Positions 1 to 64,000 of a stretch of DNA of 64,000 nt are shown one piece after another (the first letter of the stretch is position 1; every line of letters begins with the position of its first letter). Under the pieces are notes generated by a model. The model had not been told where the DNA came from. It was given only the letters and a program-made list of their open reading frames with translations, and ran no database searches. The DNA is from Escherichia coli. Its GTDB lineage: Bacteria > Pseudomonadota > Gammaproteobacteria > Enterobacterales > Enterobacteriaceae. The stretch lies in assembly GCF_965641715.1 (NCBI RefSeq), contig NZ_OZ282453.1. One strand, written 5' to 3'. Made by a program: the position numbers and the translations under genes.

Positions 1-208
1 GCGTGCGCATGCCACCGGTGAAGTGGACGATAGCAAATTTAACGTGCTTGGTGGCTCGATTGCATACGGGCATCCCTTTGCGGCGACCGGCGCGCGAATG
101 ATAACCCAGACATTGCATGAACTTCGCCGCCGCGGCGGTGGATTTGGTTTAGTGACCGCCTGTGCTGCCGGTGGGCTTGGCGCGGCAATGGTTCTGGAGG
201 CGGAATAA
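1..208 (+). CDS. fadI: 3-ketoacyl-CoA thiolase FadI, C-terminal end (gene begins upstream of window)
   Basis: ORF end ...[20 protein letters not shown] is a thiolase C-terminus. The stop overlaps the fadJ start (TAATG), as in the fadIJ operon. Confidence 0.85.
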
Positions 209-2352
209 TGGGAATGGCATCAGCGTTTACTCTTAATGTTCGTCTGGACAACATTGCTATCATCACCATCGACGTATCGGGTGAGAAAATGAATACCCTG
301 AAGGCGGAGTTTGCCTCGCAGGTGCGCGCCATTATTAAGCAACTCCGTGAAAACAAAGAGTTGCGAGGCGTGGTGTTTGTCTCCGCTAAACCGGACAACT
401 TCATTGCTGGCGCAGACATCAACATGATCGGCAACTGCAAAACGGCGCAAGAAGCGGAAGCTCTGGCGCGGCAGGGCCAACAGTTGATGGCGGAGATTCA
501 TGCTTTGCCCATTCCGGTTATTGCCGCTATTCATGGCGCTTGCCTGGGCGGTGGGCTGGAGCTGGCGCTCGCGTGCCACGGTCGCGTTTGTACTGACGAT
601 CCTAAAACGGTGCTCGGTTTGCCTGAAGTACAACTTGGATTGTTACCCGGTTCAGGCGGCACCCAGCGTTTACCGCGTCTGATAGGCGTCAGCACAGCAT
701 TAGAGATGATCCTCACCGGAAAACAACTTCGGGCGAAACAGGCATTAAAGCTGGGGCTGGTGGATGACGTCGTTCCGCACTCCATTCTGCTGGAAGCCGC
801 TGTTGAGCTGGCAAAGCAGGATCGTCCATCTTCCCGCCCTCTACCTGTACGCGAGCGTATTCTGGCGGGGCCGTTAGGTCGTGCGCTGCTGTTCAAAATG
901 GTCGGCAAGAAAACTGAGCACAAAACTCAGGGTAACTACCCGGCGACAGAACGTATTCTTGACGTTATTGAAACCGGATTAGCGCAGGGGACCAGCAGTG
1001 GCTATGACGCTGAAGCTCGCGCCTTTGGCGAACTGGCGATGACGCCACAATCGCAAGCTTTGCGTAGTATCTTTTTTGCCAGTACTGAAGTGAAGAAAGA
1101 TCCCGGTAGTGATGCGCCGCCTGCGTCATTAAACAGCGTGGGGATTTTAGGCGGTGGCTTGATGGGCGGTGGAATTGCCTACGTTACTGCCTGTAAAGCG
1201 GCTCTACCGGTAAGAATTAAAGATATCAACGCTCAGGGCATAAATCATGCGCTGAAGTACAGTTGGGATCAGCTTGATGGCAAAGTGCGCCGCCGCCATC
1301 TCAAAGCCAGCGAACGCGACAAGCAACTGGCTTTAATTTCGGGGACGACAGATTATCGCGGCTTTGCCCATCGCGATCTGATTATTGAAGCGGTGTTTGA
1401 AAATCTCGAGTTAAAACAACAGATGGTGGCGGAAGTGGAGCAAAACTGCGCCGCTCATACCATCTTTGCTTCGAATACTTCATCTTTACCGATTGGTGAT
1501 ATCGCCGCTCACGCCGCGCGACCTGAGCAGGTTATTGGCCTGCATTACTTCAGCCCGGTGGAAAAAATGCCGCTGGTGGAGATTATTCCTCATGCGGGTA
1601 CATCGGCGCAAACCATCGCCACTACGGTAAAACTGGCGAAAAAACAGGGCAAAACGCCAATCGTCGTGCGTGACAAAGCCGGGTTTTACGTCAATCGCAT
1701 CTTAGCGCCTTACATTAATGAAGCTATCCGCATGCTGACCGAAGGTGAACGGGTAGAGCACATTGATGCCGCGCTAGTGAAATTTGGTTTTCCGGTAGGT
1801 CCAATCCAACTTTTGGATGAGGTAGGAATCGACACCGGGACTAAAATTATTCCTGTACTGGAAGCCGCTTATGGAGAACGTTTTAGCGCGCCTGCAAATG
1901 TTGTTTCTTCAATTTTGAACGACGATCGCAAAGGCAGAAAAAATGGTCGGGGTTTCTATCTTTATGGTCAGAAAGGGCGTAAAAGCAAAAAACAGGTCGA
2001 TCCTGCCATTTACCCGCTCATTGGCGCACAAGGGCAGGGGCGACTCTCCGCACCGCAGGTTGCTGAACGGTGTGTGATGTTGATGCTGAATGAAGCAGTA
2101 CGTTGTGTTGATGAGCAGGTTATCCGTAGCGTGCGTGACGGGGATATTGGTGCGGTATTTGGCATTGGTTTTCCGCCATTTCTCGGTGGACCGTTTCGCT
2201 ATATCGATTCTCTCGGCGCGGGCGAAGTGGTTGCAATAATGCAACGACTGGCCACGCAGTATGGTTCACGTTTTACCCCTTGCGAGCGTTTAGTCGAGAT
2301 GGGTGCGCGTGGGGAAAGTTTTTGGAAAACAACTGCAACTGACCTGCAATAA
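208..2352 (+). CDS. fadJ: Anaerobic fatty-acid oxidation multifunctional enzyme FadJ (enoyl-CoA hydratase / 3-hydroxyacyl-CoA dehydrogenase)
   Basis: 714-aa ORF. It has an N-terminal crotonase fold ([11 protein letters not shown]) and a central Rossmann [10 protein letters not shown] motif, and matches remembered K-12 FadJ in length and start. Confidence 0.95.
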
Positions 2353-2554
2353 GAAGGTCAAAGCTATATGAATCCGCGCTGAATGGCGGATTGCTGGTCA
2401 AAATGTAAACGCATATTGACTATACTTACGCCATTGAGGTAAAAAACAGCGTTTCATTCGGTGAATGGATAAGGCACAATGCCGGCCACCGTTTTCTTTC
2501 TCTGGTTTCAGATGAAAGAAAACGGGCGAATCTGGTTAACAAAAGCGGTGCAAT

Positions 2555-3040
2555 ATGCAAGTTTTTATCATGCGTCACGGCGACGCAGCCCTCGATGCCG
2601 CCAGTGATTCGGTTCGTCCTCTGACTACTAATGGTTGTGACGAATCTCGCCTGATGGCGAACTGGCTGAAAGGTCAAAAAGTGGAAATCGAACGCGTTCT
2701 GGTGAGCCCGTTCCTGCGAGCCGAGCAAACACTGGAGGAAGTAGGGGATTGTCTGAACCTGCCTTCCAGTGCAGAAGTTCTGCCGGAGTTAACGCCCTGC
2801 GGCGATGTTGGTCTGGTCAGTGCCTATTTGCAGGCGTTGACCAATGAAGGTGTTGCTTCGGTGTTGGTTATCTCCCACTTACCGTTAGTCGGGTATCTGG
2901 TTGCCGAGTTATGTCCGGGCGAAACGCCGCCTATGTTTACCACCTCGGCCATTGCCAGCGTAACGCTTGATGAAAGCGGAAAAGGCGAGTTCAACTGGCA
3001 GATGAGCCCATGTAATTTGAAGATGGCGAAAGCTATCTGA
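2555..3040 (+). CDS. sixA: Phosphohistidine phosphatase SixA
   Basis: 161-aa ORF starting MQVFIMRHGDA (RHG histidine-phosphatase motif). It sits after fadJ as in K-12. Confidence 0.95.
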   Translation: MQVFIMRHGDAALDAASDSVRPLTTNGCDESRLMANWLKGQKVEIERVLVSPFLRAEQTLEEVGDCLNLPSSAEVLPELTPCGDVGLVSAYLQALTNEGVASVLVISHLPLVGYLVAELCPGETPPMFTTSAIASVTLDESGKGEFNWQMSPCNLKMAKAI

Positions 3041-3053
3041 TTCGTTTGAAAAA

Positions 3054-3092
3054 ATGCCCGATGTACAGCTTACATCGGGCATTTGTCTTTTT
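3054..3092 (+). terminator. Rho-independent terminator after sixA
   Basis: 12-bp stem ATGCCCGATGTA / TACATCGGGCAT (3054-3065 / 3071-3082) followed by a T-rich tail. Confidence 0.65.
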
Positions 3093-3685
3093 GCAATAGT
3101 AGATATTCACTCAAAACCTTTCACGGAGTTGATACGCTTCGATACAGAATTCATCGCACTTTTTCCTCTGCTTCCCTATTAATTTCTGACGAAATGAGAC
3201 TAAGTTGTAATGTATTTTTACAAAGCATCAAACTAATAGAACAGTTAATAATAAAAAAGAAATGATATTTTCGTGTCTTAATTTAATATTATTTGTGATG
3301 TGTTAATAGTATAACTTCAAAAAAGTACAATCTCAAACTTAATCTAAGATTGTCTTTTTTGCGCAGGTTATTCATAAATTGAAATTATGTGTAAGATATT
3401 TTTTTAAGCATTTCATTTCTTTTTTATAAGAAAATCCTCAAAATATTTCTATTCTGGCTATACATTAAGCGGTCCTTAATTCGCTGTTAAGTAAATATAA
3501 TTTGAAACAATAAAGACAAAATATCACCATCCGCCCACACCAAAGAATATCTTCTTATGCGACCTATTTTCTTGTTAGTTAGATCGGATAGCTTATTCAA
3601 TGGCTGGGTATAAATAATTGCTATTGACTGAATCAATGTATTGCAATGTTTATATTTTTAATTATTTATGGTTTAAGGACAAATA

Positions 3686-4249
3686 ATGAGTAAGTTTGTA
3701 AAAACAGCTATTGCTGCAACAATGGTAATGGGTGCGTTCGCTTCTACTTCAACAATCGCCGCTGGCAACAATGGTACAGCACGTTTCTACGGCACCATTG
3801 AAGATTCCCCGTGCTCCATCGTTCCTGATGATCACAAACTGGAAGTTGATATGGGTGACATTGGTTCAGGGATCCTGAAAAACAACGGGACTTCTACACC
3901 GAAAGCTTTCCAGATCCATCTGCAAGACTGTGTGTTTGACACCCAGACAACGATGACCACTACCTTCACCGGTAACGCGTCTTCTACCAACAGCGGCAAT
4001 TACTACACCATTTACAATACCGATACTGGTGCGGCATTTAACAATGTCAGCCTGGCCATTGGTGACGCTCAGGGAACCTCTTATAAAAGCGGCGCGGGTA
4101 TCGAACAGAAAATCGTAAACGATACGGCGACCAACAAAGGCAAAGCGAAGCAGACGCTGGACTTTAAAGCCTGGCTGGTGGGCGCGGCTGATGCGCCAGA
4201 TTTAGGTAATTTTGAAGCCAACACGACCTTCCAGATTACTTATCTCTAA
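3686..4249 (+). CDS. yfcV: Yfc chaperone-usher fimbria, major subunit
   Basis: 187-aa ORF with a signal peptide and a fimbrial-subunit C-terminus (...TTFQITYL). It is the first gene of the yfc cluster and is preceded by a 640-bp AT-rich regulatory region. Confidence 0.9.
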   Translation: MSKFVKTAIAATMVMGAFASTSTIAAGNNGTARFYGTIEDSPCSIVPDDHKLEVDMGDIGSGILKNNGTSTPKAFQIHLQDCVFDTQTTMTTTFTGNASSTNSGNYYTIYNTDTGAAFNNVSLAIGDAQGTSYKSGAGIEQKIVNDTATNKGKAKQTLDFKAWLVGAADAPDLGNFEANTTFQITYL

Positions 4250-4256
4250 GTGATAC

Positions 4257-4285
4257 CCCCATAGCTTTCGGGCTATGGGGTTTTT
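4257..4285 (+). terminator. Intra-operon hairpin/attenuator between major subunit and usher
   Basis: Stem CCCCATAGC (4257-4265) / GCTATGGGG (4272-4280) followed by TTTTT. Confidence 0.75.
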
Positions 4286-4330
4286 AAATGGAATTCGCGC
4301 AAATTATAATAATTACGGATGGATACGTGT

Positions 4331-6970
4331 ATGCCTGACCATTCTCTTTTCCGACTGCGGGTACTTCCCTGCTGCGTTGCATTGGCAATGTCCGGGAGTT
4401 ATGTCAATGCCTGGGCTGAAGATGAAATTCAGTTTGATTCCCGTTTTCTGGAGTTAAAAGGCGACACAAAAATCGATCTGAAGCGATTTTCCAGCCAGGG
4501 TTATGTCGAGCCTGGGAAATACAATTTACAGGTTCAACTAAATAAACAGCCGCTGACGGAAGAATACGATATTTTCTGGTACGCCTCTGAGAACGATGCC
4601 AGTAAAACCTATGCCTGCCTGACGCCTGAACTGGTCGCGCAGTTTGGCTTAAAAGAGGATGTGGCAAAAAACCTGCAATGGATCCACGACGGCAAATGCC
4701 TGAAACCCGGTCAACTGGAAGGCATTGATATTAAAGCTGACCTGAGTCAGTCAGCGTTAGTCATTTCATTACCCCAGGCTTACCTTGAATATACCGACAT
4801 CAACTGGGATCCGCCTTCACGCTGGGATGACGGTATATCTGGTTTAATTGCTGACTACAGTATTACCGCCCAGACACGACATGAAGAAAATGGCGGGGAT
4901 GACAGCAATGAAATTAGCGGTAACGGGACGGTTGGGGTGAACCTCGGCGCATGGCGTCTTCGTGCCGACTGGCAGACTGATTATTTGCATAGTAAAAGCA
5001 ATGATGACGATGTTATCAACGGTGATGACACGCAAAAAAACTGGGAGTGGAGCCGCTACTACGCCTGGCGAGCCTTACCGTCGCTAAAAGCCAAACTTGG
5101 GCTTGGCGAAGACTACCTGAATTCTGATATTTTCGACGGCTTTAACTACGTGGGTGGCAGTATCAGCACCGACGATCAAATGTTGCCGCCGAATCTGCGC
5201 GGCTATGCGCCGGATATCTCCGGCGTGGCGCACACCACCGCGAAAGTGACCGTCAGCCAGATGGGCCGCGTGATTTACGAAACTCAGGTCCCGGCGGGGC
5301 CGTTCCGTATCCAGGATCTTGGCGATTCCGTCTCCGGTACGCTGCATATCCGCATTGAAGAGCAGAACGGTCAGGTGCAGGAATATGACATTAACACTGC
5401 GTCAATGCCGTTCCTGACCCGCCCCGGCCAGGTGCGCTATAAACTGATGATGGGCCGCCCGCAGGAGTGGGGGCACCACGTGGAAGGCGGTTTCTTCTCC
5501 GGCGGCGAAGCTTCCTGGGGGATTGCCAACGGCTGGTCGCTCTACGGCGGGGCGCTGGCAGATGAACACTATCAGTCGGCGGCGCTTGGCATCGGTCGCG
5601 ACCTGTCTGCCTTTGGCGCGGTCGCCTTTGATATCACCCACTCGCATACCCGCCTGGATAAAGAAACTGCCTACGGTAAAGGTTCACTGGACGGTAACTC
5701 GTTTCGCGTGAGCTATTCCAAAGACTTCGATGAACTGAACAGCCGCGTCACTTTTGCCGGATACCGCTTCTCGGAAGAGAACTTCATGACCATGAGCGAG
5801 TATCTCGATGCCAGCGACAGCGAAATGGTGCGCACCGGCAACGACAAAGAGATGTACACCGCCACCTATAACCAGAACTTCAGGGATGCCGGTGTGTCTG
5901 TTTATCTCAACTACACCCGCCATACCTACTGGGATCGCGACGAACAGACTAACTACAACATCATGCTCTCGCACTACTTCAACCTGGGCAGTATCCGCAA
6001 CATGAGCATTTCCATGACCGGATACCGCTACGAGTATGACAACCAGGCCGATAAAGGTGTGTACATATCGCTCAGTATGCCGTGGGGTGACAGCAGCACC
6101 ATCAGCTATAACGGCAACTACGGCAGCGGTTCGGACAGCAGCCAGGTGGGGTATTTCAGCCGTGTCGATGACGCAACCCATTACCAGTTGAACGTAGGCA
6201 CCAGCGACAATCACTCCAGCGTTGACGGTTATTACAGCCACGACGGATCGCTGGCGCAGGTCGATCTCAGCGCTAACTACCATGAAGGGCAGTACACCTC
6301 GGCGGGTATTTCCTTACAGGGCGGCGCGACGCTCACCGCACAAGGTGGCGCGCTCCACCGTACCCAGAATATGGGCGGCACGCGTCTGTTAATAGATGCC
6401 GATGGCGTGGTCGGTGTTCCGGTGGAAGGAAACGGTGCAGCGGTTTACACCAATATGTTCGGTAAGGCCGTGGTGGCAGACGTCAACAACTACTACCGCA
6501 ACCAGGCGTATATCGACCTAAACAACCTGCCGGAAAACGCCGAAGCCACCCAGTCCGTGGTGCAGGCCACCCTTACCGAAGGGGCCATTGGCTACCGTAA
6601 GTTCTCGGTTATCAGCGGGCAAAAAGCGATGGCGGTCCTGCGTCTGCAGGATGGTAGCTACCCGCCGTTTGGCGCGGAAGTGAAAAATGACAACGCGCAG
6701 AACGTTGGTCTGGTTGACGATGACGGCAACGTCTACCTCGCGGGCGTCAAACCTGGCGAGCATATGATCGTTTCATGGGGCGGTGTGGCCCACTGCGATA
6801 TTCATCTGCCTGACCCGCTGCCAGCCGATCTGTTCAATGGCCTGTTATTACCATGCCAGCAAACAGGGGCGATATCTCCTTCGATGCCTCATGAAATTAA
6901 GCCGATGATCCAGGAGCAGACCCAGCAGGTGATGCCAACGGAAGCACCGGTATCGGTATCCGCCAATTAA
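4331..6970 (+). CDS. yfcU: Fimbrial outer-membrane usher (intact)
   Basis: Long uninterrupted ORF. I chose the start at MPDHSLFRLRVLP to match the remembered K-12 YfcU N-terminus. The sequence has usher-typical composition (FDSRFL..., beta-barrel Y/G-rich). Confidence 0.88.
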   Translation: MPDHSLFRLRVLPCCVALAMSGSYVNAWAEDEIQFDSRFLELKGDTKIDLKRFSSQGYVEPGKYNLQVQLNKQPLTEEYDIFWYASENDASKTYACLTPELVAQFGLKEDVAKNLQWIHDGKCLKPGQLEGIDIKADLSQSALVISLPQAYLEYTDINWDPPSRWDDGISGLIADYSITAQTRHEENGGDDSNEISGNGTVGVNLGAWRLRADWQTDYLHSKSNDDDVINGDDTQKNWEWSRYYAWRALPSLKAKLGLGEDYLNSDIFDGFNYVGGSISTDDQMLPPNLRGYAPDISGVAHTTAKVTVSQMGRVIYETQVPAGPFRIQDLGDSVSGTLHIRIEEQNGQVQEYDINTASMPFLTRPGQVRYKLMMGRPQEWGHHVEGGFFSGGEASWGIANGWSLYGGALADEHYQSAALGIGRDLSAFGAVAFDITHSHTRLDKETAYGKGSLDGNSFRVSYSKDFDELNSRVTFAGYRFSEENFMTMSEYLDASDSEMVRTGNDKEMYTATYNQNFRDAGVSVYLNYTRHTYWDRDEQTNYNIMLSHYFNLGSIRNMSISMTGYRYEYDNQADKGVYISLSMPWGDSSTISYNGNYGSGSDSSQVGYFSRVDDATHYQLNVGTSDNHSSVDGYYSHDGSLAQVDLSANYHEGQYTSAGISLQGGATLTAQGGALHRTQNMGGTRLLIDADGVVGVPVEGNGAAVYTNMFGKAVVADVNNYYRNQAYIDLNNLPENAEATQSVVQATLTEGAIGYRKFSVISGQKAMAVLRLQDGSYPPFGAEVKNDNAQNVGLVDDDGNVYLAGVKPGEHMIVSWGGVAHCDIHLPDPLPADLFNGLLLPCQQTGAISPSMPHEIKPMIQEQTQQVMPTEAPVSVSAN

Positions 6971-6992
6971 TAACGTGATTAAGGAATGATCC

Positions 6993-7745
6993 ATGACGAA
7001 TCTATTTTGCTCTGCCAAAAAATCCACAATGTTGCTGGCATTGCTACTAACCACTGCCAGCCTGTCAGCACAGGCCTCTGTCACGCCAGACCGTACACGC
7101 CTGATTTTTAATGAGAGTGATAAATCAATCAGCGTCACGCTGCGTAATAACGACCCGAAAATGCCGTATCTGGCACAAAGCTGGATGGAAGATGAACAGG
7201 GTAACAGGATTAGCTCGCCACTGACGGCCCTGCCGCCGGTGCAGCGCATCGATTCCATGATGAACGGCCAGGTGAAGGTGCAGGGGATGCCGGATATCAA
7301 CAAGCTGCCTGCCGACCGCGAGAGCGTGTTCTACTTCAACGTGCGTGAAATTCCGCCGAAATCGAATAAACCCAACACGTTACAGATAGTGCTGCAAACG
7401 CGCATCAAGCTGTTCTGGCGACCAAAGGCGCTGGAAAACGTCAGCATGAAAAACCCGTGGCAGCATAAGGTGACCTTAACCCGCAGCGGTCAGGAGTTTA
7501 CCGTCAATAATCCTACGCCGTACTACGTGGTTATCAGTAACGCCAGCACGCAGAAAAATGGCAATCCGGCAGCGGGATTTTCCCCCATGGTGATATCGCC
7601 AAAAACCTCTGTGCCGTTAAAAGTCAAAATGGATAGCGTCCCGGTGCTGTCTTACGTCAACGACTATGGCGCACGGATGCCGCTGTATTTTAAATGTGGC
7701 GGTGATACATGCCAGGTGGATGTAGAGCAGAGCCGCAAAGGCTGA
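6993..7745 (+). CDS. yfcS: Periplasmic fimbrial chaperone (PapD-like)
   Basis: 250-aa ORF with a signal peptide and chaperone motifs (TRLIFNESDKSISVTLRN, FYFNVREIPP). Confidence 0.9.
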   Translation: MTNLFCSAKKSTMLLALLLTTASLSAQASVTPDRTRLIFNESDKSISVTLRNNDPKMPYLAQSWMEDEQGNRISSPLTALPPVQRIDSMMNGQVKVQGMPDINKLPADRESVFYFNVREIPPKSNKPNTLQIVLQTRIKLFWRPKALENVSMKNPWQHKVTLTRSGQEFTVNNPTPYYVVISNASTQKNGNPAAGFSPMVISPKTSVPLKVKMDSVPVLSYVNDYGARMPLYFKCGGDTCQVDVEQSRKG

Positions 7746-7760
7746 TGCCGGGAGAGCGAC

Positions 7761-8264
7761 ATGAGACAAATTTTTGTTGTGGGGGTGGGTATATTACTGC
7801 TGGGCGTTAGTGGGATATATAACATTATCCTTGCAAATTCAAAACCTGTTGATCTCATTTTACAGGTACATGTAGATCCTCCTCCGCCATGTAGCGTAAC
7901 GGGGAGTTCAGTAGATTTTCAGACTGTGAATATCAACGATATCAATGGTAGTAATTATCGTAAAGATGCAGGATATACGTTGTCATGCCCTGACCGAAAA
8001 GCTGATGATTTACGTATGCAGTTGAGAGGAAACACCACCACAATTAATGGAGAAAAAGTCGTTGATGTAGGGGTTCCAGGATTTGGTATTCGAATCGAGA
8101 ATGCAGATAACAACTCACTATTCTCCATTGGAGAAAACAACTGGACCCCTTTCAATATCACATCACAGCCGAAACTTAATGCAGTCCCGGTAAAACAAAG
8201 TGGTGCACAACTTTCAGGGGCCGATTTTAGTGGGAGTTTAACAATGGTGGTGGATTATCAATGA
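7761..8264 (+). CDS. yfcR: Fimbrial minor subunit
   Basis: 167-aa ORF with a signal-like N-terminus and a fimbrial C-terminal strand (...LTMVVDYQ). Position in the yfc operon fits. Confidence 0.8.
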   Translation: MRQIFVVGVGILLLGVSGIYNIILANSKPVDLILQVHVDPPPPCSVTGSSVDFQTVNINDINGSNYRKDAGYTLSCPDRKADDLRMQLRGNTTTINGEKVVDVGVPGFGIRIENADNNSLFSIGENNWTPFNITSQPKLNAVPVKQSGAQLSGADFSGSLTMVVDYQ

Positions 8265-8737
8265 AAATACTCTTGTATTTATTGCTCTGTATGAGCAGCG
8301 GTATTGTGAATGCATCACCGGATATCACCTTCAAAGGAACTCTTGTATTGCCTCCGGCATGTACTATTAGTGATGGAAACACTATCGAGGTGGAGTTCAG
8401 GGATGTAATTATCGATAGCATTGATGGAAATAATGGGCGAGAGGTCGTGCCCTACGATATTAAATGTGATGCTGTTACACCCGGTAGTTCCTGGGATATG
8501 ACATTGACATGGATAGGCACACAAACAAGTTATGATGATGCTGCAATCGAAACTGATGTAACAGGATTAGGGATTAAACTTCGGCAAAATGGTCAGCCAT
8601 TTAGAGTAAATACACCGATACAAATTAACGCCGATACGAAACCACAATTAGAGGCTGTCCCCGTGAAGGCGGTAGATGCTGTATTAACAGACGGAACGTT
8701 TTCAGCTTCGGCCACATTACGGGTGGAATATCAATGA
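8261..8737 (+). CDS. yfcQ: Fimbrial minor subunit
   Basis: 158-aa ORF overlapping yfcR by 4 nt, with fimbrial C-terminus ...TLRVEYQ. Confidence 0.8.
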   Translation: MKILLYLLLCMSSGIVNASPDITFKGTLVLPPACTISDGNTIEVEFRDVIIDSIDGNNGREVVPYDIKCDAVTPGSSWDMTLTWIGTQTSYDDAAIETDVTGLGIKLRQNGQPFRVNTPIQINADTKPQLEAVPVKAVDAVLTDGTFSASATLRVEYQ

Positions 8738-9258
8738 AGATGAAAACCTGGTTCGCACTCATAGTAATGCTGTTACTGGCAGGAAATAGCACAGCGCGTG
8801 CAGACAATAATTTACACTTCTACGGAAATTTATTAAGTAAATCTTGTACCCTGGTAGTACAAGGACAAGTGCTGGCTGAAGTCCATTTCCCAAGTATCAG
8901 CAGCAGAGATTTAATGTCACGGGAACAATCTGATCGTGTGCCGGTCGTTTTTCAATTGAAAGATTGCAAAGGGCCTGTTGGTTACAAAGTTAGAGTTACG
9001 TTAACCGGTACCGAAGATAGCGATTTGCCAGGGTTTCTGGCTTTGGATGCATCATCGGGTGCGCAAGGTGTGAGCATTGGCATGGAAACAGTTGATGGGA
9101 TACAGGTCCCCATCAACAATTCGGCAGGGGCAATATTTAACCTGAGTAACGGTGCTAATAATCTTAACTTTAAGGCTTGGTTGCAGGCGAAATCTGGGCG
9201 TGAAGTCACTTCTGGTGAATTTACTGCCAGCCTGACGGCAATTTTTGAGTATATCTAA
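8734..9258 (+). CDS. yfcP: Fimbrial minor subunit
   Basis: 174-aa ORF with a signal peptide and fimbrial C-terminus ...LTAIFEYI. Confidence 0.8.
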   Translation: MKMKTWFALIVMLLLAGNSTARADNNLHFYGNLLSKSCTLVVQGQVLAEVHFPSISSRDLMSREQSDRVPVVFQLKDCKGPVGYKVRVTLTGTEDSDLPGFLALDASSGAQGVSIGMETVDGIQVPINNSAGAIFNLSNGANNLNFKAWLQAKSGREVTSGEFTASLTAIFEYI

Positions 9259-10098
9259 ATGAAAATAAAAGTGATTTTATTTGGTATGTTATTGTTCGGG
9301 CTTAATTCTTCTGTACAAGCAGACGTTACATTTAATAATGTTCAGACTTATGGCGCATCTTATGGCAGTGGGCTAACAACATCTATCGTTTATAAAATAG
9401 ATGTGTTAACCCCTGAAGGGGCATATTATGGGACATATTCACAAGGGGGGATTATGGTACAGGCAGGAGTTGTGCCTAACTTAACCTGGACTGGACCGGG
9501 TGTCCCCCCAGACATAACAATTCCGCCAGGGCGGGCACCGATAGTAGATGATTCTTATTGTCCCGGTATGACCTCTGGTTGGGTTTGTCATAGACTTCCT
9601 GTAAATGTACATGTTACGGGTACAACCCATGGTTGCCCTTGGGTGGTGACAACATCAATTTATAGCACAGCAAGGCCTCCGCAGGCGGGGCCATATTATT
9701 ATCAGGGGCCGAATGCGCACCAATCAAATTGTCCAACAGAGCCAGTAGCAAGCTATGATATTTCCTGGGATGAAAACACCGTTGTTCATAATAAATCATT
9801 AAGCCTGCAATCTACGGGGGGGGTTATTGAGAAATCGTTGCCGACATTCTTAATGAAAGATGGGCGATTATGTGATGGCAGTGACTTCAGTGATGACCGT
9901 GGAGCCTATTGTCGCCTGGTATCACAATTAATGACGTTTAGTGTCCAGGGTTGTGATAACAATAAAGTGAACGTAACGGCAAACCGACATCCTGTAACTG
10001 ATAAACAACTCCATGACATGCAGGTGCGTGTTGATACTAGTGAACGGCAAAGTTTTGATGCTACATGTCGCTTTCAATATATTCTTAATGAACTTTAA
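9259..10098 (+). CDS. yfcO: Fimbrial tip/adhesin-like protein
   Basis: 279-aa ORF with a signal peptide. It is Cys-rich and is the last gene of the yfc cluster, as in K-12. Confidence 0.75.
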   Translation: MKIKVILFGMLLFGLNSSVQADVTFNNVQTYGASYGSGLTTSIVYKIDVLTPEGAYYGTYSQGGIMVQAGVVPNLTWTGPGVPPDITIPPGRAPIVDDSYCPGMTSGWVCHRLPVNVHVTGTTHGCPWVVTTSIYSTARPPQAGPYYYQGPNAHQSNCPTEPVASYDISWDENTVVHNKSLSLQSTGGVIEKSLPTFLMKDGRLCDGSDFSDDRGAYCRLVSQLMTFSVQGCDNNKVNVTANRHPVTDKQLHDMQVRVDTSERQSFDATCRFQYILNEL

Positions 10099-10125
10099 TT
10101 AATATTATTAGCCTCGACAGTGTTC

Positions 10126-10160
10126 GTAGCCGGATAAGGCGTTTACCCCGCATCCGGCAT
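10126..10160. repeat. REP (repetitive extragenic palindrome) element
   Basis: GTAGCCGGATAAGGCGTTTACCCCGCATCCGGCAT, which matches the REP consensus. Confidence 0.55.
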
Positions 10161-10211
10161 TTGGTCCCAGCATTCAGGGCGAAATGGCAAAACGCATCCG
10201 CCCCCTAATAT

Positions 10212-10763
10212 TCATGGCAACTCCGGCGGTAGCCACTCTTCCACTTCAATCAACACTAACAACGCTGCATCTCCGCCGTACTCTTTCGGCGCCTGGTGAA
10301 ATGCCATTACATGCGGATGTTGTGCCAGCCACAGCGGCGTTTGCTGTTTTAAAATATGCTTCCCGTGCCCGTGCATTACGCAAGCGCAAAACACATGTTC
10401 ACGGCGGCAGGCGGCAATCAACGCCCCCAGTTCCTGCTTGGCCTGTAGCTGCGTCAGACCGTGTAAATCCAAAAACAATTCCGGCGAATAATCACCGCGT
10501 CGCAACTTCTTCGCTTCAAAATGACTAACATCCGGGCGGACATATTTCACTGGGCCTTCGGTATTCAGTAACGGCTGAAACTCATCTGAGAAATAATGGC
10601 TGGCATCAGCCTGCTCCTGGATCAAGCGTTTCACCGGCACTTCGCTGACTTTTTTACGCTGTGGCCGATGGACAATGGTGTCCTGCTTAATCTTGCGAGT
10701 CCCCGCCATCAACTGGCGAAACAGAGCCTGGTCCTCCTCGCTAAGTGTTGTTTTCTTTTTCAT
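10212..10763 (-). CDS. smrB: Smr-domain ribosome-rescue endonuclease SmrB
   Basis: 183-aa ORF with a C-terminal Smr domain ([15 protein letters not shown]...HGHG). It is divergent from prmB as in K-12. Confidence 0.9.
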
Positions 10764-10928
10764 TTATCTGTCTCTATTTCTAATTTTCCTACAGTTTACC
10801 CGACTCGTAGCGCAATCGATCGTTTTAAACGTATTTTTCCTCACTCACCGCGCGTGAATGCTGATTTATCGTCATCTTCATGGCAAACTAGCCGCCGAAA
10901 TTATTGCGATCATGCCCTGGAGGAATAC

Positions 10929-11861
10929 GTGGATAAAATTTTCGTTGATGAAGCAGTAAATGAGCTGCAAACCATTCAGGACATGTTGCGCTGGTCGGTG
11001 AGCCGCTTCAGCGCGGCAAATATCTGGTACGGTCACGGCACCGATAACCCGTGGGATGAAGCCGTACAGCTGGTATTGCCGTCGCTCTACCTGCCGCTGG
11101 ATATTCCGGAAGATATGCGCACCGCGCGTCTGACCTCCAGCGAAAAACATCGTATTGTTGAGCGCGTGATCCGCCGCGTCAACGAACGCATTCCGGTAGC
11201 TTACCTGACCAACAAAGCGTGGTTCTGCGGCCATGAATTTTACGTCGATGAACGCGTGCTGGTGCCGCGCTCGCCGATTGGTGAATTGATCAACAATAAA
11301 TTTGCCGGACTTATCAGCAAGCAACCGCAGCATATTTTAGATATGTGTACCGGTAGCGGCTGCATCGCCATTGCCTGTGCTTATGCCTTCCCGGAAGCGG
11401 AAGTCGATGCGGTAGATATCTCTCCCGACGCGCTGGCGGTTGCCGAACAGAACATCGAAGAACACGGTCTGATCCACAACGTCATACCGATTCGTTCCGA
11501 TCTGTTCCGTGATTTGCCGAAAGTGCAGTACGACCTGATTGTCACTAACCCGCCGTATGTCGATGCGGAAGATATGTCCGACCTGCCAAACGAATACCGT
11601 CACGAGCCGGAACTGGGCCTGGCATCTGGCACTGACGGCCTGAAACTGACGCGTCGCATTCTCGGTAACGCGGCAGATTACCTTGCTGATGATGGTGTGC
11701 TGATTTGTGAAGTCGGCAACAGCATGGTACATCTTATGGAACAATATCCGGATGTTCCGTTCACCTGGCTGGAGTTTGATAACGGCGGCGATGGTGTGTT
11801 TATGCTCACCAAAGAGCAGCTGCTGGCGGCCCGTGAACATTTCGCGATTTATAAAGATTAA
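10929..11861 (+). CDS. prmB: Ribosomal protein uL3 glutamine N5-methyltransferase PrmB
   Basis: GTG start gives [19 protein letters not shown]... (310 aa) and the NPPY motif (IVTNPPYV) is present. The longer track ORF from 10596 overlaps smrB and was trimmed. Confidence 0.88.
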
Positions 11862-11895
11862 GTAAACACGCAAACACAACAATAACGGAGCCGTG

Positions 11896-12981
11896 ATGGC
11901 TGGAAACACAATTGGACAACTCTTTCGCGTAACCACCTTCGGCGAATCGCACGGGCTGGCGCTCGGCTGCATCGTCGATGGTGTTCCGCCGGGCATTCCG
12001 CTGACGGAAGCGGACCTGCAACATGACCTTGATCGTCGTCGCCCTGGGACATCGCGCTATACCACACAGCGTCGTGAGCCAGATCAGGTCAAAATTCTCT
12101 CCGGTGTTTTTGAAGGTGTTACTACCGGCACCAGCATTGGTTTGTTGATCGAAAATACCGATCAGCGTTCTCAGGATTATAGTGCGATTAAGGACGTTTT
12201 CCGTCCTGGCCATGCCGATTACACCTACGAACAAAAATACGGTCTGCGCGATTATCGCGGCGGTGGACGTTCTTCCGCCCGCGAAACCGCCATGCGCGTG
12301 GCGGCAGGGGCGATTGCCAAAAAATATCTCGCCGAGAAATTTGGTATTGAAATCCGCGGCTGCCTGACCCAGATGGGCGACATTCCGCTGGAAATCAAAG
12401 ACTGGTCGCAGGTTGAACAAAATCCGTTCTTCTGCCCGGACCCGGACAAAATCGACGCGTTAGATGAACTGATGCGCGCGCTGAAAAAAGAGGGCGACTC
12501 CATCGGCGCGAAAGTCACCGTTGTAGCCAGTGGTGTCCCCGCCGGACTTGGCGAGCCGGTCTTTGACCGCCTGGATGCCGACATCGCCCATGCGCTGATG
12601 AGCATCAACGCGGTGAAAGGCGTGGAAATTGGCGACGGTTTTGACGTAGTGGCGCTGCGCGGCAGCCAGAATCGCGACGAAATCACCAAAGACGGTTTCC
12701 AGAGCAACCATGCGGGCGGCATTCTTGGCGGTATCAGCAGCGGGCAGCAAATCATTGCCCATATGGCGCTGAAACCGACCTCCAGCATTACCGTGCCGGG
12801 GCGCACCATTAACCGCTTTGGCGAAGAAGTTGAGATGATCACCAAAGGCCGTCACGATCCTTGTGTCGGGATCCGCGCGGTGCCGATCGCTGAAGCGATG
12901 CTGGCGATCGTATTAATGGATCACCTGTTACGGCAGCGGGCGCAAAATGCCGATGTGAAGACTGATATTCCACGCTGGTAA
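11896..12981 (+). CDS. aroC: Chorismate synthase
   Basis: [20 protein letters not shown]..., 361 aa, a classic AroC sequence. Confidence 0.96.
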
Positions 12982-12984
12982 AAA

Positions 12985-13809
12985 ATGAACAAAACCGCGA
13001 TTGCGCTGCTGGCCCTGCTTGCCAGTAGCGTCAGCCTGGCAGCGACGCCGTGGCAAAAAATAACCCAACCTGTGCCGGGTAGCGCACAATCGATAGGCAG
13101 TTTTTCTAATGGCTGTATCGTCGGCGCTGACACGCTGCCGATACAGTCCGAACATTATCAGGTCATGCGTACCGATCAGCGTCGCTATTTCGGTCACCCG
13201 GACCTGGTGATGTTTATCCAGCGTCTGAGTAGCCAGGTGAGCAATCTGGGCATGGGTACGGTGCTGATTGGCGATATGGGGATGCCCGCTGGTGGGCGTT
13301 TCAACGGCGGTCATGCCAGCCACCAGACCGGACTGGATGTCGATATCTTTCTGCAACTGCCGAAAACTCGCTGGACCTCCGCGCAGCTCTTGCGCCCGCA
13401 AGCGTTAGATTTGGTTTCCCGGGACGGTAAACGCGTTGTCCCCACGCTGTGGAAGCCGGAAATTTTCAGCTTGATCAAACTCGCCGCCCAGGACAAAGAC
13501 GTCACGCGCATTTTTGTTAATCCGGCGATTAAACAACAACTTTGCCTTGATGCGGGCACCGATCGCGACTGGTTGCGCAAAGTGCGACCCTGGTTCCAGC
13601 ATCGTGCGCATATGCATGTACGATTACGTTGCCCTGCCGATAGTCTGGAGTGTGAAGATCAACCTTTACCGCCACCAGGCGATGGTTGCGGGGCAGAACT
13701 GCAAAGCTGGTTTGAACCTCCAAAACCGGGAACAACAAAGCCTGAGAAGAAGACACCGCCTCCGTTGCCGCCTTCCTGCCAGGCGCTACTGGATGAGCAC
13801 GTGATCTAA
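12985..13809 (+). CDS. mepA: Penicillin-insensitive murein DD-endopeptidase MepA
   Basis: 274-aa ORF with a signal peptide and the H..HQTGLDVD / HMHVRL metallopeptidase motifs. Confidence 0.93.
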
Positions 13810-14618
13810 TGGAAACGTTTAATAGCCTGTTTATGGTTTCCCCGCTGTTGCTGGGAGTTCTCTTTTTTGTCGCCATGCTGGCGGGATTTATCGACTCGAT
13901 TGCCGGTGGCGGTGGGTTACTCACCATTCCGGCATTGATGGCAGCGGGGATGTCTCCCGCTAATGCGCTGGCAACCAATAAACTGCAAGCCTGCGGCGGC
14001 TCTATTTCCGCCACTATCTACTTTATTCGCCGCAAAGTGGTTAGTTTAAGCGATCAGAAACTCAATATCGCCATGACCTTTATCGGCTCAATGAGCGGCG
14101 CACTGCTGGTGCAATACGTTCAGGCTGATGTCTTACGGCAGATTTTGCCCATTCTGGTGATTTGTATCGGCCTCTATTTCTTGCTGATGCCAAAGCTGGG
14201 TGAAGAAGATCGCCAGCGCCGGATGTACGGTTTACCCTTCGCGTTAATTGCCGGTGGCTGCGTCGGTTTTTATGACGGATTCTTTGGTCCGGCAGCCGGA
14301 TCGTTTTACGCGCTGGCCTTTGTTACGCTGTGCGGATTCAACCTCGCCAAAGCCACGGCTCACGCCAAATTACTCAACGCAACGTCAAACATCGGCGGTT
14401 TACTGCTGTTTATTCTCGGCGGCAAAGTGATTTGGGCGACGGGCTTTGTGATGCTAGTGGGGCAGTTCCTCGGCGCGCGCATGGGTTCAAGACTGGTGTT
14501 GAGCAAAGGACAAAAACTGATCCGCCCGATGATCGTTATCGTCTCGGCGGTGATGAGTGCCAAATTACTTTATGATAGCCACGGACAGGAGATCCTCCAC
14601 TGGTTGGGGATGAACTAA
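13809..14618 (+). CDS. yfcA: TauE/SafE-family inner-membrane protein YfcA
   Basis: 269-aa polytopic membrane ORF with conserved position. Confidence 0.88.
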   Translation: METFNSLFMVSPLLLGVLFFVAMLAGFIDSIAGGGGLLTIPALMAAGMSPANALATNKLQACGGSISATIYFIRRKVVSLSDQKLNIAMTFIGSMSGALLVQYVQADVLRQILPILVICIGLYFLLMPKLGEEDRQRRMYGLPFALIAGGCVGFYDGFFGPAAGSFYALAFVTLCGFNLAKATAHAKLLNATSNIGGLLLFILGGKVIWATGFVMLVGQFLGARMGSRLVLSKGQKLIRPMIVIVSAVMSAKLLYDSHGQEILHWLGMN

Positions 14619-15166
14619 TGAACAGTACACACCACTATGAGCAGTTGATTGAAATTTTTAATAGCTGCTTTGCCGATGATTTTAATACCCGTCTGATTAA
14701 AGGCGACGACGAACCGATCTATCTTCCTGCTGATGCGGAAGTACCGTATAACCGAATCGTCTTTGCCCACGGCTTTTATGCCAGCGCAATTCATGAGATT
14801 TCGCACTGGTGTATTGCCGGGAAAGCGCGCCGCGAGCAGGTTGATTTCGGCTACTGGTATTGCCCGGACGGTCGCGATGCCCAAACGCAAAGCCAGTTTG
14901 AAGATGTTGAAGTGAAGCCGCAGGCGCTTGACTGGTTGTTCTGCGTGGCGGCGGGATACCCGTTTAACGTCAGTTGCGACAATCTGGAAGGCGACTTCGA
15001 ACCGGACCGCGTGGTGTTTCAACGGCGAGTACATGCGCAGGTGATGGATTATCTAACAACTGGCATTCCGGAACGCCCGGCACGTTTCATTAAAGCACTA
15101 CAAAATTATTATCACACGCCGGAACTTACGGCGGAACAGTTCCCGTGGCCGGAAGCGCTCAACTGA
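14618..15166 (+). CDS. epmC: EF-P beta-lysyl-Lys34 hydroxylase EpmC (YfcM)
   Basis: 182-aa ORF starting MNSTHHYEQLIEIFNSCF, with conserved position after yfcA. Confidence 0.88.
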   Translation: MNSTHHYEQLIEIFNSCFADDFNTRLIKGDDEPIYLPADAEVPYNRIVFAHGFYASAIHEISHWCIAGKARREQVDFGYWYCPDGRDAQTQSQFEDVEVKPQALDWLFCVAAGYPFNVSCDNLEGDFEPDRVVFQRRVHAQVMDYLTTGIPERPARFIKALQNYYHTPELTAEQFPWPEALN

Positions 15167-15199
15167 AGCCAGCGCCACGTTTTACAATGAGGAAAGAAG

Positions 15200-15478
15200 A
15201 TGATCGCGGAGTTTGAATCACGCATTCTGGCATTAATCGACGGTATGGTTGACCATGCCAGTGATGATGAGTTGTTTGCCAGTGGGTATTTGCGTGGCCA
15301 CCTGACATTAGCCATCGCAGAACTGGAAAGTGGTGATGACCACTCCGCTCAGGCGGTACATACGACCGTTAGCCAGAGTCTGGAAAAAGCCATTGGTGCT
15401 GGTGAATTGTCGCCGCGTGACCAGGCGCTGGTGACCGATATGTGGGAAAACCTGTTTCAGCAGGCGTCACAGCAGTAA
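15200..15478 (+). CDS. yfcL: Small conserved protein YfcL
   Basis: 92-aa ORF starting [19 protein letters not shown], with conserved position. Confidence 0.85.
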
Positions 15479-15484
15479 GTTGCG

Positions 15485-15585
<101 letters not shown>

Positions 15586-15598
15586 ATGCCAAAGCTGG

Positions 15599-17671
<2,073 letters not shown>

Positions 17672-17763
17672 CTATTAATTGGCTGATCGGACTTGTTCGG
17701 CGTACAAGTGTACGCTATTGTGCATTCGAAACTTACTCTATGTGCGACTTACAGAGGTATTGA

Positions 17764-18984
17764 ATGAAACGTGCAGTGATTACTGGCCTGGGCATTGTTT
17801 CCAGCATCGGTAATAACCAGCAGGAAGTCCTGGCATCTCTGCGTGAAGGACGTTCAGGGATCACTTTCTCTCAGGAGCTGAAGGATTCCGGCATGCGTAG
17901 CCACGTCTGGGGCAACGTAAAACTGGATACCACTGGCCTCATTGACCGCAAAGTTGTGCGCTTTATGAGCGACGCATCCATTTATGCATTCCTTTCTATG
18001 GAGCAGGCAATCGCTGATGCGGGCCTCTCCCCGGAAGCTTACCAGAATAACCCGCGCGTTGGCCTGATTGCAGGTTCCGGCGGCGGCTCCCCGCGTTTCC
18101 AGGTGTTCGGCGCTGACGCAATGCGCGGCCCGCGCGGCCTGAAAGCGGTTGGCCCGTATGTGGTCACCAAAGCGATGGCATCCGGCGTTTCTGCCTGCCT
18201 CGCCACCCCGTTTAAAATTCATGGCGTTAACTACTCCATCAGCTCCGCGTGTGCGACTTCCGCACACTGTATCGGTAACGCAGTAGAGCAGATCCAACTG
18301 GGCAAACAGGACATCGTGTTTGCTGGCGGCGGCGAAGAGCTGTGCTGGGAAATGGCTTGCGAATTCGACGCAATGGGTGCGCTGTCTACTAAATACAACG
18401 ACACCCCGGAAAAAGCCTCCCGTACTTACGACGCTCACCGTGACGGTTTCGTTATCGCTGGCGGCGGCGGTATGGTGGTGGTTGAAGAGCTGGAACACGC
18501 GCTGGCGCGTGGTGCTCATATCTATGCTGAAATCGTTGGCTACGGCGCAACGTCTGATGGCGCAGATATGGTTGCTCCGTCTGGCGAAGGCGCAGTACGC
18601 TGCATGAAGATGGCGATGCATGGCGTTGATACCCCAATCGATTACCTGAACTCCCACGGTACTTCGACTCCGGTTGGCGACGTGAAAGAGCTGGCAGCTA
18701 TCCGTGAAGTGTTCGGCGATAAGAGCCCTGCGATTTCTGCAACCAAAGCCATGACCGGTCACTCTCTGGGCGCTGCTGGCGTACAGGAAGCTATCTACTC
18801 TCTGCTGATGCTGGAACACGGCTTTATCGCCCCGAGCATCAACATTGAAGAGCTGGACGAGCAGGCTGCGGGTCTGAACATCGTGACCGAAACGACCGAT
18901 CGCGAACTGACCACTGTTATGTCTAACAGCTTCGGCTTCGGCGGCACCAACGCCACGCTGGTAATGCGCAAGCTGAAAGATTAA
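17764..18984 (+). CDS. fabB: 3-oxoacyl-ACP synthase I
   Basis: 406-aa [25 protein letters not shown]... with active-site SSACATS. Confidence 0.97.
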
Positions 18985-18990
18985 TTCGCA

Positions 18991-19062
18991 GTAGGCCGGA
19001 GTAGGTCGGATAAGACGCGTCAGCGTCGCATCCGACGTTACGCGCCAATGCGGCATCCGGCA
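18991..19062. repeat. REP elements
   Basis: GTAGGCCGGAGTAGGTCGGATAAGACGCGTCAGCGTCGCATCCGAC...GCGGCATCCGGCAC. Confidence 0.6.
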
Positions 19063-19070
19063 CTAACGCC

Positions 19071-19096
19071 AAAGGGAACCCGATGGTTCCCTTTTT
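19071..19096 (+). terminator. Rho-independent terminator (fabB)
   Basis: AAAGGGAACC-CGAT-GGTTCCCTTT hairpin followed by a T run. Confidence 0.7.
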
Positions 19097-19255
19097 CACA
19101 TCATTGACAATCGCCGCCTGTTCCAGGCAAACTTCCCGCTTTGTCGATTTCCTTCTGAAAAGACGTACGCGTTAATTCCTGCCAACGCACCGTAACCCTG
19201 AAACCAGAGAGATGAGACGGGGATACTCCTCGCCTTGCGCTGCATTCTGGAGTAA

Positions 19256-21429
<2,174 letters not shown>

Positions 21430-21527
21430 TACGTATCCTTATACCTGAAATCTTCGCAAGTATGCCTGGCCGCGAGATTATGGCACACTTGTCCGGTTAA
21501 CTCTCGTCTCATACAGGTAACACAAAC

Positions 21528-21572
21528 GTGAAAATCCTTGTTGATGAAAAAAATGATGACTTAATTTATTGA
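21528..21572 (+). pseudogene. pdxB: Orphaned native 5' end of pdxB (GTG + 7 native codons, then phage sequence, stop after 14 codons)
   Basis: GTG AAA ATC CTT GTT GAT GAA = MKILVDE, the PdxB N-terminus. It continues into prophage DNA (KNDDLIY*). Confidence 0.75.
21531..21550. repeat. Prophage attachment-site core, ogr/cargo-proximal copy
   Basis: AAAATCCTTGTTGATGAAAA is identical to 57944-57963, and the two copies bracket every phage gene. Confidence 0.8.
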
Positions 21573-21625
21573 TGTAAAAGGATTTATGTCAGCGCGTGTC
21601 CACGCAGTGACCACATTTTCGAGTT

Positions 21626-21669
21626 ACAGATAACACAAAGCCCGTTTTCACGGGCTTTGTGTTATCTGT
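21626..21669. terminator. 19-bp perfect hairpin (bidirectional terminator/insulator)
   Basis: ACAGATAACACAAAGCCCG-TTTTCA-CGGGCTTTGTGTTATCTGT. It lies just downstream of the 297-aa gene (minus strand) and of the pdxB stub (plus strand). Confidence 0.7.
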
Positions 21670-21696
21670 AATTGTGGCTAAGCCACATGATTTATA

Positions 21697-22590
21697 CTAT
21701 TTCCAGTTACAAGCAGATTGAAGCGGTTTTAGCGCGTTTGACAGGCCGTTTAAATTGAAAGTTGCACTTACGGGGCTCTCATTATAAGGCGTTATTTTTG
21801 TATACATTTTGCTTGAGTTGGCTAGTTTTCGGATGAAATCAATGTCATTACCTTTATAAAAAACAGCCTTTGTATCTGTAGATACTAGCCAGTTTCGCTC
21901 AACTGCTTTCTGTTTATCAAGGCGATAAAGCATGCTGGTTTGTTCAAGGCCTAAATATACATCCCAACTAAGAAATACTTCGGTTTTCTTTTCTCGGCAA
22001 GCTATAAACAGAGTAGGAGTAACCGCTTCTCCAAATGGAGTTCTGATATAATCATCACTTTCTAACGATAAAATTACATTTTTCGAATCATCAATTGGCG
22101 ATGTAGTAATGGATGTGTGCCATTTTCCTACATCTGTGGCTTTCTCTAATTTTGATTCAGCTTGAACGGCTTTATCCTGTGGGAATAGTTTATCGTAGCA
22201 GTTTAGTCTGGCTTCTTTATCATTTTCTGCACGACATTTAGATATCTCAGAAAGATTTGGTTGCTGAGCCTCTGTTGTTACTGGCTTTTCCGTTTTAGAT
22301 TTTGAGTTTACAGATGGAATAAATGTTGGAGAAAAGAAACGATCATAACAAGATAAACGTCTATCATCATCTTTCTCATCAGGGCATTGATCTCTGCTTT
22401 CGAATTTTTCAGCAACTTTCGTTCGAGTCGGTTGTATTGACTTATCGTAACAAGAAAGTCTGTCTTTATTATTTTCTATTGCTCGGCACTGGAGTACTGC
22501 ATTGAAGTTCTTATGTTCAGTTGCTGCGTGAACAGGCAGTACACTAATTGATAAAAATGATGCGCCTATAGAAAAAATTATATTTTTCAT
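21697..22590 (-). CDS. Secreted protein with three N-terminal C-x11-C / RLxCYD modules and a VasI/TagO-like C-terminal domain (function unknown)
   Basis: 297-aa ORF with signal peptide MKNIIFSIGASFLSISVLPVHA. The repeats are CRAIENNKDRLSCYDK, CPDEKDDDRRLSCYDR and CRAENDKEARLNCYDK. It sits in an AT-rich prophage-end moron. Confidence 0.7.
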   Translation of the reverse strand: MKNIIFSIGASFLSISVLPVHAATEHKNFNAVLQCRAIENNKDRLSCYDKSIQPTRTKVAEKFESRDQCPDEKDDDRRLSCYDRFFSPTFIPSVNSKSKTEKPVTTEAQQPNLSEISKCRAENDKEARLNCYDKLFPQDKAVQAESKLEKATDVGKWHTSITTSPIDDSKNVILSLESDDYIRTPFGEAVTPTLFIACREKKTEVFLSWDVYLGLEQTSMLYRLDKQKAVERNWLVSTDTKAVFYKGNDIDFIRKLANSSKMYTKITPYNESPVSATFNLNGLSNALKPLQSACNWK

Positions 22591-22594
22591 TTTA

Positions 22595-22927
22595 TTATCC
22601 CTTTGGTTTAGTAAGAAATACTAAAATTCCGATAATGATATCGCCAATAACCCATAAGCTTCCAATGGTAATTAAACCTAAGCCTGTACCAATAACTGCA
22701 CCGGCTTTTTCAGCATCGGATGTGGCATTATTTATTATTTCACTAGTGCCACCTAGTCCAACTAAAAGCGTATAGATCATAAAAATATTAAATAATATAA
22801 AAACCCACTTAATGATCCGTCCAAAAAATGAACGCTTAAGTTTTTGTAGTTGTTTACCACAAGCAGGGCAATACAATGCTGAATCGCTCACCTCTTTCTG
22901 GCATTCAGGACATTTGATTAATGCCAT
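22595..22927 (-). CDS. Zinc-ribbon membrane protein (function unknown)
   Basis: 110-aa ORF with CPEC-x10-CPAC at the N-terminus and two hydrophobic helices. AGGAGG lies 8 nt before the ATG, and the stop is 4 nt from the next gene. Confidence 0.7.
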   Translation of the reverse strand: MALIKCPECQKEVSDSALYCPACGKQLQKLKRSFFGRIIKWVFILFNIFMIYTLLVGLGGTSEIINNATSDAEKAGAVIGTGLGLITIGSLWVIGDIIIGILVFLTKPKG

Positions 22928-23158
22928 GTAATCCGCCTCCTTTGGATTAATACGAGTTGATGTTTGTTACAAAACATTTTGATTTTATCAGATTTTTTTT
23001 TATTGATAAGTGTCAATTGATTAGCTGGTATAGAGTGAGGCATATAGAAGGGCTGATCTGTATCAGTATGTGATGCAAAAATCCCACAGTTTCATGGAAT
23101 TTTTGCAGTTAGAGCTGTGAGATAGGGTGCCTTATCGACCTTACCCTGGCAACCGATT

Positions 23159-23180
23159 GACGGGGGATTGCTCCCCCGTC
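23159..23180 (-). terminator. Hairpin at 3' end of hok-like transcript
   Basis: GACGGGGGA-GCAA-TCCCCCGTC (minus strand), 9 nt after the hok-like stop. Confidence 0.5.
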
Positions 23181-23189
23181 GCGGTTTCC

Positions 23190-23330
23190 TTACTGCTTAC
23201 ACTGTAAGAACGCCGCAAACTCCGCTCCCCAGAAGCTCATCCGTATTTCGCACAGCGAACCGTGAAGCATCCAGATGATGAGGATTGCCGTCACGCAGAA
23301 CGTGATGGCCGTAAGCGATTTTTGCGACAT
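23190..23330 (-). CDS. Hok/Gef-family type I toxin (46 aa; too short for the supplied ORF track)
   Basis: MSQKSLTAITFCVTAILIIWMLHGSLCEIRMSFWGAEFAAFLQCKQ has an N-terminal TM helix, an LCEIR core and a G.E(F/V)AAF tail, as in Hok/Gef/RelF. AAGGAG lies 8 nt upstream, and the leader 23331-23520 is long and structured. Confidence 0.7.
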   Translation of the reverse strand: MSQKSLTAITFCVTAILIIWMLHGSLCEIRMSFWGAEFAAFLQCKQ

Positions 23331-23520
23331 AGCGCTTGCTCCTTTTTCGGGGAGGCGCTAACCTATCACTTGCTTAGGGTAGACGGTTAGGGCCTCGGTT
23401 AAACAAAAGTGTTTTCCGGGGCCTTTCCACATCTGGCCTTCGGGTATTCCCTCCGACCATCAGCCGAAAGGCACCCGCGCGTAATCTATCGCTTTTTTGT
23501 TACTCCGACAATTCTGCCTG

Positions 23521-23781
23521 TTAATTCTGAGGTAAAGGCAAACTCATCTGATTGTTTCCCCTGTGTGAAGCTGGCAGCTCATGCCACGGGATACCTTCTG
23601 ATGAGTGAACGCCGGAGGCGTGTTTCGATGTGAATTTATGGAAAGCTTCCAGTGTTGAGAAGCATACGCCGCATTCCAGATTGTTACACTGGTAATACTT
23701 TTGCCGCACGGTGTTTGAATCATTTTCCGGACGACTGGTGCGGATACGGGCAGATGCGCCACAAAGCGGACAACGGAACAT
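23521..23781 (-). CDS. ogr: Ogr/Delta-family zinc-finger late-gene activator
   Basis: MFRCPLCGASARIRTSR...YYQCNNLECGVCF parallels P2 Ogr (MFHCPLC...HQCQNVNC). AAGGGAGG acts as the SD. Confidence 0.88.
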   Translation of the reverse strand: MFRCPLCGASARIRTSRPENDSNTVRQKYYQCNNLECGVCFSTLEAFHKFTSKHASGVHSSEGIPWHELPASHRGNNQMSLPLPQN

Positions 23782-23823
23782 AGCGACCTCCCTTAACGTG
23801 GTGCTGCCGCTATTCTAAGTTGC

Positions 23824-24933
23824 TCACTCTGTTTCTGCTATCCATTCCGGGATTTTTGCTTCAAGCTCAAGCTGCGTGGTAAAGCCACTGTTATCAATGG
23901 TGTGCTCGGCTTTCGCAATAATCCAGTCCTGATTATCAATCTCGCTTTTAAATCCTGTTACCGTGCCATGCATTTCGGGGTAGAGTTCTGCTCGTCCACG
24001 TGTCAGCGTGATGGAGAATGATGCGGCTCCGCGTTGTAGTTGTTGCCACTTTGCCGCCGCTGCGCGTCTTGCTGCCTGCTCGTTCTGATAAGTCTTGCGT
24101 AACACAAACACATTGCCTTCCGCGCCTTCCATATAATCACCTTCACGGCTGCTGCTTTTCTCTTTTTTCGGTTTTGGCGGTTTGCGGCGTTTCACGCTGA
24201 CTTTTTTCTTTTTCCCGTAATTAAGATCAAGCCAGTAAGCGCGTACCCCCGTATACGCTTCGCGGTCAGCAATGCGGAACTGATGGCGATCGCCACTGCT
24301 GCGTGTGATGGCGAACGATGGCAACGGCTGGCCCTGTGCGTTCACGCCACCGCCGGGCATGATGAATAACAGATTACCGCTTTTTACCGTGGTGATTGCG
24401 CCCAGCATTTCCGCCATGCGCGTAAGGAAGGACATGTCACTTTCTTCGGTCTGGTCGGCGTGGTCGATTTCGATATCCATCAGCATTTCGCTGATTTGCG
24501 GTTTCAGACCGTACCGATGAGCGATGGCGGATACCACACGCTCAACGGTCACATCATGCCAGGACACCTCACGTTTAACGTTAAATTCATCCCGAAAATC
24601 TGCGCTTCTGGCTGAAACAGTCAGCCTGTCCGGCGGTCCTTCGTGTGCGATTTCATCAACAATGTAAGAGCCTTTTTCTGCCAGCGGTTCGCCTTTCCAG
24701 CCAATGAGAACCGTCAGGCGCGCGCCCCGTGGCGGTAGCTGCAACTGACCATCCGCATCATCCAGCGTGATGGTTAGCTGATCTGCCTCAAATCCCCGGT
24801 TGTCGGTCAGCGACAGGCTCATCAGGCGCTCTGCCACTCCGGACAGCGTTTTACCCTCCGCGAGAATATCAAAATCCGGCATTTTTACGGGGTCTGTGCT
24901 CTGACTGAGCAATTGCATGGTGGTATCGGTCAT
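23824..24933 (-). CDS. P2 gpD-like tail protein (late control D)
   Basis: I chose the start at MTDTTMQLLSQ (GGGAGGAAG SD). The ORF has gpD-like length and sits next to ogr. The track ORF extends 44 codons further upstream without an RBS. Confidence 0.8.
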   Translation of the reverse strand: MTDTTMQLLSQSTDPVKMPDFDILAEGKTLSGVAERLMSLSLTDNRGFEADQLTITLDDADGQLQLPPRGARLTVLIGWKGEPLAEKGSYIVDEIAHEGPPDRLTVSARSADFRDEFNVKREVSWHDVTVERVVSAIAHRYGLKPQISEMLMDIEIDHADQTEESDMSFLTRMAEMLGAITTVKSGNLLFIMPGGGVNAQGQPLPSFAITRSSGDRHQFRIADREAYTGVRAYWLDLNYGKKKKVSVKRRKPPKPKKEKSSSREGDYMEGAEGNVFVLRKTYQNEQAARRAAAAKWQQLQRGAASFSITLTRGRAELYPEMHGTVTGFKSEIDNQDWIIAKAEHTIDNSGFTTQLELEAKIPEWIAETE

Positions 24934-25090
24934 CTGCTTCCTCCCTGTGCGGCATGGTCGCATGTGCGTGTGGAGGGGGTTACTGCTTTTTGTTGTCGCC
25001 GTGGCGGGAGAACGGCGCAGGGGTGAGATTACGCGCGTGGTGGGTGATGATTGTTGCCGAATCATTTAACGGATACAAGGGGCTGAAGCT

Positions 25091-26275
25091 ATGAGTGAAA
25101 CTCGTTTTCATGGTGCCCGTGTTACGGAAAATACCGATCTGGTAACAGCGATTAACGATGTTGATTCCAGCGTTATCGGTATCGTGGCAACGGCGGATGA
25201 TGCGGACGCGAATCTGTTCCCGCTGAACAAGCCCACACTGCTGACCCGCGTCAATGACGTGCTGGGAAAATGCGGGACAACGGGGACGCTTTATCGTGCG
25301 CTTAAGGCCATCGCAGACCAGGTGAGCACAAAGGTGATCGTCGTTCGCGTGGCTGAACACAAAGAAGAAGACGGAAAGACGCAGGATCAACTGGTTATCG
25401 GTGGTTCTGAGGATGACGGCAGCTATACGGGGATGTATGCGCTGCTTGTTGCAGAGCAGGATGAAAGCATCGGATACCGTCCGCGTATTCTGGCCGCGCC
25501 GGAGCTGGACACGGAGGCGGTAACGAAATCCCTGTGCGTGATTGCAGGTAAACTGCGCGCGTTTGTGTATGCCTCATGTCACGGCTGTAACACGATGGCT
25601 GAGGCGATTACCTACCGCCAGAAATTCAACGAACGTGAGGTGATGCTCTTATGGCCGGACTTCATCGCCTACAACCCGAAAAGTGGCAAAAACGAAACGT
25701 TCCCCGCACCTGCCTATGCGTGCGGCCTTCGTGCGTACATTGACCATGAGCAGGGGTGGCACAAATCACTGTCCAACGTTCCGGTTAAAAATGTGCTGGG
25801 GATGTCGAAGCATGTGTTCTGGTCGTTGCAGGCCGAAGACAGCGATGCCAACAGCCTCAACAACAAAGAAATCACGACCATTATTCGTCGCAACGGGTTC
25901 CGCTTCTGGGGCAACCGCACACCGGAAACGAACGCCTACATCTTTGAGGTGTATACCCGAACCGCACAGGTGCTGGCTGATTCAATTGCGGAAGCGCAGT
26001 TTGAAACCATCGACAGTCCACTGACGCCTGCGAACGTGAAGGATGTTATCAGTGCCATCAGGGCAAAACTGGATTCACTGGTTACTGCCGGGAAACTGAT
26101 TGGCGCGGAGTGCTGGTATGACGTGGTGGATAACAGCACCACGGATTTACGTCAGGGGCGCGTGCGTATTCGCTACAAATATACGCCCGTTCCGCCACTG
26201 GAAGACATGGAGCTTTACCAGACGTTTACTGATGAATACTTTGAACCCGCATTTGCGGTGCTGGGAGGTGCCTGA
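25091..26275 (+). CDS. Contractile tail sheath protein (P2 gpFI-like)
   Basis: 394-aa ORF collinear with remembered P2 FI (FPLNKP.L, GWHKSLSN, FRFWGNRT, YKYTPVPPLE). Confidence 0.93.
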   Translation: MSETRFHGARVTENTDLVTAINDVDSSVIGIVATADDADANLFPLNKPTLLTRVNDVLGKCGTTGTLYRALKAIADQVSTKVIVVRVAEHKEEDGKTQDQLVIGGSEDDGSYTGMYALLVAEQDESIGYRPRILAAPELDTEAVTKSLCVIAGKLRAFVYASCHGCNTMAEAITYRQKFNEREVMLLWPDFIAYNPKSGKNETFPAPAYACGLRAYIDHEQGWHKSLSNVPVKNVLGMSKHVFWSLQAEDSDANSLNNKEITTIIRRNGFRFWGNRTPETNAYIFEVYTRTAQVLADSIAEAQFETIDSPLTPANVKDVISAIRAKLDSLVTAGKLIGAECWYDVVDNSTTDLRQGRVRIRYKYTPVPPLEDMELYQTFTDEYFEPAFAVLGGA

Positions 26276-26787
26276 TGGCTGTGCCAAAACATCTTCGCTT
26301 TTTTACGCTGTTTGTGGATGGTGAAAACGAAGTGGGTAAGGTGACGTCCGTCACTCTGCCTAAGCTGACGCGCAAAACCGACAGCTACCGGGGTGGCGGC
26401 ATGATGGGTGCGGTAAGTATTGATCTCGGTCTGGACGACTCCGCGCTTGATGCGAGCTTTGTCATGGGGGGCGCAGTTCGTGAGCTGTTCCTTAAGTATG
26501 GCGGCACGATTGACGGCACGCTGCTGCGTTTTGCGGGTGAATACTACACCGATGCAGAAAGCGACCTGTATGAAGTCGAAATGCGCGGACGTGTGACGGA
26601 AATTGATATGGGGGAAGCCAAACAGGGCGAAGCCACATCACACACTTACGCCATTAAAAACACCTACTACAAGCTGAGTGTTAACGATCGCCCGTTGTGG
26701 GAGATTGACCTGCTGAACTTCATCTACCGGAAGGACGGCAAGGACATTGTGCCTGACCGTATCCGTTCCGCGCTTGGGCTTGGCTGA
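26275..26787 (+). CDS. Tail tube protein (P2 gpFII-like)
   Basis: 170-aa ORF with an ATGA overlap with the sheath gene. Size and position fit the tube protein. Confidence 0.88.
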   Translation: MAVPKHLRFFTLFVDGENEVGKVTSVTLPKLTRKTDSYRGGGMMGAVSIDLGLDDSALDASFVMGGAVRELFLKYGGTIDGTLLRFAGEYYTDAESDLYEVEMRGRVTEIDMGEAKQGEATSHTYAIKNTYYKLSVNDRPLWEIDLLNFIYRKDGKDIVPDRIRSALGLG

Positions 26788-26841
26788 TAAGTAATATGCA
26801 GGCGGCGCAGTGCGTCGCCTCTGACTGAAAGGAGTTTCCTG

Positions 26842-27207
26842 ATGAAAGAGACGAAAAACATCGATACCGAAAACACGGTAGTTACTGACACTGTGAAAGA
26901 AACCAGTGAGCGTGGCGTAAAACTTACCCAACCAATTGAGCGAGGCGGCGAAAAAATCACGTATGTGGAGATCACCGGGGCTATTGAGCAGGCTGGATCT
27001 CTGCGAGATTTGTCGCTGTCTGATGTGCTGAATCTGAAAGCGGAATCCATGTTTACGCTGCTGTCACGCGTGACATCACCGCGACTGGATGAAGTGACGA
27101 TCAAAAAAATGGCATCCCGTGACTTTATTCAGTTATGTGTGGTTGCCGTAAATTTTTTGAGCGGTGCGGACTCTGGCGGGAAGAACGAACAGGCGACGGA
27201 AGCCTGA
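26842..27207 (+). CDS. Tail assembly chaperone gpE
   Basis: 121-aa ORF between the tube and tape-measure genes. It contains the slippery heptamer. Confidence 0.85.
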   Translation: MKETKNIDTENTVVTDTVKETSERGVKLTQPIERGGEKITYVEITGAIEQAGSLRDLSLSDVLNLKAESMFTLLSRVTSPRLDEVTIKKMASRDFIQLCVVAVNFLSGADSGGKNEQATEA

Positions 27208-27371
27208 TCACGGTTGTGTGCTTTGAGCACATAGAAGACTTTGTGGCGGATATTGCCGCCATTTTTAACTGGTCGCCCGCCGAAATCTTCATGATGACTC
27301 CCGGCGAAGTGGTTAGCTGGCGTGAGCGGGCGGCACTTCGCAGCGGGAATACAGACAATGAAGACTCTTGA
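26842..27371 (+). CDS. gpE+E' fusion produced by programmed -1 frameshift
   Basis: The zero frame reads ..AAT TTT TTG.. (T TTT TTG at 27153-27159). The -1 frame continues ERCGLWREERTG... to the stop at 27371, overlapping the tape-measure start. Confidence 0.8.
27153..27159 (+). promoter_or_regulatory. Slippery heptamer T TTT TTG for the E/E' -1 frameshift
   Basis: X XXY YYZ pattern in the gpE frame, the same heptamer type used by P2 E/E'. Confidence 0.8.
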
Positions 27372-30165
27372 TATCCGGGTCGCTTTCAGCGCCGTTGACA
27401 GGCTGACCCGGCCTGCCGAAAACGCCCGCCGCCTGATGGGGCAGTTTGGTGACTCCATCCAGCGAACGCAGGGGGCGATCAAAAATCTCGAGCGTCAGGC
27501 GCGTTCATTTGAGCGCGCCCGTGACGCTGTCAGTAAAGCGGATGCTGGCATATTGAAAGCACGACGCCAGCTTAACGCTCTTAATCAGTTACAACGCACG
27601 GGTACAGTGCTCAGCGAAAAACAACAAAAGCTGATGCAGCAGTTAAGCACCCGGCTTGAACGCCTGAATGAATCGCGCACACGGGAAATTCAGAAAATGC
27701 GGGAACTTGGCGGAGAGCTGAAACGCCACGGCATTTCCCTGACAGGCAGCGATAACACCATCCAGCAGGCCATCAGACGCACCGAACAGTACAACAACCA
27801 GCTTGAACGCGAACGGCAGGCGCTTGCGCGTGTAACGCGGGCGCGTGAGCGGTATTCGCGCGCGCAGGAAACCGCGGGAAAACTGAAAACAGGTGGTGCG
27901 CTGGCAATTGGTGCGGCAGCGGCGGGCGGCTATGCTGCCGGGCGTTTTTTGCAGCCCGCGATCGGGTTCGGCAAAGAGATGTCCCGCGTTCAGGCGCTGA
28001 CGCGAATCGACCAGAACAGCCCGCAGTTTAAGGCGCTGCGTGAGCAGGCGTTAAAACTTGGCTCTGAAACGCAGTTCACCGCAGGCGATGCCGCCAGTGG
28101 GCAGGCATTTCTTGCAATGGCTGGCTTCACACCGCAGGCCATTCAGGCTGCGCTCCCCGGAGTGCTGAGCATGGCAACGGCTGGCGGTATGGATCTCGGC
28201 GAGACGGCAGATATTGGCTCAAATATCCTGACGCAGTTCGGCCTTTCTGCTGACCAGATGGACCGGGTCGGTGACACGCTCACCGCAGCGTTTACCCGTA
28301 CCAACACTGACCTTCGCGCACTGGGCGAAACCATGAAATATGCAGGTCCGGTGGCGGGCAAGCTGGGAATATCGCTGGAGCAGGCCGCAGCGATGGCGGG
28401 CGTGCTGGCGAATATGGGTATCAGGGGAAGTGATGCCGGGACGGCAATGCGTGCCAGCCTGGCTCGTCTTGCATCACCGCCAAAGGCGGCAGCAGAGGCG
28501 CTGAAAGAGCTTGGTGTGGCAGTCTCTGACGCGAACGGCAAAATGCGCCCGATGGAGGATGTGCTGGCCGACCTTTATAAAGCCACCCGCAAATACGGGG
28601 AAGTTGACCGGGTATCGTTCTTTAAGGACATTGCCGGAGAAGAGGCTTTCACATCGTTTATGGCGCTCGTTGATGCAGCGGGTGACGGTTCCTTACCTAA
28701 ACTGAGAAAAGAACTTGAAGGCGCGCGCGGTGAGGCTGAACGCACAGCAAAGGTTATGGCCAACAACCTTGACGGCGATCTGAAATCACTCGGCAGTGCA
28801 TGGGAAGGGTTGCGCATCCGCATTGCAGATCTGATTGACGGCCCGCTGCGTTCTGTCACGCAGTGGCTCACGCGGGTGGTATCAAGGGTGACGGCGCTGG
28901 CGCAGGCCCATCCGGCACTGACGCGCCAGCTACTGATAGCAGGCGGTGCGTTGCTGGCAATGACTGCAACGATTGGCTCGTTGTCGCTGGTTATTGGCGT
29001 GCTTCACGGGAAACTGGCCACGTTACGTCTTGGTTTTTCTCTCCTGACCGGATCAATGAATGTCGTCAGGGTGCTGCCAGCACTATGGGGAATGGTAACA
29101 GGTTCCATCTCGTTGCTGGGTGGCGCTATCGGGGCGCTGTTCAGTCCGGTCGGATTGATTGTTGCCGCGTTTGTGGCTGCGGCGGTTCTCATCTGGAAAT
29201 ACTGGGAACCCATCAAGGCGTTTTATGCCGGGGTGTTCAGTGGAATTATGGAACGGCTGGCTCCGTTGCGCGAAACCTTTGAACGGTTTGGTCCTGTTTT
29301 TGATGTCGTGCGCGATGGGATTATTCAGCTCTTTAACTGGTTTAAATCGCTGCTGTCACCGATGGAGTCCAGCAAGGAAACGCTGGATAAATGTACCAGT
29401 GCTGGCGAGATATTCGGTAACGTTCTTGGTGGCGCGCTACAGCTTGTTCTGACGCCTGCAAAAATGCTGCTGGATACGCTGGCGTGGATACTTGAAAAAC
29501 TCGGTGTGCTTCCGGATGAAGCGGAAAGGGCGAGAAAGAAAATCGAAGACGCACAGCGTGCGGCCATTCTTCAGGACAAGGTTGCCTTGCTTCAGGGGGA
29601 CCTGGCGAAAATCAATCCGCCGAAGCCTGTGGAAAATGGCAATGGCACCGGAGGTGATAACCCCAAAGACAATAAACCGCTCACAGACAGCAATACCGGG
29701 ACGCTACGCAGACTCAGCAAAATTGCTGATAACACAGGTAAGCTGGTTGATGAGACGAAAAAACGCATTGGCCCCGGCGATATTGTCTTTAAGAACCTGC
29801 CCCGCGCACTTGCTGTTCGTGGGGAGTGGCAGGAGCGGAAGATTGCGCAGGTCAGTAAGCCTGCCCCCGCAATTAATATCACCCCCGTGGTCCCGGCTCC
29901 GCTGCCTCCGGCGCTGGTCCCTGTTGTTGCGGCCAGCTCCCGCCCGGTGGCGGAGGCCATACGATCTCCAGTGGCATCAGTTCCTGTAACTTCCCGTAAC
30001 CGGGAGCCTGTTGCCTCCGGATTTGGTGGTGAAATTCATGTTCATCTGCATAACGTTGTTACGCAGAATCCCCGCGAACTGGCGAAACTGGTCGGTGAAA
30101 TGGTCAGGGCAGAAATGGAACGGCGCGCCCGTGCCGGGCGTGGCAGTTTTTACGATAAAGATTGA
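27358..30165 (+). CDS. Tail tape-measure protein (gpT-like)
   Basis: 935-aa ORF starting at MKTLDIRVAFSAVD, with coiled-coil and hydrophobic central segments. It lies after E/E'. Confidence 0.9.
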   Translation: MKTLDIRVAFSAVDRLTRPAENARRLMGQFGDSIQRTQGAIKNLERQARSFERARDAVSKADAGILKARRQLNALNQLQRTGTVLSEKQQKLMQQLSTRLERLNESRTREIQKMRELGGELKRHGISLTGSDNTIQQAIRRTEQYNNQLERERQALARVTRARERYSRAQETAGKLKTGGALAIGAAAAGGYAAGRFLQPAIGFGKEMSRVQALTRIDQNSPQFKALREQALKLGSETQFTAGDAASGQAFLAMAGFTPQAIQAALPGVLSMATAGGMDLGETADIGSNILTQFGLSADQMDRVGDTLTAAFTRTNTDLRALGETMKYAGPVAGKLGISLEQAAAMAGVLANMGIRGSDAGTAMRASLARLASPPKAAAEALKELGVAVSDANGKMRPMEDVLADLYKATRKYGEVDRVSFFKDIAGEEAFTSFMALVDAAGDGSLPKLRKELEGARGEAERTAKVMANNLDGDLKSLGSAWEGLRIRIADLIDGPLRSVTQWLTRVVSRVTALAQAHPALTRQLLIAGGALLAMTATIGSLSLVIGVLHGKLATLRLGFSLLTGSMNVVRVLPALWGMVTGSISLLGGAIGALFSPVGLIVAAFVAAAVLIWKYWEPIKAFYAGVFSGIMERLAPLRETFERFGPVFDVVRDGIIQLFNWFKSLLSPMESSKETLDKCTSAGEIFGNVLGGALQLVLTPAKMLLDTLAWILEKLGVLPDEAERARKKIEDAQRAAILQDKVALLQGDLAKINPPKPVENGNGTGGDNPKDNKPLTDSNTGTLRRLSKIADNTGKLVDETKKRIGPGDIVFKNLPRALAVRGEWQERKIAQVSKPAPAINITPVVPAPLPPALVPVVAASSRPVAEAIRSPVASVPVTSRNREPVASGFGGEIHVHLHNVVTQNPRELAKLVGEMVRAEMERRARAGRGSFYDKD

Positions 30166-30171
30166 GGAGTC

Positions 30172-30666
30172 ATGGCCATGATGATGATCTACGGCATGTT
30201 TGTTTTTGAGCTGCGCACGTTGCCGCATCAGCAGTTACAGCAAAACAAAAGCTGGCGGCATGTGAAAAATGAACGCGTTAACCGTTCAGCAAGCTGGCAG
30301 TATATCGGGGCAGGCGATGATCGCATCGTTCTTTCTGGTGTGCTTTATCCTGAAATTACAGGTGGCGAAGTGTCGCTTTCGTTGCTGACCACGCAGGCAT
30401 ATACAGGACGCCCCTGGCCTCTGATTGATGGTGTCGGGCAGATTTACGGCATGTATGTCCTGACCGGAACGAATACGACCCGTTCCGAGTTTGATCGCTA
30501 CGGTAAGGCGAAAAAGATAGAATTTTCACTGACCCTTGAACGCTGTGATGAGGATTTGCGGGAGCGCCTGCAATCCTCATCGTTCAGCGATATGCTGTCC
30601 GGCTTCAAAGATAAGGTGACATCATCTCTTAACAGCGCGGCCAGTTCAGTTAAAGGGCTGTTCTGA
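30172..30666 (+). CDS. Tail protein gpU-like
   Basis: MAMMMIYGMFVFELRTLPHQQL...GDDRIVLSGVLYPEITGG parallels P2 gpU (MMMVLGLFVF...ITLAGVLYPELTGG). Confidence 0.88.
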   Translation: MAMMMIYGMFVFELRTLPHQQLQQNKSWRHVKNERVNRSASWQYIGAGDDRIVLSGVLYPEITGGEVSLSLLTTQAYTGRPWPLIDGVGQIYGMYVLTGTNTTRSEFDRYGKAKKIEFSLTLERCDEDLRERLQSSSFSDMLSGFKDKVTSSLNSAASSVKGLF

Positions 30667-30677
30667 TTTAACACAAA

Positions 30678-30710
30678 AACCGCTAATGGTCAGATTAGCG
30701 GTTATTTTGT
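30678..30710. terminator. Shared hairpin between convergent gpU and invertase genes
   Basis: AACCGCTAAT-GGTCAG-ATTAGCGGTT followed by ATTTTGTTTT. It overlaps the invertase stop. Confidence 0.6.
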
Positions 30711-31289
30711 TTTCTGACTCTTCTCTATTGCTCCGCTTGATTCTCCTGCGGGGTGGTAACGATAAATCGTCGATGTACCAATGCCGTAAATTATTGCCAG
30801 TTGTTTTCTGTCGTGACCGTTTTTAATCAGCCTTGCTATTTGCTCATGCTGTTCTTTTGTCAGCTTCGGGCGACGTCCGCCTGTGCGCCCCCGTGCGCGC
30901 GCTGCTGCCAGTCCGGCCAGTGTACGTTCAACAATTAATTCACGTTCCATTTCAGCCAGGGCACCCATCACGTGGAAGAAAAAACGCCCCATTGGAGAAG
31001 ATGTATCTATGCTGTCGGTCAGACTGCGAAAATTAATCCCTCGCTCCCGTAGTTCCCCGACGAGAGAAATCAGATGTTTCATGCTTCGCCCGAGGCGATC
31101 CAGTTTCCAGACAACCAGCGTGTCACCTTTTTGAAGACGCTTTAAAGCGCGTTTTAATCCCGGTCGGTCTGTCTTTGTCCCGCTTAATTTATCTTCAAAT
31201 ATTTGTTCACATCCTGCACAAACAAGAGCGTTTCGTTGCAGGTCTGTATTCTGGTCATTTGTTGATACCCTTACATAGCCAATCAGCAC
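30702..31289 (-). CDS. Serine DNA invertase (Gin/Pin/Cin/Hin family)
   Basis: GTG start gives MLIGYVRVSTNDQNTDLQRNALVCAGCEQIFEDKLSG..., nearly collinear with remembered Mu Gin. A C-terminal HTH is present. Confidence 0.93.
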   Translation of the reverse strand: MLIGYVRVSTNDQNTDLQRNALVCAGCEQIFEDKLSGTKTDRPGLKRALKRLQKGDTLVVWKLDRLGRSMKHLISLVGELRERGINFRSLTDSIDTSSPMGRFFFHVMGALAEMERELIVERTLAGLAAARARGRTGGRRPKLTKEQHEQIARLIKNGHDRKQLAIIYGIGTSTIYRYHPAGESSGAIEKSQKTK

Positions 31290-31343
31290 GCTGAATCTCC
31301 CGTCCAAAAGCGTAAATCATGCCATGCAGGTCAGAAACGGCCA

Positions 31344-31373
31344 TTATCTAAAACCTCGGTTTACAGGAAACGG
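31344..31373. repeat. gix/cix-like crossover site (invertase-proximal)
   Basis: TTATCTAAAACCTCGGTTTACAGGAAACGG. Its reverse complement matches 34405-34434 at 27 of 30 positions and resembles the gix consensus TTCCTGTAAACCGAGGTTTTGGATAA. Confidence 0.85.
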
Positions 31374-32374
31374 TAAACAGGGCTGGTAACGCCGTGCAAA
31401 AAAATGGCGATACTTTGTCCGGTGGGCTTACTTTTGAAAATGACTCAATCCTTGCCTGGATTCGAAATACTGACTGGGCGAAGATTGGATTTAAAAATGA
31501 TGCCGATGGTGACACTGATTCATACATGTGGTTTGAGACAGGCGACAACGGCAATGAATATTTCAAATGGAGAAGCAAACAAAGCACCACAACAAAAGAC
31601 CTGATGAATCTTAAATGGGATGCTTTGTATGTTCTTGTTAAAGCTCTTTTCAGCAGTGAAGTAAAAATATCGACAGTCAATGCACTGAGGATATTTAATT
31701 CATCTTTTGGTGCCATTTTTCGCCGTTCTGAAGAATGCCTGCATATCATCCCTACACGAGAGAATGAGGGGGAAAATGGTAATATAGGGCCACTACGTCC
31801 CTTTACGCTTAATCTCAGAACTGGCCGCATAACTATGGGGCATGGTCTGGATGTTACAGGAGATATAACAACTAACGCCTGGGTGTATGCAAACAGGTTT
31901 GCTATTAATAGTGGCTCAACCTCATGGATTGATATGCGAAACCAGAATGTCATTTTTGGTAGAAACGCAGTATCAACAAGTTCTGCGCAGGCTTTGTTAA
32001 GACAAGACCATGCAGAACGCAAATTTTTTGTCGGTGGACTTGGTAACTACCAGTTTGGTTTTTACATGATTAATAACTCAAGGACAGCCAATGGCACCGA
32101 TGGTCAGGCGTACATGGACAATAACGGTAACTGGCTTTGTGGCTCGCAAGTTATTCCTGGCAACTATGGCAATTTTGATTCCAGATATGTGAGAGATGTT
32201 CGCCTGGGTACGCGAGTTGTTCAATTGATGGCGCGTGGTGGTCGTTATGAAAAAGCCGGACACGCAATTACCGGATTAAGAATCATTGGTGAAGTAGATG
32301 GCGATGATGAAGCCATCTTCAGGCCAATACAAAAATACATCAATGGCACATGGTATAACGTCGCACAGGTGTAA
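31352..32374 (+). CDS. Alternative tail-fibre C-terminal cassette (silent in this orientation; no own start)
   Basis: The frame is open from just after a stop at 31349. It reads [25 protein letters not shown]..., sharing LGLQETV with codons about 425-431 of the expressed fibre, and ends ...INGTWYNVAQV. Confidence 0.8.
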   Translation, partial: NLGLQETVNRAGNAVQKNGDTLSGGLTFENDSILAWIRNTDWAKIGFKNDADGDTDSYMWFETGDNGNEYFKWRSKQSTTTKDLMNLKWDALYVLVKALFSSEVKISTVNALRIFNSSFGAIFRRSEECLHIIPTRENEGENGNIGPLRPFTLNLRTGRITMGHGLDVTGDITTNAWVYANRFAINSGSTSWIDMRNQNVIFGRNAVSTSSAQALLRQDHAERKFFVGGLGNYQFGFYMINNSRTANGTDGQAYMDNNGNWLCGSQVIPGNYGNFDSRYVRDVRLGTRVVQLMARGGRYEKAGHAITGLRIIGEVDGDDEAIFRPIQKYINGTWYNVAQV

Positions 32375-32905
32375 ATGATGCAGCATTTAAAAAATATTAA
32401 GTCTGGAAATCCTAAAACGAAAGAACAATATCAGCTAACAAAGAATTTTGATGTTATCTGGTTATGGTCCGAAGACGATAAAAACTGGTATGAGGAAGTG
32501 AAAAACTTTCAGCCAGACACAATAAAGATTGTTTACGATGCAAATAATATTATTGTCGCCATCACTAAAGATGCCTCCACGCTTAACCCTGAAGGTTTTA
32601 GCGTCGTTGAGGTTCCTGATATTACAGCCAACCGCCGCGCTGATGATTCAGGAAAGTGGATGTTTAAGGATGGAGCTGTAGTTAAACGGATTTATACGGC
32701 AGACGAACAGCAACAACAAGGCGAATCACAAAAGGCCGCATTGCTTTCCGAAGCTGAATCAGTCATCCAGCCGCTGGAACGCGCTGTCAGGCTGAATATG
32801 GCAACAGACGAGGAACGCACACGACTGGAAGCATGGGAACGCTACAGTGTTCTGGTCAGCCGTGTGGATACGGCAAATCCTGAATGGCCACAAAAGCCTG
32901 AATAA
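32375..32905 (+). CDS. Tail-fibre assembly chaperone (partner of the silent cassette)
   Basis: 176-aa ORF, highly similar over its N-terminal roughly 100 aa (majority of residues identical by eye) to the opposing 177-aa chaperone. Confidence 0.85.
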
Positions 32906-32933
32906 AAATTAAGGCCCGCGATCGGGCCTTGTC

Positions 32934-33467
32934 TCATTCAGGTTGTTCGGGAAATGTTACTGGCAGGCTGGAGGTGTCTGTAGATTCGACTTTCTGCGCA
33001 TAGAGCATCCACTCGGTTAATTTTTGTTTATTCTCGTCGGAAATGATGCCCAGCCGTAGCTGTGAGTCCCATAGCTGGGTTTTATCCCTAACGAGCTGTA
33101 GCAGGCTTTGCTTTTCATTTTCCGCCTGCTGCCTCTGCTCTTCCTCGGTATAAGTTCGCTTTACCACTACGCCATCTTTGAACATCCATTTACCAGAAAT
33201 ATCAGCCCGGCGATTTGCTGTAATATCAGGAACCTCAACGACGCTTGCGCCTTCTGGATTAATTGCTGAAACATCCTTTTCAATACAAATAATAACGTTG
33301 TTGTGGTCATAGACCATTTTCAACGTATCAGGCTGAAAGTTCTTTTGTTCCTCATACCAGTTTTTCCCATCCTCTGTATAAAGCCATTTGATGTTAAATT
33401 GTTTCGTTAGCTGGTATTGCTCTTTTGTTTTAGGGTTGCCAGCAGTAATATTTTTTAAGTGCATCAT
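32934..33467 (-). CDS. Tail-fibre assembly chaperone (gpG/U-like, expressed orientation)
   Basis: 177-aa ORF immediately downstream of the tail-fibre gene. Confidence 0.87.
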
Positions 33468-33469
33468 AA

Positions 33470-35698
33470 TTAAATACTCCCCGCGTTATACCACGTCCCA
33501 TTAATGCAATACTGAATTGGCCTTGCCTGAGTTGTATCAATTAATTCATCACGGTTTCCGTTAACTGAACCCGTAACGACATAACCTGACCTGTCAGACC
33601 AGCCGGGACCATTCCATGTCTGAACAGATGACAGACCGCCAAGGCGAATACCTGTAATAAACCTTGAGTTACATTCTGCCTGCGTGTATGCACCAACATC
33701 TCCCGCAGAGGGTTTGCGGGTCGTGGTGTAAAACTCTGACCAGTTAGCCTCAAATCCATAACCATCACGCGCTGAACGATAAAAAATACCGCCGTTCCTG
33801 TAATTCACGCGGAACTGTACAGCAGGGCAGCTCCCCGTATTCATATTGAAGTGGAGGATTAATGTCGATGCACCGCTGATATCTGCATCATAAACACCGC
33901 TATTCCAGTTCCAGCCAACAGCTTTATCATTTGCAACCCTGCTTCCTGTTTGCCCTAAAGCAAATGCAGGCTGCTGGTTTTTCGTGTTGTAGTCTCTTCG
34001 CCAGCCAGGAGCATAAGCATCACCATGATTAATATAAGTGAATTGAGCGTTAGAGGTGCCGCCTCCGGTGGAAGTGCTTGGTGTTGTTACACGGATGGTC
34101 ATGGCACCTTTATTACCCATAACCTCAATAACGCAACCTGCAAGATGAATAGTTCCACAGCCAGTATCGGTAATAATTTTATTATTGCCGTATGACCATG
34201 AACATTTGCACATCCAGTATGGGTGATTGAATGCCCCTTGAGAATCCAGCCATTCAATCAATTGTGCCGTTGTCCAGTTCCCTGCCCCTGTACTAATAGC
34301 ACTGTGAAAAGCGCGACATGCACCAATATTTTTTGTGAAGGTATCTTTTCCTGGAATATCTGCGCCGTTCTGGTTTTTCTGTAATGCGCCAGAAGCCTGA
34401 TTTACCGTTTCTTGTAAACCGAGGTATTCGATAACGGCAGCAACGGTCGATTTCGCAAGAATATCCCGCCCGACTTTTGTCAGGGTTGCCAGGCTGGCGA
34501 CATCATTCCCCGTAAAATACGGAAACCTGTCTGCCGCAGTAGCAAGCCCGGCCAGCGCCGTCAGGGTGGCATCTTTCGGTTGCTTACCCGCAAGCGCGTT
34601 AGTCATGGTGGTCGCAAAATTCGGGTCGTTTCCCAGCGCCGCCGCTAACTCGTTCAGCGTATTCAGTGCGTCAGGTGACGAATCTACAAGGGCGGCAATC
34701 GCAGCCATAACGAAAGCCGTGCTTGCGATTTGGGTATTATTCGTTCCCTGTCGCGCAGTTGGCGTTGTTGGCGTTCCGGTCAGCGCAGGACTGTTTAAGG
34801 GCGCTTTCTTGTTCGTTTCATCCATTACCGCCTTAACCGCTTTCGATGTCGCGGCCAGTGTTTCAGACGTGCTGTTGGTGGCACTACTGAGCTGGACTAT
34901 CCCTTTTTGTGCCGTCGTGGCGTCCTGAGCGGTATATTTTGCGTTAGCAAGGTCATACGCGGCCTTTACTGCTTTCGGCGTTGCAGCCTGCGTTTCAGAC
35001 GTGCTGTTGGTGGCGCTACTGAGCTGAACTATCCCTTTTCGCGCAGTGGTAGCGTCCTGTGCGGTGTATTTGCCATTAGCCAGGTCATATGCCGCCTTAA
35101 CAGCCTTTGGCGTTGCCGCAAGCGTTTCAGACGTGCTGTTAGTGGCGCTGCTAAGTTGAACAAAGCCTTTTGCGGTCAGCGAGGCGTCCGGGTGACGTCG
35201 TGAGTGTTCATGCTCTTTCAGTTTGTCATCCACGTAATCCACTGTGGCCATTACCATGGTGTTATCCACGGTAAGCGCCACGGTGGCAGTGCTGGATACG
35301 GTCAGAATGGTGCGAAATGTTTGTGCACGTCCTGACCCTTCGGCAACGGTTGGCTTGTAACTTTCGGCAGTATTGCCTACTGCGATTAAATCGCCGTGCT
35401 CATCAAACACACCAATTTCCCGGATCCAGAATCCGCCCGTTTCTGGAGGAATAACCAGCTCCGCAATAATGCGGTTCTGATGTGTTGCGTCCAGGATGAC
35501 GCGATTAACAGTGTGTCGCCACACCTCATGCACCAGACGGGTCTGCTTACTGTCTGGTGTGGGCAACGTGCCGCCACCGTCGCCCACGGCCATATGAGTC
35601 AGGCGGACAGGCTTACCATCTGGCGCGGCTGCCTGAGCTAATTTTTTTGCACCCGTATCGGTGATAACGGTTTTAAATTTTCGTGTTGTGGTACTCAT
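33470..35698 (-). CDS. Tail fibre protein (gpH-like; constant N-part plus currently joined variable C-part)
   Basis: 742-aa ORF with three 44-aa phage tail-fibre repeats ([15 protein letters not shown]..AATPKAVK). The gix site lies inside at codons about 422-431. Confidence 0.92.
34405..34434. repeat. gix/cix-like crossover site inside the tail-fibre gene
   Basis: CCGTTTCTTGTAAACCGAGGTATTCGATAA, which encodes IEYLGLQET on the minus strand. Confidence 0.85.
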
Positions 35699-35700
35699 GC

Positions 35701-36231
35701 TTAATCGTCCGGATAAATGGTAATGACTTCACCGTCGTAAGTTGCTGCCGCCGCGAAAATATCTCCCGGGATCTCCTGAATGATATTCAGCCCTGTCATG
35801 TGGCGGCTGACCGGGCGGGCATCAGCAATCAACCGCTCCATTTCCAGATACATTTCCTCCGTCACGCCACTGTCCAGCGTGCCGACTTCAACGGTAAATG
35901 TTCCCGGTTCTCCGTCGAACTCCCACCACTCAGACACGCGAATGAGGTATCCCAGCGGCTCAATGGCCCGGCGCAGTGCGCTGATGGTCCCTTTGTGTCG
36001 GTGTATCAGCCATGCATCACGAATCACCTGTCGCTTTGTCTCTTCCGGCCAGTTGCGATCCCAGCGGTCAACGGAAAATGCCCAGGCGAGATAAGGCAGC
36101 AAATGCACCGGGCAGGTGTCCGGTGACCACAGCGTGTTGAGGTCTACCGGGATGTCTGTAATGCGCGCTCCGACAGCTTCGGCGCAACGCATGAAACGGC
36201 TGGCTGATGGCGGTAACAGTGAATTACTCAT
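35701..36231 (-). CDS. Baseplate protein gpI-like
   Basis: 176 aa from MSNSLLPPSAS (the same length as P2 gpI). The start is embedded in the gpJ stop region (AATGAGTAA). Confidence 0.85.
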   Translation of the reverse strand: MSNSLLPPSASRFMRCAEAVGARITDIPVDLNTLWSPDTCPVHLLPYLAWAFSVDRWDRNWPEETKRQVIRDAWLIHRHKGTISALRRAIEPLGYLIRVSEWWEFDGEPGTFTVEVGTLDSGVTEEMYLEMERLIADARPVSRHMTGLNIIQEIPGDIFAAAATYDGEVITIYPDD

Positions 36232-37120
36232 TGCGCCCACCTTCGCTGATGGTGAATGACTCACAGCGCGCCGCCTGTATGTCGCTGATGGCCAGATTCT
36301 GTGTGGGTTCGATTATCTCCACGCGTTGCACACCGTGCACATGCAGTGCGGCAGCAATGGCGGACAACGCCACGTCCTGACCGATAAGCCCCTGCTCAGC
36401 CAGCCACTTCCTGAACGACGATTCAGCCGCCGCCAGAATAGGTTCGGATTCCGGGCCGGGGTAAAAGTACAGTTTTGCATTCAGCCGCCATGTCACGATT
36501 CTGGCACTCTGTACGGTCAGGCGGTCGGCCACCGGGCGGGTATCCTCTGCATTCAGAACGGCGCGAACGGTATTAAGCAACGCCTCCGTTGCTGTGCCGT
36601 CGCCCTCAGTGGACAGGATGGAAACCGTCACGTTGGCCGGAGACGGGCTGATGGCCCGCGCATCGCGCACCAGACCGCTGGCGCTGCGTGCAAAATACTC
36701 GTATGCGCCTGACGGGCCAGCAACACTCAGACCATCATACGCCCGTTGCGCCCGCAGTCTCAGCGAGGTGTCGCTCTCCATCACCGCGTCGGTGGTATCC
36801 GTTGCCGGAGTGATAACCAGGCGCTTTGTGTTCATATTGCCCGCGAGGTTGTCCAGGTCTGTTCCGGTGCTGTGGCTCAACATGCAGGCGCGTGCGCCCT
36901 CGTTAACCCGCTGGCGTAACAGCATTTCACGAAACGACATGGTTTGAGCGATAACGTTCAGGGGTTCCGATTCCAGCTCCAGCGCGGCGGAGACGGCTTC
37001 ACGCTGTTCGGCGGGATAAGCCGCAATCATCATGGCCTTTGTGTCAGCCAGAATTGCTTCAAAGTCAGGCTCCGCGATGATGGCGGGTTCCGGTAACTGG
37101 GAAAGGTCAACGGCAGGCAT
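36224..37120 (-). CDS. Baseplate wedge protein gpJ-like
   Basis: 298-aa ORF with P2 order W-J-I. Confidence 0.85.
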   Translation of the reverse strand: MPAVDLSQLPEPAIIAEPDFEAILADTKAMMIAAYPAEQREAVSAALELESEPLNVIAQTMSFREMLLRQRVNEGARACMLSHSTGTDLDNLAGNMNTKRLVITPATDTTDAVMESDTSLRLRAQRAYDGLSVAGPSGAYEYFARSASGLVRDARAISPSPANVTVSILSTEGDGTATEALLNTVRAVLNAEDTRPVADRLTVQSARIVTWRLNAKLYFYPGPESEPILAAAESSFRKWLAEQGLIGQDVALSAIAAALHVHGVQRVEIIEPTQNLAISDIQAARCESFTISEGGRNE

Positions 37121-37123
37121 GAT

Positions 37124-37474
37124 TTACTCCCTCAGCGTGATGGTTAATTCAACATTCTGCATGGTCTGCATGACAGTACCCGACAGCGTCACCCCGGCGC
37201 GGCCTCCTGCTTTCCAGACAACGTCGATGGCATCCAGGGCAATGCGGGGTTCCCATCGCGTCAGTGCAATCACGGCAGCACTCATGCATTGCAGACGCGT
37301 GGTGTTATTCATGGGTTCGTCAATTAAATCAGGCACAAGGCTGCCATATTCCCGTCGCATAACCCGGCTTGCCAGCGGGGTGATCAGGATGTCCCTGACT
37401 GACTGTTTCAGGTGCTCCATATCGTTCAGGTTTCCCGTCCCGTCCGGGTTCATTCCTGTGTAGCGGGTTGTCAC
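37124..37474 (-). CDS. Baseplate protein gpW-like (GPW/gp25 family)
   Basis: 116-aa ORF with sequence typical of the family (LKQSVRDILITPLASRVMRREYGS). Confidence 0.87.
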   Translation of the reverse strand: MTTRYTGMNPDGTGNLNDMEHLKQSVRDILITPLASRVMRREYGSLVPDLIDEPMNNTTRLQCMSAAVIALTRWEPRIALDAIDVVWKAGGRAGVTLSGTVMQTMQNVELTITLRE

Positions 37475-38052
37475 TGCGGGCCTCCTGTCGAATCGCTGCC
37501 ACCTTTAACGCCACCGTGTTTATGCGTATGCACTGTGATGCCGTTTGAGGTGAAATCGCCGCCGCTGTGCGTGATATTGCCGCTCATCTTTCCCCCTTTT
37601 GTGACGTCAAGCGTCGCTGTTCTCAGAAGGTCTGTGCATTCCACGACAGGCGTGTCCAGTGTCACACTGACGGATGCCTGCAGGGTGGCCGTTTTCATGC
37701 CGCTGGCGCTCAGTGCGCCTGCGTCTGCGTCGTAGCGGAACACCGCGCCATCCGGCGCGCTGACCACGATTTCTTTCAGGCTTTTGCCTGGGGCCGGAAT
37801 GGCATCACTCCACAGGCTGCCAATTATCATGGCGGTTTCCGGGTTGCCGCCAATGCAGGCAATGACCACCTGTTCGCCTGGTGATGGCGGCAGCCACACA
37901 TTGAAGGCTCCCGCGCGCGTGGTGTTCCAGCGCAACCAGCCTGTTTCCAGTTCGCCGCTGCGAACGCGCACGCGCCAGGACTTCTCATCAACTTCAGAGA
38001 TGATCCCGGTGCGGATGATATTGCTCAGTAGCCGCATGAGTTCTGCGCTCAC
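37471..38052 (-). CDS. Baseplate central spike gpV-like
   Basis: 193-aa ORF starting MSAELMRLLSNIIRTGIISEVD, with a C-terminal HTHKHGG metal-binding apex. Confidence 0.87.
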   Translation of the reverse strand: MSAELMRLLSNIIRTGIISEVDEKSWRVRVRSGELETGWLRWNTTRAGAFNVWLPPSPGEQVVIACIGGNPETAMIIGSLWSDAIPAPGKSLKEIVVSAPDGAVFRYDADAGALSASGMKTATLQASVSVTLDTPVVECTDLLRTATLDVTKGGKMSGNITHSGGDFTSNGITVHTHKHGGVKGGSDSTGGPQ

Positions 38053-38693
38053 CGTACAGCCTCCGCAATCCGGCCCAGCACCGTGTTATAAATCAGGCGC
38101 TCATCTGCCTGGCTGATACCCAGCAGCTCACGTACCGGGTAATCGGTGAAAATGCCCGGCGCAACCTGATCGCGCTCACCGAACTGATGAACGCGTGCAA
38201 TACGTGCGGCCACGCCGCTGTAACCCACCGTCACACCGGAAGCATCTGCACGGGCTTTCAGGTAGCGGGCGGTGCGCAGTTTTACGAACATGGGGACGCG
38301 CCTGGTGCTGTCCTGGTTGATGCGCCGGGTGCGTATTTCCAGAAAGCGGTCGATGTCATCCCGGTAAAACGTGCGGATGCTGTTTTTATCCTCATCCCAC
38401 CCGGTGATGGTTCGCCCGTATTTCCCCGTGTCGTGATGCCAGTTTTTCAGCGTGCGTGCTTCGTTATTCCAGATAAAGCGAATGCGCTCCTGTATCCGGG
38501 TTACGCGGCGTCTGCGTGGTGTCCATGCGGTCCCGTCCGGCGCTTTCTGTGACCGGATGCGCGCCTGCTGGGCGCGGCGTAAATCCTGTGCCAGCTTTCT
38601 GGCGATGTTATTGATGGCCTGCTGATTCAGGCTGTCGCGGATGGCCTCAAAGGTTTCATCCACGCGGGTGAATGCCTTATCCATCGCTTTCAC
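38049..38693 (-). CDS. Virion/tail completion protein gpS-like (longer than P2 gpS)
   Basis: 214-aa ORF between R and V. Confidence 0.75.
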   Translation of the reverse strand: MKAMDKAFTRVDETFEAIRDSLNQQAINNIARKLAQDLRRAQQARIRSQKAPDGTAWTPRRRRVTRIQERIRFIWNNEARTLKNWHHDTGKYGRTITGWDEDKNSIRTFYRDDIDRFLEIRTRRINQDSTRRVPMFVKLRTARYLKARADASGVTVGYSGVAARIARVHQFGERDQVAPGIFTDYPVRELLGISQADERLIYNTVLGRIAEAVR

Positions 38694-39144
38694 CCCACGT
38701 CACATCCTGGAATACATGCGACCAGTCGCCTTCGGAGGAGGGCAGGCGGGGTTTTGGCTCCGGCAGGTGTTCTGCCTGCGGTGTCCCCTGACTGTTGCGC
38801 GTGATGCGAACGCGTTCCCGCAGGGGGAGCGTAAACAGGAGATCGGCGCTGTCATCGTCATTGATAACGGCGGAAAATTTGATGTCCTGATTACACTCCG
38901 GATTAAGCAACAACTGTGGCTGATTTTCGGATAACCACGCCAGCAGCGGCAGCGTGAGGTCGTCCAGCTCTCCGGCGTAATCCATGACAAACATCACCAT
39001 CTGATAGCGGTAAACAAACGAGGGCGTTTCTCCGGTCGTTTCAATGTTGCCGCTCTCCACGAAAATGGTGAATTTTTCCGGGTTGGCCTGACACCATCGG
39101 CATGAACGGGTCATGGCTTCACGCAGGGAATCAGTTTTCAGCAT
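38677..39144 (-). CDS. Tail completion protein gpR-like
   Basis: 155 aa starting MLKTDSLREAMT..., which parallels P2 gpR (MLKPDSLRRALT...) at the same length. Confidence 0.85.
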   Translation of the reverse strand: MLKTDSLREAMTRSCRWCQANPEKFTIFVESGNIETTGETPSFVYRYQMVMFVMDYAGELDDLTLPLLAWLSENQPQLLLNPECNQDIKFSAVINDDDSADLLFTLPLRERVRITRNSQGTPQAEHLPEPKPRLPSSEGDWSHVFQDVTWGESDG

Positions 39145-39184
39145 GGTTGTTGTCCTCGTTATTCACTTGTTGCAGTTCATGAGG

Positions 39185-39730
39185 TTACAGGGCTACACGT
39201 TCTTTCATCCAGCCATAGACAAACGACTCGTTAGCCTCGCGTTTCTCTGCCAGCTCCAGATAGCGTTCGCCCTGCGTACAGTTCATTGCAGACAACATCA
39301 CCATCTCGCCGTCCCGACCGCGTTTTTCCAGATATGCACGCAATGCGTTAATCGTGCGTGGGCCAGTGCGTCCGTCCGTGTCCATATCGGGATACAGTTT
39401 CCCGCCCTGATTGAATACGTTCAGCCAGCGCTGAAGCATTCTGGTTGCCACAGACGGCCCCATATTTACTCCGGTGTCACACAGTTCTGCGGCAATATCC
39501 GGGGACAGCTTCGCTATCTGATCAAAACGCGGTCCGTACCAGTAATCAGCTTCAAGGATTTCCAGTGCCTGTCCGCGAGTTAAATCACGCATATCGCCAC
39601 GGTATCCGTGCGCCCGTGCCACCTTTTCAGTGATGCCCCATTTTGTCGGACCGCCTCTGTCATCCGGGTGATTGACGTAGCCGCCTTCTTTGCCAAGAAC
39701 GACATCAAAAATTTCGTCTTTCGATTTCAT
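39185..39730 (-). CDS. Endolysin, GH108-type N-terminal domain plus peptidoglycan-binding C-terminal domain
   Basis: 181-aa ORF. EGGYVNHPDDRGGPTKWGIT is the GH108 signature. Confidence 0.85.
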   Translation of the reverse strand: MKSKDEIFDVVLGKEGGYVNHPDDRGGPTKWGITEKVARAHGYRGDMRDLTRGQALEILEADYWYGPRFDQIAKLSPDIAAELCDTGVNMGPSVATRMLQRWLNVFNQGGKLYPDMDTDGRTGPRTINALRAYLEKRGRDGEMVMLSAMNCTQGERYLELAEKREANESFVYGWMKERVAL

Positions 39731-39784
39731 TTCGTCACCTCTGTGAATGATTTTTATGGTGATTACCGGCTTTAAGCCTGCGAC

Positions 39785-40108
39785 TTATTCATCTCCCTTT
39801 TGGGTTATGCGGTTAAAGGCGGCAATGATCTTGTCGCGTGCTTTTTCTGCGCCCATAAAACCGATAGATGCGCCGAAAAACGTCACGGCATCTTCAGGAA
39901 CTCCGAAGAAGCGCAACGACCCGGCCACGGCCATGGCAAGAACGCCGCACGCCAGCGATCCCGTTACGGTCTGAACCAGCGTTCGTCCGTCATAAAGACT
40001 CATCAGCGCGGAAATGCTGACTGCCGCGCCTGCTGCATACACCGTTGGCAGGTGGTCAAAGAGCCACGCAATAACCTGCTCTGTGATCCCTGTTTGAATA
40101 GTGCTCAC
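39785..40108 (-). CDS. Holin
   Basis: GTG start after GGGGGGAG gives MSTIQTGITEQVIAWLF... (107 aa) with 2-3 TM helices and a charged C-terminus. It lies between gpX and the endolysin. The 180-aa track ORF is an over-extension overlapping gpX. Confidence 0.75.
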   Translation of the reverse strand: MSTIQTGITEQVIAWLFDHLPTVYAAGAAVSISALMSLYDGRTLVQTVTGSLACGVLAMAVAGSLRFFGVPEDAVTFFGASIGFMGAEKARDKIIAAFNRITQKGDE

Positions 40109-40110
40109 TA

Positions 40111-40317
40111 CTACTCCCCCCACAACTGAATCATTTCTCGTTTCTTCTTCTCCGGCTCCGGCATCTCCACGTCCTGCCCGGGGTCCAGAAATACCTGCTG
40201 ACAGAGTCCGGGGTTGGCATCCAGCACCTTTTCGGTGACGCCCTGCGTCGTGCCGTAGTACCGGAAACAGAGCGAATCCACGGTGTCGCCTTCCAGTGCC
40301 TTCACTTTCATCAGCAC
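40111..40317 (-). CDS. Tail protein gpX-like (LysM-like)
   Basis: 68-aa ORF MLMKVKALEGDTVDSLCFRYYG..., with P2 gpX position and size. Confidence 0.85.
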   Translation of the reverse strand: MLMKVKALEGDTVDSLCFRYYGTTQGVTEKVLDANPGLCQQVFLDPGQDVEMPEPEKKKREMIQLWGE

Positions 40318-40814
40318 AACTCCGCAAAGATTCGCGGTCGTCCCAGAATGTCAGAGATGGCCCAGCTCACATCGCGCCACAAATCCGATGTCTGTATATC
40401 CAGTGCGTCCGCCCGGCGGTCGCCCTTATCCGTTGTGTCCGCATCGCGGTAACGCTCCAGAATCAGGGCGCGTGTGGCGGTATAAACGGCATTGCGCCAG
40501 TGCCAGAGATTGACGCTTTCTCCGTTAATTACGGGTGCCGGAACATCGGCCAGCGTCTGGTGGCCAGCCGCCTGCTGTTCCTGCTGCCACGCTTCCAGCT
40601 CGCGGGTAACGTGTGCCACGGCCCCGGTGGCGGTATGCAGCAGGCGGGAGGTGGTCACACGGCCCGGCAGTCGTATCGCCAGACGCAGCTCACGCAGCAC
40701 AATATCCGGCCAGAATGCGCCCGCTGAAATACGGGTATCACCATCATCGGTATCGGTGATGTCGTCCTCTGCGGGGCCGGGGTTGGTTCTGGCAACCATA
40801 CTCATGGGGTTCAC
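40311..40814 (-). CDS. Head completion/stabilisation protein gpL-like
   Basis: 167-aa ORF following M, as in P2. Confidence 0.82.
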   Translation of the reverse strand: MNPMSMVARTNPGPAEDDITDTDDGDTRISAGAFWPDIVLRELRLAIRLPGRVTTSRLLHTATGAVAHVTRELEAWQQEQQAAGHQTLADVPAPVINGESVNLWHWRNAVYTATRALILERYRDADTTDKGDRRADALDIQTSDLWRDVSWAISDILGRPRIFAELC

Positions 40815-40820
40815 TCCTGA

Positions 40821-40890
40821 AAAAATCGGGCGGTGGGTGCGCGGTGTAAACGGTCACGGAGTCAAACCGGAACACCGTGCACGCCGCCCG
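40821..40890 (-). terminator. Long imperfect hairpin + U6 between gpM and gpL (possible attenuator)
   Basis: On the minus-strand RNA, CGGGCGG...GUGCACGGUG...CACCGCGCAC...CCGCCCG is followed by AUUUUUU. Confidence 0.4.
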
Positions 40891-40906
40891 CTGACGGGGT
40901 CAGTCG

Positions 40907-41707
40907 TTAAACGCGCTTCGCCTTCTGCGTCGCGGTGGTTTTTCGTGTTGCAGGCTTCCGCGTTGTCTTTTTACTTTTGCTGCTTTCGTCCTGCGCCTGC
41001 TGTGCGCTGGCGTCATCTGGGGCGGCTGCGGAATCGGCTTTTTTCAGGGCGCGGGAAAGGGTTGCAATCTCGCGTTTCACACCTGCGTTCGGGTTCAGGT
41101 GCATCGCTTCGCGCAGCAGCTTCAGTGACAGGGCCATGCTGTCCGCATCGCTCAGGCCACGGCGGGCAAAGGCGCACGCCTTGCATAATTTGGCGCGTAC
41201 TTCGTCCGGCATATCCTGGTCGGTGACAATCTCCCGGAGGGTGTCCAGTGGTTCGATAAAGGCGGACAAATCCGCGTCGGCATCCGTCCCGGCCTGCGTC
41301 AGTACCGGGTTGCAGATTTCTTCGGTCAGCACTGTGGCAGCAGTACGGCCAAAGTTATCCGGCATGATGAGGTTGTGACGGACCACATACGCACCAATAC
41401 GCAATGCCAGCGGAAGATCGCCACAGTCAATCGCCCACACCATCAGCGTGGCAATCACCTCATCCTGCTGCCCGCCGTCAGCCTCCAGCGTTCCTTCAAT
41501 CCAGCCAGAAAAGTCCGGTAACAACTCTTTTTTGATGGCGGCTTTGGCGCTTCTGGCCTGTACGCCCTTAAGTCGGGCCTGTGCCAGACGCAGACGATAC
41601 AGCACCTCTTCATGCGCGGTACGTGCGGCGTGATCCACGCCTTCATTCGCCCGGCCTGCGCGCTGCGCCATCACGTTCTGCCAGTGTTGCTGTGCAGGGG
41701 TAATCAT
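40907..41707 (-). CDS. Terminase small/endonuclease subunit gpM-like
   Basis: 266-aa ORF between N and L, with a basic C-terminal tail. Confidence 0.82.
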   Translation of the reverse strand: MITPAQQHWQNVMAQRAGRANEGVDHAARTAHEEVLYRLRLAQARLKGVQARSAKAAIKKELLPDFSGWIEGTLEADGGQQDEVIATLMVWAIDCGDLPLALRIGAYVVRHNLIMPDNFGRTAATVLTEEICNPVLTQAGTDADADLSAFIEPLDTLREIVTDQDMPDEVRAKLCKACAFARRGLSDADSMALSLKLLREAMHLNPNAGVKREIATLSRALKKADSAAAPDDASAQQAQDESSKSKKTTRKPATRKTTATQKAKRV

Positions 41708-41752
41708 TCTTTCTCTCCGTTACAGGCGGGCATGATGCCCGCCGTGAGTTGA

Positions 41753-42805
41753 TTAGCTGTCGGCGAACTTCAGGCCAGTGACCATCGCGCACTTGCCATA
41801 GTCTTCAACGACATAAGCGTCATTGATGGACTGGTAAGTGGCGATGCGGTTGTATTCCGGCTCGTCTTTCATCAGGCGACGCATTGAGCCTCTCTGCCAG
41901 TAAATTGACAGGTTGTTGAATGAGGTAATCAGCATCGTTGCATCCGGGAAGAACGGCGCAAGGAATACATCCAGCCCGCCAATGGTGCGCGATGACAGGA
42001 TGAGCTGTCCGGCGAGTAATTCCGCATTGGGATTCTGGCCGCTGATGCTGTTCAGAACGGGCAGACGCAGCGAGTTAAACAGGTTGCGCCCCATAATCAC
42101 CACGAGGTCGTCTGCTTCCTTGTGCCATTCATCCAGCAGGGATGAGCGCGCGTCCTGTACGAGTGCATCAGCGTTCGCATACTTACCCGCGTGCGCCACG
42201 GTGTTGTCCATGTTGCGGGAAGTCAGCGTCACGTCATTCATTACGCGTTCACTGGCATCGGTTCTGATGTGCTCCAGCCAGCCCACGTTAACGTCCTGAA
42301 GCAGCTTGTTGGTGCTGAAATTGGATTTTTCCGCGTGTGATGTGCCGTTAAAGCCGATCATGATGCGGTCAAGCGCCACCTGCCGGGCAATCTGTGTGCT
42401 GATGCGCGACTGAAAATCGCTGTGAGCCGCCCAGGCATCAAGCTTCGGATACGAAATAAAGGTGTCGTAGTTCACCTGTTCACACTGGTACTGACGAGCC
42501 TTCATATCGACAGCGTTAATCGGATTACGGCGATCTGTGCCGTCATAACTGGTATTCGTGCGCGCAATCGGCCCGGTGGTGTCCAGGAGAACTTTTTCGC
42601 CTTTCTGGTCAGTTACACCGATTACGTTAATTCTTTTCGTAAATTCGGTACTTTCCTTTGAAGCGTTTTCAAAACGCTGTTGTACCGATGGATTGACGGT
42701 AAATCGCGATACCAGCGCAGAAACCGGGATATTGTTAAGCGACGCCTGCTGCGTCATGTAGCAGCCCAGCTTGTTACGGGCATTATCTGACATCACCAGA
42801 TTCAT
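41753..42805 (-). CDS. Major capsid protein gpN-like
   Basis: 350-aa ORF collinear with remembered P2 gpN (FTVNPSV.Q, GFNG, VGWL, L.IYW/YY, VEDY). Confidence 0.92.
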   Translation of the reverse strand: MNLVMSDNARNKLGCYMTQQASLNNIPVSALVSRFTVNPSVQQRFENASKESTEFTKRINVIGVTDQKGEKVLLDTTGPIARTNTSYDGTDRRNPINAVDMKARQYQCEQVNYDTFISYPKLDAWAAHSDFQSRISTQIARQVALDRIMIGFNGTSHAEKSNFSTNKLLQDVNVGWLEHIRTDASERVMNDVTLTSRNMDNTVAHAGKYANADALVQDARSSLLDEWHKEADDLVVIMGRNLFNSLRLPVLNSISGQNPNAELLAGQLILSSRTIGGLDVFLAPFFPDATMLITSFNNLSIYWQRGSMRRLMKDEPEYNRIATYQSINDAYVVEDYGKCAMVTGLKFADS

Positions 42806-42828
42806 AAAAATTTTGCTCCTTTGTCTTA

Positions 42829-43665
42829 TCAGAAGTCAGCCAGTTGGTCGGAGGCTGCGCCCGTTGCGGTGAACCGGTTCTGCGGATCGCCGTCCTGCGT
42901 GCGCAGTTTTTCCTTCAGTGCTGTCAGCTCTGTGGTCAGTGACGTGATTTTCTGACGGTCCTGCTTATGGCGGGCTTCCAGTGCATTAAAACGGTCGATA
43001 ATGTCGGCCTGTGACGTTGCGACGCCTTCCACCGCTTCCTGAATACGGGAAAAACTGGCGTCATCCGCTTTGCGGCCACGGCCAATAATTCCCATTACGC
43101 GGTTAAACCACTGGGTGCCTTCTTCCTGGCGTTGTTCTGCCATTTCGATGATTTCAGACTCGATGGCTTCGGAGATAAGCGGAGCCTCACCCTGGACACT
43201 GTTGAATTTCATCACTGCCTGACGTTGCTGTGCCGTGAATTTCAGACGTTCAGTGCCCAGGCTTGCCGGGGTGTCGGTCATCGCCAGCCCGACCAGATAG
43301 GCGCGCCCGTTAACGGAGAACTGCGGGTGCAGTTCGATACTGGAATAAATTTTCTTGCCGTCAGCGACAAGCTTCTTCATGCGCTCGGTCGGTTCGATTT
43401 CTGCATACAGCGCAGTACGCCCGGCCAGCGGACCTTCCGTAATGTCTTCCGTACTCAGTGCGGTGACATCGCCCATTGCGGAAAATTCGCTTGACGGGCA
43501 TGGCGAGAGATAGTGCTCAACGTTCACGCGGGCAGCGTAAACATCCGGGTCGAAGTTCTCAGCAGCTTCACGCAGATGCACCGGACTGATTTCGCGGCCA
43601 TCAACAGTTGATCCGGAGACAGCCACGCGAAACTTTTTGCGTGATGTCTTTTTTTCATTAGCCAT
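42829..43665 (-). CDS. Capsid scaffold/protease gpO-like
   Basis: Start MANEKKTSRKKFRVAVSGSTVDGREISP parallels P2 gpO (MAKKVSKFFRIGVEGDTCDGRVIS). The ORF is 278 aa. Confidence 0.88.
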   Translation of the reverse strand: MANEKKTSRKKFRVAVSGSTVDGREISPVHLREAAENFDPDVYAARVNVEHYLSPCPSSEFSAMGDVTALSTEDITEGPLAGRTALYAEIEPTERMKKLVADGKKIYSSIELHPQFSVNGRAYLVGLAMTDTPASLGTERLKFTAQQRQAVMKFNSVQGEAPLISEAIESEIIEMAEQRQEEGTQWFNRVMGIIGRGRKADDASFSRIQEAVEGVATSQADIIDRFNALEARHKQDRQKITSLTTELTALKEKLRTQDGDPQNRFTATGAASDQLADF

Positions 43666-43819
43666 AGTTTTTGCCCCTCTGACTGGTTCTTCAGTCATGA
43701 TGGCAAAGCGTAACAGGCTGATACAAAGGGCTTTTGTTGTAAGAAAATGGCCAGAACAGGGGGTTAAGGAGAACGGTTTCGCGCGCGGGTAATCTTCCTG
43801 TAATTACTCAGGGGGAGCA

Positions 43820-45571
43820 ATGATTCAGGACGCTTTTGTGCGCCAGCGTGCGCGACAACTTTACTGGCAGGGTTATCCGCCCGCTGAAATATCACGTCTG
43901 ATGGGAATAAACCCGAACACGATTTATGCGTGGAAAAAACGCGACCAGTGGGATGAAACGCCACCCGTGCAGCGTGTCACGCAGTCCATCGATGCGCGCC
44001 TCATCCAGCTTACTGAAAAACAGAATAAAACAGGCGGTGACTTTAAGGAAATAGACCTGCTGACCCGGCAGCTTAAAAAACTGCATGATGGCCAGCCGGA
44101 TGCGACGGCCACAGGAAAGAAAGGCCGGGCGAAAAAGCTTAAAAATCATTTCACGCCGGAACAGATTGCCGCACTGCGGGAAAAAATCATCAGCAGGCTG
44201 GAGTGGCATCAGCGGGGCTGGTTTGACTCCCTGACCCTTTGCAGGGAAGCCGGGATACGTAACAGGATGATCCTGAAATCCCGACAGATTGGGGCGACCT
44301 GGTATTTTGCACAGGAAGCACTGCTGATGGCGCTGCGTGACGATGTGGCGCAACCTTACCAGCGTAACCAGATTTTTTTGTCTGCGTCGCGTCGTCAGGC
44401 GTTCCAGTTTAAAAGCATTATTCAGAAGGCTGCATCTGAAGTTGATGTGGAGCTGAAAGGGGGCGATAAAATCATCCTCTCCAACGGCGCAGAGCTGCAT
44501 TTTCTCGGCACTTCTGCTGCGACGGCACAGTCCTACACAGGCAATTTTTATTTTGATGAATTTTTCTGGGTCAGTCGCTTTGCTGAACTGCGCAAGGTGG
44601 CTGGCGCTATGGCAACCCTCAGCGGGCTGCGACGCACCTACTTCTCCACGCCATCAACCGAAACGCACGAGGCATACGTCTACTGGAACGGCGACCGCTG
44701 GAACGAGAAAAAGGCCGCGCATAAACGCCAGCGTTTTTCTGTGGACTGGAAAACGCTGCATAACGGGCTTATCTGCCCCGACCGGACGTGGCGGCAAATT
44801 GTCACGCTGGAAGATGTGGTTAATCACGGCTGGAAACACACCGATATTGATGAAATTCGTGATGAAAACACCGAAGACGAGTTCCGCAATCTCTATATGT
44901 GTGAGTTTGTCCGCGAAGGGGAATCGGCATTTAACCTGAATATCCTGATTGGCTGCGGTGTTGACGGATACGACGACTGGAAAGACTGGAAACCTTTTGC
45001 TCCCCGCCCGATGGGGAATCGTCCGGTATGGATTGGGTATGACGCAAACGGCAGCAGTGGAAACGGCGACAGTGGCGCGGTGTCCGTGGTGGTTCCTCCG
45101 GCTGTTCCTGGTGGCCGTTTTCGAACGGTGGAGACGCGACGCGTTCAGGGGCTGGAGTTTGAAGAACAGGCCAGAGTCATTGAAGAGTTCACGTGTCGCT
45201 ACAACGTGGAACACATCGGCATTGATGTGACGGGCGGGAACGGGGAGGCTGTTTATCAGATAGTGAAACGGTTTTTCCCTGCCGCTATTCCGTACACCTT
45301 CACGCTGTCATCAAAACGGTCGCTGGTACTGAAAATGCTGCAAATAATGCGTGCCGGGCGGTGGGAATACGATCGCGCCGAACGCGAGCTGGTCGCGGCC
45401 TTTAACGCCGTGCGTAAGGTGAAAACACCGGGCGGCTTTATCACTTACGAAACGGACCGCGCGAGGGGGATCAGCCACGGCGACCTTGCGTGGGCAACCA
45501 TGCTTGCTGTCATTAACGAACCAATTGGCGGCGAAGGAGAAAACGAGCGTTTCACGGTTATGGAGTTCTGA
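43820..45571 (+). CDS. Terminase large (ATPase) subunit gpP-like
   Basis: 583-aa ORF with an N-terminal HTH-like segment and a Walker-type region (ILKSRQIGATWYF). It is divergent from O, as in P2. Confidence 0.9.
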   Translation: MIQDAFVRQRARQLYWQGYPPAEISRLMGINPNTIYAWKKRDQWDETPPVQRVTQSIDARLIQLTEKQNKTGGDFKEIDLLTRQLKKLHDGQPDATATGKKGRAKKLKNHFTPEQIAALREKIISRLEWHQRGWFDSLTLCREAGIRNRMILKSRQIGATWYFAQEALLMALRDDVAQPYQRNQIFLSASRRQAFQFKSIIQKAASEVDVELKGGDKIILSNGAELHFLGTSAATAQSYTGNFYFDEFFWVSRFAELRKVAGAMATLSGLRRTYFSTPSTETHEAYVYWNGDRWNEKKAAHKRQRFSVDWKTLHNGLICPDRTWRQIVTLEDVVNHGWKHTDIDEIRDENTEDEFRNLYMCEFVREGESAFNLNILIGCGVDGYDDWKDWKPFAPRPMGNRPVWIGYDANGSSGNGDSGAVSVVVPPAVPGGRFRTVETRRVQGLEFEEQARVIEEFTCRYNVEHIGIDVTGGNGEAVYQIVKRFFPAAIPYTFTLSSKRSLVLKMLQIMRAGRWEYDRAERELVAAFNAVRKVKTPGGFITYETDRARGISHGDLAWATMLAVINEPIGGEGENERFTVMEF

Positions 45572-46617
45572 TGAGCAGAAAAAATAAAAAAGTGCGCATG
45601 AGTTCACGCATTGATCTCGCTGATGCGCTCAGGAAAGAATCGTCGCTCAGTGCATTCACATTTGATGGTCCTTACCGCCTGACCGGGCATGACCTGCTGG
45701 ACAATATGTACTGTGCTGATAACGGGCGGTGGTATGAAACCCCGGTGGACTGGTACGGTCTGGCAAGAGCCGCCCGGCAAACGTCCTGGCATCAGTCTGC
45801 GCTTTACTTTAAGCGCAATGTATTGCTCGGTTGCTACATCCCGCACCCGCTGCTTTCCCGGCAGGATTTCTCGGCGCTGGCGCTGGACTGGTTTGTGTTC
45901 GGTAACGCATTCCTTGAGCTTCGGAGCAATATGCTCGGCGAACCACTTAAATTACGGCACGCACTGGCGAAATACATGCGACGCGGAAGCGATCTTGAAT
46001 CATGGTGGTATGTGCAGGATGGCAAGGACGCGTTTCAGTTTCGCCCTGGCAAAGTGTGCCACCTGATGAATCCGGACATTAACCAGGAAATTTACGGCAT
46101 GCCGGAATATCTTGGCGCATTACTCTCGGCCAGCCTGTCTCATTCGGCGGACATGTTCAGAAAACTGTACTACGACAATGGATCCCACGCCGGGTGCATC
46201 ATCTACATCGGTGCAGCGCAGGTAAACCGCGAAAGCATGGACTCCCTGAAGGAAACGCTACAGGGTGCGCGTGGTGGTGGTGCATTTAAAAACGTGCTCA
46301 TTCACGCGCCCAACGGGGGCAAAGAAGGTGTGCAAATTTTGCCGTTCCAGCAGATCACCGCAAAGGATGAGTTCATGAATGTTAAGGCGGCATCCCGTGA
46401 TGATGTGCTGGCTGCGCACCGCGTTCCGCCGCAACTGATGGGGGCGATGCCGGGCGAAAAAAGTGCGTTTGGTGATGTGGAGAAGGCAGCGCGGGTTTAC
46501 GCAATTAACGAGCTGATGCCCGTCATGGAGGCCATGAAGCATATCAATGACTGGCTTGGCGAAGAGGTGATCCGCTTTAACCCTTACGCACTGCTGGACA
46601 CCCAGCCCACATCCTGA
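45571..46617 (+). CDS. Portal protein gpQ-like
   Basis: 348-aa ORF with an ATGA overlap with P. P2 order is P then Q, next to cos. Confidence 0.9.
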   Translation: MSRKNKKVRMSSRIDLADALRKESSLSAFTFDGPYRLTGHDLLDNMYCADNGRWYETPVDWYGLARAARQTSWHQSALYFKRNVLLGCYIPHPLLSRQDFSALALDWFVFGNAFLELRSNMLGEPLKLRHALAKYMRRGSDLESWWYVQDGKDAFQFRPGKVCHLMNPDINQEIYGMPEYLGALLSASLSHSADMFRKLYYDNGSHAGCIIYIGAAQVNRESMDSLKETLQGARGGGAFKNVLIHAPNGGKEGVQILPFQQITAKDEFMNVKAASRDDVLAAHRVPPQLMGAMPGEKSAFGDVEKAARVYAINELMPVMEAMKHINDWLGEEVIRFNPYALLDTQPTS

Positions 46618-46644
46618 CGCGCTTCGCTTGTCTGCTGCTTCGCC

Positions 46645-46667
46645 GGGGCATAAAAAATTTATGCCCC
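46645..46667 (+). terminator. Hairpin after portal gene
   Basis: GGGGCATAAA-AAA-TTTATGCCCC. Confidence 0.6.
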
Positions 46668-46926
46668 GACTCTCCAGCTCCTGTATCAATCAGATAATTT
46701 CACGACGTCTTCCAGCTTATCGCCATCATCGACGGTCAGGCTCTTACGCAATCCCACCGCGTTGACTGCATGTTCTTGCCGCCTCAGTGCGATTTTGACG
46801 GCCTTATCTGTCACCCCATCAAATCAAAAGCCCTCACGCCTTTTTCACGCTCAGTGTGAGAAATACAGCCATTCTGTTGTGTCGCTGCGACATCGTTCAG
46901 GGAATGCTATTTACCCCCTGAAACGC

Positions 46927-46945
46927 GGGCTGTTCCCCCGTCACC
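46927..46945. other. Candidate cos cohesive-end sequence (low confidence)
   Basis: The reverse complement GGTGACGGGGGAACAGCCC matches the remembered P2 cos overhang GGCGAGGCGGGGAAAGCAC at 13 of 19 positions. The location next to Q is as expected. Confidence 0.3.
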
Positions 46946-47041
46946 TGCGCGCAGAAAAAACGCGTTTTTTTGTGCACGCACGGATCCTTGACGGATCCAG
47001 TCGCCACGCGGGCCGGAAGGGTAAAAAGTTGTTCAAAAAAA

Positions 47042-47079
47042 TTGTGCAAATTTGTGCACTATTGTGCGGTGTATAAAAT
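47042..47079 (+). promoter_or_regulatory. Three phased TTGTGC(A/G) repeats plus TATAAAAT, a candidate phd-doc promoter/operator
   Basis: TTGTGCA at 47042, TTGTGCA at 47052 and TTGTGCG at 47062 have an exact 10-bp period. TATAAA is at 47072-47077, about 65-80 bp upstream of the phd start. Confidence 0.45.
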
Positions 47080-47141
47080 GAAAATATGGCGGTGTTATTA
47101 CTGCCCAACAAGCCGTTATACTTACGTTATGGGCGTGCATA

Positions 47142-47498
47142 ATGGAAATGAATATGAAAACTGTAACTGATGATGAATTTCGTGAGAACCTGAGTGAAAT
47201 TCTGGATTACCTTTCTTCCGGTGGCAGTGTCGTTATCACGGCGCAGGGAGGGAAGGATGTTGTTCTTGCTGGTTCTGATCTTAGTCCTGAAATACGGGCT
47301 GTCCTTGGCAAAACCAAAAAACTGCGGGATCAAATAAACAAAATGAAGCAACCACTCTTAATAAATGCAGTGAGAGATCTGGAAAAACGTCATCCAGCTC
47401 TTGTCGCACAGAGAAAAAAAGGATTGTCTTTTGAAGATGCAATGAAGCGTACAAGAGAAAAACATGCGGATATCATTAAAAAGCTTGAGGATAACTGA
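47142..47498 (+). CDS. phd: Phd/YefM-family antitoxin with extended C-terminal region (start may be the ATG at 47154)
   Basis: MKTVTDDEFRENLSEILDYLSSGGSVVITAQGGKDVVL is a Phd/YefM-type N-domain. The stop overlaps the doc start (TGATG). Confidence 0.8.
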   Translation: MEMNMKTVTDDEFRENLSEILDYLSSGGSVVITAQGGKDVVLAGSDLSPEIRAVLGKTKKLRDQINKMKQPLLINAVRDLEKRHPALVAQRKKGLSFEDAMKRTREKHADIIKKLEDN

Positions 47499-47905
47499 TG
47501 GACATAGTGTTTTTGTCAAAAGAACAAGTAGAACGTATCCATGCTGAAACTTTACCCCAGAGCGGAAATGCCAATGACGGGCTACTTGAAGGTGCTTTAA
47601 ATCGCGTCAGGACACTACACTACTATGAAGGGGTTGATGATATTCATGCTCTGGCTGCTATGTATTTGATTGGTATAGCCAAGGCTCATGCCTTTCATGA
47701 TGGGAATAAACGCACAGCTTTTCAGGCTGCATCAATATTTTTAATGATGAACTCTTCCGAACTTTCAAACTCCCTGCTGCTGGTTAAATTAACGGTGTTT
47801 TCAGCAATGGGGATAGCTACCCTTGAGGAAGTTACCTTTGCTTTGAAATTGCTGTCTGATTATGGCAATGAATTAATCAGCGACTACGAAGAAGATTATA
47901 TTTAA
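47498..47905 (+). CDS. doc: Doc (death-on-curing) Fic-fold kinase toxin
   Basis: 135-aa ORF. HAFHDGNKRTA matches the Doc motif H-x-F-x-D-x-N-K-R-T. Confidence 0.88.
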   Translation: MDIVFLSKEQVERIHAETLPQSGNANDGLLEGALNRVRTLHYYEGVDDIHALAAMYLIGIAKAHAFHDGNKRTAFQAASIFLMMNSSELSNSLLLVKLTVFSAMGIATLEEVTFALKLLSDYGNELISDYEEDYI

Positions 47906-48071
47906 TGCTGGCATACTCTGTCGTGTTAAGACAACAGCCTTTGCGGAGACAGGGCAGGGTGCCAGACTTGCCCGCAGCGCGTCTGACATGAGCAGTTATT
48001 CATCTTTTTTATTGTTTTTCTCCATGCAGGGCGACAGTGCGCCCCGATAAAATTAAAAGCCGTCAAATTCG

Positions 48072-48407
48072 TCATTCATGCGTTTTTTCTTCATGGTCTG
48101 TCACTTCTCTCCTGATAACTTCATTGCACAAATCAACGCACTCATTGCAGATGTAAACAGACGGTCCGGCAATCACCTTTGTGACTTCGTACTGGGATTT
48201 ATTGCAGAAGCTGCAATAAATCGTCTCCTCACCTGAAGTCCATGTTTTGCTGGTTTCGCCAGACATCAGTTGTTTGAGGTCTTTTTCACGACGAAGAACT
48301 ATCTGGCCACATTCAGCTATTTTTTGGATGTTGACATTTTCTTCTTTCGCCAGCGCTTCCATCCGCTCAATCAGTCGCTGCGCTTTTTCTCTGTCAATGC
48401 GTTGCAT
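48072..48407 (-). CDS. Stand-alone ClpX N-terminal zinc-binding-domain (ZBD) protein with a coiled-coil N-terminus and no AAA+ module
   Basis: 111-aa [42 protein letters not shown] compares with E. coli Clp[46 protein letters not shown] acts as the SD. Confidence 0.85.
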
Positions 48408-48470
48408 TGTGTCCCCCTTGTTTATGTTCCCGGGTTAAAGTCATCAGGGCGGATGCGCCCTGATGTTGTG

Positions 48471-48782
48471 TTATTCGGGAAATAACGCCCGGATATTTCC
48501 GGCCATCTGACTGGTTATCTGTGCGGTTGATACTGGCTGTGACGCGGGGCGTTCTGTCCTGGTTTGTGTCACTGATAACGCTTCATCATCAGCCCATGCA
48601 GCCAGTCGGTAAGCCTCTGCCGGATTCATTTTCAGAAGTGCCAGCCCGGCCAGAAAAGCCACGCGTTGGCCGCTTTTGCGCGCTTCTGGTGTAAGGCTGT
48701 CCAGCCAGGCGCATGCTTCACCTTCGTTCTTGACGGCGGCGGGCTTCAGATAGAAACTTATCCGTCTGGTTGGAGTCGTCAT
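48471..48782 (-). CDS. parR: ParR-like centromere-binding adaptor (RHH)
   Basis: Start MTTPTRRISFYLKP...LDSLTPEARKSGQRVAFLAGLALL parallels R1 ParR (RRTIAFKLNP...LDSIPQGERSRLNRAALTAGLALY). AAGGAG overlaps the parM stop. Confidence 0.8.
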   Translation of the reverse strand: MTTPTRRISFYLKPAAVKNEGEACAWLDSLTPEARKSGQRVAFLAGLALLKMNPAEAYRLAAWADDEALSVTQTRTERPASQPVSTAQITSQMAGNIRALFPE

Positions 48783-48786
48783 TGGT

Positions 48787-49746
48787 TTACTCCTTGTCCA
48801 TTGCGTACAGCCCATTAACCAGAGCAAACTGTGGCACCCCGTCCGCGATGAAAGTCGCATTAACTCCGCAGGCTTCGCGGATAGCGGGTGCCACAATCTC
48901 CGCCCCGCCACCGACAACCATCACCCGCCCGTAACCCGAAAAAACCGCCAGCGCGCGGATCACGCGTTGTTTCAGTGTTTCTTCCTTTTCACGAATAACC
49001 GCCATCAGGCTGGCGTAATGCGCGTCATTGTGGATGTGCTGGCGCAACCAGGCTTCATCATGGCGATGTTCGATAATGGTATTGGCGATGTGGTGACTGA
49101 TACGCATACCGTTAGTGGCCATCACCGACAGTACGGCATCGGCCATCAGGGAAACGCCTACGTGTGGATCGCAAAACACCTGGCTGATACCTGCCAGTTG
49201 CCCCTGAACCTTTGCCACATCCAGTGTGGTTCCGCCCAAATCCACAATCAGCAGGGATTCAAGCGGACTCATGTCAGCCAGTGCTTTAAAGCCAGCCGGA
49301 ATGGATTCAGGCATAACCCGTACGTTACGGATAGTGAATGTTTCGCCGTTCTGGTACTCCACCGGGCGCATAACGTTCGCTTTTTTGCGGCTGATGTTGG
49401 CCATGTCCGGCTGTGCGTTTGTGTCGAAATACTCGCTCAATGGCAGGGTGACAACCACATCCACCTCCTGTGGCGTGATGCCTGATTTGACCAGCGCGTG
49501 ATGAATGGCAATGACATTCACATCGCTGTACTGGTATTGCGTGTCGGTCGTCTGGACAAAGCGATCGCTGACCGGATCAAAACCATAGCGCACGCCATCA
49601 AGCATGTAGTTCGCGGGCTGCGAGCCACCGAACGGCGCAGACCATTCCGACTTGAAGCTGTTCGGGCTGATGGCGTTGCGGCGTTCGCCGTTCTCAGTCC
49701 ATGCCAGCTTGATGTTGGTGGAGCCGTCGTCGATACAAATTTTCAT
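48787..49746 (-). CDS. parM: ParM/StbA actin-like segregation ATPase
   Basis: 319-aa ORF. MKICIDDGSTNIKLAW...ISPNSFK...YQYSDVNVIAIHHAL...VMPESIPAG...DLGGTTLD...GGGAE is collinear with R1 ParM. Confidence 0.9.
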   Translation of the reverse strand: MKICIDDGSTNIKLAWTENGERRNAISPNSFKSEWSAPFGGSQPANYMLDGVRYGFDPVSDRFVQTTDTQYQYSDVNVIAIHHALVKSGITPQEVDVVVTLPLSEYFDTNAQPDMANISRKKANVMRPVEYQNGETFTIRNVRVMPESIPAGFKALADMSPLESLLIVDLGGTTLDVAKVQGQLAGISQVFCDPHVGVSLMADAVLSVMATNGMRISHHIANTIIEHRHDEAWLRQHIHNDAHYASLMAVIREKEETLKQRVIRALAVFSGYGRVMVVGGGAEIVAPAIREACGVNATFIADGVPQFALVNGLYAMDKE

Positions 49747-49783
49747 GTCGCTTTTCCTTATGTTGATTAATTAATCGTTTACA

Positions 49784-49871
49784 GGATTTTTAAATCCCGC
49801 TTTTGCCTGTTTTGTGCGCGCTTCATATATCGCGGCACGTTTTTTGCTCATTTATGGGATTTGTGAATCCC
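49784..49871. promoter_or_regulatory. Two GGATT..AATCC palindromes upstream of parM (candidate parC/operator)
   Basis: GGATTT-TT-AAATCC at 49784-49797 and GGGATT-TGTG-AATCCC at 49856-49871. The second lies inside the 3' end of the gpA ORF. Confidence 0.3.
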
Positions 49872-52645
49872 GTTTCTGTCTGTTTTTTGTTTCCACTGGT
49901 CAGGCCACCCCGCAGCAGGTCTGCTTTGCGGCTGGCGCGTTCAGTGGTTTCACTGATTCTCTGTGCGTGCTCTGCGTCGCGGATGGCGCGCAGCATGTCA
50001 GAAAGCACGGTAACGGGTGTTTTCATGGTGTTCTGGTCCTGCTGAAGTGTGGATGCCAGGCGTGCGGCGGCTTCAGGGTCTGATGCCCCCAGCTGTGCCA
50101 GATAGCTGGCGACCGGGTTATGGCGGATCTCCGTGCTGCTTACGCCATGATTACGGCTCAGGCGCTGCCAGAGCTGCGTGATTCGGCTGTCCGGGCGGGT
50201 ATCCGGTTTGCGTACAATTTCAAATCCCTGCGGTGCAATGATGCTGCCGTCAACGTACAGACTGCCGCCCCGTAACAGGTGCTGCATCTGTTGTTCACCG
50301 ATATGCAGGCCGAGAGATTCAGCAGACTCCCGCCATTCTTTAGCGAGTAATTCGTGGTTATCAGGCAAAGGCCGTGGCTGTTTGCGGCTCTGTGTCCAGC
50401 TCTGCATTTCATCACTGCTGTTTTTTGCCTGTTTGTCACGAAGCGAACGCATCAGCGCCCGGCGTTCGTGCCGTTTCAGTGAGCGCATCCATTCGTTCAC
50501 GTCAACGCCGTCAGGAAGCTGCGGCCACGGTGCTGGCCGTTCTTTCGACTGTTCTGTCCCGCTGTTGCCTGTTTCCTGTACACGGGGACAGTTATTGCCA
50601 CGAGTCCAAGGGGCGGCAGGGCCGCCCTGAAGGTCAAAACCATTTTCGCGGGCGCTGTCTTCCGTTTCCGGTTTACGTCTTACCAGTTTCCAGTTATCCG
50701 GATGCGTGCACACACGGGAGGATTCCCCGATGAGTGGTGACCAGATCCCGTAAATCTGTACGCTCTGTTCGCCGTAATCATTCAGCTCATCTGCGAGGTC
50801 GTAGGCGGTGCGAATCAGGTAGTCTTTGCGTGGAACAAGTACGCCGCCCTGTTTTTCAATGTAGGTGGCAAAACACCCGGCATCGGCGGCAGCGAGTACC
50901 GCATCCATTGCGTCATCTTTCAGTCGTTGCGGGCCTTCCGGGTTGCGTGCCATCTGGCTGGCAAGGCGGCGCAGTTCACGCCACACCTGACGGGAGGGGA
51001 TGCCAAAGAACTGGAACTGGCGGACCCGATGAAGGCGCGCCCAGCCGATGGCGCGCTCCACACTCTCGGCCATTGATTTTCCGGTTTCGTGGTCAACGCG
51101 TGGCTTGCCCGTTTTCGGGTCGATGCCATCCACGGCGCGGCTGTCCAGGTTCTTTCCGATGTAGGTCGCGATATAGCTGGTTGGTGTGCCTTTTGAGCCG
51201 TCGACATACTCCGCCTTAAAGCGCGGAGTAATATCATTGCCCAGCTCGTGGCGGTCTTCCTGAATGGCAATATCGCGGGTGATGGCCACGATGCTGTCGA
51301 TTTCTTCCGGATGAGCAAAGACCATCATATGCCAGTGCACGGTGCCGTCATGGTGAGGCTCCACCGTGCGGATGCCATACCAGCGAAGACCGTCGCGGTT
51401 CAGTTTTTTGCGGACCGCCGCAAAAAACGTGTTAACCAGGTAATCGCTGGAGTCGCGCATGGTGGCCCCGTTCCATTTGGGATTCGGATGACCGTTCTCT
51501 GTTGTGGCGTGGTATTTTGACGGGCAGGTGACAGTCAGAAACACCGCTTTGTCGCCACGGGCTTCGGCCAGAAGTTCCAGCCCCTTCATGGTGGCCATCA
51601 TTTCTGCCTTACGGTGAACCGGGTTACTTACTCCCGCGTAATACACCGTCTCGAGATCAATCGTGAACCCGTCTTCATTTTCCAGCATGAAACTTTTCAG
51701 GAAATCGCGTGTTTTCTCGCGCTGTGCGCGAAACTCGCTTAACGCGTCCTGGCTCAGATAGGGCGATGTTTTTCTGGAAACCAGACAGGCGGCGCGGAGT
51801 TGTTCTTCTCTCCACTCGCAACGTAACAGCCACAGTTTGCGTTTCCACCATTCTGCACAGGTCAGGCGAAGGATTGCGCCCGGCAGCAGCTCCGTGTCCG
51901 GTTCGTTCCTCTGGTCTTTGTCTGTTGTCAGTGCGTCATAATGTGGAGGCATGGCGTGCAGGTGTAACGCCATGCGGGCCAGCATCTGATACGCCTTCAG
52001 CGTTACATCCATGGTCAGTTCGCCATCGGTCGCGCCAAAGCCATCGCAGAGTTTTTCGAAGGTGCTGCTGAACATCGCCGCCGTCATGGTGGCCAGTGTC
52101 TGTATCTGGTGTTTGTTGAGCTGCGGCAGGTAAAGCAAATCGTCCAGGCGTTCGCGTCCGGCAAGGGAGCGATAACCCTGTGTCAGCCAGCGGTGATCGG
52201 TGCGCTCCAGACGTTCGAATATTTTGCGCAGGTTTCCGCGCGCGTAGCGTTCAGCCTGCCAGCTCTTTTTGCCTTTCTGACGATCGGCTTCCTGTTTTTT
52301 GCGCAGGAAGGAGAGGTGGCGAATAAGCGGATCGCGCAGATAGGACGGCAGCAGGCGCAGCGAGGCCATGGCTTCATCCACCGCGCCGCGTGCCTGTTTT
52401 CTGGCATCTCCTGCCAGTGTGATGGTTTTGTCCTGTTTTTCCTGTGCGTCCAGGCTTTTATTAATCAGGTTGCCCAGCGGCGTTGCGGAGAACGCCGCAT
52501 CAGCCATTTCCTGGCGGTGCTCGTTCTCTACCCGGTAGGCATCCAGCCAGGAGGAAAGCGCGGATTCAGGAGCGGGGATCCCCGTTCCTTCACGCCCCAC
52601 TGCGTGGCGCGGTTGTTGCCAGTCCCTGATGTACTCTGCCGTCAT
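49823..52645 (-). CDS. Rolling-circle replication initiator endonuclease, gpA-like (940 aa, long C-terminal extension)
   Basis: It contains the HUH-type metal motif (DGTVHWHMMVF) and has the position of P2 A at the end of the early operon. Confidence 0.85.
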   Translation of the reverse strand: MTAEYIRDWQQPRHAVGREGTGIPAPESALSSWLDAYRVENEHRQEMADAAFSATPLGNLINKSLDAQEKQDKTITLAGDARKQARGAVDEAMASLRLLPSYLRDPLIRHLSFLRKKQEADRQKGKKSWQAERYARGNLRKIFERLERTDHRWLTQGYRSLAGRERLDDLLYLPQLNKHQIQTLATMTAAMFSSTFEKLCDGFGATDGELTMDVTLKAYQMLARMALHLHAMPPHYDALTTDKDQRNEPDTELLPGAILRLTCAEWWKRKLWLLRCEWREEQLRAACLVSRKTSPYLSQDALSEFRAQREKTRDFLKSFMLENEDGFTIDLETVYYAGVSNPVHRKAEMMATMKGLELLAEARGDKAVFLTVTCPSKYHATTENGHPNPKWNGATMRDSSDYLVNTFFAAVRKKLNRDGLRWYGIRTVEPHHDGTVHWHMMVFAHPEEIDSIVAITRDIAIQEDRHELGNDITPRFKAEYVDGSKGTPTSYIATYIGKNLDSRAVDGIDPKTGKPRVDHETGKSMAESVERAIGWARLHRVRQFQFFGIPSRQVWRELRRLASQMARNPEGPQRLKDDAMDAVLAAADAGCFATYIEKQGGVLVPRKDYLIRTAYDLADELNDYGEQSVQIYGIWSPLIGESSRVCTHPDNWKLVRRKPETEDSARENGFDLQGGPAAPWTRGNNCPRVQETGNSGTEQSKERPAPWPQLPDGVDVNEWMRSLKRHERRALMRSLRDKQAKNSSDEMQSWTQSRKQPRPLPDNHELLAKEWRESAESLGLHIGEQQMQHLLRGGSLYVDGSIIAPQGFEIVRKPDTRPDSRITQLWQRLSRNHGVSSTEIRHNPVASYLAQLGASDPEAAARLASTLQQDQNTMKTPVTVLSDMLRAIRDAEHAQRISETTERASRKADLLRGGLTSGNKKQTETGFTNPINEQKTCRDI

Positions 52646-52651
52646 AGTGAT

Positions 52652-53017
52652 TTACTTCGTCATGCCATTCAGGGTGTCGCGGCAGACTGTAGCCAGCCGC
52701 TGAATTTCCAGCACGGTGTCTTCTGTGTCGGCATGGCGATGTGTGATGCGGATGCTGTCGGCAATCACATCGACGATTGCAGAGGATGGGCGCTGGTAAA
52801 TGCCAATAACGGACGGGGTGCCACCTTCAATGCGGTAAAGCCTGTAATTTCCCTCGTGGCTGTCAATCATGTAGCGACCATCAATAACAATCTTTCCGTC
52901 AGCGAGCTGCGGTACAGGCAGGGATTTCAGGTACATGTCATAACGATCACGCACGCGAGCGGCAAGATCACGTTCTGTGTTGAGCAGGTATTCAAGAAAG
53001 TCGTTGGCGAGAATCAT
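52652..53017 (-). CDS. Hypothetical protein (121 aa)
   Basis: The ORF is tightly packed between the 76-aa ORF and gpA. I recognise no motif. Confidence 0.6.
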   Translation of the reverse strand: MILANDFLEYLLNTERDLAARVRDRYDMYLKSLPVPQLADGKIVIDGRYMIDSHEGNYRLYRIEGGTPSVIGIYQRPSSAIVDVIADSIRITHRHADTEDTVLEIQRLATVCRDTLNGMTK

Positions 53018-53089
53018 TGCGGCAATCCTCTTGTTACAGATGTGCGAAGGCCTCCCGCCGCAAGGTGCAGGAAAGGCCCGGAACAGGAG

Positions 53090-53320
53090 TTAATGGAGTT
53101 TGTTTTGCTGCTGGATGAGCTGTTGAAGCTCGTGCAGATCATCCGCCAGATAGCTGAAAACAGAGGCGGAATAAATGTTTGATAGTGCGTGGCTGCGCTC
53201 ATGCAGCATATTGATGTGCATGATTTGCGCGACGCGTGATGCGCGGGAAAGTCTGCGGTTGATTTCAGTCTGGATGTGACGACGCTCCGCGATAGCGCGG
53301 TGTGGTTTGCGGTTTGCCAT
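53090..53320 (-). CDS. Small basic protein (76 aa) in the position of icd in P1 immI-type modules
   Basis: AAGGGG lies 7 nt before the ATG. The RBS overlaps the b2-like antisense target. I cannot confirm sequence homology to Icd. Confidence 0.6.
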   Translation of the reverse strand: MANRKPHRAIAERRHIQTEINRRLSRASRVAQIMHINMLHERSHALSNIYSASVFSYLADDLHELQQLIQQQNKLH

Positions 53321-53330
53321 GGTGTGGCCC

Positions 53331-53373
53331 CTTGTGTAGTAAGTTGTGAAAACTCACCATCCAGAGCTGCGAA
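53331..53373 (-). promoter_or_regulatory. Antisense-RNA target boxes a2/b2 overlapping the RBS of the 76-aa ORF
   Basis: The minus-strand RNA carries UUCGCAG (53373-53367) and CUACACAAG (53339-53331). These are perfectly complementary to CUGCGAA and CUUGUGUAG in the RNA candidate. The SD at 53333-53328 overlaps b2. Confidence 0.6.
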
Positions 53374-53377
53374 ACTG

Positions 53378-53458
53378 TGGGTGGCGAGACGTACGAGGTT
53401 CGCAGTACCGGCTACACAAGAACCCGGCCCGACCGAAGTCGGCCCCGTACGCCCCGCC
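53378..53458 (-). ncRNA. c4 (P1/P7) / CI (P4)-type tRNA-like antisense immunity RNA candidate, about 81 nt
   Basis: A 13-bp terminal stem (GGCGGGGCGUACG / CGUACGUCUCGCC) is followed by a 3' ACCCA. An internal C(UUCG)G tetraloop hairpin is present. A second hairpin (GGUUC/GAACC) displays CUUGUGUAG and CUGCGAA. Confidence 0.6.
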
Positions 53459-53525
53459 ATAATTCTGACGCGAAAAAAACGTGGCAATACAGTACGCACA
53501 AAAAAACCGCTGGCGCGGTTGTGCG

Positions 53526-53549
53526 CTTGTGTAGTCAGCAGGCTGCGAA
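53526..53549 (-). promoter_or_regulatory. Upstream copy of the antisense target boxes (a1/b1-like)
   Basis: Plus strand reads CTTGTGTAG-N8-CTGCGAA, so the minus-strand RNA carries UUCGCAG-N8-CUACACAAG, a second perfect target. Confidence 0.5.
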
Positions 53550-53642
53550 ACCCGGCACCCGTTTTGTGAGGTGCAGCGGAAATGTAACCTGACTGATTGC
53601 GGCATGGCAAGCGGTTTTTTTGTGTGTGCATGTTCTGGTTTC

Positions 53643-53942
53643 TTAGTGGTTCAGAAAAAAATCAAAAACCTTGTCAATGCGTTGCAGCAGCTCTTGCTGT
53701 ATTGCTTCCGGCGTTTCCGGTTCGCCTGGCGCCTCCAACGTCGCGCAGAAATCCTCGATTTCATGACGGAGCGTCAGGCGAATGGCGAGAGGTGTGGTTC
53801 TGGCGTGCTCCAGCTCATCCAGCAGCGCCAGCACAGCAGACGGCGAGAGCATTGCGCGAAACGCCAGTAATTTTTGAGGCGTTGCCATTCGTTGCAGGTC
53901 AGTCGCCAGTTCGCGTAATTCCTGGTGGTTGATGGCGCTCAT
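53643..53942 (-). CDS. Hypothetical early protein, Ead/Ea22-like N-terminal motif
   Basis: 99-aa ORF. ...LRELATD...PSAVLALLDELEHAR resembles Ead/Ea22-family proteins. Confidence 0.6.
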   Translation of the reverse strand: MSAINHQELRELATDLQRMATPQKLLAFRAMLSPSAVLALLDELEHARTTPLAIRLTLRHEIEDFCATLEAPGEPETPEAIQQELLQRIDKVFDFFLNH

Positions 53943-54184
53943 GCTCTGGCTTCCTTCAGTAGCTGGTTAAACATGTTGGTAAGTGGATTGCCGCACCCGA
54001 ACGGCATCGGGTTTATCTGGTAAGAAAAGCGACCGCCTGTTTTGCGCTCTTTTCTTATGACTGAACCGCTGCGCCAGAGTCGGCGTAACTCCGCATTAAT
54101 GGCTGTGGTTGGGGTATTCAGTGCTGCGGCGATTTCTCCACCGCTACACCCCGGATTGGCGGCGATATAGTCCAGAATGGTCAT
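53939..54184 (-). CDS. Small winged-helix DNA-binding-like protein
   Basis: 81-aa ORF MTILDYIAANPGCSGGEIAAALNTPTTAINAELRRLWRSGSV with a wHTH pattern. It has 4-nt overlaps on both sides. Confidence 0.6.
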   Translation of the reverse strand: MTILDYIAANPGCSGGEIAAALNTPTTAINAELRRLWRSGSVIRKERKTGGRFSYQINPMPFGCGNPLTNMFNQLLKEARA

Positions 54185-54384
54185 CTGCGTGACTCTTGTA
54201 CCTGTCGGATAAGGTTCACCCGCACCACATTCGTGGCGCAGAAGTAAGTGCCGTCAGTGAGATAGATGTGATGTGCATCCTTTTCTGAACGGTGTTTGTC
54301 GATTGTGGTAATCAGGCGTTCGTCGACTTCGTATTCACGCCCTCTGGAGGTAAAACGAACGACAGGAAAATGCTTAATTGCCAT
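54181..54384 (-). CDS. Hypothetical early protein (67 aa)
   Basis: The ORF is translationally coupled to the downstream gene (4-nt overlap). Confidence 0.55.
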   Translation of the reverse strand: MAIKHFPVVRFTSRGREYEVDERLITTIDKHRSEKDAHHIYLTDGTYFCATNVVRVNLIRQVQESRR

Positions 54385-54469
54385 TACGCCTCCTTGGCGT
54401 GTGCGAATACCTCCGCGAATGCGGATTGTTTTACATTTTCTTATTTAATCTGTGGTTTTATTTGCTCTG

Positions 54470-54583
54470 TTATTCGCCAGTGAAAAAGCGTTCAATCTTT
54501 TTTATTGAATGAATAATTCGCATAATCCCAATAGCGCAGGCCACCGAAATAATCAGAACAAGCCATGAGATAAATATACTCAT
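54470..54583 (-). CDS. 37-aa hydrophobic peptide ORF (too short for the ORF track)
   Basis: MSIFISWLVLIISVACAIGIMRIIHSIKKIERFFTGE. It has an ATGA overlap with the stop of the upstream 81-aa gene. Confidence 0.45.
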   Translation of the reverse strand: MSIFISWLVLIISVACAIGIMRIIHSIKKIERFFTGE

Positions 54584-54825
54584 GCGATATTCCCCAGCTT
54601 ATACGGTTCAATATGTTCCCCGCACTCTGCGGCACAGATCAGCTCGGAAAGTTCGTTAAGTGCATCCAGATCATCAGCGTAAAAAGCCACGTCATACAGA
54701 CTTCGGATTGCTCTGGTCAATGAGTCACGGGCCGCACGTTCAGCATGAGCGCCTGATGCACTTAAGCGAAAATAAAAACGCTCAAGTGCTTTGTTAATGA
54801 GAGTTTTATATTCTTTGCCCATCAC
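54580..54825 (-). CDS. Hypothetical early protein (81 aa)
   Basis: ORF in the early operon. I recognise no motif. Confidence 0.55.
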   Translation of the reverse strand: MMGKEYKTLINKALERFYFRLSASGAHAERAARDSLTRAIRSLYDVAFYADDLDALNELSELICAAECGEHIEPYKLGNIA

Positions 54826-54833
54826 AACGCCCT

Positions 54834-55121
54834 TTAATCTGCTTTCTGTATTTCAGCTTCTGAATCCATACAAATAATTTCGATATAGGGTTCATCGCCA
54901 TTAACCTGGCGTGCCTTTTCAGCTTCGCTAATGATTTCTCGTACGGTCTGGTACGGAAGTTCCACAAGCAGTCGCGTGCCGTTCAGATAAACGTAAGTGG
55001 CTTCGTCGGCTCCGTTTTTACCCGCCGGAGTTACTCCGTCAATAGCGGATGCACGTAATAACAGTTCACCGCGAAAATCAATAAAACGGATAAATACACC
55101 TTGTGCATGGTCTTTGGTCAT
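54834..55121 (-). CDS. Hypothetical early protein (95 aa)
   Basis: I chose the start at MTKDHAQGVFIRF. The longer track ORF overlaps the upstream gene. Confidence 0.55.
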   Translation of the reverse strand: MTKDHAQGVFIRFIDFRGELLLRASAIDGVTPAGKNGADEATYVYLNGTRLLVELPYQTVREIISEAEKARQVNGDEPYIEIICMDSEAEIQKAD

Positions 55122-55131
55122 AAAGCACCTG

Positions 55132-55473
55132 TTATAAATCAGCCTGTTTAATAAAACTTTGCCCGCGAAGCAGACGATCAACCGTGCGAAGTGCTTCGTA
55201 TAATGTGAAATCCTGCCCGAACTGATTGTCGCCACTGCTTAGAGCAAAAATGCGGTTTCCGGTAAACGGATTGCGTGGGCATTTGTGGATCACGATTCCA
55301 GCTTTCTCAATCAGCCAGGCATGCTCGCCGATTTGTTTTACTGGGTAGCCATCCGGCGTTGCATGTGTATCACTCAGGCTGTAGCGGATGTTGCTGCGTG
55401 ATGCACTGGTAGCAAAACGGTTAGCGTGGCGTTCTGCACCATTGCGAAAGCGTGAATTACGTTGCTGTTTCAT
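55132..55473 (-). CDS. Hypothetical early protein (113 aa)
   Basis: ORF in the early operon with a basic N-terminus. Confidence 0.55.
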   Translation of the reverse strand: MKQQRNSRFRNGAERHANRFATSASRSNIRYSLSDTHATPDGYPVKQIGEHAWLIEKAGIVIHKCPRNPFTGNRIFALSSGDNQFGQDFTLYEALRTVDRLLRGQSFIKQADL

Positions 55474-55725
55474 GTTAAAGACTCTGTACAGATTTAATTA
55501 TTCCGGCATAGAGGCCGAACTCAAAATATTTGCGATTAAATCGCATCGCATTGTTTTCACGTTTTGCGGACTGCTGGTTCATTTTCGTTTGCCTCCGCAC
55601 ATGAGAATTGCGCCGCTTAAGAGGTAACCGAAGTTAATTGATAGTATTACAATTAACATAAGGTCCAATTTGTCCATGCCACACATAATTACCCTCATTG
55701 CAGTAGTTGCGGGTTGTCAGGTTTC

Positions 55726-55932
55726 TCACCCGATAAACCAGATAACAAACGCTATAAACATCGCCCCAATAGCTGCCGGGAAAAGTCCTTTGGTATAAGC
55801 GGCGATATATTCAATGCTGAGTTCAATAAAGCGTTCTTCATGTCCCGTTAACTTGCGAAACAAATAGATCTCTATTACGCCTATCTCAATAAAAACAAGG
55901 GTCAGAATGGCGCTGATGATATGGCTGGTCAT
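55726..55932 (-). CDS. Small two-TM membrane protein (68 aa)
   Basis: It has two hydrophobic helices and lies directly downstream of cox. Confidence 0.55.
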   Translation of the reverse strand: MTSHIISAILTLVFIEIGVIEIYLFRKLTGHEERFIELSIEYIAAYTKGLFPAAIGAMFIAFVIWFIG

Positions 55933-55938
55933 TTATGA

Positions 55939-56226
55939 CTAAAGTCCCAGCCACAACAACCATGCGTCGCGGCGTTCTTTCGGTTGCTCAAAAAACGCTT
56001 TGCGCATGCCTTCGTTAAATGCTGGCAGATATACCCAGTTTTCTGATGCACGCGTCTTTACTGAACCTGGTTTCACAAAGTCAATTGTCGGTAGCTTTGC
56101 TGCGTCAATCATGGTTCTGACTGTGGATTCCTTGCGGCCGATCATCTTGGCGAATAGTTGATATGGCACCGCTTCAAGTGGATATGGTGCTACCTGAATG
56201 AACCCCCCAAGCTCTGATTCGCTCAT
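55939..56226 (-). CDS. cox: Cox-like excisionase / lytic-switch repressor
   Basis: 95-aa ORF. ...AVPYQLFAKMIGRKESTVRTMIDAAKLPTIDF...ENWVYLPAFNEGMRKAF...RDAWLLWLGL is collinear with P2 Cox (...AIPYQEFAKLIGKSTGAVRRMIDKGKLPVIDM...EYWVYLPAWNNGLKLAY...RDGWLMWLGL). Confidence 0.9.
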   Translation of the reverse strand: MSESELGGFIQVAPYPLEAVPYQLFAKMIGRKESTVRTMIDAAKLPTIDFVKPGSVKTRASENWVYLPAFNEGMRKAFFEQPKERRDAWLLWLGL

Positions 56227-56339
56227 TGTGGTAATCTCCCTAATTCGTTCGAATGGCTCAAAATGGCTTATATCGGCTTATTTGAGTGTTTTTATGTTTG
56301 TGCCCGATGTGGCATGTTGCGATGGAGGATATGCCCGAT

Positions 56340-56660
56340 ATGGCATCTTTGTCAAGCATGGGTGAAAAATTTCGCCTGATTCGTGAAGCAGAAGGTATGA
56401 CCCGCCAGGAGTTTGCGGATTGTGTTGGGCTGCCTTATGGGACGGTAACTAACTATGAGGTGAGGGGGAAGCAAGTAACAGAGGGTGCCTTACTTAAGGT
56501 TACGAAACACCCTAAATTTAAGAAGTATGCTTATTGGTTATCAACAGATGAAACGATGCCGGAGGTCGGGCAAATTTCTCCGGCTCTCTCTCTTGATGGT
56601 TCCTGCAATTCGGAGGGAGATCGCGTTTCAACCGAAAAAATCCAAAAATTATCCCGCTGA
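56340..56660 (+). CDS. Immunity repressor, P2 C-like (HTH)
   Basis: From MASLSSMGEKFRLIREAEGMTRQEFADCVGLPYGTVTNYE...GQISPAL, which parallels P2 C (...LSRQQLADLTGVPYGTLSYYE...GQIAPAL). It is divergent from cox. Confidence 0.88.
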   Translation: MASLSSMGEKFRLIREAEGMTRQEFADCVGLPYGTVTNYEVRGKQVTEGALLKVTKHPKFKKYAYWLSTDETMPEVGQISPALSLDGSCNSEGDRVSTEKIQKLSR

Positions 56661-56756
56661 GGCCAGAAAACTGGTTAGACCTGCTTTTTGTCTGGTCTGA
56701 TTATTGCTGGAAAGAGGCTGGAGAAATTGTAGAGCGGTTCATTGGAGGGCTTCGTA

Positions 56757-57761
56757 ATGTCGATTAAGAAGCTCGAAGATGGTCGTTATTTGCTGGACAT
56801 CAGGCCGAACGGACGCAAGGGAAAGCGCGTGCGTAAGGTATTTGACAAAAAATCGGTAGCGGTGGCCACTGAACGCTACATCATGGCGAACGCTGAAAAG
56901 CGGGAATATATACAGGGCTACCGTGATCGTCGAACGCTAAATGATTTGCTTGAGTTGTGGTGGATGTATCACGGCCAGCACAGGCGTAAGGCGGAAGAAG
57001 ACCGAAAACAACTGCGCAACATAATCAATGAGCTTGGCGCTGATATGCAGGCTGTGGATCTTGATAAGCTGAAAATTATCGCGTGGCGTTCTCAAAAGAT
57101 AGCTGAAGGATTGAAACCGTCATCTGCTAACAGGTACATGAATCGGTTATCCGGAATGTTTACCGTGCTGAAAAAAATAGGTCTTTGGGATGCAGAACAT
57201 CCAGTAAGGGGAATTTCTATTCTTTATGTATCTCCACGAGAAATGGCGTTCCTGTCACAGAAGGAAGTGGCGCTATTGCTCGATACACTGGAGGGCGACT
57301 ACTGGCGTGTTGCGCTTTTGTGTTTAAGCACAGGGGCGCGCTGGAGTGAAGCTTGTAAGCTTCGTGGTGAACAGATAGTTCATAACCGTGTAACGTTTCT
57401 TGAAACCAAAAATGGCCGGAAGAGAACAGTGCCAATTTCGCAGGCAGTTTGTGAGGCGATCAAAACCAGAGAAACAGGCGGCTTGTTTGAGGTGAAGTAC
57501 CGGGAATTCTGCCTGGCGCTGAAAAGAGTTAAGCCCGACTTACCAAAAGGCCAGGCTGCACATGTGCTGCGGCATACGTTCGCCAGCCATTTTGTGATGA
57601 ACGGAGGAAACATTATTGCGCTTCAGAAGATTCTTGGTCACGCAACCATTCAGCAAACAATGGCATATGCGCATTTTGCACCGGATTACCTGCAGGATGC
57701 GGTGGCCCTTAATCCGCTGAAAGGTGGCGTAAGTGTCCACGCAGTGTCCACGGGGGATTAA
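56757..57761 (+). CDS. int: Tyrosine integrase, P2 Int-like
   Basis: MSIKKLEDGRYLLDIRPNGRKGKRVRKVFDKKS... through ...HVLRHTFASHF...LGH...YAHFAPDYLQDAVALNPL is collinear with P2 Int. Confidence 0.93.
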   Translation: MSIKKLEDGRYLLDIRPNGRKGKRVRKVFDKKSVAVATERYIMANAEKREYIQGYRDRRTLNDLLELWWMYHGQHRRKAEEDRKQLRNIINELGADMQAVDLDKLKIIAWRSQKIAEGLKPSSANRYMNRLSGMFTVLKKIGLWDAEHPVRGISILYVSPREMAFLSQKEVALLLDTLEGDYWRVALLCLSTGARWSEACKLRGEQIVHNRVTFLETKNGRKRTVPISQAVCEAIKTRETGGLFEVKYREFCLALKRVKPDLPKGQAAHVLRHTFASHFVMNGGNIIALQKILGHATIQQTMAYAHFAPDYLQDAVALNPLKGGVSVHAVSTGD

Positions 57762-57787
57762 TTTTATATAGCCTGAAACGGCTTAAA

Positions 57788-57822
57788 GGGCGATACTGAA
57801 TAACAATTTTTCAGTATTGCCC
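57788..57822 (+). terminator. Hairpin downstream of int
   Basis: GGGCGATACTGAA-N9-TTCAGTATTGCCC (13-bp stem with one G-U pair). It has no T tract. Confidence 0.45.
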
Positions 57823-57919
57823 GTCTAAATGGTTATGTTGTTATCTGTATGATTATTAATGTTTTTTCAGATTAAACAGCAGTTTGCAAATGGGCGTTTG
57901 TTGATAAAGGAGCCTTAGA

Positions 57920-59077
57920 TTGTCAGAGACTGAAAAAGGGTTAAAAATCCTTGTTGATGAAAATATGCCTTATGCCCGCGACTTATTTAGCCGTTTGGGT
58001 GAGGTGACCGCGGTTCCCGGGCGTCCAATCCCCGTCGCTCAACTGGCAGACGCGGATGCGCTGATGGTGCGTTCGGTCACGAAAGTGAATGAATCTTTGC
58101 TGGCAGGAAAACCCATTAAATTTGTTGGCACTGCCACTGCGGGGACCGACCATGTCGATGAAGCATGGTTGAAGCAGGCGGGAATTGGTTTTTCCGCTGC
58201 ACCTGGCTGTAATGCGATTGCGGTGGTGGAATATGTTTTCTCCTCCCTGCTGATGCTTGCCGAACGCGATGGATTTTCACTGCACGAGCGTACCGTGGGG
58301 ATCGTGGGCGTTGGTAATGTTGGTCGGCGTTTACAGGCACGACTGGAAGCGTTAGGGATTAAAACCTTGCTTTGCGATCCGCCTCGCGCTGACCGTGGGG
58401 ATGAGGGTGATTTCCGCTCGCTGGATGAATTAGTTCAGCATGCGGATATTCTGACTTTCCATACGCCACTTTTCAAAGACGGGCCGTACAAAACGCTGCA
58501 TCTGGCGGATGAAAAACTGATCCGTAACCTGAAGCCAGGAGCGATTCTGATTAACGCCTGCCGTGGCGCAGTCGTCGATAATACCGCGCTGCTGACCTGC
58601 CTGAATGAAGGCCAGAAGTTAAGCGTAGTGCTGGATGTCTGGGAAGGCGAACCGGAACTTAACGTGGAGTTGCTGACAAAAGTGGATATCGGCACGCCGC
58701 ATATTGCAGGCTATACCCTGGAAGGTAAAGCACGCGGTACTACGCAAGTGTTTGAAGCCTATAGCAAGTTTATTGGGCATGAACAGCACGTTGCGCTGGA
58801 TACATTACTACCCGCGCCAGAGTTTGGTCGCATTACACTGCATGGCCCGCTCGATCAACCGACGCTGAAAAGGCTGGTGCATTTGGTGTATGATGTGCGC
58901 CGCGATGACGCACCGCTGCGTAAAGTCGCCGGGATACCGGGTGAGTTCGATAAACTGCGCAAAAACTATCTTGAGCGCCGTGAATGGTCATCTCTGTATG
59001 TAATTTGTGATGACGCCAGTGCGGCATCATTGCTGTGTAAACTGGGTTTTAACGCCGTTCATCATCCGGCACGTTAA
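57920..59077 (+). CDS. pdxB: Erythronate-4-phosphate dehydrogenase PdxB with phage-derived 5' end (TTG start; an alternative internal ATG is at 57965)
   Basis: From [21 protein letters not shown] onward the sequence is canonical PdxB. The upstream MSETEKGL plus AAGGAG (57907-57912) come from the prophage arm. Confidence 0.88.
57944..57963. repeat. Prophage attachment-site core, int-proximal copy (inside pdxB codons)
   Basis: AAAATCCTTGTTGATGAAAA is identical to 21531-21550. Confidence 0.8.
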
Positions 59078-59142
59078 TCTCTTCTTCATGCTCTCTGCTG
59101 TAACATTGGCAGGGAGCTTTGCTATTTCTGGAGTAAACCACC

Positions 59143-60156
59143 ATGTCTGAAGGCTGGAACATTGCCGTCCTGGGCGCAACTGGCGCTGTGGGCGAAGCCC
59201 TGCTTGAAACGCTGGCTGAACGTCAGTTCCCGGTTGGGGAAATTTATGCACTGGCACGTAACGAAAGCGCAGGCGAACAACTGCGCTTTGGTGGTAAGAC
59301 AATCACCGTGCAGGATGCTGCTGAATTCGACTGGACGCAGGCGCAGCTGGCATTTTTTGTCGCAGGCAAAGAAGCTACCGCTGCCTGGGTTGAAGAAGCG
59401 ACCAACTCAGGTTGCCTGGTGATCGACAGCAGCGGACTGTTTGCTCTCGAACCCGACGTACCGCTGGTGGTGCCGGAAGTAAACCCGTTTGTACTGACCG
59501 ATTACCGCAACCGGAATGTCATCGCCGTACCGGACAGTCTGACCAGTCAGTTGCTGGCGGCACTGAAACCGTTAATCGATCAGGGCGGTTTATCACGTAT
59601 CAGCGTTACCAGCCTGATTTCAGCCTCCGCCCAGGGCAAAAAAGCGGTCGATGCGTTAGCGGGGCAGAGTGCGAAATTGCTCAACGGCATTCCGATTGAC
59701 GAAGAAGATTTCTTCGGGCGTCAGCTGGCGTTCAACATGCTGCCGTTACTGCCGGATAGCGAAGGTAGCGTGCGTGAAGAACGTCGTATCGTTGACGAAG
59801 TACGCAAAATCCTGCAGGACGAAGGGCTGATGATTTCGGCAAGCGTCGTCCAGGCACCGGTATTCTACGGTCATGCCCAGATGGTCAACTTTGAAGCACT
59901 GCGTCCGCTGGCGGCAGAAGAAGCGCGTGATGCGTTTTCTCAGGGCGAAGATATTGTGCTCTCTGAAGAGAACGAATTCCCGACTCAGGTAGGGGATGCT
60001 TCGGGTACGCCGCATCTTTCTGTTGGCTGTGTGCGTAATGACTACGGTATGCCGGAGCAAGTCCAGTTCTGGTCGGTGGCCGATAACGTTCGCTTTGGCG
60101 GCGCGCTGATGGCAGTAAAAATCGCCGAGAAACTGGTGCAGGAGTATCTGTACTAA
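59143..60156 (+). CDS. usg: USG-1 protein (aspartate-semialdehyde dehydrogenase paralogue)
   Basis: 337-aa ORF starting [22 protein letters not shown], upstream of truA. Confidence 0.92.
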
Positions 60157-60968
60157 TGTCCGACCAGCAACAACCGCCAGTTTATAAAATTGCGCTGGGC
60201 ATTGAGTACGACGGCAGTAGGTATTACGGCTGGCAACGGCAGAATGAAGTCCGCAGTGTGCAGGAGAAGCTGGAAAAGGCGCTCTCCCAGGTGGCGAACG
60301 AACCGATCACCGTCTTCTGCGCCGGGCGTACTGACGCAGGGGTACACGGTACCGGGCAGGTGGTGCATTTCGAAACAACCGCGCAGCGCAAAGACGCTGC
60401 GTGGACGTTGGGCGTAAATGCGAATTTACCTGGTGACATCGCCGTGCGTTGGGTTAAAGCTGTACCTGATGATTTTCATGCCCGATTTAGCGCCACGGCT
60501 CGCCGTTATCGCTACATCATCTACAATCATCGGCTGCGCCCGGCGGTACTGAGTAAAGGGGTAACCCATTTTTACGAACCGCTGGACGCTGAACGGATGC
60601 ATCGGGCTGCGCAATGCTTGCTGGGCGAGAATGATTTCACCTCGTTCCGTGCGGTGCAGTGCCAGTCCCGAACCCCGTGGCGCAACGTTATGCATATTAA
60701 TGTCACGCGTCACGGTCCTTATGTGGTGGTTGATATCAAAGCGAATGCCTTTGTACATCATATGGTCAGGAATATTGTCGGCAGCCTGATGGAAGTCGGT
60801 GCCCACAACCAGCCGGAGAGCTGGATAGCAGAGTTGCTGGCGGCAAAGGACAGAACGCTGGCGGCAGCAACGGCAAAAGCGGAAGGGCTGTATCTGGTCG
60901 CGGTGGATTACCCTGACCGGTATGATCTTCCAAAACCGCCAATGGGCCCGCTATTTCTGGCGGACTAA
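60156..60968 (+). CDS. truA: tRNA pseudouridine(38-40) synthase TruA
   Basis: 270-aa ORF containing [20 protein letters not shown] and the catalytic GRTDAGVH motif. Confidence 0.95.
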
Positions 60969-60988
60969 CGAGAATAATGCTCGGAACA

Positions 60989-61023
60989 TTTCAGGCTGTA
61001 GCCAACGTAGTTACAGCCTGAAA
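60989..61023 (+). terminator. Hairpin after truA
   Basis: TTTCAGGCTGTA-N11-TACAGCCTGAAA (12-bp stem). Confidence 0.5.
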
Positions 61024-61050
61024 GATGACGAGTACAAGGCATAGGCAAAT

Positions 61051-61710
61051 ATGGACCTGATTTATTTCCTCATCGATTTTATCCTGCACATTGACGTGCA
61101 TCTGGCAGAGCTGGTCGCGGAGTACGGCGTCTGGGTTTATGCCATTTTGTTCTTAATTTTGTTCTGTGAAACCGGTCTGGTGGTAACGCCGTTTTTACCG
61201 GGTGATTCATTGCTGTTTGTTGCCGGAGCGTTGGCATCACTGGAAACCAACGATCTCAACGTCCATATGATGGTGGTGCTGATGCTGATCGCCGCGATTG
61301 TGGGTGACGCGGTCAATTACACTATCGGGCGGTTGTTCGGTGAAAAGTTATTCAGTAATCCCAATTCGAAAATTTTCCGTCGCAGTTATCTCGACAAAAC
61401 CCATCAGTTTTATGAGAAACATGGCGGCAAAACGATTATTCTCGCCCGTTTTGTGCCGATCGTCAGAACGTTCGCCCCGTTTGTTGCGGGAATGGGCCAC
61501 ATGTCGTACCGTCATTTCGCTGCTTATAACGTGATCGGCGCACTGTTGTGGGTACTGCTTTTTACCTACGCAGGCTATTTCTTCGGTACAATCCCGATGG
61601 TTCAGGATAACCTTAAGCTGCTGATCGTCGGGATTATTGTGGTTTCTATTTTGCCGGGCGTCATCGAAATAATCCGTCACAAACGCGCTGCGGCACGCGC
61701 CGCAAAATAA
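61051..61710 (+). CDS. dedA: DedA-family inner-membrane protein
   Basis: 219-aa membrane ORF with conserved position. Confidence 0.92.
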
Positions 61711-61865
61711 AAAGTAACTCCGCGGTTCGACCACTTTTTTATCCAAAGTTTCGGGCTGTTATGTTTTAATGTGCAACATTCATGGTCTGTTGGGGGCAAA
61801 AATGGCATTATGCGTCCCCAAAGATAAAACTGGCATCGAACCAGGTTCAGACAGAAAGGTCCCTA

Positions 61866-62780
61866 ATGAGCTGGATTGAACGAATTAAAAGCAACATTAC
61901 TCCCACCCGCAAGGCGAGCATTCCTGAAGGGGTGTGGACTAAGTGTGATAGCTGCGGTCAGGTTTTATACCGCGCTGAGCTGGAACGTAATCTTGAGGTC
62001 TGTCCGAAGTGTGACCATCACATGCGTATGACAGCGCGTAATCGCCTGCATAGCCTGTTAGATGAAGGAAGCCTTGTGGAGCTGGGTAGCGAGCTTGAGC
62101 CGAAAGATGTGCTGAAGTTTCGTGACTCCAAGAAGTATAAAGACCGTCTGGCATCTGCGCAGAAAGAAACCGGCGAAAAAGATGCGCTGGTGGTGATGAA
62201 AGGCACTCTGTATGGAATGCCGGTTGTCGCTGCGGCATTCGAGTTCGCCTTTATGGGCGGTTCAATGGGGTCTGTTGTGGGTGCACGTTTCGTGCGTGCC
62301 GTTGAGCAGGCGCTGGAAGATAACTGCCCGCTGATCTGCTTCTCCGCCTCTGGTGGCGCACGTATGCAGGAAGCACTGATGTCGCTGATGCAGATGGCGA
62401 AAACCTCTGCGGCACTGGCAAAAATGCAGGAGCGCGGCTTGCCGTACATCTCCGTGCTGACCGACCCGACGATGGGCGGTGTTTCTGCAAGTTTCGCCAT
62501 GCTGGGCGATCTCAACATCGCTGAACCTAAAGCGTTAATCGGCTTTGCCGGTCCGCGTGTTATCGAACAGACCGTTCGCGAAAAACTGCCGCCAGGATTC
62601 CAGCGCAGTGAATTCCTGATCGAGAAAGGCGCGATCGACATGATCGTCCGTCGTCCGGAAATGCGCCTGAAACTGGCGAGCATTCTGGCGAAGTTGATGA
62701 ATCTGCCAGCGCCGAATCCTGAAGCGCCGCGTGAAGGCGTAGTGGTACCCCCGGTACCGGATCAGGAACCTGAGGCCTGA
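61866..62780 (+). CDS. accD: Acetyl-CoA carboxylase carboxyltransferase beta subunit
   Basis: [35 protein letters not shown]... with a zinc ribbon. 304 aa. The track ORF start at 61782 is an over-extension. Confidence 0.95.
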
Positions 62781-62788
62781 TAACTGAT

Positions 62789-62818
62789 AAGGGCAGGGCC
62801 ACTGGCTCTGCCCTTTTG
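62789..62818 (+). terminator. Rho-independent terminator after accD
   Basis: AAGGGCAG-N11-CTGCCCTT followed by TTT. Confidence 0.7.
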
Positions 62819-62849
62819 CTATTCTCACCGTAACGAATCAGCGGATACC

Positions 62850-64000
62850 ATGATTATCAAACGCACTCCTCAAGCCGCGTCGCCTCTGGCTTCGTGGCTT
62901 TCTTATCTGGAAAACCTGCACAGTAAAACTATCGATCTCGGCCTTGAGCGCGTGAGCCAGGTCGCGGCGCGTCTTGGCGTTCTGAAACCAGCGCCATTTG
63001 TGTTTACCGTTGCGGGTACGAATGGCAAAGGCACCACCTGCCGTACGCTGGAGTCGATTCTGATGGCGGCAGGGTACAAAGTGGGCGTCTACAGTTCGCC
63101 TCATCTGGTGCGTTATACCGAGCGCGTACGTGTGCAGGGTCAGGAATTGCCGGAATCGGCCCACACCGCCTCTTTTGCGGAGATTGAATCGGCACGCGGT
63201 GATATTTCCCTGACCTATTTCGAGTACGGTACGCTGTCGGCGTTGTGGCTGTTCAAACAGGCACAACTTGACGTGGTGATTCTGGAAGTAGGGCTGGGCG
63301 GTCGTCTGGACGCAACCAATATTGTCGACGCCGATGTCGCGGTAGTAACCAGTATTGCGCTGGATCATACCGACTGGCTGGGGCCAGATCGCGAAAGTAT
63401 TGGTCGCGAGAAAGCAGGCATCTTTCGCAGCGAAAAACCGGCAATTGTCGGTGAGCCGGAAATGCCTTCTACCATTGCTGATGTGGCGCAGGAAAAAGGT
63501 GCACTGTTACAACGTCGGGGCGTTGAGTGGAACTATTCCGTCACCGATCATGACTGGGCGTTTAGCGATGCTCACGGCACGCTGGAAAATCTGCCGTTGC
63601 CGCTTGTCCCGCAACCGAATGCCGCAACAGCGCTGGCGGCACTGCGTGCCAGCGGGCTGGAGGTCAGTGAAAATGCCATTCGTGACGGGATTGCCAGCGC
63701 AATTTTGCCGGGACGTTTCCAGATTGTGAGCGAGTCGCCACGCGTTATTTTTGATGTCGCGCATAATCCACATGCGGCGGAATATCTCACCGGGCGTATG
63801 AAAGCGCTACCGAAAAACGGGCGCGTGCTGGCGGTTATCGGTATGCTACATGATAAAGATATTGCCGGAACTCTGGCCTGGTTGAAAAGCGTGGTTGATG
63901 ACTGGTATTGTGCGCCACTGGAAGGGCCGCGCGGTGCCACGGCAGAACAACTGCTTGAGCATTTGGGTAACGGCAAATCATTTGATAGCGTTGCGCAGGC
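62850..64000 (+). CDS. folC: Folylpolyglutamate synthase / dihydrofolate synthase, 5' part (runs off window)
   Basis: ATG at 62850 gives MIIKRTPQAASPLASWLSYLENLH...VAGTNGKGTT (P-loop). The frame is open to the window end, which is why it is absent from the ORF track. Confidence 0.9.
   Translation, partial: MIIKRTPQAASPLASWLSYLENLHSKTIDLGLERVSQVAARLGVLKPAPFVFTVAGTNGKGTTCRTLESILMAAGYKVGVYSSPHLVRYTERVRVQGQELPESAHTASFAEIESARGDISLTYFEYGTLSALWLFKQAQLDVVILEVGLGGRLDATNIVDADVAVVTSIALDHTDWLGPDRESIGREKAGIFRSEKPAIVGEPEMPSTIADVAQEKGALLQRRGVEWNYSVTDHDWAFSDAHGTLENLPLPLVPQPNAATALAALRASGLEVSENAIRDGIASAILPGRFQIVSESPRVIFDVAHNPHAAEYLTGRMKALPKNGRVLAVIGMLHDKDIAGTLAWLKSVVDDWYCAPLEGPRGATAEQLLEHLGNGKSFDSVAQ

Follow-up and report, generated by a model that had tools for sequence, protein, structure and literature searches.

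A zinc-ribbon/VasI-domain gene pair at the att end of P2-like prophages: mobile cargo and a candidate envelope module

The window, a 64,000-nucleotide stretch of an Escherichia coli genome (contig NZ_OZ282453.1), contains a P2-like prophage that carries two minus-strand genes close to one of its ends. Gene 1 (22595..22927) encodes a protein of 110 amino acids and gene 2 (21697..22590) a protein of 297 amino acids, with a 4-nt gap between them. GC content is 0.34-0.39 over positions 21600-23000, compared with about 0.50-0.60 on either side, in prophage and host sequence. This AT-rich island lies between ogr (23521..23781) and the att core AAAATCCTTGTTGATGAAAA (21531..21550), an exact 20-bp direct repeat that marks the prophage end and has its second copy at 57944-57963. 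The att copies adjoin flk at one side of the prophage and the integrase at the other. A hok/sok-like locus that was absent from the first-pass annotation of this DNA is located at 23190-23476, between the gene pair and ogr.

Expression-type signals flank the pair. A Shine-Dalgarno sequence (AGGAGG; 22936..22941, minus strand) was read 8 nt 5′ of the gene 1 ATG. A candidate sigma-70 promoter (TTATCA-16 nt-TAAAAT with a TG extension; 22982..23009, minus strand), picked up by a consensus scan only, is positioned ~55 nt 5′ of gene 1 in a region where such sites are no commoner than chance. On the other side, a perfect 22-nt inverted repeat with a 4-nt loop (21624..21671), situated 26 nt 3′ of the gene 2 stop, probably serves as both the operon terminator and the prophage-end hairpin. 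An Rfam match to mir-5897 on this hairpin was judged spurious. In phages of this type the lysis genes (holin and GH108 endolysin) lie away from the gene pair.

The first-pass annotation had described two tightly linked minus-strand genes in an AT-rich island between the att core and ogr, preceded by a dedicated AGGAGG ribosome-binding site and forming an att-proximal, non-core cargo operon. The ORF coordinates, the GC profile, the att repeat and the position of ogr all agree with that description, as does the absence of the pair from close relatives such as P88. The gene pair combines a non-core site, an odd composition, expression-type signals and patchy presence, and is therefore classed here, on sequence grounds, as a moron. 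By the same kind of evidence it is a mobile, non-core operon that occupies the cargo site between ogr and att in P2-like prophages (Peduoviridae, Xuanwuvirus-type).

The gene 1 product begins with two cysteine pairs (C6-P-E-C9, ten intervening residues, C20-P-A-C23) that matched Pfam Zn_Ribbon_1 (PF13240) over residues 5-27 with a score of 31.8 bits (cut-off 25). The zinc-ribbon codons (residues 4-27, CPEC-x10-CPAC; 22847..22918, minus strand) were delimited by the Pfam match and the homologue alignment. The same profile was matched by 26 of 27 gene 1 homologues, in which three of the cysteines (C6, C20 and C23) never vary and the fourth, C9, is kept in 90% or more; 22 positions in all are invariant across the 27. 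Hydrophobic helices were located at about residues 36-60 and 78-105. Gene 1 thus encodes what is predicted to be an inner-membrane protein, with a cytoplasmic zinc ribbon followed by a two-helix membrane hairpin. Both genes appear to be real, since dN/dS is low (0.17-0.53 for gene 1 and 0.12-0.39 for gene 2, relative to homologues ~80-95% identical in protein) and both belong to large conserved families. PHROGs placed the two proteins only in families of unknown function (phrog_6586 for gene 1 and phrog_1848 for gene 2).

Gene 2 was annotated by PGAP as a TagO-like T6SS-associated protein, and the first-pass annotation had named the VasI/TagO family on the strength of the N-terminal cysteine motif, an assignment that Pfam bears out. 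Pfam VasI (PF11319) matched with 89.7 bits against a cut-off of 26.5. The match fell on three stretches, in keeping with three copies of the N-terminal motif, and the best of these (residues 118-296) covered profile positions 1-184 of 184. The NCBIfam VasI equivalog TIGR03360 scored 75.3 bits, below its cut-off of 124.2. Residues 1-22 have the features of a signal peptide (22525..22590, minus strand), with cleavage predicted after VHA (VHA/A). Three tandem modules follow, all encoded on the minus strand. Module 1, CRAIENNKDRLSCYD (residues 35-49; 22444..22488), lies in a helical hairpin spanning residues 29-51 of the AF2 model (pLDDT ~85), and module 2, CPDEKDDDRRLSCYD (residues 69-83; 22342..22386), overlaps a helix at residues 75-85 (pLDDT ~77); both were delimited by motif and model. 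Module 3, CRAENDKEARLNCYD (residues 119-133; 22192..22236), was delimited by invariant residues and by a hairpin at 113-135 of the model. It is common to all family members, with C119, R128, L129, C131 and D133 invariant in 45 sequences, and it is this third copy that aligns with the lone copy of one-module members.

The C-terminal region of gene 2 (residues 150-297; 21700..22143, minus strand) was modeled as a beta-sandwich of VasI/IalB fold, beta-rich and with pLDDT >90. Within it C198, C294 and the two aspartates of SPxDDS (D167 and D168) are invariant, and P165 is at least 90% conserved. The signal peptide, the three modules, which were recovered exactly as first listed, and the beta-rich C-terminal domain had all been proposed in the first reading. 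There are four cysteine pairs, one of which (C198/C294) lies within the beta-sandwich, and the hairpins (C-x11-C with RLxCYD) are probably stapled by disulfides. The gene 2 product is thus a Sec-exported periplasmic protein in prediction, with three helical hairpins on flexible linkers followed by the beta-sandwich. By fold, its nearest structural matches are IalB and a flagellar-motor component of Vibrio that resides in the periplasm; Pfam IalB (PF06776) scored 20.4 bits, below its cut-off of 22.1, and identity to IalB is only 16%. The same fold is present in uncharacterised proteins of T4-like phages. A profile search of PDB sequences returned Tim21 and coronavirus ORF1ab at E ~0.2, which is chance level, and both were discarded.

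The membrane part of gene 1 (residues 28-110; 22598..22846, minus strand) was delimited by profile comparisons and extends from a juxtamembrane K-x-x-R-S-x-x-G-K motif to a C-terminal T-K-P-K motif. Profile methods, together with composition controls, point to a remote relationship between this hairpin and DrpB. NCBIfam DrpB (NF038392) aligned over profile positions 2-84 of 86 with 20.8 bits (E 3.6e-4), below the cut-off of 50, and precomputed Pfam DrpB (PF28000) matches, marked weak, were present on several gene 1 homologues. In hhalign, gene 1 residues 29-110 aligned with residues 11-93 of E. coli DrpB at E 1.2e-3 with a probability of only 19%, and T106 of gene 1 was paired with T89 of DrpB. 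Pairwise BLASTP of the 110-residue protein against E. coli DrpB was not significant (E 1.1). A profile of the two-TM domain alone retrieved 828 cluster representatives, and the 150 best matches included 145 new proteins. When these were searched with E. coli DrpB using phmmer, the top score was 24.6 bits and 53 of the 145 scored 10 bits or more. Reversed DrpB reached 6.0 bits, with no sequence at that level, and 40 block-shuffled versions reached at most 17.5 bits, with at most 10 sequences at that level. DrpB is found at the septal ring (PMC11709261; PMC7648144). In multicopy it activates Rcs via the periplasmic domain of RcsC, an effect that is abolished by T89A and has been reported solely on overexpression (PMC11709261).

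Natural fusions join the two parts of the pair. Nine of the 145 new proteins clearly end in a VasI domain, placed behind a third TM helix, and one more protein gives a weak match. A zinc ribbon, a TM helix and a VasI domain are found in one Spectribacter protein, and a Desulfobulbaceae protein has the order TM-TM-zinc ribbon-TM-VasI. One protein of a P2-like prophage combines zinc ribbon, TM helix, one module and VasI domain in a single chain. Since other bacteria have the VasI domain in one chain with the hairpin or with the zinc ribbon, we consider the two genes to be one functional unit. Their adjacency and the single-chain fusions show two proteins that would act jointly, as a membrane-anchored periplasmic device. 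The first-pass description of gene 1 stands for the zinc ribbon and the two TM helices, on which Pfam and hydrophobicity agree, and missed both the DrpB-like nature of the membrane part and the fusions. Since the two-TM family and its VasI fusions extend to Desulfobulbaceae and Spectribacter, which lack Rcs, an Rcs-specific mechanism would not be family-wide.

A count over 5,426 complete E. coli genomes gave 239 with the pair. Many P2-like prophages of Klebsiella, Enterobacter, Dickeya and Citrobacter have it as well, and its place is the ogr-to-att end in every case. Carriers include 500465-2, PhiR44_2, ΦSM and P88_4B11; phage P88 itself and other closely related viable phages are missing the pair. 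The order gpD-ogr-(hok)-zn-VasI-host recurs in Klebsiella, Enterobacter, Dickeya, Raoultella, Brenneria and Salmonella, at no fewer than five integration sites. One-, two- and three-module versions occupy the same prophage locus, and the three-module form is the commonest in the Escherichia and Klebsiella P2-like prophages of this sample. A phage-borne, triplicated copy had at first been thought unusual, a view that these counts overturn. The first-pass annotation had also left it to be checked whether the two genes are inherited as a unit and in which mobile elements. The family was located at P2-like prophage ends, in morons, in Vibrio integron cassettes and in small islands, and a VasI-like gene lies immediately 3′ of the repressor gene, or next to it, in unrelated temperate phages (Brucella BiPBO1, Klebsiella ST11-VIM1phi8.1 and Labrenzia vB_LagS-V1). 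Of 47 assessable IMG/VR loci found by the zinc-ribbon protein alone, 46 had a VasI-like gene directly 3′ of the one for the zinc ribbon; 39 of these copies were intact and 7 carried a frameshift.

The two genes need not go together, since the zinc-ribbon gene is kept on its own in Pantoea and Haemophilus and the VasI gene is frameshifted in ~15% of loci. Some N-terminal extensions resemble leftovers of a deleted zinc-ribbon gene. The two-module variant of E. coli has as its neighbor a gene for a zinc-ribbon, two-TM protein of the TM2 family. The hhalign similarity of this partner to gene 1 is limited to the zinc ribbon, and we regard the two as analogous.

Neighborhoods of the homologues were examined for T6SS genes. 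No recurring non-phage neighbors of T6SS type were seen in ~110 homologue loci, in which neighbors were Pfam-named for about a dozen proteins and which were found with patterns derived from the phage-like clade, so that T6SS-embedded VasI may lie outside this sample. The recurring neighbors were P2-like phage genes or, outside Enterobacterales, integrases only; there, no other neighbor family was common to more than three loci. In 45 species genomes searched for T6SS neighbors, clustered neighbors shared integrases only, and Pfam spot checks of neighbors identified Rhs, RecD/TerB, a Cas-associated protein, an aminotransferase and an integrase. In a genome 99.9% identical to the window over approximately positions 1,700-42,900, the annotations were of fimbrial, housekeeping and P2-like prophage genes, with no T6SS genes; the part of the prophage beyond that region carries replication and cargo genes. 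Membership of the pair in a type VI secretion system is not supported by this context, and the T6SS connection raised in the first reading is not borne out by the ~110 loci or by the TIGR03360 score (75 versus 124 bits). Among the loci sampled, the neighborhoods show the clade of the window protein to be mainly mobile cargo outside T6SS clusters. Taken together, the anatomy of the pair, its status as a unit and its non-T6SS context are very probably as described here. A PADLOC-DB 2.0 search for known and candidate defence systems returned nothing for either protein, even with E values up to 1 allowed.

The prophage protein could still dock on a host T6SS and raise killing, as VCA0118 does in V. 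cholerae, a lysogenic conversion towards aggression against competitors or host cells. This reading is encouraged by the genuine PF11319 domain with the N-terminal cysteine motif of its family. In V. cholerae, Hcp secretion proceeds without VasI, amoeba killing depends on it, bacterial killing does so in part, and killing is efficient only in its presence (PMC3166118); a 2026 review counts VasI/TagO among the T6SS accessory factors and gives its function as unknown (PMC13584744). Magaziner et al. in 2019 listed the pair as ΦSM cargo and as a T6SS virulence gene (PMC6456863), and in the literature searched for functional studies of TagO/VasI in P2-like phages this cargo-table entry is the only mention. 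The reading is weakened, and we consider it doubtful, in view of the score below the VasI equivalog cut-off and of ~110 loci without the large shared neighbor families expected of a T6SS cluster. Relatives are integron cassettes and repressor-linked siphovirus morons, and the conserved partner is DrpB-like, with no known T6SS role, and is fused to the VasI domain in other taxa.

A stand-alone periplasmic shield is given a similarly low standing. The VasI/IalB domain would neutralise an incoming tail lysozyme, T6SS peptidoglycan hydrolase or bacteriocin in the manner of an orphan immunity protein, a lysozyme inhibitor or T4 Spackle, with the membrane protein serving only to tether or stabilise it. 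A predicted exported protein with four cysteine pairs would suit such a role. The family also occurs as single-gene cargo next to TA modules in Vibrio superintegrons, a Photobacterium copy adjoins a gene for an LprI lysozyme inhibitor, the family occupies repressor-adjacent sites of the kind typical of exclusion genes, and the fold is shared with the uncharacterised T4-like phage proteins.

A role in the phage life cycle, in lysis timing, DNA passage through the envelope or prophage maintenance, is improbable. The genes share the orientation of the late-gene activator ogr and of hok/sok and lie just downstream of them, and the pairing of a membrane protein with a periplasmic one is reminiscent of spanins and lysis regulators. 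However, close viable phages including P88 do without the pair, which is AT-rich relative to the core and frameshifted in ~15% of loci; homologues are found as integron cassettes and stand-alone chromosomal genes, and the phage type has its holin and GH108 endolysin elsewhere. That the pair is a neutral, decaying remnant hitch-hiking at a recombination-prone prophage end, as frameshifted or single-gene copies and N-terminal extensions resembling remnants of a lost zinc-ribbon gene might suggest, is hard to reconcile with dN/dS of 0.12-0.53 across both genes, with many residues invariant down to 35-60% identity and with retention of the pair in prophages at many integration sites and in many genera, and we give it very little credence.

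Our best guess is that the lysogen expresses the pair as an envelope module serving exclusion or protection from envelope stress. We put the probability of the whole explanation, a paired membrane-periplasm envelope device expressed in the lysogen, at roughly 40%. The operon would be transcribed from its own promoter in the lysogen. Expression in the lysogen is favored by the AT-rich island, by the pair's own Shine-Dalgarno sequence and promoter-like site, and by the repressor-linked VasI genes of other phages; as a general statement, ~90% of the prophage coding regions of C. rodentium are transcribed (PMC6456863). The periplasmic VasI domain would read or bind an envelope component, and the DrpB-like hairpin would link it to inner-membrane envelope machinery. 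In enterobacteria that machinery could be the divisome or the Rcs relay through its RcsC arm, as with overproduced DrpB. The envelope of the lysogen might thereby become harder to breach for superinfecting phages, tailocins and T6SS attack. An envelope role is suggested by the IalB and flagellar-motor fold neighbors, by the killing role of VasI in V. cholerae, and by RgsG, an IalB-domain protein of Sinorhizobium that is essential, periplasmic and localized to the growth zone within the Tol-Pal network (PMC7327166). A protective envelope function is a tentative reading, in our view less likely than not.

A bolder version of this envelope reading, which we consider unlikely, is that the pair and its fusions are a mobile two-part envelope sensor whose VasI/IalB domain detects breach or remodelling of the wall or outer membrane. 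The signal would pass via the DrpB-type hairpin, with its zinc-ribbon cap, to RcsC in enterobacteria and to other partners elsewhere, and temperate phages and integrons would be spreading a non-immunity defence against phage tails, tailocins and T6SS. If true, this would explain both the role of VasI/TagO within T6SS clusters and the switching on of Rcs by overproduced DrpB.

Several known systems invite comparison with the pair. T4 Imm and Sp, a superinfection-exclusion pair of a membrane protein and a periplasm-facing protein, block the entry of a contractile-tail phage. Together with P2 old, tin and fun(Z), they are like the pair in being non-essential phage cargo; sequence or fold similarity between these proteins and the pair was not detected. 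The ogr-att site is not among the listed P2 defence hotspots (PMC9122126, PMC13586616). IalB (invasion-associated locus B of Bartonella; PDB 3DTD), one of the nearest structures to the modeled fold of gene 2, has no Cys-hairpin modules, unlike gene 2. VasI/TagO (PF11319, formerly DUF3121; VCA0118) resembles gene 2 in its signal peptide, its C-x11-C/RLxCYD motif, a C-terminal domain of ~150 residues, and a conserved Cys and Trp near the C-terminus. In contrast to VasI/TagO, gene 2 has three N-terminal modules in place of one, is prophage-encoded outside a T6SS cluster, falls under the TIGR03360 cut-off, and has a DrpB-like membrane protein as its partner, either encoded alongside it or fused to it. 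The PGAP TagO name and the 2019 ΦSM cargo listing (PMC6456863) were already known. Over 200 E. coli genomes carry the label "T6SS-associated protein TagO", and it ought not to be taken as evidence for T6SS function or virulence, and the pairing gives a lead that VasI-domain proteins may work with a small inner-membrane partner. DrpB (YedR) and gene 1 are alike in their topology (both termini inside, two TM helices joined by a periplasmic loop of ~20 residues) and in their motifs (R-S-x-x-G-K next to the membrane, conservation of the distal part of TM2, and T-[RK]-P-[KR] at the C-terminus). The threonine of this last motif is T89 in DrpB, the residue needed for Rcs activation. [quoted passage not shown] The likeness provides a second lead, that DrpB may belong to a far larger family whose members have periplasmic partners.

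The AT-rich end of the ~36-kb P2-like prophage in the window was found to carry a co-inherited operon, which encodes an inner-membrane protein with a cytoplasmic zinc ribbon and a DrpB-type hairpin and a periplasmic, multi-module protein of VasI/IalB fold. The pair is non-core cargo of temperate phages and other mobile elements. The att core is a 20-bp direct repeat, AAAATCCTTGTTGATGAAAA, at 21531-21550 and 57944-57963, with the host gene flk (NCBIfam, 506 bits) on one side and an integrase-sized ORF (56742-57761) on the other; a 99.9% identical E. coli genome is annotated fadJ-sixA-yfc fimbriae...fabB-yfcJ-flk, then prophage. The interval from the att core to ogr (23521..23781, Pfam Ogr_Delta) contains two minus-strand ORFs, of 110 aa (gene 1, 22595..22927) and 297 aa (gene 2, 21697..22590) and separated by a 4-nt gap, exactly where the first-pass annotation had placed them. 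The AT-rich island that it described is evident in a GC content of 0.34-0.39 over 21600-23000 vs roughly 0.50-0.60 around, and every motif that it quoted was found: CPEC-x10-CPAC in the 110-aa protein, a signal-peptide-like N-terminus (ending VHA|A) and three modules in the 297-aa protein, and an AGGAGG 8 nt upstream of the gene 1 ATG.

A minus-strand hok/sok-like type I toxin-antitoxin locus (23190-23476), absent from that annotation, lies between the pair and ogr. It comprises a hok-like 46-aa ORF (23190..23330; Pfam HOK_GEF, 29.9 bits vs a cut-off of 22) and an overlapping sok-like RNA match (23317-23476; RF01794) whose 45.7 bits fall below the gathering score of 59; the element is common to Stx phages at ~83% identity. 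Just 3' of the VasI-like stop codon and ~75 nt from the att core is a perfect 22-nt inverted repeat (21624-21671, 4 nt between arms), which may serve as a terminator, as integrase/IHF arm sites or as both; one arm recurs as a partial copy of 15 nt beyond the att core, towards the host (21512-21526). Elsewhere, the portal-to-gpA cargo hotspot (46600-49800) holds a Phd/Doc toxin-antitoxin pair (47142-47905, plus strand), a small protein with a ClpX-type C4 zinc finger (48072-48407, minus strand) and a ParM/StbA-type partition ATPase (48787-49746, minus strand), the last of which fits the published observation of a partition system in about a quarter of P2-like phages.

The VasI/TagO family named for gene 2 in that annotation was recovered by Pfam, where the 297-aa protein matches VasI (PF11319) in three stretches at 89.7 bits vs a cut-off of 26.5; it missed the NCBIfam VasI equivalog cut-off (75.3 vs 124.2 bits). 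Its modules are CRAIENNKDRLSCYD at residue 35, CPDEKDDDRRLSCYD at 69 and CRAENDKEARLNCYD at 119. In an AlphaFold2 model (45 homologues in the alignment, mean pLDDT 76), short helical hairpins at 29-51, 75-85 and 113-135 (pLDDT about 77-86) are joined by disordered linkers and followed by a confident beta-sandwich from ~150 to 297 (pLDDT above 90). Once mature, the protein contains eight cysteines, which group into four obvious pairs (C35/C47, C69/C81, C119/C131 and C198/C294), the last two of which are family-invariant, as are R128, L129, D133, W157, D167, D168, R223 and K228. The VasI/IalB-type fold was also seen in uncharacterised proteins (BFVD, Foldseek E 1e-7 to 2e-4) of Escherichia phage RB16, Klebsiella phage KP15, Aeromonas phage 65.2 and Vibrio phage VH7D; their names suggest virulent T4-like types, and the fold would therefore extend beyond temperate phages.

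The 110-aa protein begins with a four-cysteine zinc ribbon (residues 5-27; Pfam, 31.8 bits). The remainder is a two-helix hairpin, for which positive charges before TM1, a loop of ~20 residues and a short, basic C-terminus (T-K-P-K) predict that both termini face inwards (N-in/C-in), the zinc ribbon being cytoplasmic. Twenty-two positions are invariant among 27 sequences of the family. A hairpin-only profile matched 828 cluster representatives among 1.84 billion proteins (E up to 1e-3), many of them 85-100 aa long and without a zinc ribbon. Remote homology of the hairpin to E. coli DrpB (YedR) is, from these comparisons of sequence, likely but not established. The NCBIfam DrpB model aligned over positions 2-84 of 86 (E 3.6e-4), precomputed Pfam DrpB matches exist on several homologues, and hhalign paired residues 29-110 with DrpB 11-93 (E 1.2e-3, probability only 19%). 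With phmmer, DrpB scored up to 24.6 bits against the hairpin family and at least 10 bits in 53 of 145 members; reversed DrpB reached 6.0 bits and no member at 10, and 40 hydrophobicity-preserving block shuffles never exceeded 17.5 bits or 10 members. The protein missed the curated DrpB cut-offs, and pairwise BLASTP against E. coli DrpB was non-significant. Invariant T106 aligns with DrpB T89, the single position at which a mutation abolished the activation of Rcs by DrpB (PMC11709261).

Judged from adjacency and fusions, the two genes constitute one unit. A scan of IMG/VR with the 110-aa protein returned 50 loci with a full-length match, 47 with enough downstream sequence, and at 46 of these a VasI-like gene follows directly, with a few-base gap or small overlap. 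It is intact in 39 (23 three-module, one two-module and 15 one-module), frameshifted in seven (six apparently with one common lesion) and missing at the remaining locus, where host genes follow. Zinc ribbon, TM helix, one module and VasI domain are fused in a protein of a P2-like prophage (P0052), and a Spectribacter protein fuses zinc ribbon, TM helix and VasI domain behind an N-terminus (MALTKCRECS...CPQCG) strikingly similar to that of the window protein; a Desulfobulbaceae protein reads TM-TM-zinc ribbon-TM-VasI. Among the best 150 hairpin-profile matches, 145 were proteins new to the analysis, and nine of these combine a DrpB-like hairpin, a third TM helix, a linker and a C-terminal VasI domain, which with three helices would be periplasmic; a tenth matches the domain weakly. 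The E. coli two-module variant has an analogous partner, a convergent adjoining gene for a zinc ribbon plus two-TM protein of the TM2 family (PF05154). The partnership is non-obligatory: some VasI copies are partnerless, and in Pantoea and Haemophilus paracuniculus the zinc-ribbon/DrpB-like gene is a conserved chromosomal gene lacking its VasI partner. The Pantoea order, cueR-zn-copA, is a P2-like attachment region, one genome has a P2-like prophage immediately beside the gene, and these stand-alone genes may be domesticated prophage-end remnants.

The pair occurs in 239 of 5,426 complete E. coli genomes, and near-identical DNA was found in Escherichia phages 500465-2 and PhiR44_2, Citrobacter phage ΦSM and Xuanwuvirus P88_4B11, so that the triplicated, phage-borne version can no longer be called unusual, as it had been. 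PGAP names the two products "type VI secretion system-associated protein TagO" and "zinc ribbon domain-containing protein", and ΦSM ORF1 stands in a cargo table as "T6SS VasI family protein" (Magaziner et al. 2019, PMC6456863). Nine of 240 matches in the E. coli collection are plasmid-borne rather than chromosomal, perhaps within P2-like elements that have inserted into plasmids or persist as plasmids themselves. E. coli RM10740 carries the same prophage at flk, with a 99.9% identical pair, both genes intact, in a degraded element (gpD truncated, an IS66-family element in the tail-fibre region). Every close homologue with examined context lies at a P2-like prophage end, directly after gpD-ogr; integration sites are yccJ/wrbA and fieF/pfkA in Klebsiella (the latter also in Enterobacter), a copA-type site, pflB/focA in Dickeya, ytfP in E. 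coli and flk in the window. By length, the homologues form three classes, which carry three, two or one N-terminal modules; the N-terminus is thus, by sequence comparison, modular, with units gained and lost, and triplication is one of its states. Some three-module ORFs (homologues P0002, P0004 and P0008) have extra N-terminal residues, MALVSCKDEQ-, resembling the opening codons of a deleted zinc-ribbon gene fused to the VasI start, which suggests that gene 1 has repeatedly been lost by deletion.

We infer that the operon would be expressed in the lysogen, because it has its own Shine-Dalgarno site, a candidate extended -10 promoter (no better than chance) and repressor-adjacent relatives in other phages. 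By analogy, the pair would further act on the envelope, since the nearest available clues to function all lead to periplasmic machinery: for DrpB the sites of action are the divisome and RcsC, RgsG, a protein with an IalB domain, is indispensable at the growth zone linked to Tol-Pal (PMC7327166), a flagellar motor ring component is among the structural neighbours of the 297-aa protein, and VasI improves T6SS delivery with secretion unaffected. In our preferred reading, held tentatively at a probability of roughly 0.35, the periplasmic domain would sense or bind an envelope feature, the hairpin would couple this to inner-membrane envelope systems, and the lysogen would better withstand incoming injection devices. 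Since fusions of the family are also found in bacteria that lack Rcs, a mechanism specific to Rcs cannot be the general one.

That the pair instead boosts type VI secretion is doubtful. [quoted passage not shown] No type VI link was seen in the sampled clade, which is the phage-like clade and not all of PF11319, the scan patterns having been derived from it and the comparison set being free of T6SS-embedded VasI. Across 185,579 species genomes, 45 loci with VasI-like genes were recovered; those in Enterobacterales are again mostly P2-like prophage ends, and elsewhere the clustered neighbours are heterogeneous, with no family except integrases common to more than three loci. Spot-checked neighbours include Rhs, a RecD-type helicase with a TerB-N protein, a Cas-associated protein, an aminotransferase and an integrase; a Photobacterium copy adjoins an LprI-family gene and a P. 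damselae copy a YhaV/PrlF toxin-antitoxin pair. A 201-aa one-module protein of V. cholerae, still annotated TagO, is a gene cassette of the chromosomal integron, adjoining an integron-type integrase downstream of infC-rpmI-rplT among ParE/Phd, acetyltransferase and DUF3709 cassettes. In the unrelated temperate phages Brucella BiPBO1, Klebsiella ST11-VIM1phi8.1 and Labrenzia vB_LagS-V1, VasI-like genes lie directly downstream of or beside the repressor gene, and in Pasteurella Pmp14 and Escherichia IdasGreatGrand they are morons among tail or replication genes.

A stand-alone periplasmic inhibitor or immunity protein is equally doubtful. A role in the phage life cycle is less probable still. 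A neutral remnant, some copies being frameshifted, is very improbable, as dN/dS of 0.12-0.53 against five homologues places both genes under purifying selection. The rest of the probability belongs to something else.

Neither protein matches known defence systems, and the ogr-att site is not among the P2 defence hotspots listed in the literature. Both genes were already annotated, and VasI-like cargo had been noted in print. Compared with T6SS-associated TagO, the 297-aa protein shares the Pfam family but falls short of the equivalog threshold and differs in genomic context; compared with DrpB, the membrane part of the zinc-ribbon protein is probably a remote relative. New to our knowledge, within the literature searched, are the link between VasI domains and DrpB-type hairpins, seen both in adjacent genes and in fusions, the series of one, two and three modules, and a clade around the window protein that is predominantly mobile cargo outside T6SS clusters. 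As a common element, the pair provides a concrete way into two protein families that are poorly understood.

Follow-up and report, generated by a model that had tools for sequence, protein, structure and literature searches.

Few phage proteins retune the proteases of their hosts: PinA of T4 and Gp4.5 of T7 act against Lon, and Gp53 of SPO1 acts on ClpCP. The last of these has been described as an adaptor-like protein (PMC6873191). The anti-adaptors IraP, IraM and IraD block the delivery of sigma-S to ClpXP by RssB (bioRxiv 10.1101/2023.01.07.523045), so that one class of ClpXP substrates is inhibited and the rest of proteolysis is spared. ClpX itself carries a zinc-binding domain (ZBD) which is required for the degradation of lambda O, and which has a pocket containing F16 and I46; this pocket coincides in part with the site where lambda O binds and with the region contacted by SspB, RssB and trigger factor (PMC7804408). 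The Phd antitoxin of phage P1 is a ClpXP substrate as well, according to Lehnherr and Yarmolinsky (1995) as cited in PMC4803016. Finally, the hotspot between gpA and the portal gene of P2-like phages is rich in anti-phage genes (PMC9122126).

We analyzed a window of 64,000 nucleotides from Escherichia coli (contig NZ_OZ282453.1 of assembly GCF_965641715.1), meaning the whole stretch of DNA under study, in which a phd-doc pair lies next to, and convergent with, a gene for a stand-alone ClpX-like ZBD. The identities and coordinates initially given for the three genes (Phd/YefM-like antitoxin, Doc toxin and the 111-aa ZBD protein) were confirmed by the open reading frames and the profile matches (Table 1). 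The element carrying them is a P88-like (Xuanwuvirus) prophage of E. coli and not P2 itself. That the cargo sits in the hotspot which P2-like phages have between gpA and the portal gene agrees with PMC9122126; its placement between cos/portal and gpA holds as far as the hotspot is concerned, yet parR and parM separate the ZBD gene from gpA, and it shares the minus strand with these three early genes. On the other side, the cos-proximal backbone runs to about 47067, where the P88-like homology stops (near query position 468). The original prediction also took the combination for an undescribed one, which was half right: Table S5 of Rousset et al. 2022 (PMC9122126) lists exactly this arrangement at the same locus (gpA to portal), but this catalogue of the P2 hotspot does no more than list it, and the main text of the paper makes no mention of ClpX.

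Table 1. Features of the hotspot between the portal gene and gpA in the window (positions are those of the 64,000-nucleotide stretch).
Feature	Position	Strand	Remarks
Portal protein gene	45571..46617	+	Left hotspot border; Pfam Phage_portal
phd-doc cassette of about 860 bp, comprising leader, phd and doc	47070..47930	+	Mobile unit; delimited by its junctions against relatives
Phd/YefM-like antitoxin, 118 aa	47142..47498	+	RefSeq start 47154 (114 aa); RefSeq name Phd/YefM antitoxin
Doc toxin, 135 aa, Fic fold	47498..47905	+	Motif HAFHDGNKRT
49-codon open reading frame (orf49)	47926..48075	-	Spacer plus 5' end of a 174-aa gene; alignment with L002
Stand-alone ClpX-ZBD protein, 111 aa, PHROG 6797	48072..48407	-	Convergent with phd-doc
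G+C-rich hairpin, 10 bp	48442..48465	-	Within the 63 nt that separate parR from the ZBD gene; dG -22.9 kcal/mol, z = -5.0
parR-like gene (Plasmid_stab_B)	48471..48782 (RefSeq)	-	Mechanical ORF reaches 48917
parM, actin-like plasmid segregation ATPase	48787..49746	-	Profile match
gpA replication endonuclease	49823..52645	-	Right hotspot border

The first module resembles Phd-Doc of P1 in its organization, since both are two-gene operons with overlapping stop and start codons: in the window the TGA of phd (47496-47498) and the ATG of doc (47498-47500) overlap as TGATG. The antitoxin gene lies directly upstream of the toxin gene also in L046 (a divergent P2-like phage), L080 and L081. Doc matched Pfam Fic (PF02661; E=3.5e-11, 44.2 bits where 24 is the cut-off), TIGR01550 DOC_P1 (53.6 bits against 38.65), PHROG 577 ("Doc-like toxin") and the P1 Doc structures 3K33 and 3DD7 (E=6e-13). 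As with P1 Doc it carries HxFx(D/N)xNKR, and the more specific HxFxDxNKRT initially reported is indeed present at residues 64-73, where it aligns with HIFNDANKRT of P1 Doc. The antitoxin probably has the N-terminal Phd/YefM fold of P1 Phd, judging by its matches to PHROG 375 ("Phd-like antitoxin", E=4e-5) and to Pfam PhdYeFM_antitox (PF02604; E=7.8e-7), although the latter match covers residues 5-42 only and, at 29.2 bits, falls just short of the gathering score of 29.8; with TIGR01552 it scored 16.6 bits against a cut-off of 20.8, and a search of its sequence against the PDB gave no match. In contrast to P1 Phd, which has 73 aa, it is 118 aa long and its C-terminal half is unrelated, being family-specific and terminating in LSFEDAMKRTREKHADIIKKLEDN, a motif kept in the L046 homologue. 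A further difference is that the window pair resides in the hotspot of an integrated P2-like prophage and the P1 module on a plasmid. Among the PADLOC defence models none matched Phd, and Doc matched only weakly the candidate systems PDC-S23 and PDC-M59B. Its homology to Doc of P1 implies that the toxin would be a kinase of the Fic fold, stopping translation by way of EF-Tu, and that the antitoxin, whose gene precedes that of the toxin and is coupled to it in translation, would neutralize it. The two would form a self-contained type II toxin-antitoxin cassette, with a probable function in the retention of the prophage and/or in abortive infection.

In the ZBD protein, residues 6-48 are predicted to form a helical hairpin and residues 53-59 a disordered linker; the C4 ZBD follows at 62-102, with the zinc-ribbon cysteines Cys65, 68, 87 and 90, and a charged tail ends the protein. 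The profile zf-C4_ClpX (PF06689) recognized residues 64-99 with 62.6 bits, well over its cut-off of 27, as had been anticipated, and the reported lack of an AAA+ module was borne out by the length of the protein and by TIGR00382, which requires 371 bits but gave 49, with a match at model positions 6-53 only; a role as ClpX unfoldase was rejected on account of the missing AAA+ module. Other details of the original prediction had to be revised. The ZBD does not coincide exactly with the last 40 residues, since a charged tail of 9 residues comes after it, its likeness to ClpX, initially called nearly identical, is 30/40 (75%) over the matching core of the E. coli protein (YCSFC...IIREEI), and the N-terminus is predicted to fold as a helical hairpin (H6-23 and H27-48) instead of a coiled coil. 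In the AF2 model, pLDDT is about 86-91 in the ZBD, which Foldseek placed on 2DS5, 2DS6 and 2DS8 with an rmsd of 0.7-0.8 A, a target TM-score of 0.87-0.91 and 72% identity; with the whole model, Foldseek retrieved ZBD structures alone and no match for the hairpin. Besides the C4 zinc ribbon, the host and phage domains have the pocket in common, residues F16 and I46 of ClpX corresponding to F67 and V97 of the window protein; the second position is V or I in relatives, and I in most of them. Unlike in host ClpX, the phage ZBD lies C-terminal to a family-specific hairpin and is not attached to an AAA+ module. Moreover, the ClpX motif ICDEC is changed to ICNEC in the P2-like members, whereas it stays ICDEC in those of the phage-plasmid type, and the phage-borne gene has diverged from host clpX in its DNA.

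Taken together, the genomic comparisons make it very probable that phd-doc and the ZBD gene are two independent cargo modules standing side by side, and they indicate that their adjacency results from cassette shuffling and does not define a functional unit. Both occur together in 17 of 5,426 complete genomes, all 99-100% identical over 1,351 bp. A naive count in P88-like elements gives 17 joint cases against about 1.7 expected, an apparent enrichment which we discounted because the 17 represent a single clonal arrangement. Of the 43 P88-like loci of IMG/VR that contain a ZBD gene (L005-L047, with the distant L046 excluded), only 4 have phd-doc. ZBD genes without phd-doc are found in Salmonella, in L062, in most P88-like prophages and in the phage-plasmid p09EL50 (about 109 kb, of SSU5 type by gene content), where no Doc homologue was detected within the 90 kb examined. 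Conversely, a Doc 85-87% identical to that of the window adjoins a methyltransferase-like gene, and no ZBD gene, in P2-like hotspots of Citrobacter and Klebsiella. The identical phd-doc is also retained in UPEC132 (L004) and in L064, from which the ZBD gene, parR and most of parM have been deleted, and in a second complete genome, that of strain 300444 (H46), the match is truncated in the same way. The functional coupling of the ZBD protein to Phd-Doc put forward in the original prediction is thus not supported, as most ZBD genes occur without phd-doc and phd-doc persists without the ZBD; nor did co-occurrence favor it, both being present in two independent lineages (the window type and L046) against at least seven lineages of the Doc subfamily without a ZBD, a lineage count that is small, the scan of genome contigs for Doc having returned two loci only.

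The junctions of the cassette suggest how the present order may have arisen. In the relative L002, a 174-aa gene stands intact after the ZBD gene. In the window this gene is severed by the phd-doc cassette and only its 5' stub is retained, the homology to L002 (span 832-1351) starting at the right junction of the cassette, at about 47930. The cassette would have replaced the genes that formerly followed the ZBD gene, and in this way created the adjacency. From the alignment with L002, orf49 was rejected as a remnant, being the severed 5' end of the 174-aa gene, and is probably no true gene. A pairing of phd-doc with a ZBD gene is found again in L046 (ZBD 35% identical by tblastn, Doc 58%), where a 47-nt repeat divides the cassettes and the two occupy separate repeat-bounded units; in the Salmonella locus L058, a lone ZBD gene is flanked by 71-nt direct repeats. 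On a D6-like phage-plasmid, a P1-type phd-doc lies 9 kb from the ZBD gene. Because of the pairings in L046 and in the D6-like phage-plasmid, there may be some interplay between ZBD proteins and Phd-Doc. Nevertheless, neighbors in a cassette hotspot are, as such, no evidence of a functional system.

In our opinion, the more interesting part of the locus is the ZBD protein and not its pairing with phd-doc. Its gene was found in 189 (megablast) or 221 (blastn) of the 5,426 complete E. coli genomes, about 4%, and its family (PHROG 6797) is present in P2-like prophages as well as in phage-plasmids of two kinds, the P1/D6-like ones and those of about 109 kb. In these three kinds of temperate phage, its members occur in blocks of early accessory genes. 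No conserved neighbor accompanies it: in P88-like IMG/VR loci the downstream genes are of at least four unrelated types, the only Pfam families encountered near it on that side are Ea22 (one gene further on) and, in L046, a wHTH, and the 173-aa and 259-aa genes that follow it on phage-plasmids showed no homology to the 174-aa gene of L002. A part in parMR partition was discarded, given that P88-type parMR is present in 1,306 of the 5,426 genomes and only about 14% of these loci have the ZBD gene, and that relatives in Salmonella and L062 have the ZBD gene and no parMR.

The ZBD core of each family member is identical to that of E. coli ClpX at 29-35 of 40 positions. Between distant members and the window protein, the core agrees at 24-31 of 40 positions and the N-terminal part at 14-24 of about 60 residues. 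At the DNA level, no match was found between the 146 nt encoding the ZBD and host clpX, and a recent capture or gene conversion from clpX was therefore rejected; a protein that is ClpX-like without DNA-level similarity has, by this reasoning, been kept by selection. That these ZBDs are closer to host ClpX than to their own kin suggests a selected mimicry. Their N-terminal domain is family-specific and fast-evolving. Searching the hairpin against 1.84 billion representatives gave only 10 matches, every intact family member having the ZBD, and no hairpin fused to any other domain was detected among them. An additional match, a 1,212-aa protein aligned in six short stretches, was taken as a coiled-coil artefact. 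Our literature search returned no characterized stand-alone ZBD protein of a phage.

With somewhat more confidence than doubt, we consider that the locus as a whole is best explained by independent modules of which the ZBD protein is a mimic or decoy of the ClpX N-terminal domain; for the decoy function taken by itself, confidence and doubt are nearly balanced, with doubt slightly the heavier. Competition of a free ZBD with ClpX is plausible because the fold matches, the pocket (F67/V97) is kept and the sequence stays near that of host ClpX. Several readings compete with this one. The free ZBD could shield the neighboring Phd against degradation by ClpXP and thereby determine the threshold for Doc release, and P1 Phd being a ClpXP substrate (as cited in PMC4803016), together with the recurrence of the pairing in L046 and, at the replicon level, in the D6-like phage-plasmid, would fit such a function; however, about 90% of ZBD genes lack a phd-doc neighbor, the same Doc subfamily is found without the ZBD, phd-doc is stably retained once the ZBD gene is lost, the genes are convergent and belong to separate cassettes and transcription units, and the window antitoxin has only its N-terminal 40 residues in common with P1 Phd, all of which makes this protection distinctly unlikely. 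It is, to our knowledge, not established that the recognition of Phd needs the ZBD.

The decoy might alternatively serve in conflicts between phages or against host defences. A prophage-made decoy could block ClpX-dependent steps of invaders, such as the remodelling of the Mu transpososome, or a decoy made early in the lytic cycle could halt toxin-antitoxin or abortive infection systems triggered by proteolysis, in the manner of T7 Gp4.5 against Lon. The abundance of anti-phage genes in the hotspot where it lies (PMC9122126), the place of the family in early accessory-gene blocks of three temperate phage kinds and the signature of ClpX mimicry are in line with such uses, but the ZBD protein matched no PADLOC defence model, a conserved partner gene is absent and the stabilization of lambda O is not obviously harmful to lambda, so we rate them as rather unlikely. 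Very unlikely, in turn, is a re-use of the fold as a generic zinc-ribbon module for dimerization or binding, unrelated to ClpXP and involved for instance in the regulation of a transcription factor of the phage or of the host. ZBD-like folds do have other roles and bind unrelated partners elsewhere, as in the anti-sigma factor CsfB, and in some contexts the ZBD protein is encoded among regulators and small DNA-binding proteins; against this, divergent members are nearer to host ClpX than to each other and keep the adaptor-binding pocket, which is hard to explain unless they share a set of ligands with ClpX. The least probable possibility, to which we attach very little weight, is that of an adaptor whose ZBD acts as a handle, joining the ZBD dimers of ClpX or binding ClpX in order to deliver to ClpXP a target held by the hairpin. 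Two domains joined by a flexible linker, the N-terminal one evolving as fast as expected of a target-binding module, and the precedent of the adaptor-like Gp53 (PMC6873191) speak for it; nonetheless, we can propose no target. In addition, the ZBD dimers of ClpX are stable and form inside one hexamer, and we know of no exchange between them.

Returning to the decoy of the ClpX docking domain, the ZBD protein would be an accessory function that temperate phages of enterobacteria carry as a single gene. It may form dimers of the ZBD type, and possibly higher oligomers through the hairpin, and its hydrophobic pocket would soak up proteins that need to dock on the ZBD of ClpX, candidates being, for instance, SspB and RssB among the adaptors and lambda O among the substrates; in consequence, ZBD-dependent proteolysis by ClpXP would be selectively damped. 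Like T4 PinA, T7 Gp4.5 and SPO1 Gp53, it would be a small early or accessory phage protein retuning an ATP-dependent protease of the host; these are no copies of a protease domain, however, whereas the ZBD protein would act by mimicking the one on which substrates and adaptors dock. As for the Ira proteins, the sparing of other proteolysis would be a common trait, but they bind RssB through unrelated folds, whereas the ZBD protein would compete as a look-alike of ClpX and potentially for several adaptors and substrates simultaneously. If this holds, phages would have in a soluble form of the docking domain a strategy that is both new and very simple, inhibiting only the adaptor- and ZBD-dependent branch of ClpXP and sparing bulk quality control. 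Since the family is present in about 4% of complete E. coli genomes, in prophages as well as on phage-plasmids, an effect on the turnover of sigma-S, SOS or toxin-antitoxin proteins could matter for the physiology of lysogens. It is tempting to speculate further, tentatively and with more doubt than confidence, that PHROG 6797 as a whole consists of unrecognized mimics of the ClpX N-domain which titrate adaptors and substrates, and that wherever a ClpXP-labile antitoxin is co-carried (window type, L046 and D6-like) toxin release would be tied to the early gene expression of the phage, either incidentally or adaptively.

A last observation concerns the spacer between parR and the ZBD gene. The hairpin predicted there (Table 1), which lacks a U tract on the sense strand, could act as an attenuator or as a stabilizer.

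The E. coli prophage that carries this cargo is P88-like (Xuanwuvirus, Peduoviridae) and is inserted beside pdxB. Its terminase and portal genes are followed by phd and doc and, on the opposite strand, by the gene for a stand-alone ClpX zinc-binding domain (ZBD), parR, parM, gpA and the remaining genes of the early operon as far as cox, an order that makes the ZBD gene co-oriented with gpA, parM and parR. The original prediction placed this cargo in the variable portal-gpA interval of P2-like phages, in agreement with the published hotspot (PMC9122126), and its Phd/YefM antitoxin, Doc toxin with the HxFxDxNKRT motif and convergent 111-aa protein were all recovered as ORFs at the predicted positions. 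The antitoxin scored 29.2 bits against Pfam Phd/YefM (threshold 29.8), over its first 40 residues only, and also matched PHROG 375 ("Phd-like antitoxin"); RefSeq names it Phd/YefM. The toxin carries HAFHDGNKRT and matches P1 Doc structures (E=6e-13), and the phd stop overlaps the doc start in TGATG. As a type II toxin-antitoxin cassette, Phd-Doc is ordinary and autonomous. Left of its junction, the conserved cos-proximal backbone holds three TTGTGC(A/G) copies at a spacing of ~10-11 bp (47042-47068). The strong hairpin in the parR-ZBD spacer lacks a U tract on the sense strand and has a T-rich tail on the opposite one. Elsewhere, the tail-fibre region (30670-35091) differs from that of the RM10740 prophage, which is 97-98% identical outside it and holds an IS66-family insertion there.

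Features of the hotspot cargo and of related loci
Feature	Position	Strand	Details
Phd/YefM-like antitoxin	47142-47498	+	118 aa; RefSeq start 47154
Doc toxin	47498-47905	+	135 aa; Pfam Fic and TIGR01550 above cut-off; PHROG 577
Stand-alone ClpX-ZBD protein	48072-48407	-	111 aa; convergent with phd-doc; zf-C4_ClpX 62.6 bits (cut-off 27)
G+C-rich 10-bp hairpin	48442-48465		in 63-nt parR-ZBD spacer; dG -22.9 kcal/mol, z = -5.0
parR, parM (ParM/ParR plasmid-partition module)	48471-49746
71-nt direct repeats (L058, Salmonella P2-like prophage)	4891-4961, 5390-5460		97% identical; flank ZBD gene
47-nt related repeat copies (L046, distant P2-like contig)	5697-5743, 6974-7020		bound ZBD-plus-wHTH cassette

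Comparison with strain ETEC4090 bears on how phd-doc and the ZBD gene came to be neighbors. In ETEC4090 the ZBD gene is followed by an intact 174-aa gene; the window retains the spacer and that gene's opening codons, and homology breaks ~25 bp past the doc stop, which indicates that the phd-doc cassette (~47070-47930) replaced earlier cargo beside a resident ZBD gene. A 49-codon ORF overlapping the ZBD stop by ATGA (47926-48075) was rejected as a gene, being the remnant of that spacer and 5' end.

The distribution of the genes does not support the trio as one unit. Among 5,426 complete E. coli genomes, megablast detected the ZBD gene in 189 and blastn in 221 (127 copies on chromosomes, 105 on plasmids); the P88-type parMR segment is present in 1,306 (1,451 of 1,453 copies chromosomal). 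The complete phd-doc plus ZBD arrangement occurs in 17, all 99-100% identical and representing one evolutionary event; since these genomes are clonal, the apparent enrichment in a naive contingency within P88-like elements (17 joint cases against ~1.7 expected) was not counted as evidence. Among P88-like IMG/VR loci, phd-doc accompanies the ZBD gene in only 4 of 43, and the gene following the ZBD gene is of at least four unrelated types, or absent. Conversely, UPEC132 and one IMG/VR contig keep an identical phd-doc where deletion has removed ZBD, parR and most of parM (strain 300444, a second complete genome, gives a similarly truncated match); the toxin-antitoxin pair evidently persists when the ZBD protein is gone. 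In P2-like prophages of Citrobacter youngae and Klebsiella, Doc (85-87% identity) and its antitoxin occupy the same cos-proximal position, adjoining a methyltransferase-like gene and no ZBD. Doc relatives at a greater distance, in seven other viral contigs, have no ZBD either. The predicted genomic association was therefore not borne out: ZBD genes mostly occur without phd-doc, and the same Doc subfamily without ZBD.

Two further co-occurrences were found. In the distant P2-like contig L046, whose gpA, terminase and portal share 31-35% identity with those of the window, a full-length ZBD homologue (35%, tblastn) directly adjoins phd-doc (Doc 58%) in divergent orientation. However, a repeat copy separates phd-doc from the ZBD-plus-wHTH cassette, and in Salmonella relatives of this contig (gpA 81%, portal 93%) the ZBD gene stands alone between direct repeats; the pair resembles two arrayed cassettes. 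Within the repeat is a CTCGCCGC...GCGGCGAG hairpin, and the repeat may mark cassette boundaries or serve recombination in the hotspot. Just upstream of the contig's ZBD gene lies a parR-like remnant (5730-5927; 40% over 66 codons, tblastn) in a phage without parM, which hints that ZBD and parR formerly moved together. In the D6-like phage-plasmid pEc1079_2, 9 kb lie between the ZBD gene and a P1-type phd-doc. A phd-doc pair is usual on P1-like plasmids, and this co-occurrence would then be uninformative. The ~109-kb phage-plasmid p09EL50, whose gene content is SSU5-like, carries the ZBD gene and an annotated DUF1778/GNAT toxin-antitoxin pair, and no Doc homologue was found in the 90 kb examined.

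The ZBD protein belongs to an uncharacterised family, matching PHROG 6797 (function unknown) over its entire length. Full-length relatives at ~50% identity occur on 95 plasmids, those examined or recognised being phage-plasmids of the P1/D6 (~90 kb) and ~109-kb types, and others in P2-like prophages of Escherichia and Salmonella. In the contexts examined, the gene always sits in a co-directional run of small genes, early or accessory, and none of its neighbors is conserved. Many of these proteins are named "carboxylate--amine ligase" in GenBank/nr (e.g. P88 gp19, L001 2845-3177), which appears to be a propagated misannotation; the current RefSeq name is "ClpX C4-type zinc finger protein". Several large phages have a full-length ClpX, and other viral contigs (L048 1-462, 153 aa; L054 5980-6240, 86 aa) encode short proteins of another kind, in which the ZBD is N-terminal and an AAA+ module is missing, indicating that stand-alone ZBDs arose more than once in phages.

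The predicted zinc-binding domain was confirmed by its Pfam profile, and Pfam/NCBIfam searches found no AAA+ module; near-identity to ClpX was overstated, the core (YCSFC...IIREEI in E. coli ClpX) being identical at 30 of 40 positions. Likewise, the N-terminus is helical as proposed but modelled as a hairpin rather than a coiled coil: the AlphaFold model (mean pLDDT 79.5) has helices at residues 6-23 and 27-48, and a disordered linker at 53-59 leads to the ZBD, which superposes on the crystal structures 2DS5, 2DS6 and 2DS8 with 0.7-0.8 A. This hairpin is restricted to the family (10 hits among 1.84 billion representatives). Cores of all compared members are identical to E. coli ClpX at 29-35 of 40 positions; distant members match the window protein at 24-31 of 40 there and at ~23-40% in the N-terminal part. 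Recent capture from the host was ruled out, as blastn with the ZBD-coding DNA did not find clpX in complete E. coli genomes; the resemblance has thus been kept at the protein level. ClpX F16 and I46 lie in a hydrophobic pocket overlapping the lambda O site and the SspB/RssB/trigger factor region (PMC7804408), and they are kept as F67 and V97 in the window protein (V or I in relatives).

Closeness to ClpX together with a kept pocket is the pattern expected of a mimic that has to go on binding ClpX's own partners; the decoy idea is plausible and stands somewhat stronger than when proposed. Our best, still tentative, reading is that the protein acts as a soluble decoy of the ClpX N-domain, perhaps rendered multivalent by its hairpin, and would selectively lower ZBD-dependent ClpXP recognition. 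Such a decoy might protect phage proteins, change sigma-S or SOS turnover, stop protease-triggered abortive infection or exclude ClpX-dependent phages such as Mu, and would be new among phage modulators of host proteases. Alternatively, the protein could be an adaptor handle bringing hairpin-bound targets to ClpX, with the family-specific hairpin as the target-binding module, or a zinc ribbon re-used for work unconnected with ClpXP, a reading that would hardly account for the kept pocket. Dedication to tuning the adjacent Phd-Doc, suggested by their adjacency here and in the distant contig, is the least supported reading and an improbable one, given the few loci with both and the persistence of phd-doc after ZBD loss. 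The original interpretation is partly supported: its tie to the toxin-antitoxin pair found no support.

The arrangement, thought not to have been described, is already listed in Table S5 of Rousset et al. 2022 (PMC9122126), with accessions that are RefSeq's for these very proteins; the main text does not mention ClpX. One part of that table contains zf-C4_ClpX 43 times, StbA 489 times and the phd-doc plus ZBD arrangement nine times, proportions similar to those counted here.

Follow-up and report, generated by a model that had tools for sequence, protein, structure and literature searches.

A ParMRC-type partition cassette downstream of the replication gene in an integrated P88-like prophage of Escherichia coli: a candidate segregation module for the circular phage genome

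Type II partition loci on plasmids and integrating elements

In the R1/R100 ParMRC system (the parA/stb locus), which is carried by a low-copy plasmid, parM is followed by parR and the cis sites lie 5' of parM, where the centromere is made up of two blocks of five 11-bp direct iterons. A StbA-type locus is also found in D6, a P1-like, 91-kb non-integrating plasmid prophage for which partition is expected. Systems of this kind are, moreover, known from elements that normally reside in the chromosome. SrpMRC of the SXT/R391 ICEs is one such type II partition locus, and in R391 srpMRC coexists with rolling-circle replication of the excised form and with a toxin-antitoxin pair, and lowers element loss (Carraro, Poulin and Burrus 2015, PMC4489591). 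In the integrated Corynebacterium glutamicum prophage CGP3 (Donovan et al. 2015, PMC4446434), AlpAC/alpS pairs the actin-like protein AlpC, which forms filaments, with AlpA, an adaptor that recognizes repeats in the promoter region upstream of its operon and links circular phage DNA to these filaments. The alpAC genes are induced early, and efficient replication of the phage DNA depends on both proteins.

Here, we analyzed a cassette with the R1 arrangement, i.e., parM, then parR, with candidate cis sites 5' of parM, which lies on an integrating P2-like phage rather than on a low-copy plasmid, within a window of 64 kb (the whole stretch of DNA analyzed). By analogy, the module resembles both SrpMRC of SXT/R391 and AlpAC of CGP3. 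With the former it shares the gene logic (gpA, parMR and Phd/Doc in the phage), but its carrier is a phage and not an ICE, and its ParM is a close R1 homologue, whereas SrpM/SrpR are described as distantly related to R1 ParMR. With the latter it shares the combination of a filament protein and an adaptor in an integrated prophage. CGP3 differs, however, in that it is a cryptic prophage of an actinobacterial host, its gene order is unlike ParM-then-ParR, and AlpC lacks ParM-type dynamic instability and, in contrast to the prophage ParM, is not closely related to R1 ParM in sequence. No functional study or experiment on the phage module was found in the literature searched.

The prophage and its parM and parR genes

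The element is a P88-like (Xuanwuvirus) P2-family prophage whose integration site is the pdxB 5' end. Next to this host gene lies the tyrosine integrase gene int (56742..57761, plus strand; Pfam Int_N and Phage_integrase), and the region is 100% identical in E. coli RM10740, for which the RefSeq annotation is consistent with an integrase. The 20-bp att core AAAATCCTTGTTGATGAAAA is present as an exact repeat on the plus strand at 21531..21550 (attL) and at 57944..57963 (attR, within the pdxB 5' end), and the prophage is flanked by host genes. The integration claimed in the original prediction was thus confirmed.

The replication gene gpA (49823..52645, minus strand; 940 aa), encoding a rolling-circle replication endonuclease (Pfam Phage_GPA, 6.1e-131; phrog_91, 'nicking at origin of replication'), is located directly upstream of parM and in the same orientation. 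Both cassette genes were found on the minus strand where they had been predicted, with the identities proposed for them. parM (48787..49746; 319 aa) encodes an actin-fold segregation ATPase that matched Pfam StbA_N (E 4e-82), the ParM C-terminal domain (E 3.5e-68) and phrog_691 'partition protein' (1.6e-89). Over its full length, it shares 47% identity with the R1-type ParM of pHK08; with the ParM of D6, a member of the same family, it shares 47.5%. In agreement with the predicted collinearity with R1 ParM, the protein aligned end to end with the solved R1 structure (1mwk, E 7.5e-94), and all nucleotide-binding motifs, which it has in common with R1-type ParM, were kept (IDDGSTNIKL, MPESIPAG, DLGGTTLD and GGGAE). 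All 83 related loci contained an intact open reading frame, and dN/dS values of 0.06–0.19 indicate, at the sequence level, that purifying selection acts on parM.

The start codon of parR (48471..48782, minus strand; 103 aa) follows the parM stop codon after 4 nt. Its product was identified as a ribbon-helix-helix (RHH) centromere-binding adaptor (ParR/StbB) by matches to Pfam PF10784 Plasmid_stab_B (E 1.6e-24) and phrog_2515 (1.1e-58) and by profile searches. Among solved structures, the profiles matched solely pB171 ParR (StbB, 2jd3), at low sequence identity and with an alignment spanning the RHH core; E was 1.9e-13 when plasmid ParRs were included in the profile and 0.0046 when it was built from phage sequences only. 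No solved structure was matched in a single-sequence search, nor by Foldseek with a low-confidence AF2 monomer model (pLDDT 59.8), which places a helix at the C-terminal residues 86–100 after a disordered stretch (62–85). In ParR, a hypervariable linker joins a conserved N-terminal strand (RRISFYLKP) to a C-terminal tip (N-I-x-x-L-F-P-E) that is likewise conserved and can be aligned with the C-terminal ends of plasmid ParRs, among them the R1-type ...KKNAMKLIN. As the original prediction had noted from short strings, these features match an R1-type ParR, with which the phage protein shares the Pfam family, the N-terminal strand pattern and a C-terminal motif around an invariant Asn. The two proteins are, however, only about 24% identical, and the phage protein is shorter (103 versus 116 aa), also in its linker.

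The end of the cassette is marked by a perfect hairpin with a 10-bp stem (48442..48465; inverted repeat 100% complementary), 6 nt past the parR stop codon, which is followed by a T-run on the plus strand only and is terminator-like on that strand. A region of variable cargo separates parR from the portal gene. In this prophage it includes a Phd/Doc pair, which adjoins the cassette, and a ClpX zinc-finger protein; other genes occupy it in relatives.

Paired palindromes and expression signals upstream of parM

Two palindromes were predicted upstream of parM, one of them inside the 3' end of gpA, and both are present. The proximal one, GGATTTAAAAATCC on the coding strand (49784..49797), is enclosed by GCGGGATTTAAAAATCCTG, and its center lies about 45 nt 5' of the parM ATG. 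The distal one, GGATTCACAAATCC on the coding strand (49857..49870), is situated 73 bp further upstream, within the last ~22 codons of gpA. The pattern GGATT-N4-AATCC occurs nowhere else in the window, and we regard the two palindromes as proximal and distal operators, each a candidate half of parC. Each is enclosed by one copy of a 42-nt direct repeat, i.e., a reference copy at 49775..49816, which also comprises an A/C-rich flank on the coding strand, and a second copy at 49848..49889; both copies are 79% identical, with a start-to-start distance of 73.

In more general terms, the region harbors paired GGG-N10-CC(C) sites at about −125 and −52 relative to the parM ATG. When the upstream region was shuffled, a GGG-N10-CC pair at 70–75 bp spacing appeared in ≤0.015% of shuffles (≤1.5e-4). 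Across four lineages the spacing was 73, 73, 72 and 73 bp while the intervening DNA had diverged; the same layout, at 72–73 bp, recurred in prophage lineages with a ParM only 62% identical, and the position of the proximal operator was kept in the Hafnia and Plesiomonas lineages. Among 54 distinct upstream sequences, the arms of the proximal palindrome were invariant and its central 4 nt variable, and in general the sites were conserved in their arms and variable in their centers. The proposal that the palindromes are candidate ParR sites thus gains support from this comparative evidence. Two observations count against a working partition module, namely that the distal site is missing in one variant locus (L056) and that the Serratia and Enterobacter lineages carry one long inverted repeat instead of paired sites. 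As originally remarked, the sites do not resemble the R1 array of ten 11-bp iterons: the candidate centromere comprises two 16-bp palindromes 73 bp apart, is partly embedded in the coding end of gpA and, in contrast to R1, has no consensus promoter between its sites. With only two sites versus ten iterons, it may be unable to support the usual ring or helix of ParR, which also counts against such a module.

With regard to expression, no terminator-like site was detected on the coding strand from gpA to parM, and a sigma-70 consensus scan of positions 47900-50300 detected no promoter. On the minus strand, the stretch from the proximal operator to the parM start codon contains an ATTAAT box (49770-49775), which is invariant in the four-lineage alignment, and a Shine-Dalgarno sequence (AAGGA, 49755-49759). 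The box might possibly act as a weak −10 element, in which case the corresponding −35 would overlap with the proximal operator. Expression of parMR would most likely occur via read-through from the early (gpA) operon, so that the module would be silent in a repressed lysogen; alternatively, parMR may possess a weak promoter that overlaps with the proximal operator and can be repressed by ParR. The negative promoter scan would also be compatible with a functionless passenger, i.e., an inactive relic of an ancestral plasmid-phage fusion. This seems extremely improbable to us in view of the intact reading frames and low dN/dS values described above, the conserved catalytic motifs, and the maintenance of cis sites and synteny across genera.

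Distribution of the cassette and its probable role

The cassette was present in 1306 of 5426 complete E. coli genomes (24%), in up to 3 copies per genome, and 1451 of its 1453 places were chromosomal. Its genes are already labeled as ParM and partition protein in phage P88 and in RefSeq genomes, and each has its own PHROG family. The order gpA-parM-parR-variable cargo-portal was found in all ParR variants examined and also in P2-like prophages from Hafnia, Plesiomonas, Serratia and Enterobacter that have diverged considerably, in which it persisted at a ParM identity of only 55–62%; when gpA-parM-parR was scored in related prophages whose upstream flank was present, it was found in all of them. 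On comparative grounds, parMR belongs to the conserved core of a large clade of temperate phages related to P2, with P88-like/Xuanwuvirus members in Escherichia, Salmonella and Citrobacter and relatives in the four genera above. In a collection of 50,697 phage records, no ParM of this family was found beyond 14 P88-like genomes and D6. Given this frequency, conservation and prior annotation, and the experimental precedents of SrpMRC (PMC4489591) and AlpAC (PMC4446434), describing such a cassette in an integrating phage as unexpected was an overstatement.

We propose, with a probability of roughly 0.55, that the cassette is a working type II (ParMRC-type) module for the circular extrachromosomal phage genome. 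The N-terminal beta-strands (RRISFYLKP) of ParR dimers would insert into the two phased 16-bp GGG-N10-CC(C) operators just 5' of parM, whose distance of 73 bp corresponds to about seven helical turns, and the C-terminal helix of ParR (N-I-R-A-L-F-P-E) would capture the ends of ParM filaments, so that ATP-dependent polymerization of ParM would drive paired phage DNA circles apart. The substrate would be the extrachromosomal circle and not the integrated prophage; this circle would be present between infection and Int-mediated integration, once the prophage has been excised, and while gpA drives rolling-circle replication. In P2, rolling-circle replication yields monomeric circles. Among the functions suggested originally, the best fit is a role in handling circular genomes that are excised or replicating. 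A need for segregation in a lytic or integrating phage is nevertheless not obvious, which counts against our proposal.

The direct 3' position of parMR relative to gpA, its co-orientation without a terminator and the persistence of this link across genera would equally suit a role restricted to replication, in which ParMR moves or anchors replicating circles for lytic replication or packaging efficiency and plays no part in daughter-cell inheritance. Such a role would be in line with CGP3, in which loss of AlpA or AlpC halved the phage copy number and for which the authors favored positioning for replication over daughter-cell segregation, a view that counts against ours (PMC4446434). We consider this restricted role rather unlikely, in that the closely homologous R1 ParM forms a bipolar pushing spindle for plasmid pairs, and P2 and 186 replicate efficiently without a ParMR-type module; it also overlaps with the segregation module proposed here.

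It is still less likely that P88-like phages are facultative plasmid-prophages which can also be maintained over many generations in the form of low-copy circular plasmids, with ParMRC as their partition system. A 34,461-bp circular E. coli 'plasmid' (NZ_CP148288.1) is in fact a complete P88-like genome with int, a C repressor and a single AAAATCCTTGTTGATGAAAA core adjoining int, i.e., attP, but spontaneous induction can also yield circular records. Two phage records (CP025923 and CP025874) bear genome-assembly-style accessions and host-strain names, plasmid-style addiction genes are present (Phd/Doc here, hok/gef in P88 and NZ_CP148288.1), and D6, with its ParM of the same family, is itself a plasmid-prophage. 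These observations are opposed by the almost exclusively chromosomal location of the cassette, by the intact integrase and att sites, and by the replication genes, among which gpA was the only one and no plasmid-type initiator was seen. Furthermore, the up to three copies per genome have near-identical operators, which would render co-resident plasmids incompatible. A stable episomal lifestyle, as once suggested, would thus be at most rare.

The variability of ParR bears on a further explanation, in which the cassette would be moron- or defense-like cargo co-opted for a non-segregation role, such as incompatibility against ParMRC plasmids or superinfecting relatives. ParR alleles are numerous and fall to 41% identity while ParM remains at 97–98%, and the cassette adjoins the variable region between parR and portal. 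Differences among ParR variants were, however, concentrated in the linker, with the predicted DNA-reading strand and ParM-binding tip invariant, a pattern that looks like relaxed constraint rather than an arms race. In addition, parMR, unlike the cargo, is syntenic with gpA in every lineage examined, no PADLOC family matched the cassette, and a tblastn search of 72,556 plasmid records with the phage-type ParR retrieved no relative on a genuine plasmid, all seven matches being P88-like sequences. As the phage ParR has no relative on genuine plasmids and the phage operators bear no relation to iterons of the R1 type, the module is unlikely to cross-react with plasmid centromeres. The anti-plasmid role raised originally hence found no support, and we regard co-option of this kind as very improbable.

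As a segregation module, the cassette would ensure that both daughter cells inherit an unintegrated or excised genome, and/or would spread and position replicating genomes. It is common and already annotated, and it has precedents in other integrating elements.

A type II ParM/ParR pair with parM under purifying selection

Sequence and organization place the cassette in the type II ParMRC family, and it departs from the ParMRC paradigm only in the R1-specific centromere architecture and in the plasmid context. The parM gene (48787-49746, minus strand) encodes a 319-aa protein covered over its full length by the Pfam StbA_N (4e-82) and ParM C-terminal (3.5e-68) domains, which also matches phrog_691, a "partition protein". 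It was aligned end to end with the solved R1 ParM (1mwk; residues 2-316 on 2-318, E 7.5e-94) and shares 47% identity with the R1-type protein from plasmid pHK08. In pairwise alignments, the phosphate-1 motif IDDGSTNIKL, the PES glutamate, the phosphate-2 aspartate of DLGGTTLD and the adenosine motif GGGAE were all the same as in R1, which bears out the original prediction that both proteins are collinear through the nucleotide-binding motifs. No inactivating ATPase substitution, the outcome that would have spoken against a working ParM, was seen in the alignments with R1 ParM.

The parM open reading frame was intact in all 83 of the 83 related loci, with pairwise dN/dS values of 0.06-0.19 relative to the window copy. 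This combination of selection and conservation argues strongly against the view of parMR as a relic, which it contradicts. ParM proteins of plasmids were at most 52.6% identical to the phage protein, and in a neighbor-joining tree, the ParMs associated with P2-like elements formed two clades separate from the plasmid clades; since this was a rough tree without support values, it is used here as a hint only.

The parR gene (48471-48782, minus strand) starts 4 nt past the parM stop codon and encodes a 103-aa RHH adaptor that matches Pfam PF10784 Plasmid_stab_B (1.6e-24) and phrog_2515, likewise a "partition protein" (1.1e-58). The solved pB171 ParR (2jd3) was reached by profiles only, with E values of 1.9e-13 when plasmid sequences were included and 0.0046 with phage sequences only; a PDB search with the single ParR sequence gave no match. 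The R1 ParR strings that had been cited in support of the assignment agreed with an alignment to a real R1-type ParR.

In an alignment of 32 phage-type ParRs, a near-invariant N-terminal domain (MTTPTRRISFYLKPAAVK, then helices) was followed by a hypervariable linker (residues ~67-93) and by an invariant C-terminal tip, N-I-[RQ]-x-[LF]-F-P-E. Around its invariant Asn, this tip aligns with the C-termini of plasmid ParRs (R1-type ...KKNAMKLIN; IncL/M ...RKNVQHLFPDDD), and the motif x-N-[IVA]-x-x-[LMF]-[FI]-P/N is common to phage and plasmid proteins. In R1, ParM is bound through the C-terminal peptide of ParR. A low-confidence AF2 monomer model (pLDDT 59.8), in which helices span residues 20-61, residues 62-85 are disordered and a last helix covers 86-100, agrees with the three-part anatomy, and a Foldseek comparison of this model with the PDB returned nothing meaningful; both results say little because the RHH strand requires a dimer.

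ParR "alleles" down to 41-57% identity adjoin ParMs that are 97-98% identical and near-identical upstream operators. When P88 (ParR allele A) was compared with 569R5 (allele B, 56% identical), the operators were nearly the same and allele-operator covariation gave no specificity signal, as can be understood from the invariance of the N-terminal 18 residues of ParR. Given that the DNA-reading strand and the predicted ParM-binding tip are invariant, this diversity has the look of a free-running linker combined with recombination at the edge of the adjoining cargo region, and not that of a change of specificity.

Candidate centromere sites upstream of parM

The two GGATT palindromes that had been predicted upstream of parM are present, at 49784-49797 (proximal) and 49857-49870 (distal), and are the sole two GGATT-N4-AATCC matches in the 64-kb window. 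They lie at the cores of the two copies of a 42-nt direct repeat, which are 79% identical and 73 bp apart from start to start. The last ~22 codons of the replication gene gpA double as the distal operator, and substitutions in the operator arms, e.g., GGATTC to GGACTC, turn an F of the gpA tail into L. In a comparison of 54 distinct sequences from upstream of parM in related prophages, the arms were conserved, and substitutions were concentrated in the four bases at the centre and in the directly adjoining flanks.

This two-operator layout recurs in prophages whose ParM is just 62% identical. Plesiomonas (locus L098) and a second Hafnia lineage (L101) carry two GGG-N10-CCC elements at approximately -130 and -57 from the parM ATG. 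In four lineages, the operator spacing was 73, 73, 72 and 73 bp with diverged intervening DNA, and mononucleotide shuffling of each upstream region produced a site pair at a distance of 70-75 bp in no more than 0.015% of trials. The four-lineage alignment also placed an invariant ATTAAT box and a Shine-Dalgarno sequence after the proximal operator. In the more distant Serratia and Enterobacter lineages (ParM 55-59% identical), the same place is taken by a single long inverted repeat, GGGAAC...AGAAAAAT / ATTTTTCT...GTTCCC, and the ParR strand reads RKISFYLKP instead of RRISFYLKP.

A natural one-operator variant was also found: in an IMG/VR contig (2657245439_000011; L056), the gpA 3' end differs, the distal palindrome is absent and the proximal one is kept. 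This locus could show whether the operator pair is needed.

As in type II systems, repeated candidate ParR sites thus lie upstream of parM. With position and spacing kept across four lineages, the two palindromes are good candidates for parC and operator; their proposed role as ParR sites gained comparative support from this conservation. The observation that they do not resemble the R1 array of ten 11-bp iterons was accurate, as two palindromic sites and no iteron array were found. In R1 parC, two blocks of five 11-bp direct iterons flank the par promoter within an A/C-rich upstream region, whereas the phage candidate comprises two palindromic 16-bp sites with no consensus promoter between them. 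A sigma-70 promoter scan of 47900-50300 returned no site, and to read the ATTAAT box as a -10 element would be a guess.

The host prophage, its integration and its relatives

The surrounding element is a P2-like prophage of the genus Xuanwuvirus (P88-like; Peduoviridae), as shown by its Phage_GPA domain, by the P88 genome map and by the RefSeq annotation of the same prophage. P88 is 97.8% identical to the window over 48300-50000, and its RefSeq record already names a "plasmid segregation protein ParM" and a "partition protein". The 1405-bp cassette is also 100% identical to a stretch of the E. coli RM10740 chromosome. In this RM10740 prophage (L097, locus 3286-5901), RefSeq lists an IS66-family ISCro1 between the tail-fibre assembly gene and a phage tail gene.

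A tyrosine integrase gene (56742-57761) adjoins pdxB, and a 20-bp att core, AAAATCCTTGTTGATGAAAA, occurs at 21531-21550 (attL) and 57944-57963 (attR), with the host genes usg, truA, dedA and accD, among others, beyond the prophage. The element is thus no plasmid-prophage in the sense of an extrachromosomal phage that does not integrate, given that int and attL/attR flank it in pdxB.

The insertion point lies in the first codons of pdxB (57920-59077). The attL copy keeps the original start region of the gene (GTG AAA ATC CTT GTT GAT GAA...), and at attR, pdxB runs on from sequence of phage origin and has an in-frame TTG 24 nt upstream, the RefSeq PdxB being 385 aa long. An essential-pathway gene therefore has its promoter, its start codon and its N-terminus replaced by the phage. 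At the opposite end of the prophage (tail/ogr), two minus-strand genes within the att borders (21697-22927) encode a VasI-domain protein of 297 aa (type VI secretion; 2.4e-25) and a zinc-ribbon protein of 110 aa; in P88, hok/gef and further genes occupy this position. Both are probably lysogenic-conversion cargo.

Directly upstream of parM, gpA (49823-52645, minus strand) encodes a 940-aa replication endonuclease in which the Phage_GPA domain covers residues 179-503 only, the long C-terminal part matching phrog_6857 (unknown function); its length in relatives ranges from 785 to 940 aa. No terminator-like site was found on the coding strand at the gpA-parM junction. On the other side of the cassette, the region between parR and the portal gene holds variable cargo, within which a Phd/YefM antitoxin (118 aa) and a Doc/Fic toxin (135 aa) are encoded on the plus strand (47142-47905) with a one-base overlap; plasmid-prophage P1 has an addiction pair of this kind, and Doc gave weak PADLOC matches to the candidate systems PDC-S23 and PDC-M59B. 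Directly downstream of parR, a minus-strand gene (48072-48407), mis-annotated in P88 as 'carboxylate--amine ligase', encodes a 111-aa protein with little beyond a ClpX-type C4 zinc finger (Pfam 3.1e-17; phrog_6797, unknown function). Since it is present in P88 and absent from 569R5 and 520873, we regard it as cargo outside the par module; a possible effect would be interference with the recognition of adaptors or substrates by host ClpX.

The original prediction had called a partition cassette unexpected in an integrating P2-like prophage. This was overstated: 1306 of 5426 complete E. coli genomes contain the cassette, at up to three copies per genome and including O157:H7, O104:H4 and ST131 strains, it is publicly annotated by PGAP as ParM plus partition protein, and ICEs and a prophage offer precedents. 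It is a known source of chromosomal "plasmid" gene calls and should not be taken for evidence of a plasmid. A stable plasmid lifestyle of P88-like phages would be rare at best, as 1451 of the 1453 cassette locations in these genomes were chromosomal, int and the att sites are intact and near-identical operators are carried in multiple copies; what speaks for it is a 34.5-kb circular "plasmid" record that comprises a complete P88-like genome, int included, with one attP core, together with two further phage records bearing genome-assembly-style accessions.

In the phage collection, the ParM family was confined to 14 P88-like records and plasmid-prophage D6, and neither P2 nor 186 was among the matches. 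A profile scan of genome contigs based on the ParR alignment used patterns that were too specific and retrieved three loci only; wider relatives were found via ParM protein searches and contig look-ups. The nearest non-P88 ParMs were 55-62% identical, and all four that were looked up lay in P2-like prophages (Plesiomonas, Serratia, Enterobacter and Hafnia) with the order gpA-parM-parR-cargo-portal. The par module is old and vertically kept in the P88-like/P2-like phage clade, with no recent pick-up. A P88-like cassette (ParR 93% identity) also appeared on a 226-kb contig labelled Vagococcus sp. (L008; NZ_JBQPOM010000071.1); this Firmicutes label most likely reflects enterobacterial contamination or a mislabelled assembly.

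A role of parMR in defence or in incompatibility was unsupported. Neither ParM nor ParR nor the ClpX zinc-finger protein matched a PADLOC family, and on this ground, together with the conserved parMR-gpA synteny, a defence-system reading was rejected. As for incompatibility, genuine plasmids carry no relative of phage-type ParR: the seven tblastn matches among 72,556 plasmid records were without exception P88-like sequences.

Proposed function and its meaning for the phage family

P2-type rolling-circle replication yields monomeric circles, and these are plasmid-like substrates for partition. We propose that the cassette would act by the conventional ParMRC mechanism on the circular extrachromosomal phage genome: ParR would assemble on the two phased operators, its C-terminal helix would capture ParM filaments, and ParM polymerization would push paired phage circles apart. 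The simplest expectation, given that parMR is co-oriented with gpA and that neither a terminator nor a consensus promoter was found, is co-expression with gpA from the early operon, so that the genes would be on after infection or induction and silent in the repressed lysogen. The pay-off would be the inheritance of unintegrated or excised circles, or their positioning for replication, two outcomes that are not separable here. In full-text literature searches, no functional work on ParMR came up for P2-like phages, and the searched text of omics-paper supplements listed neither ParM nor ParR for the copy in O157:H7 (CP-933T).

The proposed logic is sound in light of two experimental systems. 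R391/SXT ICEs combine rolling-circle replication of the excised form with a toxin-antitoxin pair and the partition locus srpMRC, which reduces element loss (PMC4489591), a trio mirrored here by gpA, ParMR and Phd/Doc. In the prophage CGP3, AlpA is bound upstream of its own operon and couples circular phage DNA to AlpC filaments, a link that efficient replication requires (PMC4446434). The cassette is thus already annotated and the concept already shown for ICEs and one actinobacterial prophage; modestly new here are the clade-wide gpA-parMR linkage, the two-operator layout with its 72-73 bp phasing and the three-part pattern of ParR conservation.

A more far-reaching reading, which we consider unlikely, is that P88-like phages, which rank with the most frequent prophages of E. 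coli, have a heritable non-integrated carrier state, in which a gpA-replicated monomeric circle is actively partitioned by a minimal ParMRC whose centromere consists of the two phased palindromes, possibly looped. If true, lysogeny in this family would form a continuum from plasmid to integrated prophage, and the two-site parC would define a type II partition complex of a new and simpler sort.

Should the cassette work by the conventional mechanism proposed here, actin-type partition would be routine in integrating elements and not in plasmids alone, and SXT/R391 ICEs and CGP3 would be joined by a prophage family of about one quarter of sequenced E. coli. This would bear on how unintegrated or excised prophage genomes escape loss at division, on the efficiency with which lysogeny is established and maintained, and on the minimum size of a type II centromere.

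Follow-up and report, generated by a model that had tools for sequence, protein, structure and literature searches.

A C4-type antisense RNA and an IsrK-like partner in front of a P4 epsilon homolog in a P2-type prophage of Escherichia coli

We asked what fills the 322 nt (53642-53321, from the ORF list) that separate a 99-aa ORF from a 76-aa ORF in the early operon of an E. coli prophage, using a window of 64,000 nt (the whole stretch of DNA analysed). The window is identical to Xuanwuvirus P884B11 over the region searched, and the operon is of P2 type, as a first-pass annotation of the same DNA had it, with a Cox (Pfam PF10743), a P2 C-family repressor and a gpA (PF05840). That annotation gave the length of the gap correctly and proposed that it encodes a tRNA-like antisense RNA with two sets of targets. 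The gap holds a genuine member of the C4/CI antisense-RNA family together with an IsrK/seqA-like partner. Because this IsrK-C4 module lies directly upstream of a homolog of the P4 anti-repressor, it is a well-supported case of a known phage RNA switch and not a new kind of element. The features referred to below are the following:

53581..53610, minus strand: promoter-like site TTGCCA-18-TACATT (consensus scan, conservation)
53500..53574, minus strand: IsrK/seqA-like RNA unit (Rfam isrK, RF01394)
53459..53487, minus strand: second promoter-like site, TTGCCA-17-AATTAT (consensus scan), abutting the 5' end of the C4 RNA
53377..53464, minus strand: C4/CI-type antisense RNA (Rfam C4, RF01695; fold; compensatory changes)
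53328..53373, minus strand: downstream target, a2 plus b2 (exact complements of, and covariation with, the C4 boxes)
53090..53320, minus strand: 76-aa homolog of the P4 epsilon (E) anti-repressor, 'derepression protein' (Pfam PF25738, BLASTP)
53014..53631, minus strand: bridging ORF of 205 aa (ORF list, Pfam PF10554)
52652..53017, minus strand: 121-aa ORF (phrog_3237) in the same unit, downstream of the epsilon-like gene (ORF list)
49823..52645, minus strand: 940-aa gpA-type replication initiator (Pfam PF05840, 436.7 bits)
56286..56660, plus strand: P2 C-family immunity repressor of 124 aa (phmmer against P2 C, PDB 2XCJ/2L49)

The search with the Rfam C4 covariance model (RF01695), which the first-pass annotation had suggested as a check, matched the proposed RNA exactly and over the full length of the model (positions 1-87; 83.2 bits, threshold 45, E = 7e-15). 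The mature RNA would run from about 53458 to 53378, i.e., about 81 nt. Its minimum-free-energy fold (-47.2 kcal/mol, z = -3.6) is the Rfam consensus, in which a closing stem of 16-17 bp encloses two hairpins; the 13-bp terminal stem described earlier is present but is just the outer part of this stem. The first hairpin, CCGAC-UUCG-GUCGG, is the C(UUCG)G tetraloop hairpin already recognized in the first pass. The second pairs GCCGG with CCGGU and carries box b' in its 12-nt loop. The GGUUC/GAACC hairpin previously drawn as the third element was rejected, being supported by neither the minimum-free-energy fold nor the Rfam consensus, both of which give GCCGG/CCGGU and leave box a' in a single-stranded junction. 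An acceptor-like stem is visible, with ACCCA as the 3' tail. Among relatives, three compensatory pairs were found in the closing stem and two in the first hairpin; the second hairpin is invariant, and thus uninformative on compensation.

The upstream boxes a1 and b1 are where they had been reported, and the picture can be refined, since they belong to an IsrK-like unit that has a promoter-like site and closes with a terminator-like hairpin. RF01394 ('isrK Hfq binding RNA' in Rfam, the counterpart of seqA in P4) matches over model positions 1-77 with 64.1 bits (threshold 50). Of the two hairpins at the 5' end of the unit, the second presents a1 in its loop; b1 is in the linker, and the unit ends in a hairpin (53520-53505) followed by U7, which has the shape of an intrinsic terminator and is invariant in 38 sequences. 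The Rfam c4-a1b1 model (RF03163) gave 20.9 bits here, below its threshold of 46.7, and 44.1 bits for P4 itself; the isrK model is the better fit for the upstream element. By consensus match, TTGCCA-18-TACATT sets +1 at about 53574, the first base of the isrK-model match, and neither hexamer varies among the 42 unique related modules. The equivalent P4 site, TTGCCT-18-TATAGT, is positioned alike relative to that phage's isrK-model match. The site in the prophage would be the counterpart of PisrK in Gifsy-1 and P_LE in P4. The second promoter-like site, next to the C4 RNA, is probably not its main source: the site fits the consensus, but its first hexamer and spacer differ among relatives (e.g., TTGCCA to TCGCCA). 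A dedicated C4 promoter at 53487-53459 was rejected for this lack of conservation, and read-through followed by processing is preferred as the source of C4.

The C4 RNA carries boxes b' (CUUGUGUAG, 53420-53412) and a' (CUGCGAA, 53405-53399). Perfect complements of a' lie at a1 (UUCGCAG, 53549-53543) and a2 (53373-53367), and those of b' at b1 (CUACACAAG, 53534-53526) and b2 (53339-53331); the 9-mer box and its complement were found nowhere else in the 64 kb. All six had been placed and spelled correctly in the first pass, as had the overlap of b2 with the Shine-Dalgarno (SD) sequence of the 76-aa ORF. This SD, AAGGGG (53333-53328), is both abutted and overlapped by b2 and precedes the ATG at 53320, and the b':b2 helix, when two G-U pairs are counted, extends over 11 bp and into the SD. 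P4, lambdoid and P88-like copies share this target spacing, in which a2 lies at +3 to +7, b2 lies at +35 to +38, and the SD and an ATG come next.

We collected 80 related loci from IMG/VR, which reduced to 42 unique modules, and made the formal pairing and covariation count on 38 distinct modules. A scan of species-representative genomes gave only 6 loci, so breadth was taken from IMG/VR, the phage collection and E. coli genomes. Ten (a',b') alleles occur among the 42 modules, and further alleles in other genera bring the overall number above 10; the natural alleles include CTTGTGTAG/CTGCGAA and CTTTGCTCT/TTGAGAA. In every allele a1 and a2 complement a' perfectly (7/7), and b1 and b2 fit b' at all 9 positions or at 8 of them, or in one allele at 7 plus a G-U. 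Mismatches between C4 and target averaged 0.3/16 for cognate and 4.9/16 for non-cognate combinations. Pairing of a1b1 with a'b' is 100%, with 10 of the 16 pairs changed on both sides, and the covariation score is 0.683; shuffles gave 0.129 and slid controls no more than 0.17. Downstream, pairing is 100% for a':a2 and 96% for b':b2, and both partners have changed in 9 of the 16 pairs. Substitutions cluster in the six short boxes and change jointly as base pairs; the base-pairing is under selection. The second check that had been proposed was positive too: across homologous prophages, the C4 boxes vary in step with both sets of targets. Two pairs of co-resident copies (L021/L022 and L036/L037) have identical alleles within the pair, which may reflect assembly duplication; a sample of two pairs is too small to bear on heteroimmunity.

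The gene behind these targets is not the anonymous icd-like leader for which the 76-aa ORF had been taken, but a homolog of P4 epsilon. It matches Pfam PF25738 with 32.5 bits (threshold 27; P4 epsilon itself scores 170 bits on this profile), and in a 66-aa alignment its product shares 29% identity with P4 epsilon (BLASTP E = 4e-9). Substitutions among relatives are concentrated at the third codon position (33/70), and of 191 homologs those named in the source are all called 'derepression protein'. A PDB sequence search with the 76-aa protein gave no match, nor did NCBIfam for four local ORFs. Given this homology, the module is functionally most like the control of ant by c4, or of epsilon by CI, and the epsilon-like gene would be the one gated directly by C4. 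The 121-aa ORF starts 72 nt after its end and is followed by gpA, which starts 6 nt past the 121-aa ORF stop. The minus strand from 53320 to 52400, between the epsilon-like gene and gpA, showed no site resembling a promoter or a terminator, and both downstream genes would be gated indirectly, by polarity.

P2 C is bound by the P4 anti-repressor E, and Thr67 of P2 C is where the sos mutation, which abolishes this binding, lies (PMC2995052). The repressor in the window aligns with P2 C (PDB 2XCJ/2L49) over residues 4-86 (phmmer E = 8e-16) and keeps a Trp and, three residues later, a Thr that are placed at Trp64 and Thr67 of P2 C when counted from the alignment. The epsilon-like protein would likely target the phage's own P2 C-type repressor or that of a related prophage.

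The first-pass annotation had likened the architecture to P1 immI and to seqA-seqB-seqC of P4, and P4 itself bears this out, having isrK (the seqA region), C4 (CI RNA), the epsilon family and a replication gene in the order found here. In both, the promoter-like +1 falls on the first base of the isrK match and the hairpin with U7 is in the same place, a2 lies 3-7 nt past the C4-family RNA, b2 lies over an SD, and an ORF that starts upstream of the internal promoter-like site bridges the module. The two also differ. P4 is a satellite, whereas the prophage is P2-type and complete, has a C/Cox switch of its own, and carries gpA instead of the alpha primase as its replication gene. The RBS under b2 is here that of the epsilon homolog itself, whereas in P4 it is the RBS of kil, whose end overlaps the epsilon gene that follows (coordinates checked in the P4 sequence). 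The 121-aa ORF is unrelated to orf151 of P4; a relationship between them was considered and rejected, no similarity being found. The IsrK-C4 pair as such has already been recognized as the P4 immunity system (PMC3632133).

P1/P7 immI (a1b1, c4, a2b2, icd, ant) belongs to the same RNA family, Rfam C4 being named after c4. The present module differs in that its upstream a1b1 lies in an IsrK-type unit with a terminator-like hairpin, and it gives 20.9 bits on the c4-a1b1 model. In immI a small leader ORF, icd, lies under b2 and is translationally coupled to a separate anti-repressor gene; such a leader is missing here, the ORF under b2 being itself the anti-repressor homolog. Citron and Schuster reportedly described, in 1990, two boxes, two target sets and b2 over the RBS in P1/P7 immI, and the system is said to control an anti-repressor with an allele specificity that differs between heteroimmune phages. 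ST64B and other lambdoid phages give isrK and C4 Rfam matches in the same arrangement; there a long ORF, fused to a Rha-type anti-repressor, contains the module, whereas here the anti-repressor is of epsilon type and in a different frame. Gifsy-1 (isrK/orf45 (STnc1160)/anrP) likewise has IsrK, a complementary processed downstream RNA and then the anti-repressor gene, although the study of it stressed activation by IsrK and treated the C4 region as a small ORF (PMC4825925).

We consider it probable (about 0.7) that the module works as a three-part IsrK-C4-type RNA switch in front of an epsilon-like anti-repressor. As judged from consensus scans and homologs, transcription would start at about 53574 from the internal promoter-like site, and the hairpin with U7 would stop most transcripts to yield an IsrK-like RNA of about 75 nt bearing a1 and b1. 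The transcripts that read through would hold C4, to be excised as a stable RNA of about 81 nt with an expected RNase P-type 5' end. The IsrK of Gifsy-1 is transcribed from a promoter of its own and ends at a leaky terminator, and the processed RNA downstream depends on the same promoter (PMC4825925). The single-stranded boxes of C4 would pair with a2 and b2, and with b2 over the SD the translation of the epsilon-like gene would be blocked; the lost translation, through Rho-dependent polarity, would also silence the 121-aa ORF and gpA on messages started at the internal promoter. The a1b1 of IsrK would compete for the C4 boxes, in cis or in trans, so that the release threshold of the anti-repressor could be set by the balance between IsrK and C4, as with IsrK and AnrP in Gifsy-1. 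Compensated box alleles would give each phage lineage a private specificity resembling heteroimmunity.

A possible but doubtful alternative has C4 acting on nascent a1b1 and a2b2 to cause premature termination, with transcription of gpA, and not translation of the 76-aa ORF, as the main output. In its favour, each element of the region has a homolog in the P4 immunity region, and the downstream gpA lacks a promoter-like site. The statements on P4 contained in two papers describe CI RNA as acting via seqA and seqC on transcription termination, and not as a pure translational block (PMC4825925, PMC3632133). However, no intrinsic terminator-like site was found on the minus strand 3' of C4, so any termination would be Rho-dependent and would come most simply from the blocked RBS, which makes it an extension of the three-part switch and not an alternative to it.

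It is unlikely that the module is instead dominated by activation, as in Gifsy-1, with a1b1 pairing to the C4 part in cis and keeping the message silent until free IsrK opens it in trans; C4 would then be mainly a structural element in cis and not a diffusible repressor. We folded the 275-nt read-through RNA, and its minimum-free-energy structure does pair a1b1 with a'b' in cis, comparable to 'structure A' of Gifsy-1 (PMC4825925); the full-length isrK match with its promoter-like site and terminator-like hairpin also fits. In that phage IsrK activates the anti-repressor and prophage induction, raising anti-repressor translation more than 100-fold in trans and being required for induction, and over-expression of the C4-like RNA does not block this activation (PMC4825925), so net repression by C4 is not guaranteed here. 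What activation leaves unexplained is that the complementarity of a2 and b2 to C4 is kept in every allele, with b2 over the SD, the signature of direct pairing between C4 and the RBS known from P1 and P4. The two modes could coexist.

The gap had been called non-coding and structured, and it indeed carries no codon signature, but a long ORF (53631-53014) traverses it. This ORF starts 12 nt past the stop of the 99-aa ORF, upstream of the +1 of the internal promoter-like site, spans IsrK, C4 and, in another frame, the epsilon-like gene, and meets the 121-aa ORF in an ATGA overlap. It is open in 48/54 unique relatives (broken in one, L084) and in P4, lambdoid, Citrobacter, Salmonella and O157 copies, the chance of the frame staying open being about 8e-4. 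Its frame corresponds to that of eta in P4 and is the one in which the translated region matches Pfam Phage_ASH (PF10554; 26.5 bits, threshold 26), and PGAP labels the region 'similar to ash family protein'.

It is nevertheless highly improbable that the region codes for a 205-aa 'Ash family' protein and that its RNA-like features are incidental. The substitution pattern among relatives gave no sign of codon-level selection on the bridging ORF, and the protein-coding reading of the gap was rejected on this pattern. Since substitution counts in the RNA region are inflated by out-of-register sequences, we relied on the lack of codon periodicity there and on the overlap with the epsilon-like gene, where the coding signature is in the epsilon frame and not in the Ash frame. 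Furthermore, two independent covariance models fit at full length, and the substitutions in the six boxes co-change. PF10554 has served as the marker of epsilon in a census of P4-like satellites (PMC8628076); what it matches here is the translated IsrK-C4 region, not epsilon.

With a frame kept open and no codon-level selection on it, the act of translating the bridging ORF, rather than its product, may matter. The conservation of an ORF across the module suggests that, in the three-part switch, transcripts from the lytic promoter upstream escape the RNA gate: the bridging ORF would be translated through the module and the gate bypassed, following what we take to be the P_LL/eta logic of P4 (coordinates checked in the P4 sequence).

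That the module is a decaying remnant of a P4-like insertion with no function today, as its homology to a satellite-phage module and its location in a helper-type phage might suggest, is likewise highly improbable. The module keeps one position in the active phages P88, phiSM and P884B11 and in 1,152 complete E. coli genomes out of 5,426, the three-way box compensation is essentially perfect over more than 10 alleles, and the promoter-like hexamers never change among the 42 unique modules.

These genomes (21% of the total) include O157:H7, and roughly 110 of them have two to four copies. The annotation records inspected listed no RNA gene at the module, only protein features or 'similar to ash family protein', and annotating it as an RNA switch before an anti-repressor would correct the records in about one-fifth of complete E. 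coli genomes.

The module is a concrete candidate route for the induction of non-SOS P2-type prophages. DH5alpha is recA1. Spontaneous release of phiSM occurs even from DH5alpha lysogens (PMC6456863), and given that genotype the release looks RecA-independent. Tentatively, the epsilon-type anti-repressor and the hypervariable IsrK-C4 pair may give P88-like (Xuanwuvirus) P2-type phages their own RecA-independent induction switch, with lytic transcripts translated through the gate and a cassette origin common with P4. If so, the immunity/derepression cassette of P4 and the helper-type cassette would have one origin, and the translate-through bypass would be common to P4, lambdoid and P2-type phages. 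The same device might also act against related prophages: a superinfecting phage with another box allele and a compatible anti-repressor could induce the resident prophage, which would lead to diversification of the boxes. The more than 10 naturally compensated alleles are a ready series for studying the evolution of RNA-RNA specificity.

The first-pass annotation had placed a 322-nt gap between the 99-aa and 76-aa ORFs, and this holds: on the minus strand the gap separates the end of the 99-aa ORF (53643) from the start of the 76-aa ORF (53320). When the full 64-kb window was scanned with Rfam at curated thresholds, two matches were returned in total, both within this gap: isrK and the C4 antisense RNA, for which a covariance-model check had been proposed. 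The c4-a1b1 model gave only a sub-threshold match in a permissive local scan (20.9 bits vs. 46.7), overlapping that of isrK. The C4 RNA carries two boxes, a′ and b′, and their upstream (a1, b1) and downstream (a2, b2) targets lie exactly where they had been reported, with no further copy of the 9-mer box elsewhere in the 64-kb window.

RNA families and boxes in the gap
53574-53500, minus: isrK (RF01394), 64.1 bits vs. threshold 50, model 1-77
53549-53543, minus: a1 box, UUCGCAG
53534-53526, minus: b1 box, CUACACAAG
53464-53377, minus: C4 antisense RNA (RF01695), 83.2 bits vs. threshold 45, model 1-87, E = 7e-15
53420-53412, minus: b′ box, CUUGUGUAG
53405-53399, minus: a′ box, CUGCGAA
53373-53367, minus: a2 box, UUCGCAG
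53339-53331, minus: b2 box, CUACACAAG

The b2 box extends into the AAGGGG Shine-Dalgarno of the 76-aa ORF, and the b′:b2 helix has 11 bp, counting two G-U pairs. The 81-nt C4 RNA (-47.2 kcal/mol, z = -3.6) folds as the Rfam consensus. The 13-bp terminal stem described earlier is present, but only as the outer part of a 16-17-bp closing stem; the UUCG hairpin is the first C4 hairpin (CCGAC-UUCG-GUCGG). The supposed third hairpin, GGUUC/GAACC, is supported by neither the consensus nor the computed fold; both show GCCGG/CCGGU as the second hairpin, with b′ in its 12-nt loop. The a′ box lies in the single-stranded junction, and the 3′ tail is ACCCA. The isrK match consists of two hairpins (a1 in the second loop), a linker with b1, and a hairpin followed by U7 that is terminator-like in a consensus scan. 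A promoter-like site (TTGCCA-18-TACATT) places +1 exactly where the isrK match begins, and both of its hexamers are invariant in 42/42 modules from relatives. A second sigma-70-like site (TTGCCA-17-AATTAT; 53459-53487, minus) stops one base short of the C4 5′ end and is not conserved, its first hexamer and spacer differing among relatives.

The likeness to P4 CI suggested at first is borne out by comparison with P4 itself:

8692-8615: isrK-model match, preceded by TTGCCT-18-TATAGT
after the isrK match: terminator-like site, hairpin + T7
8507-8420: C4 match (74.9 bits), which is CI RNA
a2 at +5 and b2 at +35, the latter on the GGAGG of kil (ATG 8365)
8175-7888: epsilon, with the replication gene next

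Because P4 shows the same elements in the same order, the window module is, judged by sequence, homologous to the P4 immunity region in each of its elements. Barquist et al. described P4 seqA and CI as "structural homologs of IsrK and C4". The element belongs to a known kind of phage RNA switch, to which this copy is a well-documented addition. Two points set the window apart from P4: its module resides in a complete P2-type phage, and b2 lies on the epsilon homolog's own RBS, whereas in P4 it lies on that of kil.

Positions 53000-53950 (951 bases searched) share 100% identity with the P88-like peduovirus Xuanwuvirus P884B11, and the early operon is P2-type, as had been proposed: Cox matches PF10743, the replication initiator gpA matches PF05840 at 437 bits, and the divergently transcribed repressor aligns with the sequence of the P2 C crystal structure (E = 8e-16). 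The 76-aa ORF, regarded earlier as an anonymous gated ORF, does have b2 over its RBS, but it is an epsilon homolog: it matches PF25738 ("Derepression protein family"; 32.5 bits vs. threshold 27) and P4 epsilon (29% identity over 66 residues, E = 4e-9), and GenBank and RefSeq records name it "derepression protein". These matches show that the gated gene has anti-repressor homology and shares its phage with a P2 C-type repressor; P4 epsilon (E) is an anti-repressor shown experimentally to bind P2 C (PMC2995052). The RNA gate on an epsilon-type anti-repressor, here in a helper-type phage, is of interest in itself. No promoter-like or terminator-like sites were found on the minus strand from the epsilon-like gene to gpA.

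We sampled relatives as 80 IMG/VR loci encoding the 76-aa protein at 89-100% identity, which gave 42 unique modules. Differences among these fall mostly inside the six boxes, where 31/48 positions vary (mean minor-allele frequency 0.23), vs. 78/252 non-box positions (0.05). Ten (a′,b′) alleles occur, reassorting five a′ and nine b′ versions; a1 and a2 are perfectly complementary to a′ in every allele, and of the nine positions in b′, b1 and b2 match eight or nine, except in one allele (seven plus a G-U). Mean C4:target mismatches were 0.3/16 for cognate vs. 4.9/16 for non-cognate combinations. Citrobacter, Salmonella and E. albertii copies, lambdoid phages and P4-like elements add more compensated alleles, making a rich natural series of specificities. 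Box/target covariation, the test proposed at the outset, was counted formally in 38 distinct sequences: a1:a′ and b1:b′ were 100% paired, with both sides changed in 10/16 pairs and a covariation score of 0.683 vs. 0.129 in shuffles (0/500 reach it) and at most 0.17 in a slid-partner control. The a′:a2 and b′:b2 pairings were 100% and 96% paired, respectively (both sides changed in 9/16 pairs), and compensatory changes were also seen in the C4 closing stem and hairpin 1. Within these alignments, both intermolecular pairings are shown to be under selection. The initial observation is confirmed and, given the corrections, its interpretation is supported.

Box alleles were identical within each of two IMG/VR genomes, both represented by a pair of contigs (L021/L022 and L036/L037), a sample too small to judge allele difference between co-resident prophages. 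E. coli O157:H7 17B6-2 (L093, 2772-3678) shares the early operon and the RNA module but has another repressor/Cox-position pair (a 134-aa regulator and a 67-aa DNA-binding protein, compared with window 55939-56660), so protein immunity and RNA specificity appear to reassort independently.

The gap had also been called non-coding; the RNA region indeed has no codon periodicity, but an open frame traverses it:

53631-53014, minus: bridging ORF, 205 aa, PF10554 (Phage_ASH) at 26.5 bits vs. threshold 26

This frame starts 12 nt past the 99-aa ORF stop, upstream of the internal promoter +1, crosses IsrK and C4 (an AUG at the C4 5′ end is in frame), overlaps the epsilon-like gene in a different frame and closes with an ATGA shared with the 121-aa ORF. 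It exactly fills both untranslated gaps. It is open in 48/54 unique relatives. Citrobacter, Salmonella, O157, lambdoid and P4-like copies keep it open as well, the one interrupted case being a copy from E. albertii; the chance of its being open throughout in the window is ~8e-4. The lambdoid frame has ATGA overlaps with genes on both sides, and the last 65 codons of the P4 frame (8812-8168) are kil. In the Citrobacter phage Shae_phiSM (L091), an extra 183-aa HTH gene (2823-3374) lies between the 99-aa (Ead/Ea22-like) ORF and the module, and the bridging ORF begins right after it. The substitution pattern in relatives revealed no codon-level selection on the bridging ORF: where the two frames overlap, that of epsilon shows a third-position excess (33/70) with 33 synonymous vs. 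35 non-synonymous changes, and the Ash frame has 20 vs. 49. We read this as the act of translation mattering and the product not.

Mechanistically, the internal promoter would be used, termination would be partial and C4 would be processed by RNase P; the epsilon-like RBS would be translationally blocked, the 121-aa ORF and gpA may be silenced by Rho-dependent polarity, and IsrK would compete for C4. The anti-repressor would probably act on the phage's own P2 C-type repressor or on that of a related prophage. Translation through the module would bypass the gate: on messages begun at the upstream lytic promoter, ribosomes would read across the terminator and C4 target sites, and messages from the internal promoter would lack the bridging start codon and be gated. 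Such a bypass corresponds to the P_LL/eta vs. P_LE/kil logic of P4 that Forti et al. (1995) reportedly described.

In mEp460, ST64B and a Stx2a phage, isrK and C4 lie between a cII-like gene and the replication genes, within an annotated ORF of 383-385 aa (residues 117-213, Pfam "Ash"; 223-308, Rha anti-repressor domain). In Gifsy-1, IsrK is transcribed from a promoter of its own and ends at a leaky terminator, the stable downstream RNA STnc1160 and prophage induction both require the isrK promoter, and IsrK activates anti-repressor translation in trans (Hershko-Shalev et al., PMC4825925). Activation as described for Gifsy-1 and termination as described for P4 can be seen as two versions of one machine, not true alternatives. 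Our literature search found no paper on the module in P88-like phages. P88 was obtained by mitomycin C treatment (PMC5285337), and phiSM is released spontaneously, DH5alpha lysogens included (PMC6456863).

The Ash protein family matches translated RNA genes: PF10554 matches the translated IsrK and C4 region in the window, in P4 and in lambdoid "Rha" ORFs (L089, 2141-3292). In P4 (L002, 8168-8584) it matches the old "cI protein" CDS, not epsilon, whose family is PF25738. PF10554 served as the "epsilon" marker in a census of P4-like satellites (PMC8628076). The PGAP label over the module is "similar to ash family protein". The 341-nt module occurs in 1,152/5,426 complete E. coli genomes, at one to four copies each; features under the module match were proteins only, among the matches listed, and in an O157:H7 copy, set in the same operon, the gap carries no annotation, which exposes an annotation gap.

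A contig labelled Vagococcus sp. (NZ_JBQPOM010000071.1) is assigned to a Gram-positive genus, yet its P88-like early region, module included, is typically enterobacterial; the assignment probably reflects contamination or mis-binning. Directly after gpA in the window lies a ParM-type actin-like segregation ATPase (PF06406, PF21523; 48787-49746, minus); related records place a small "plasmid partitioning/stability" protein after the ParM-type gene, where the window has an ORF at ~48470-48785. Together, the two would give a P2-type phage plasmid-style partition, recalling the P4 plasmid state. A 111-aa ORF (48072-48407, minus) has a C-terminal motif that we take to resemble strongly the ClpX N-terminal zinc-binding domain.
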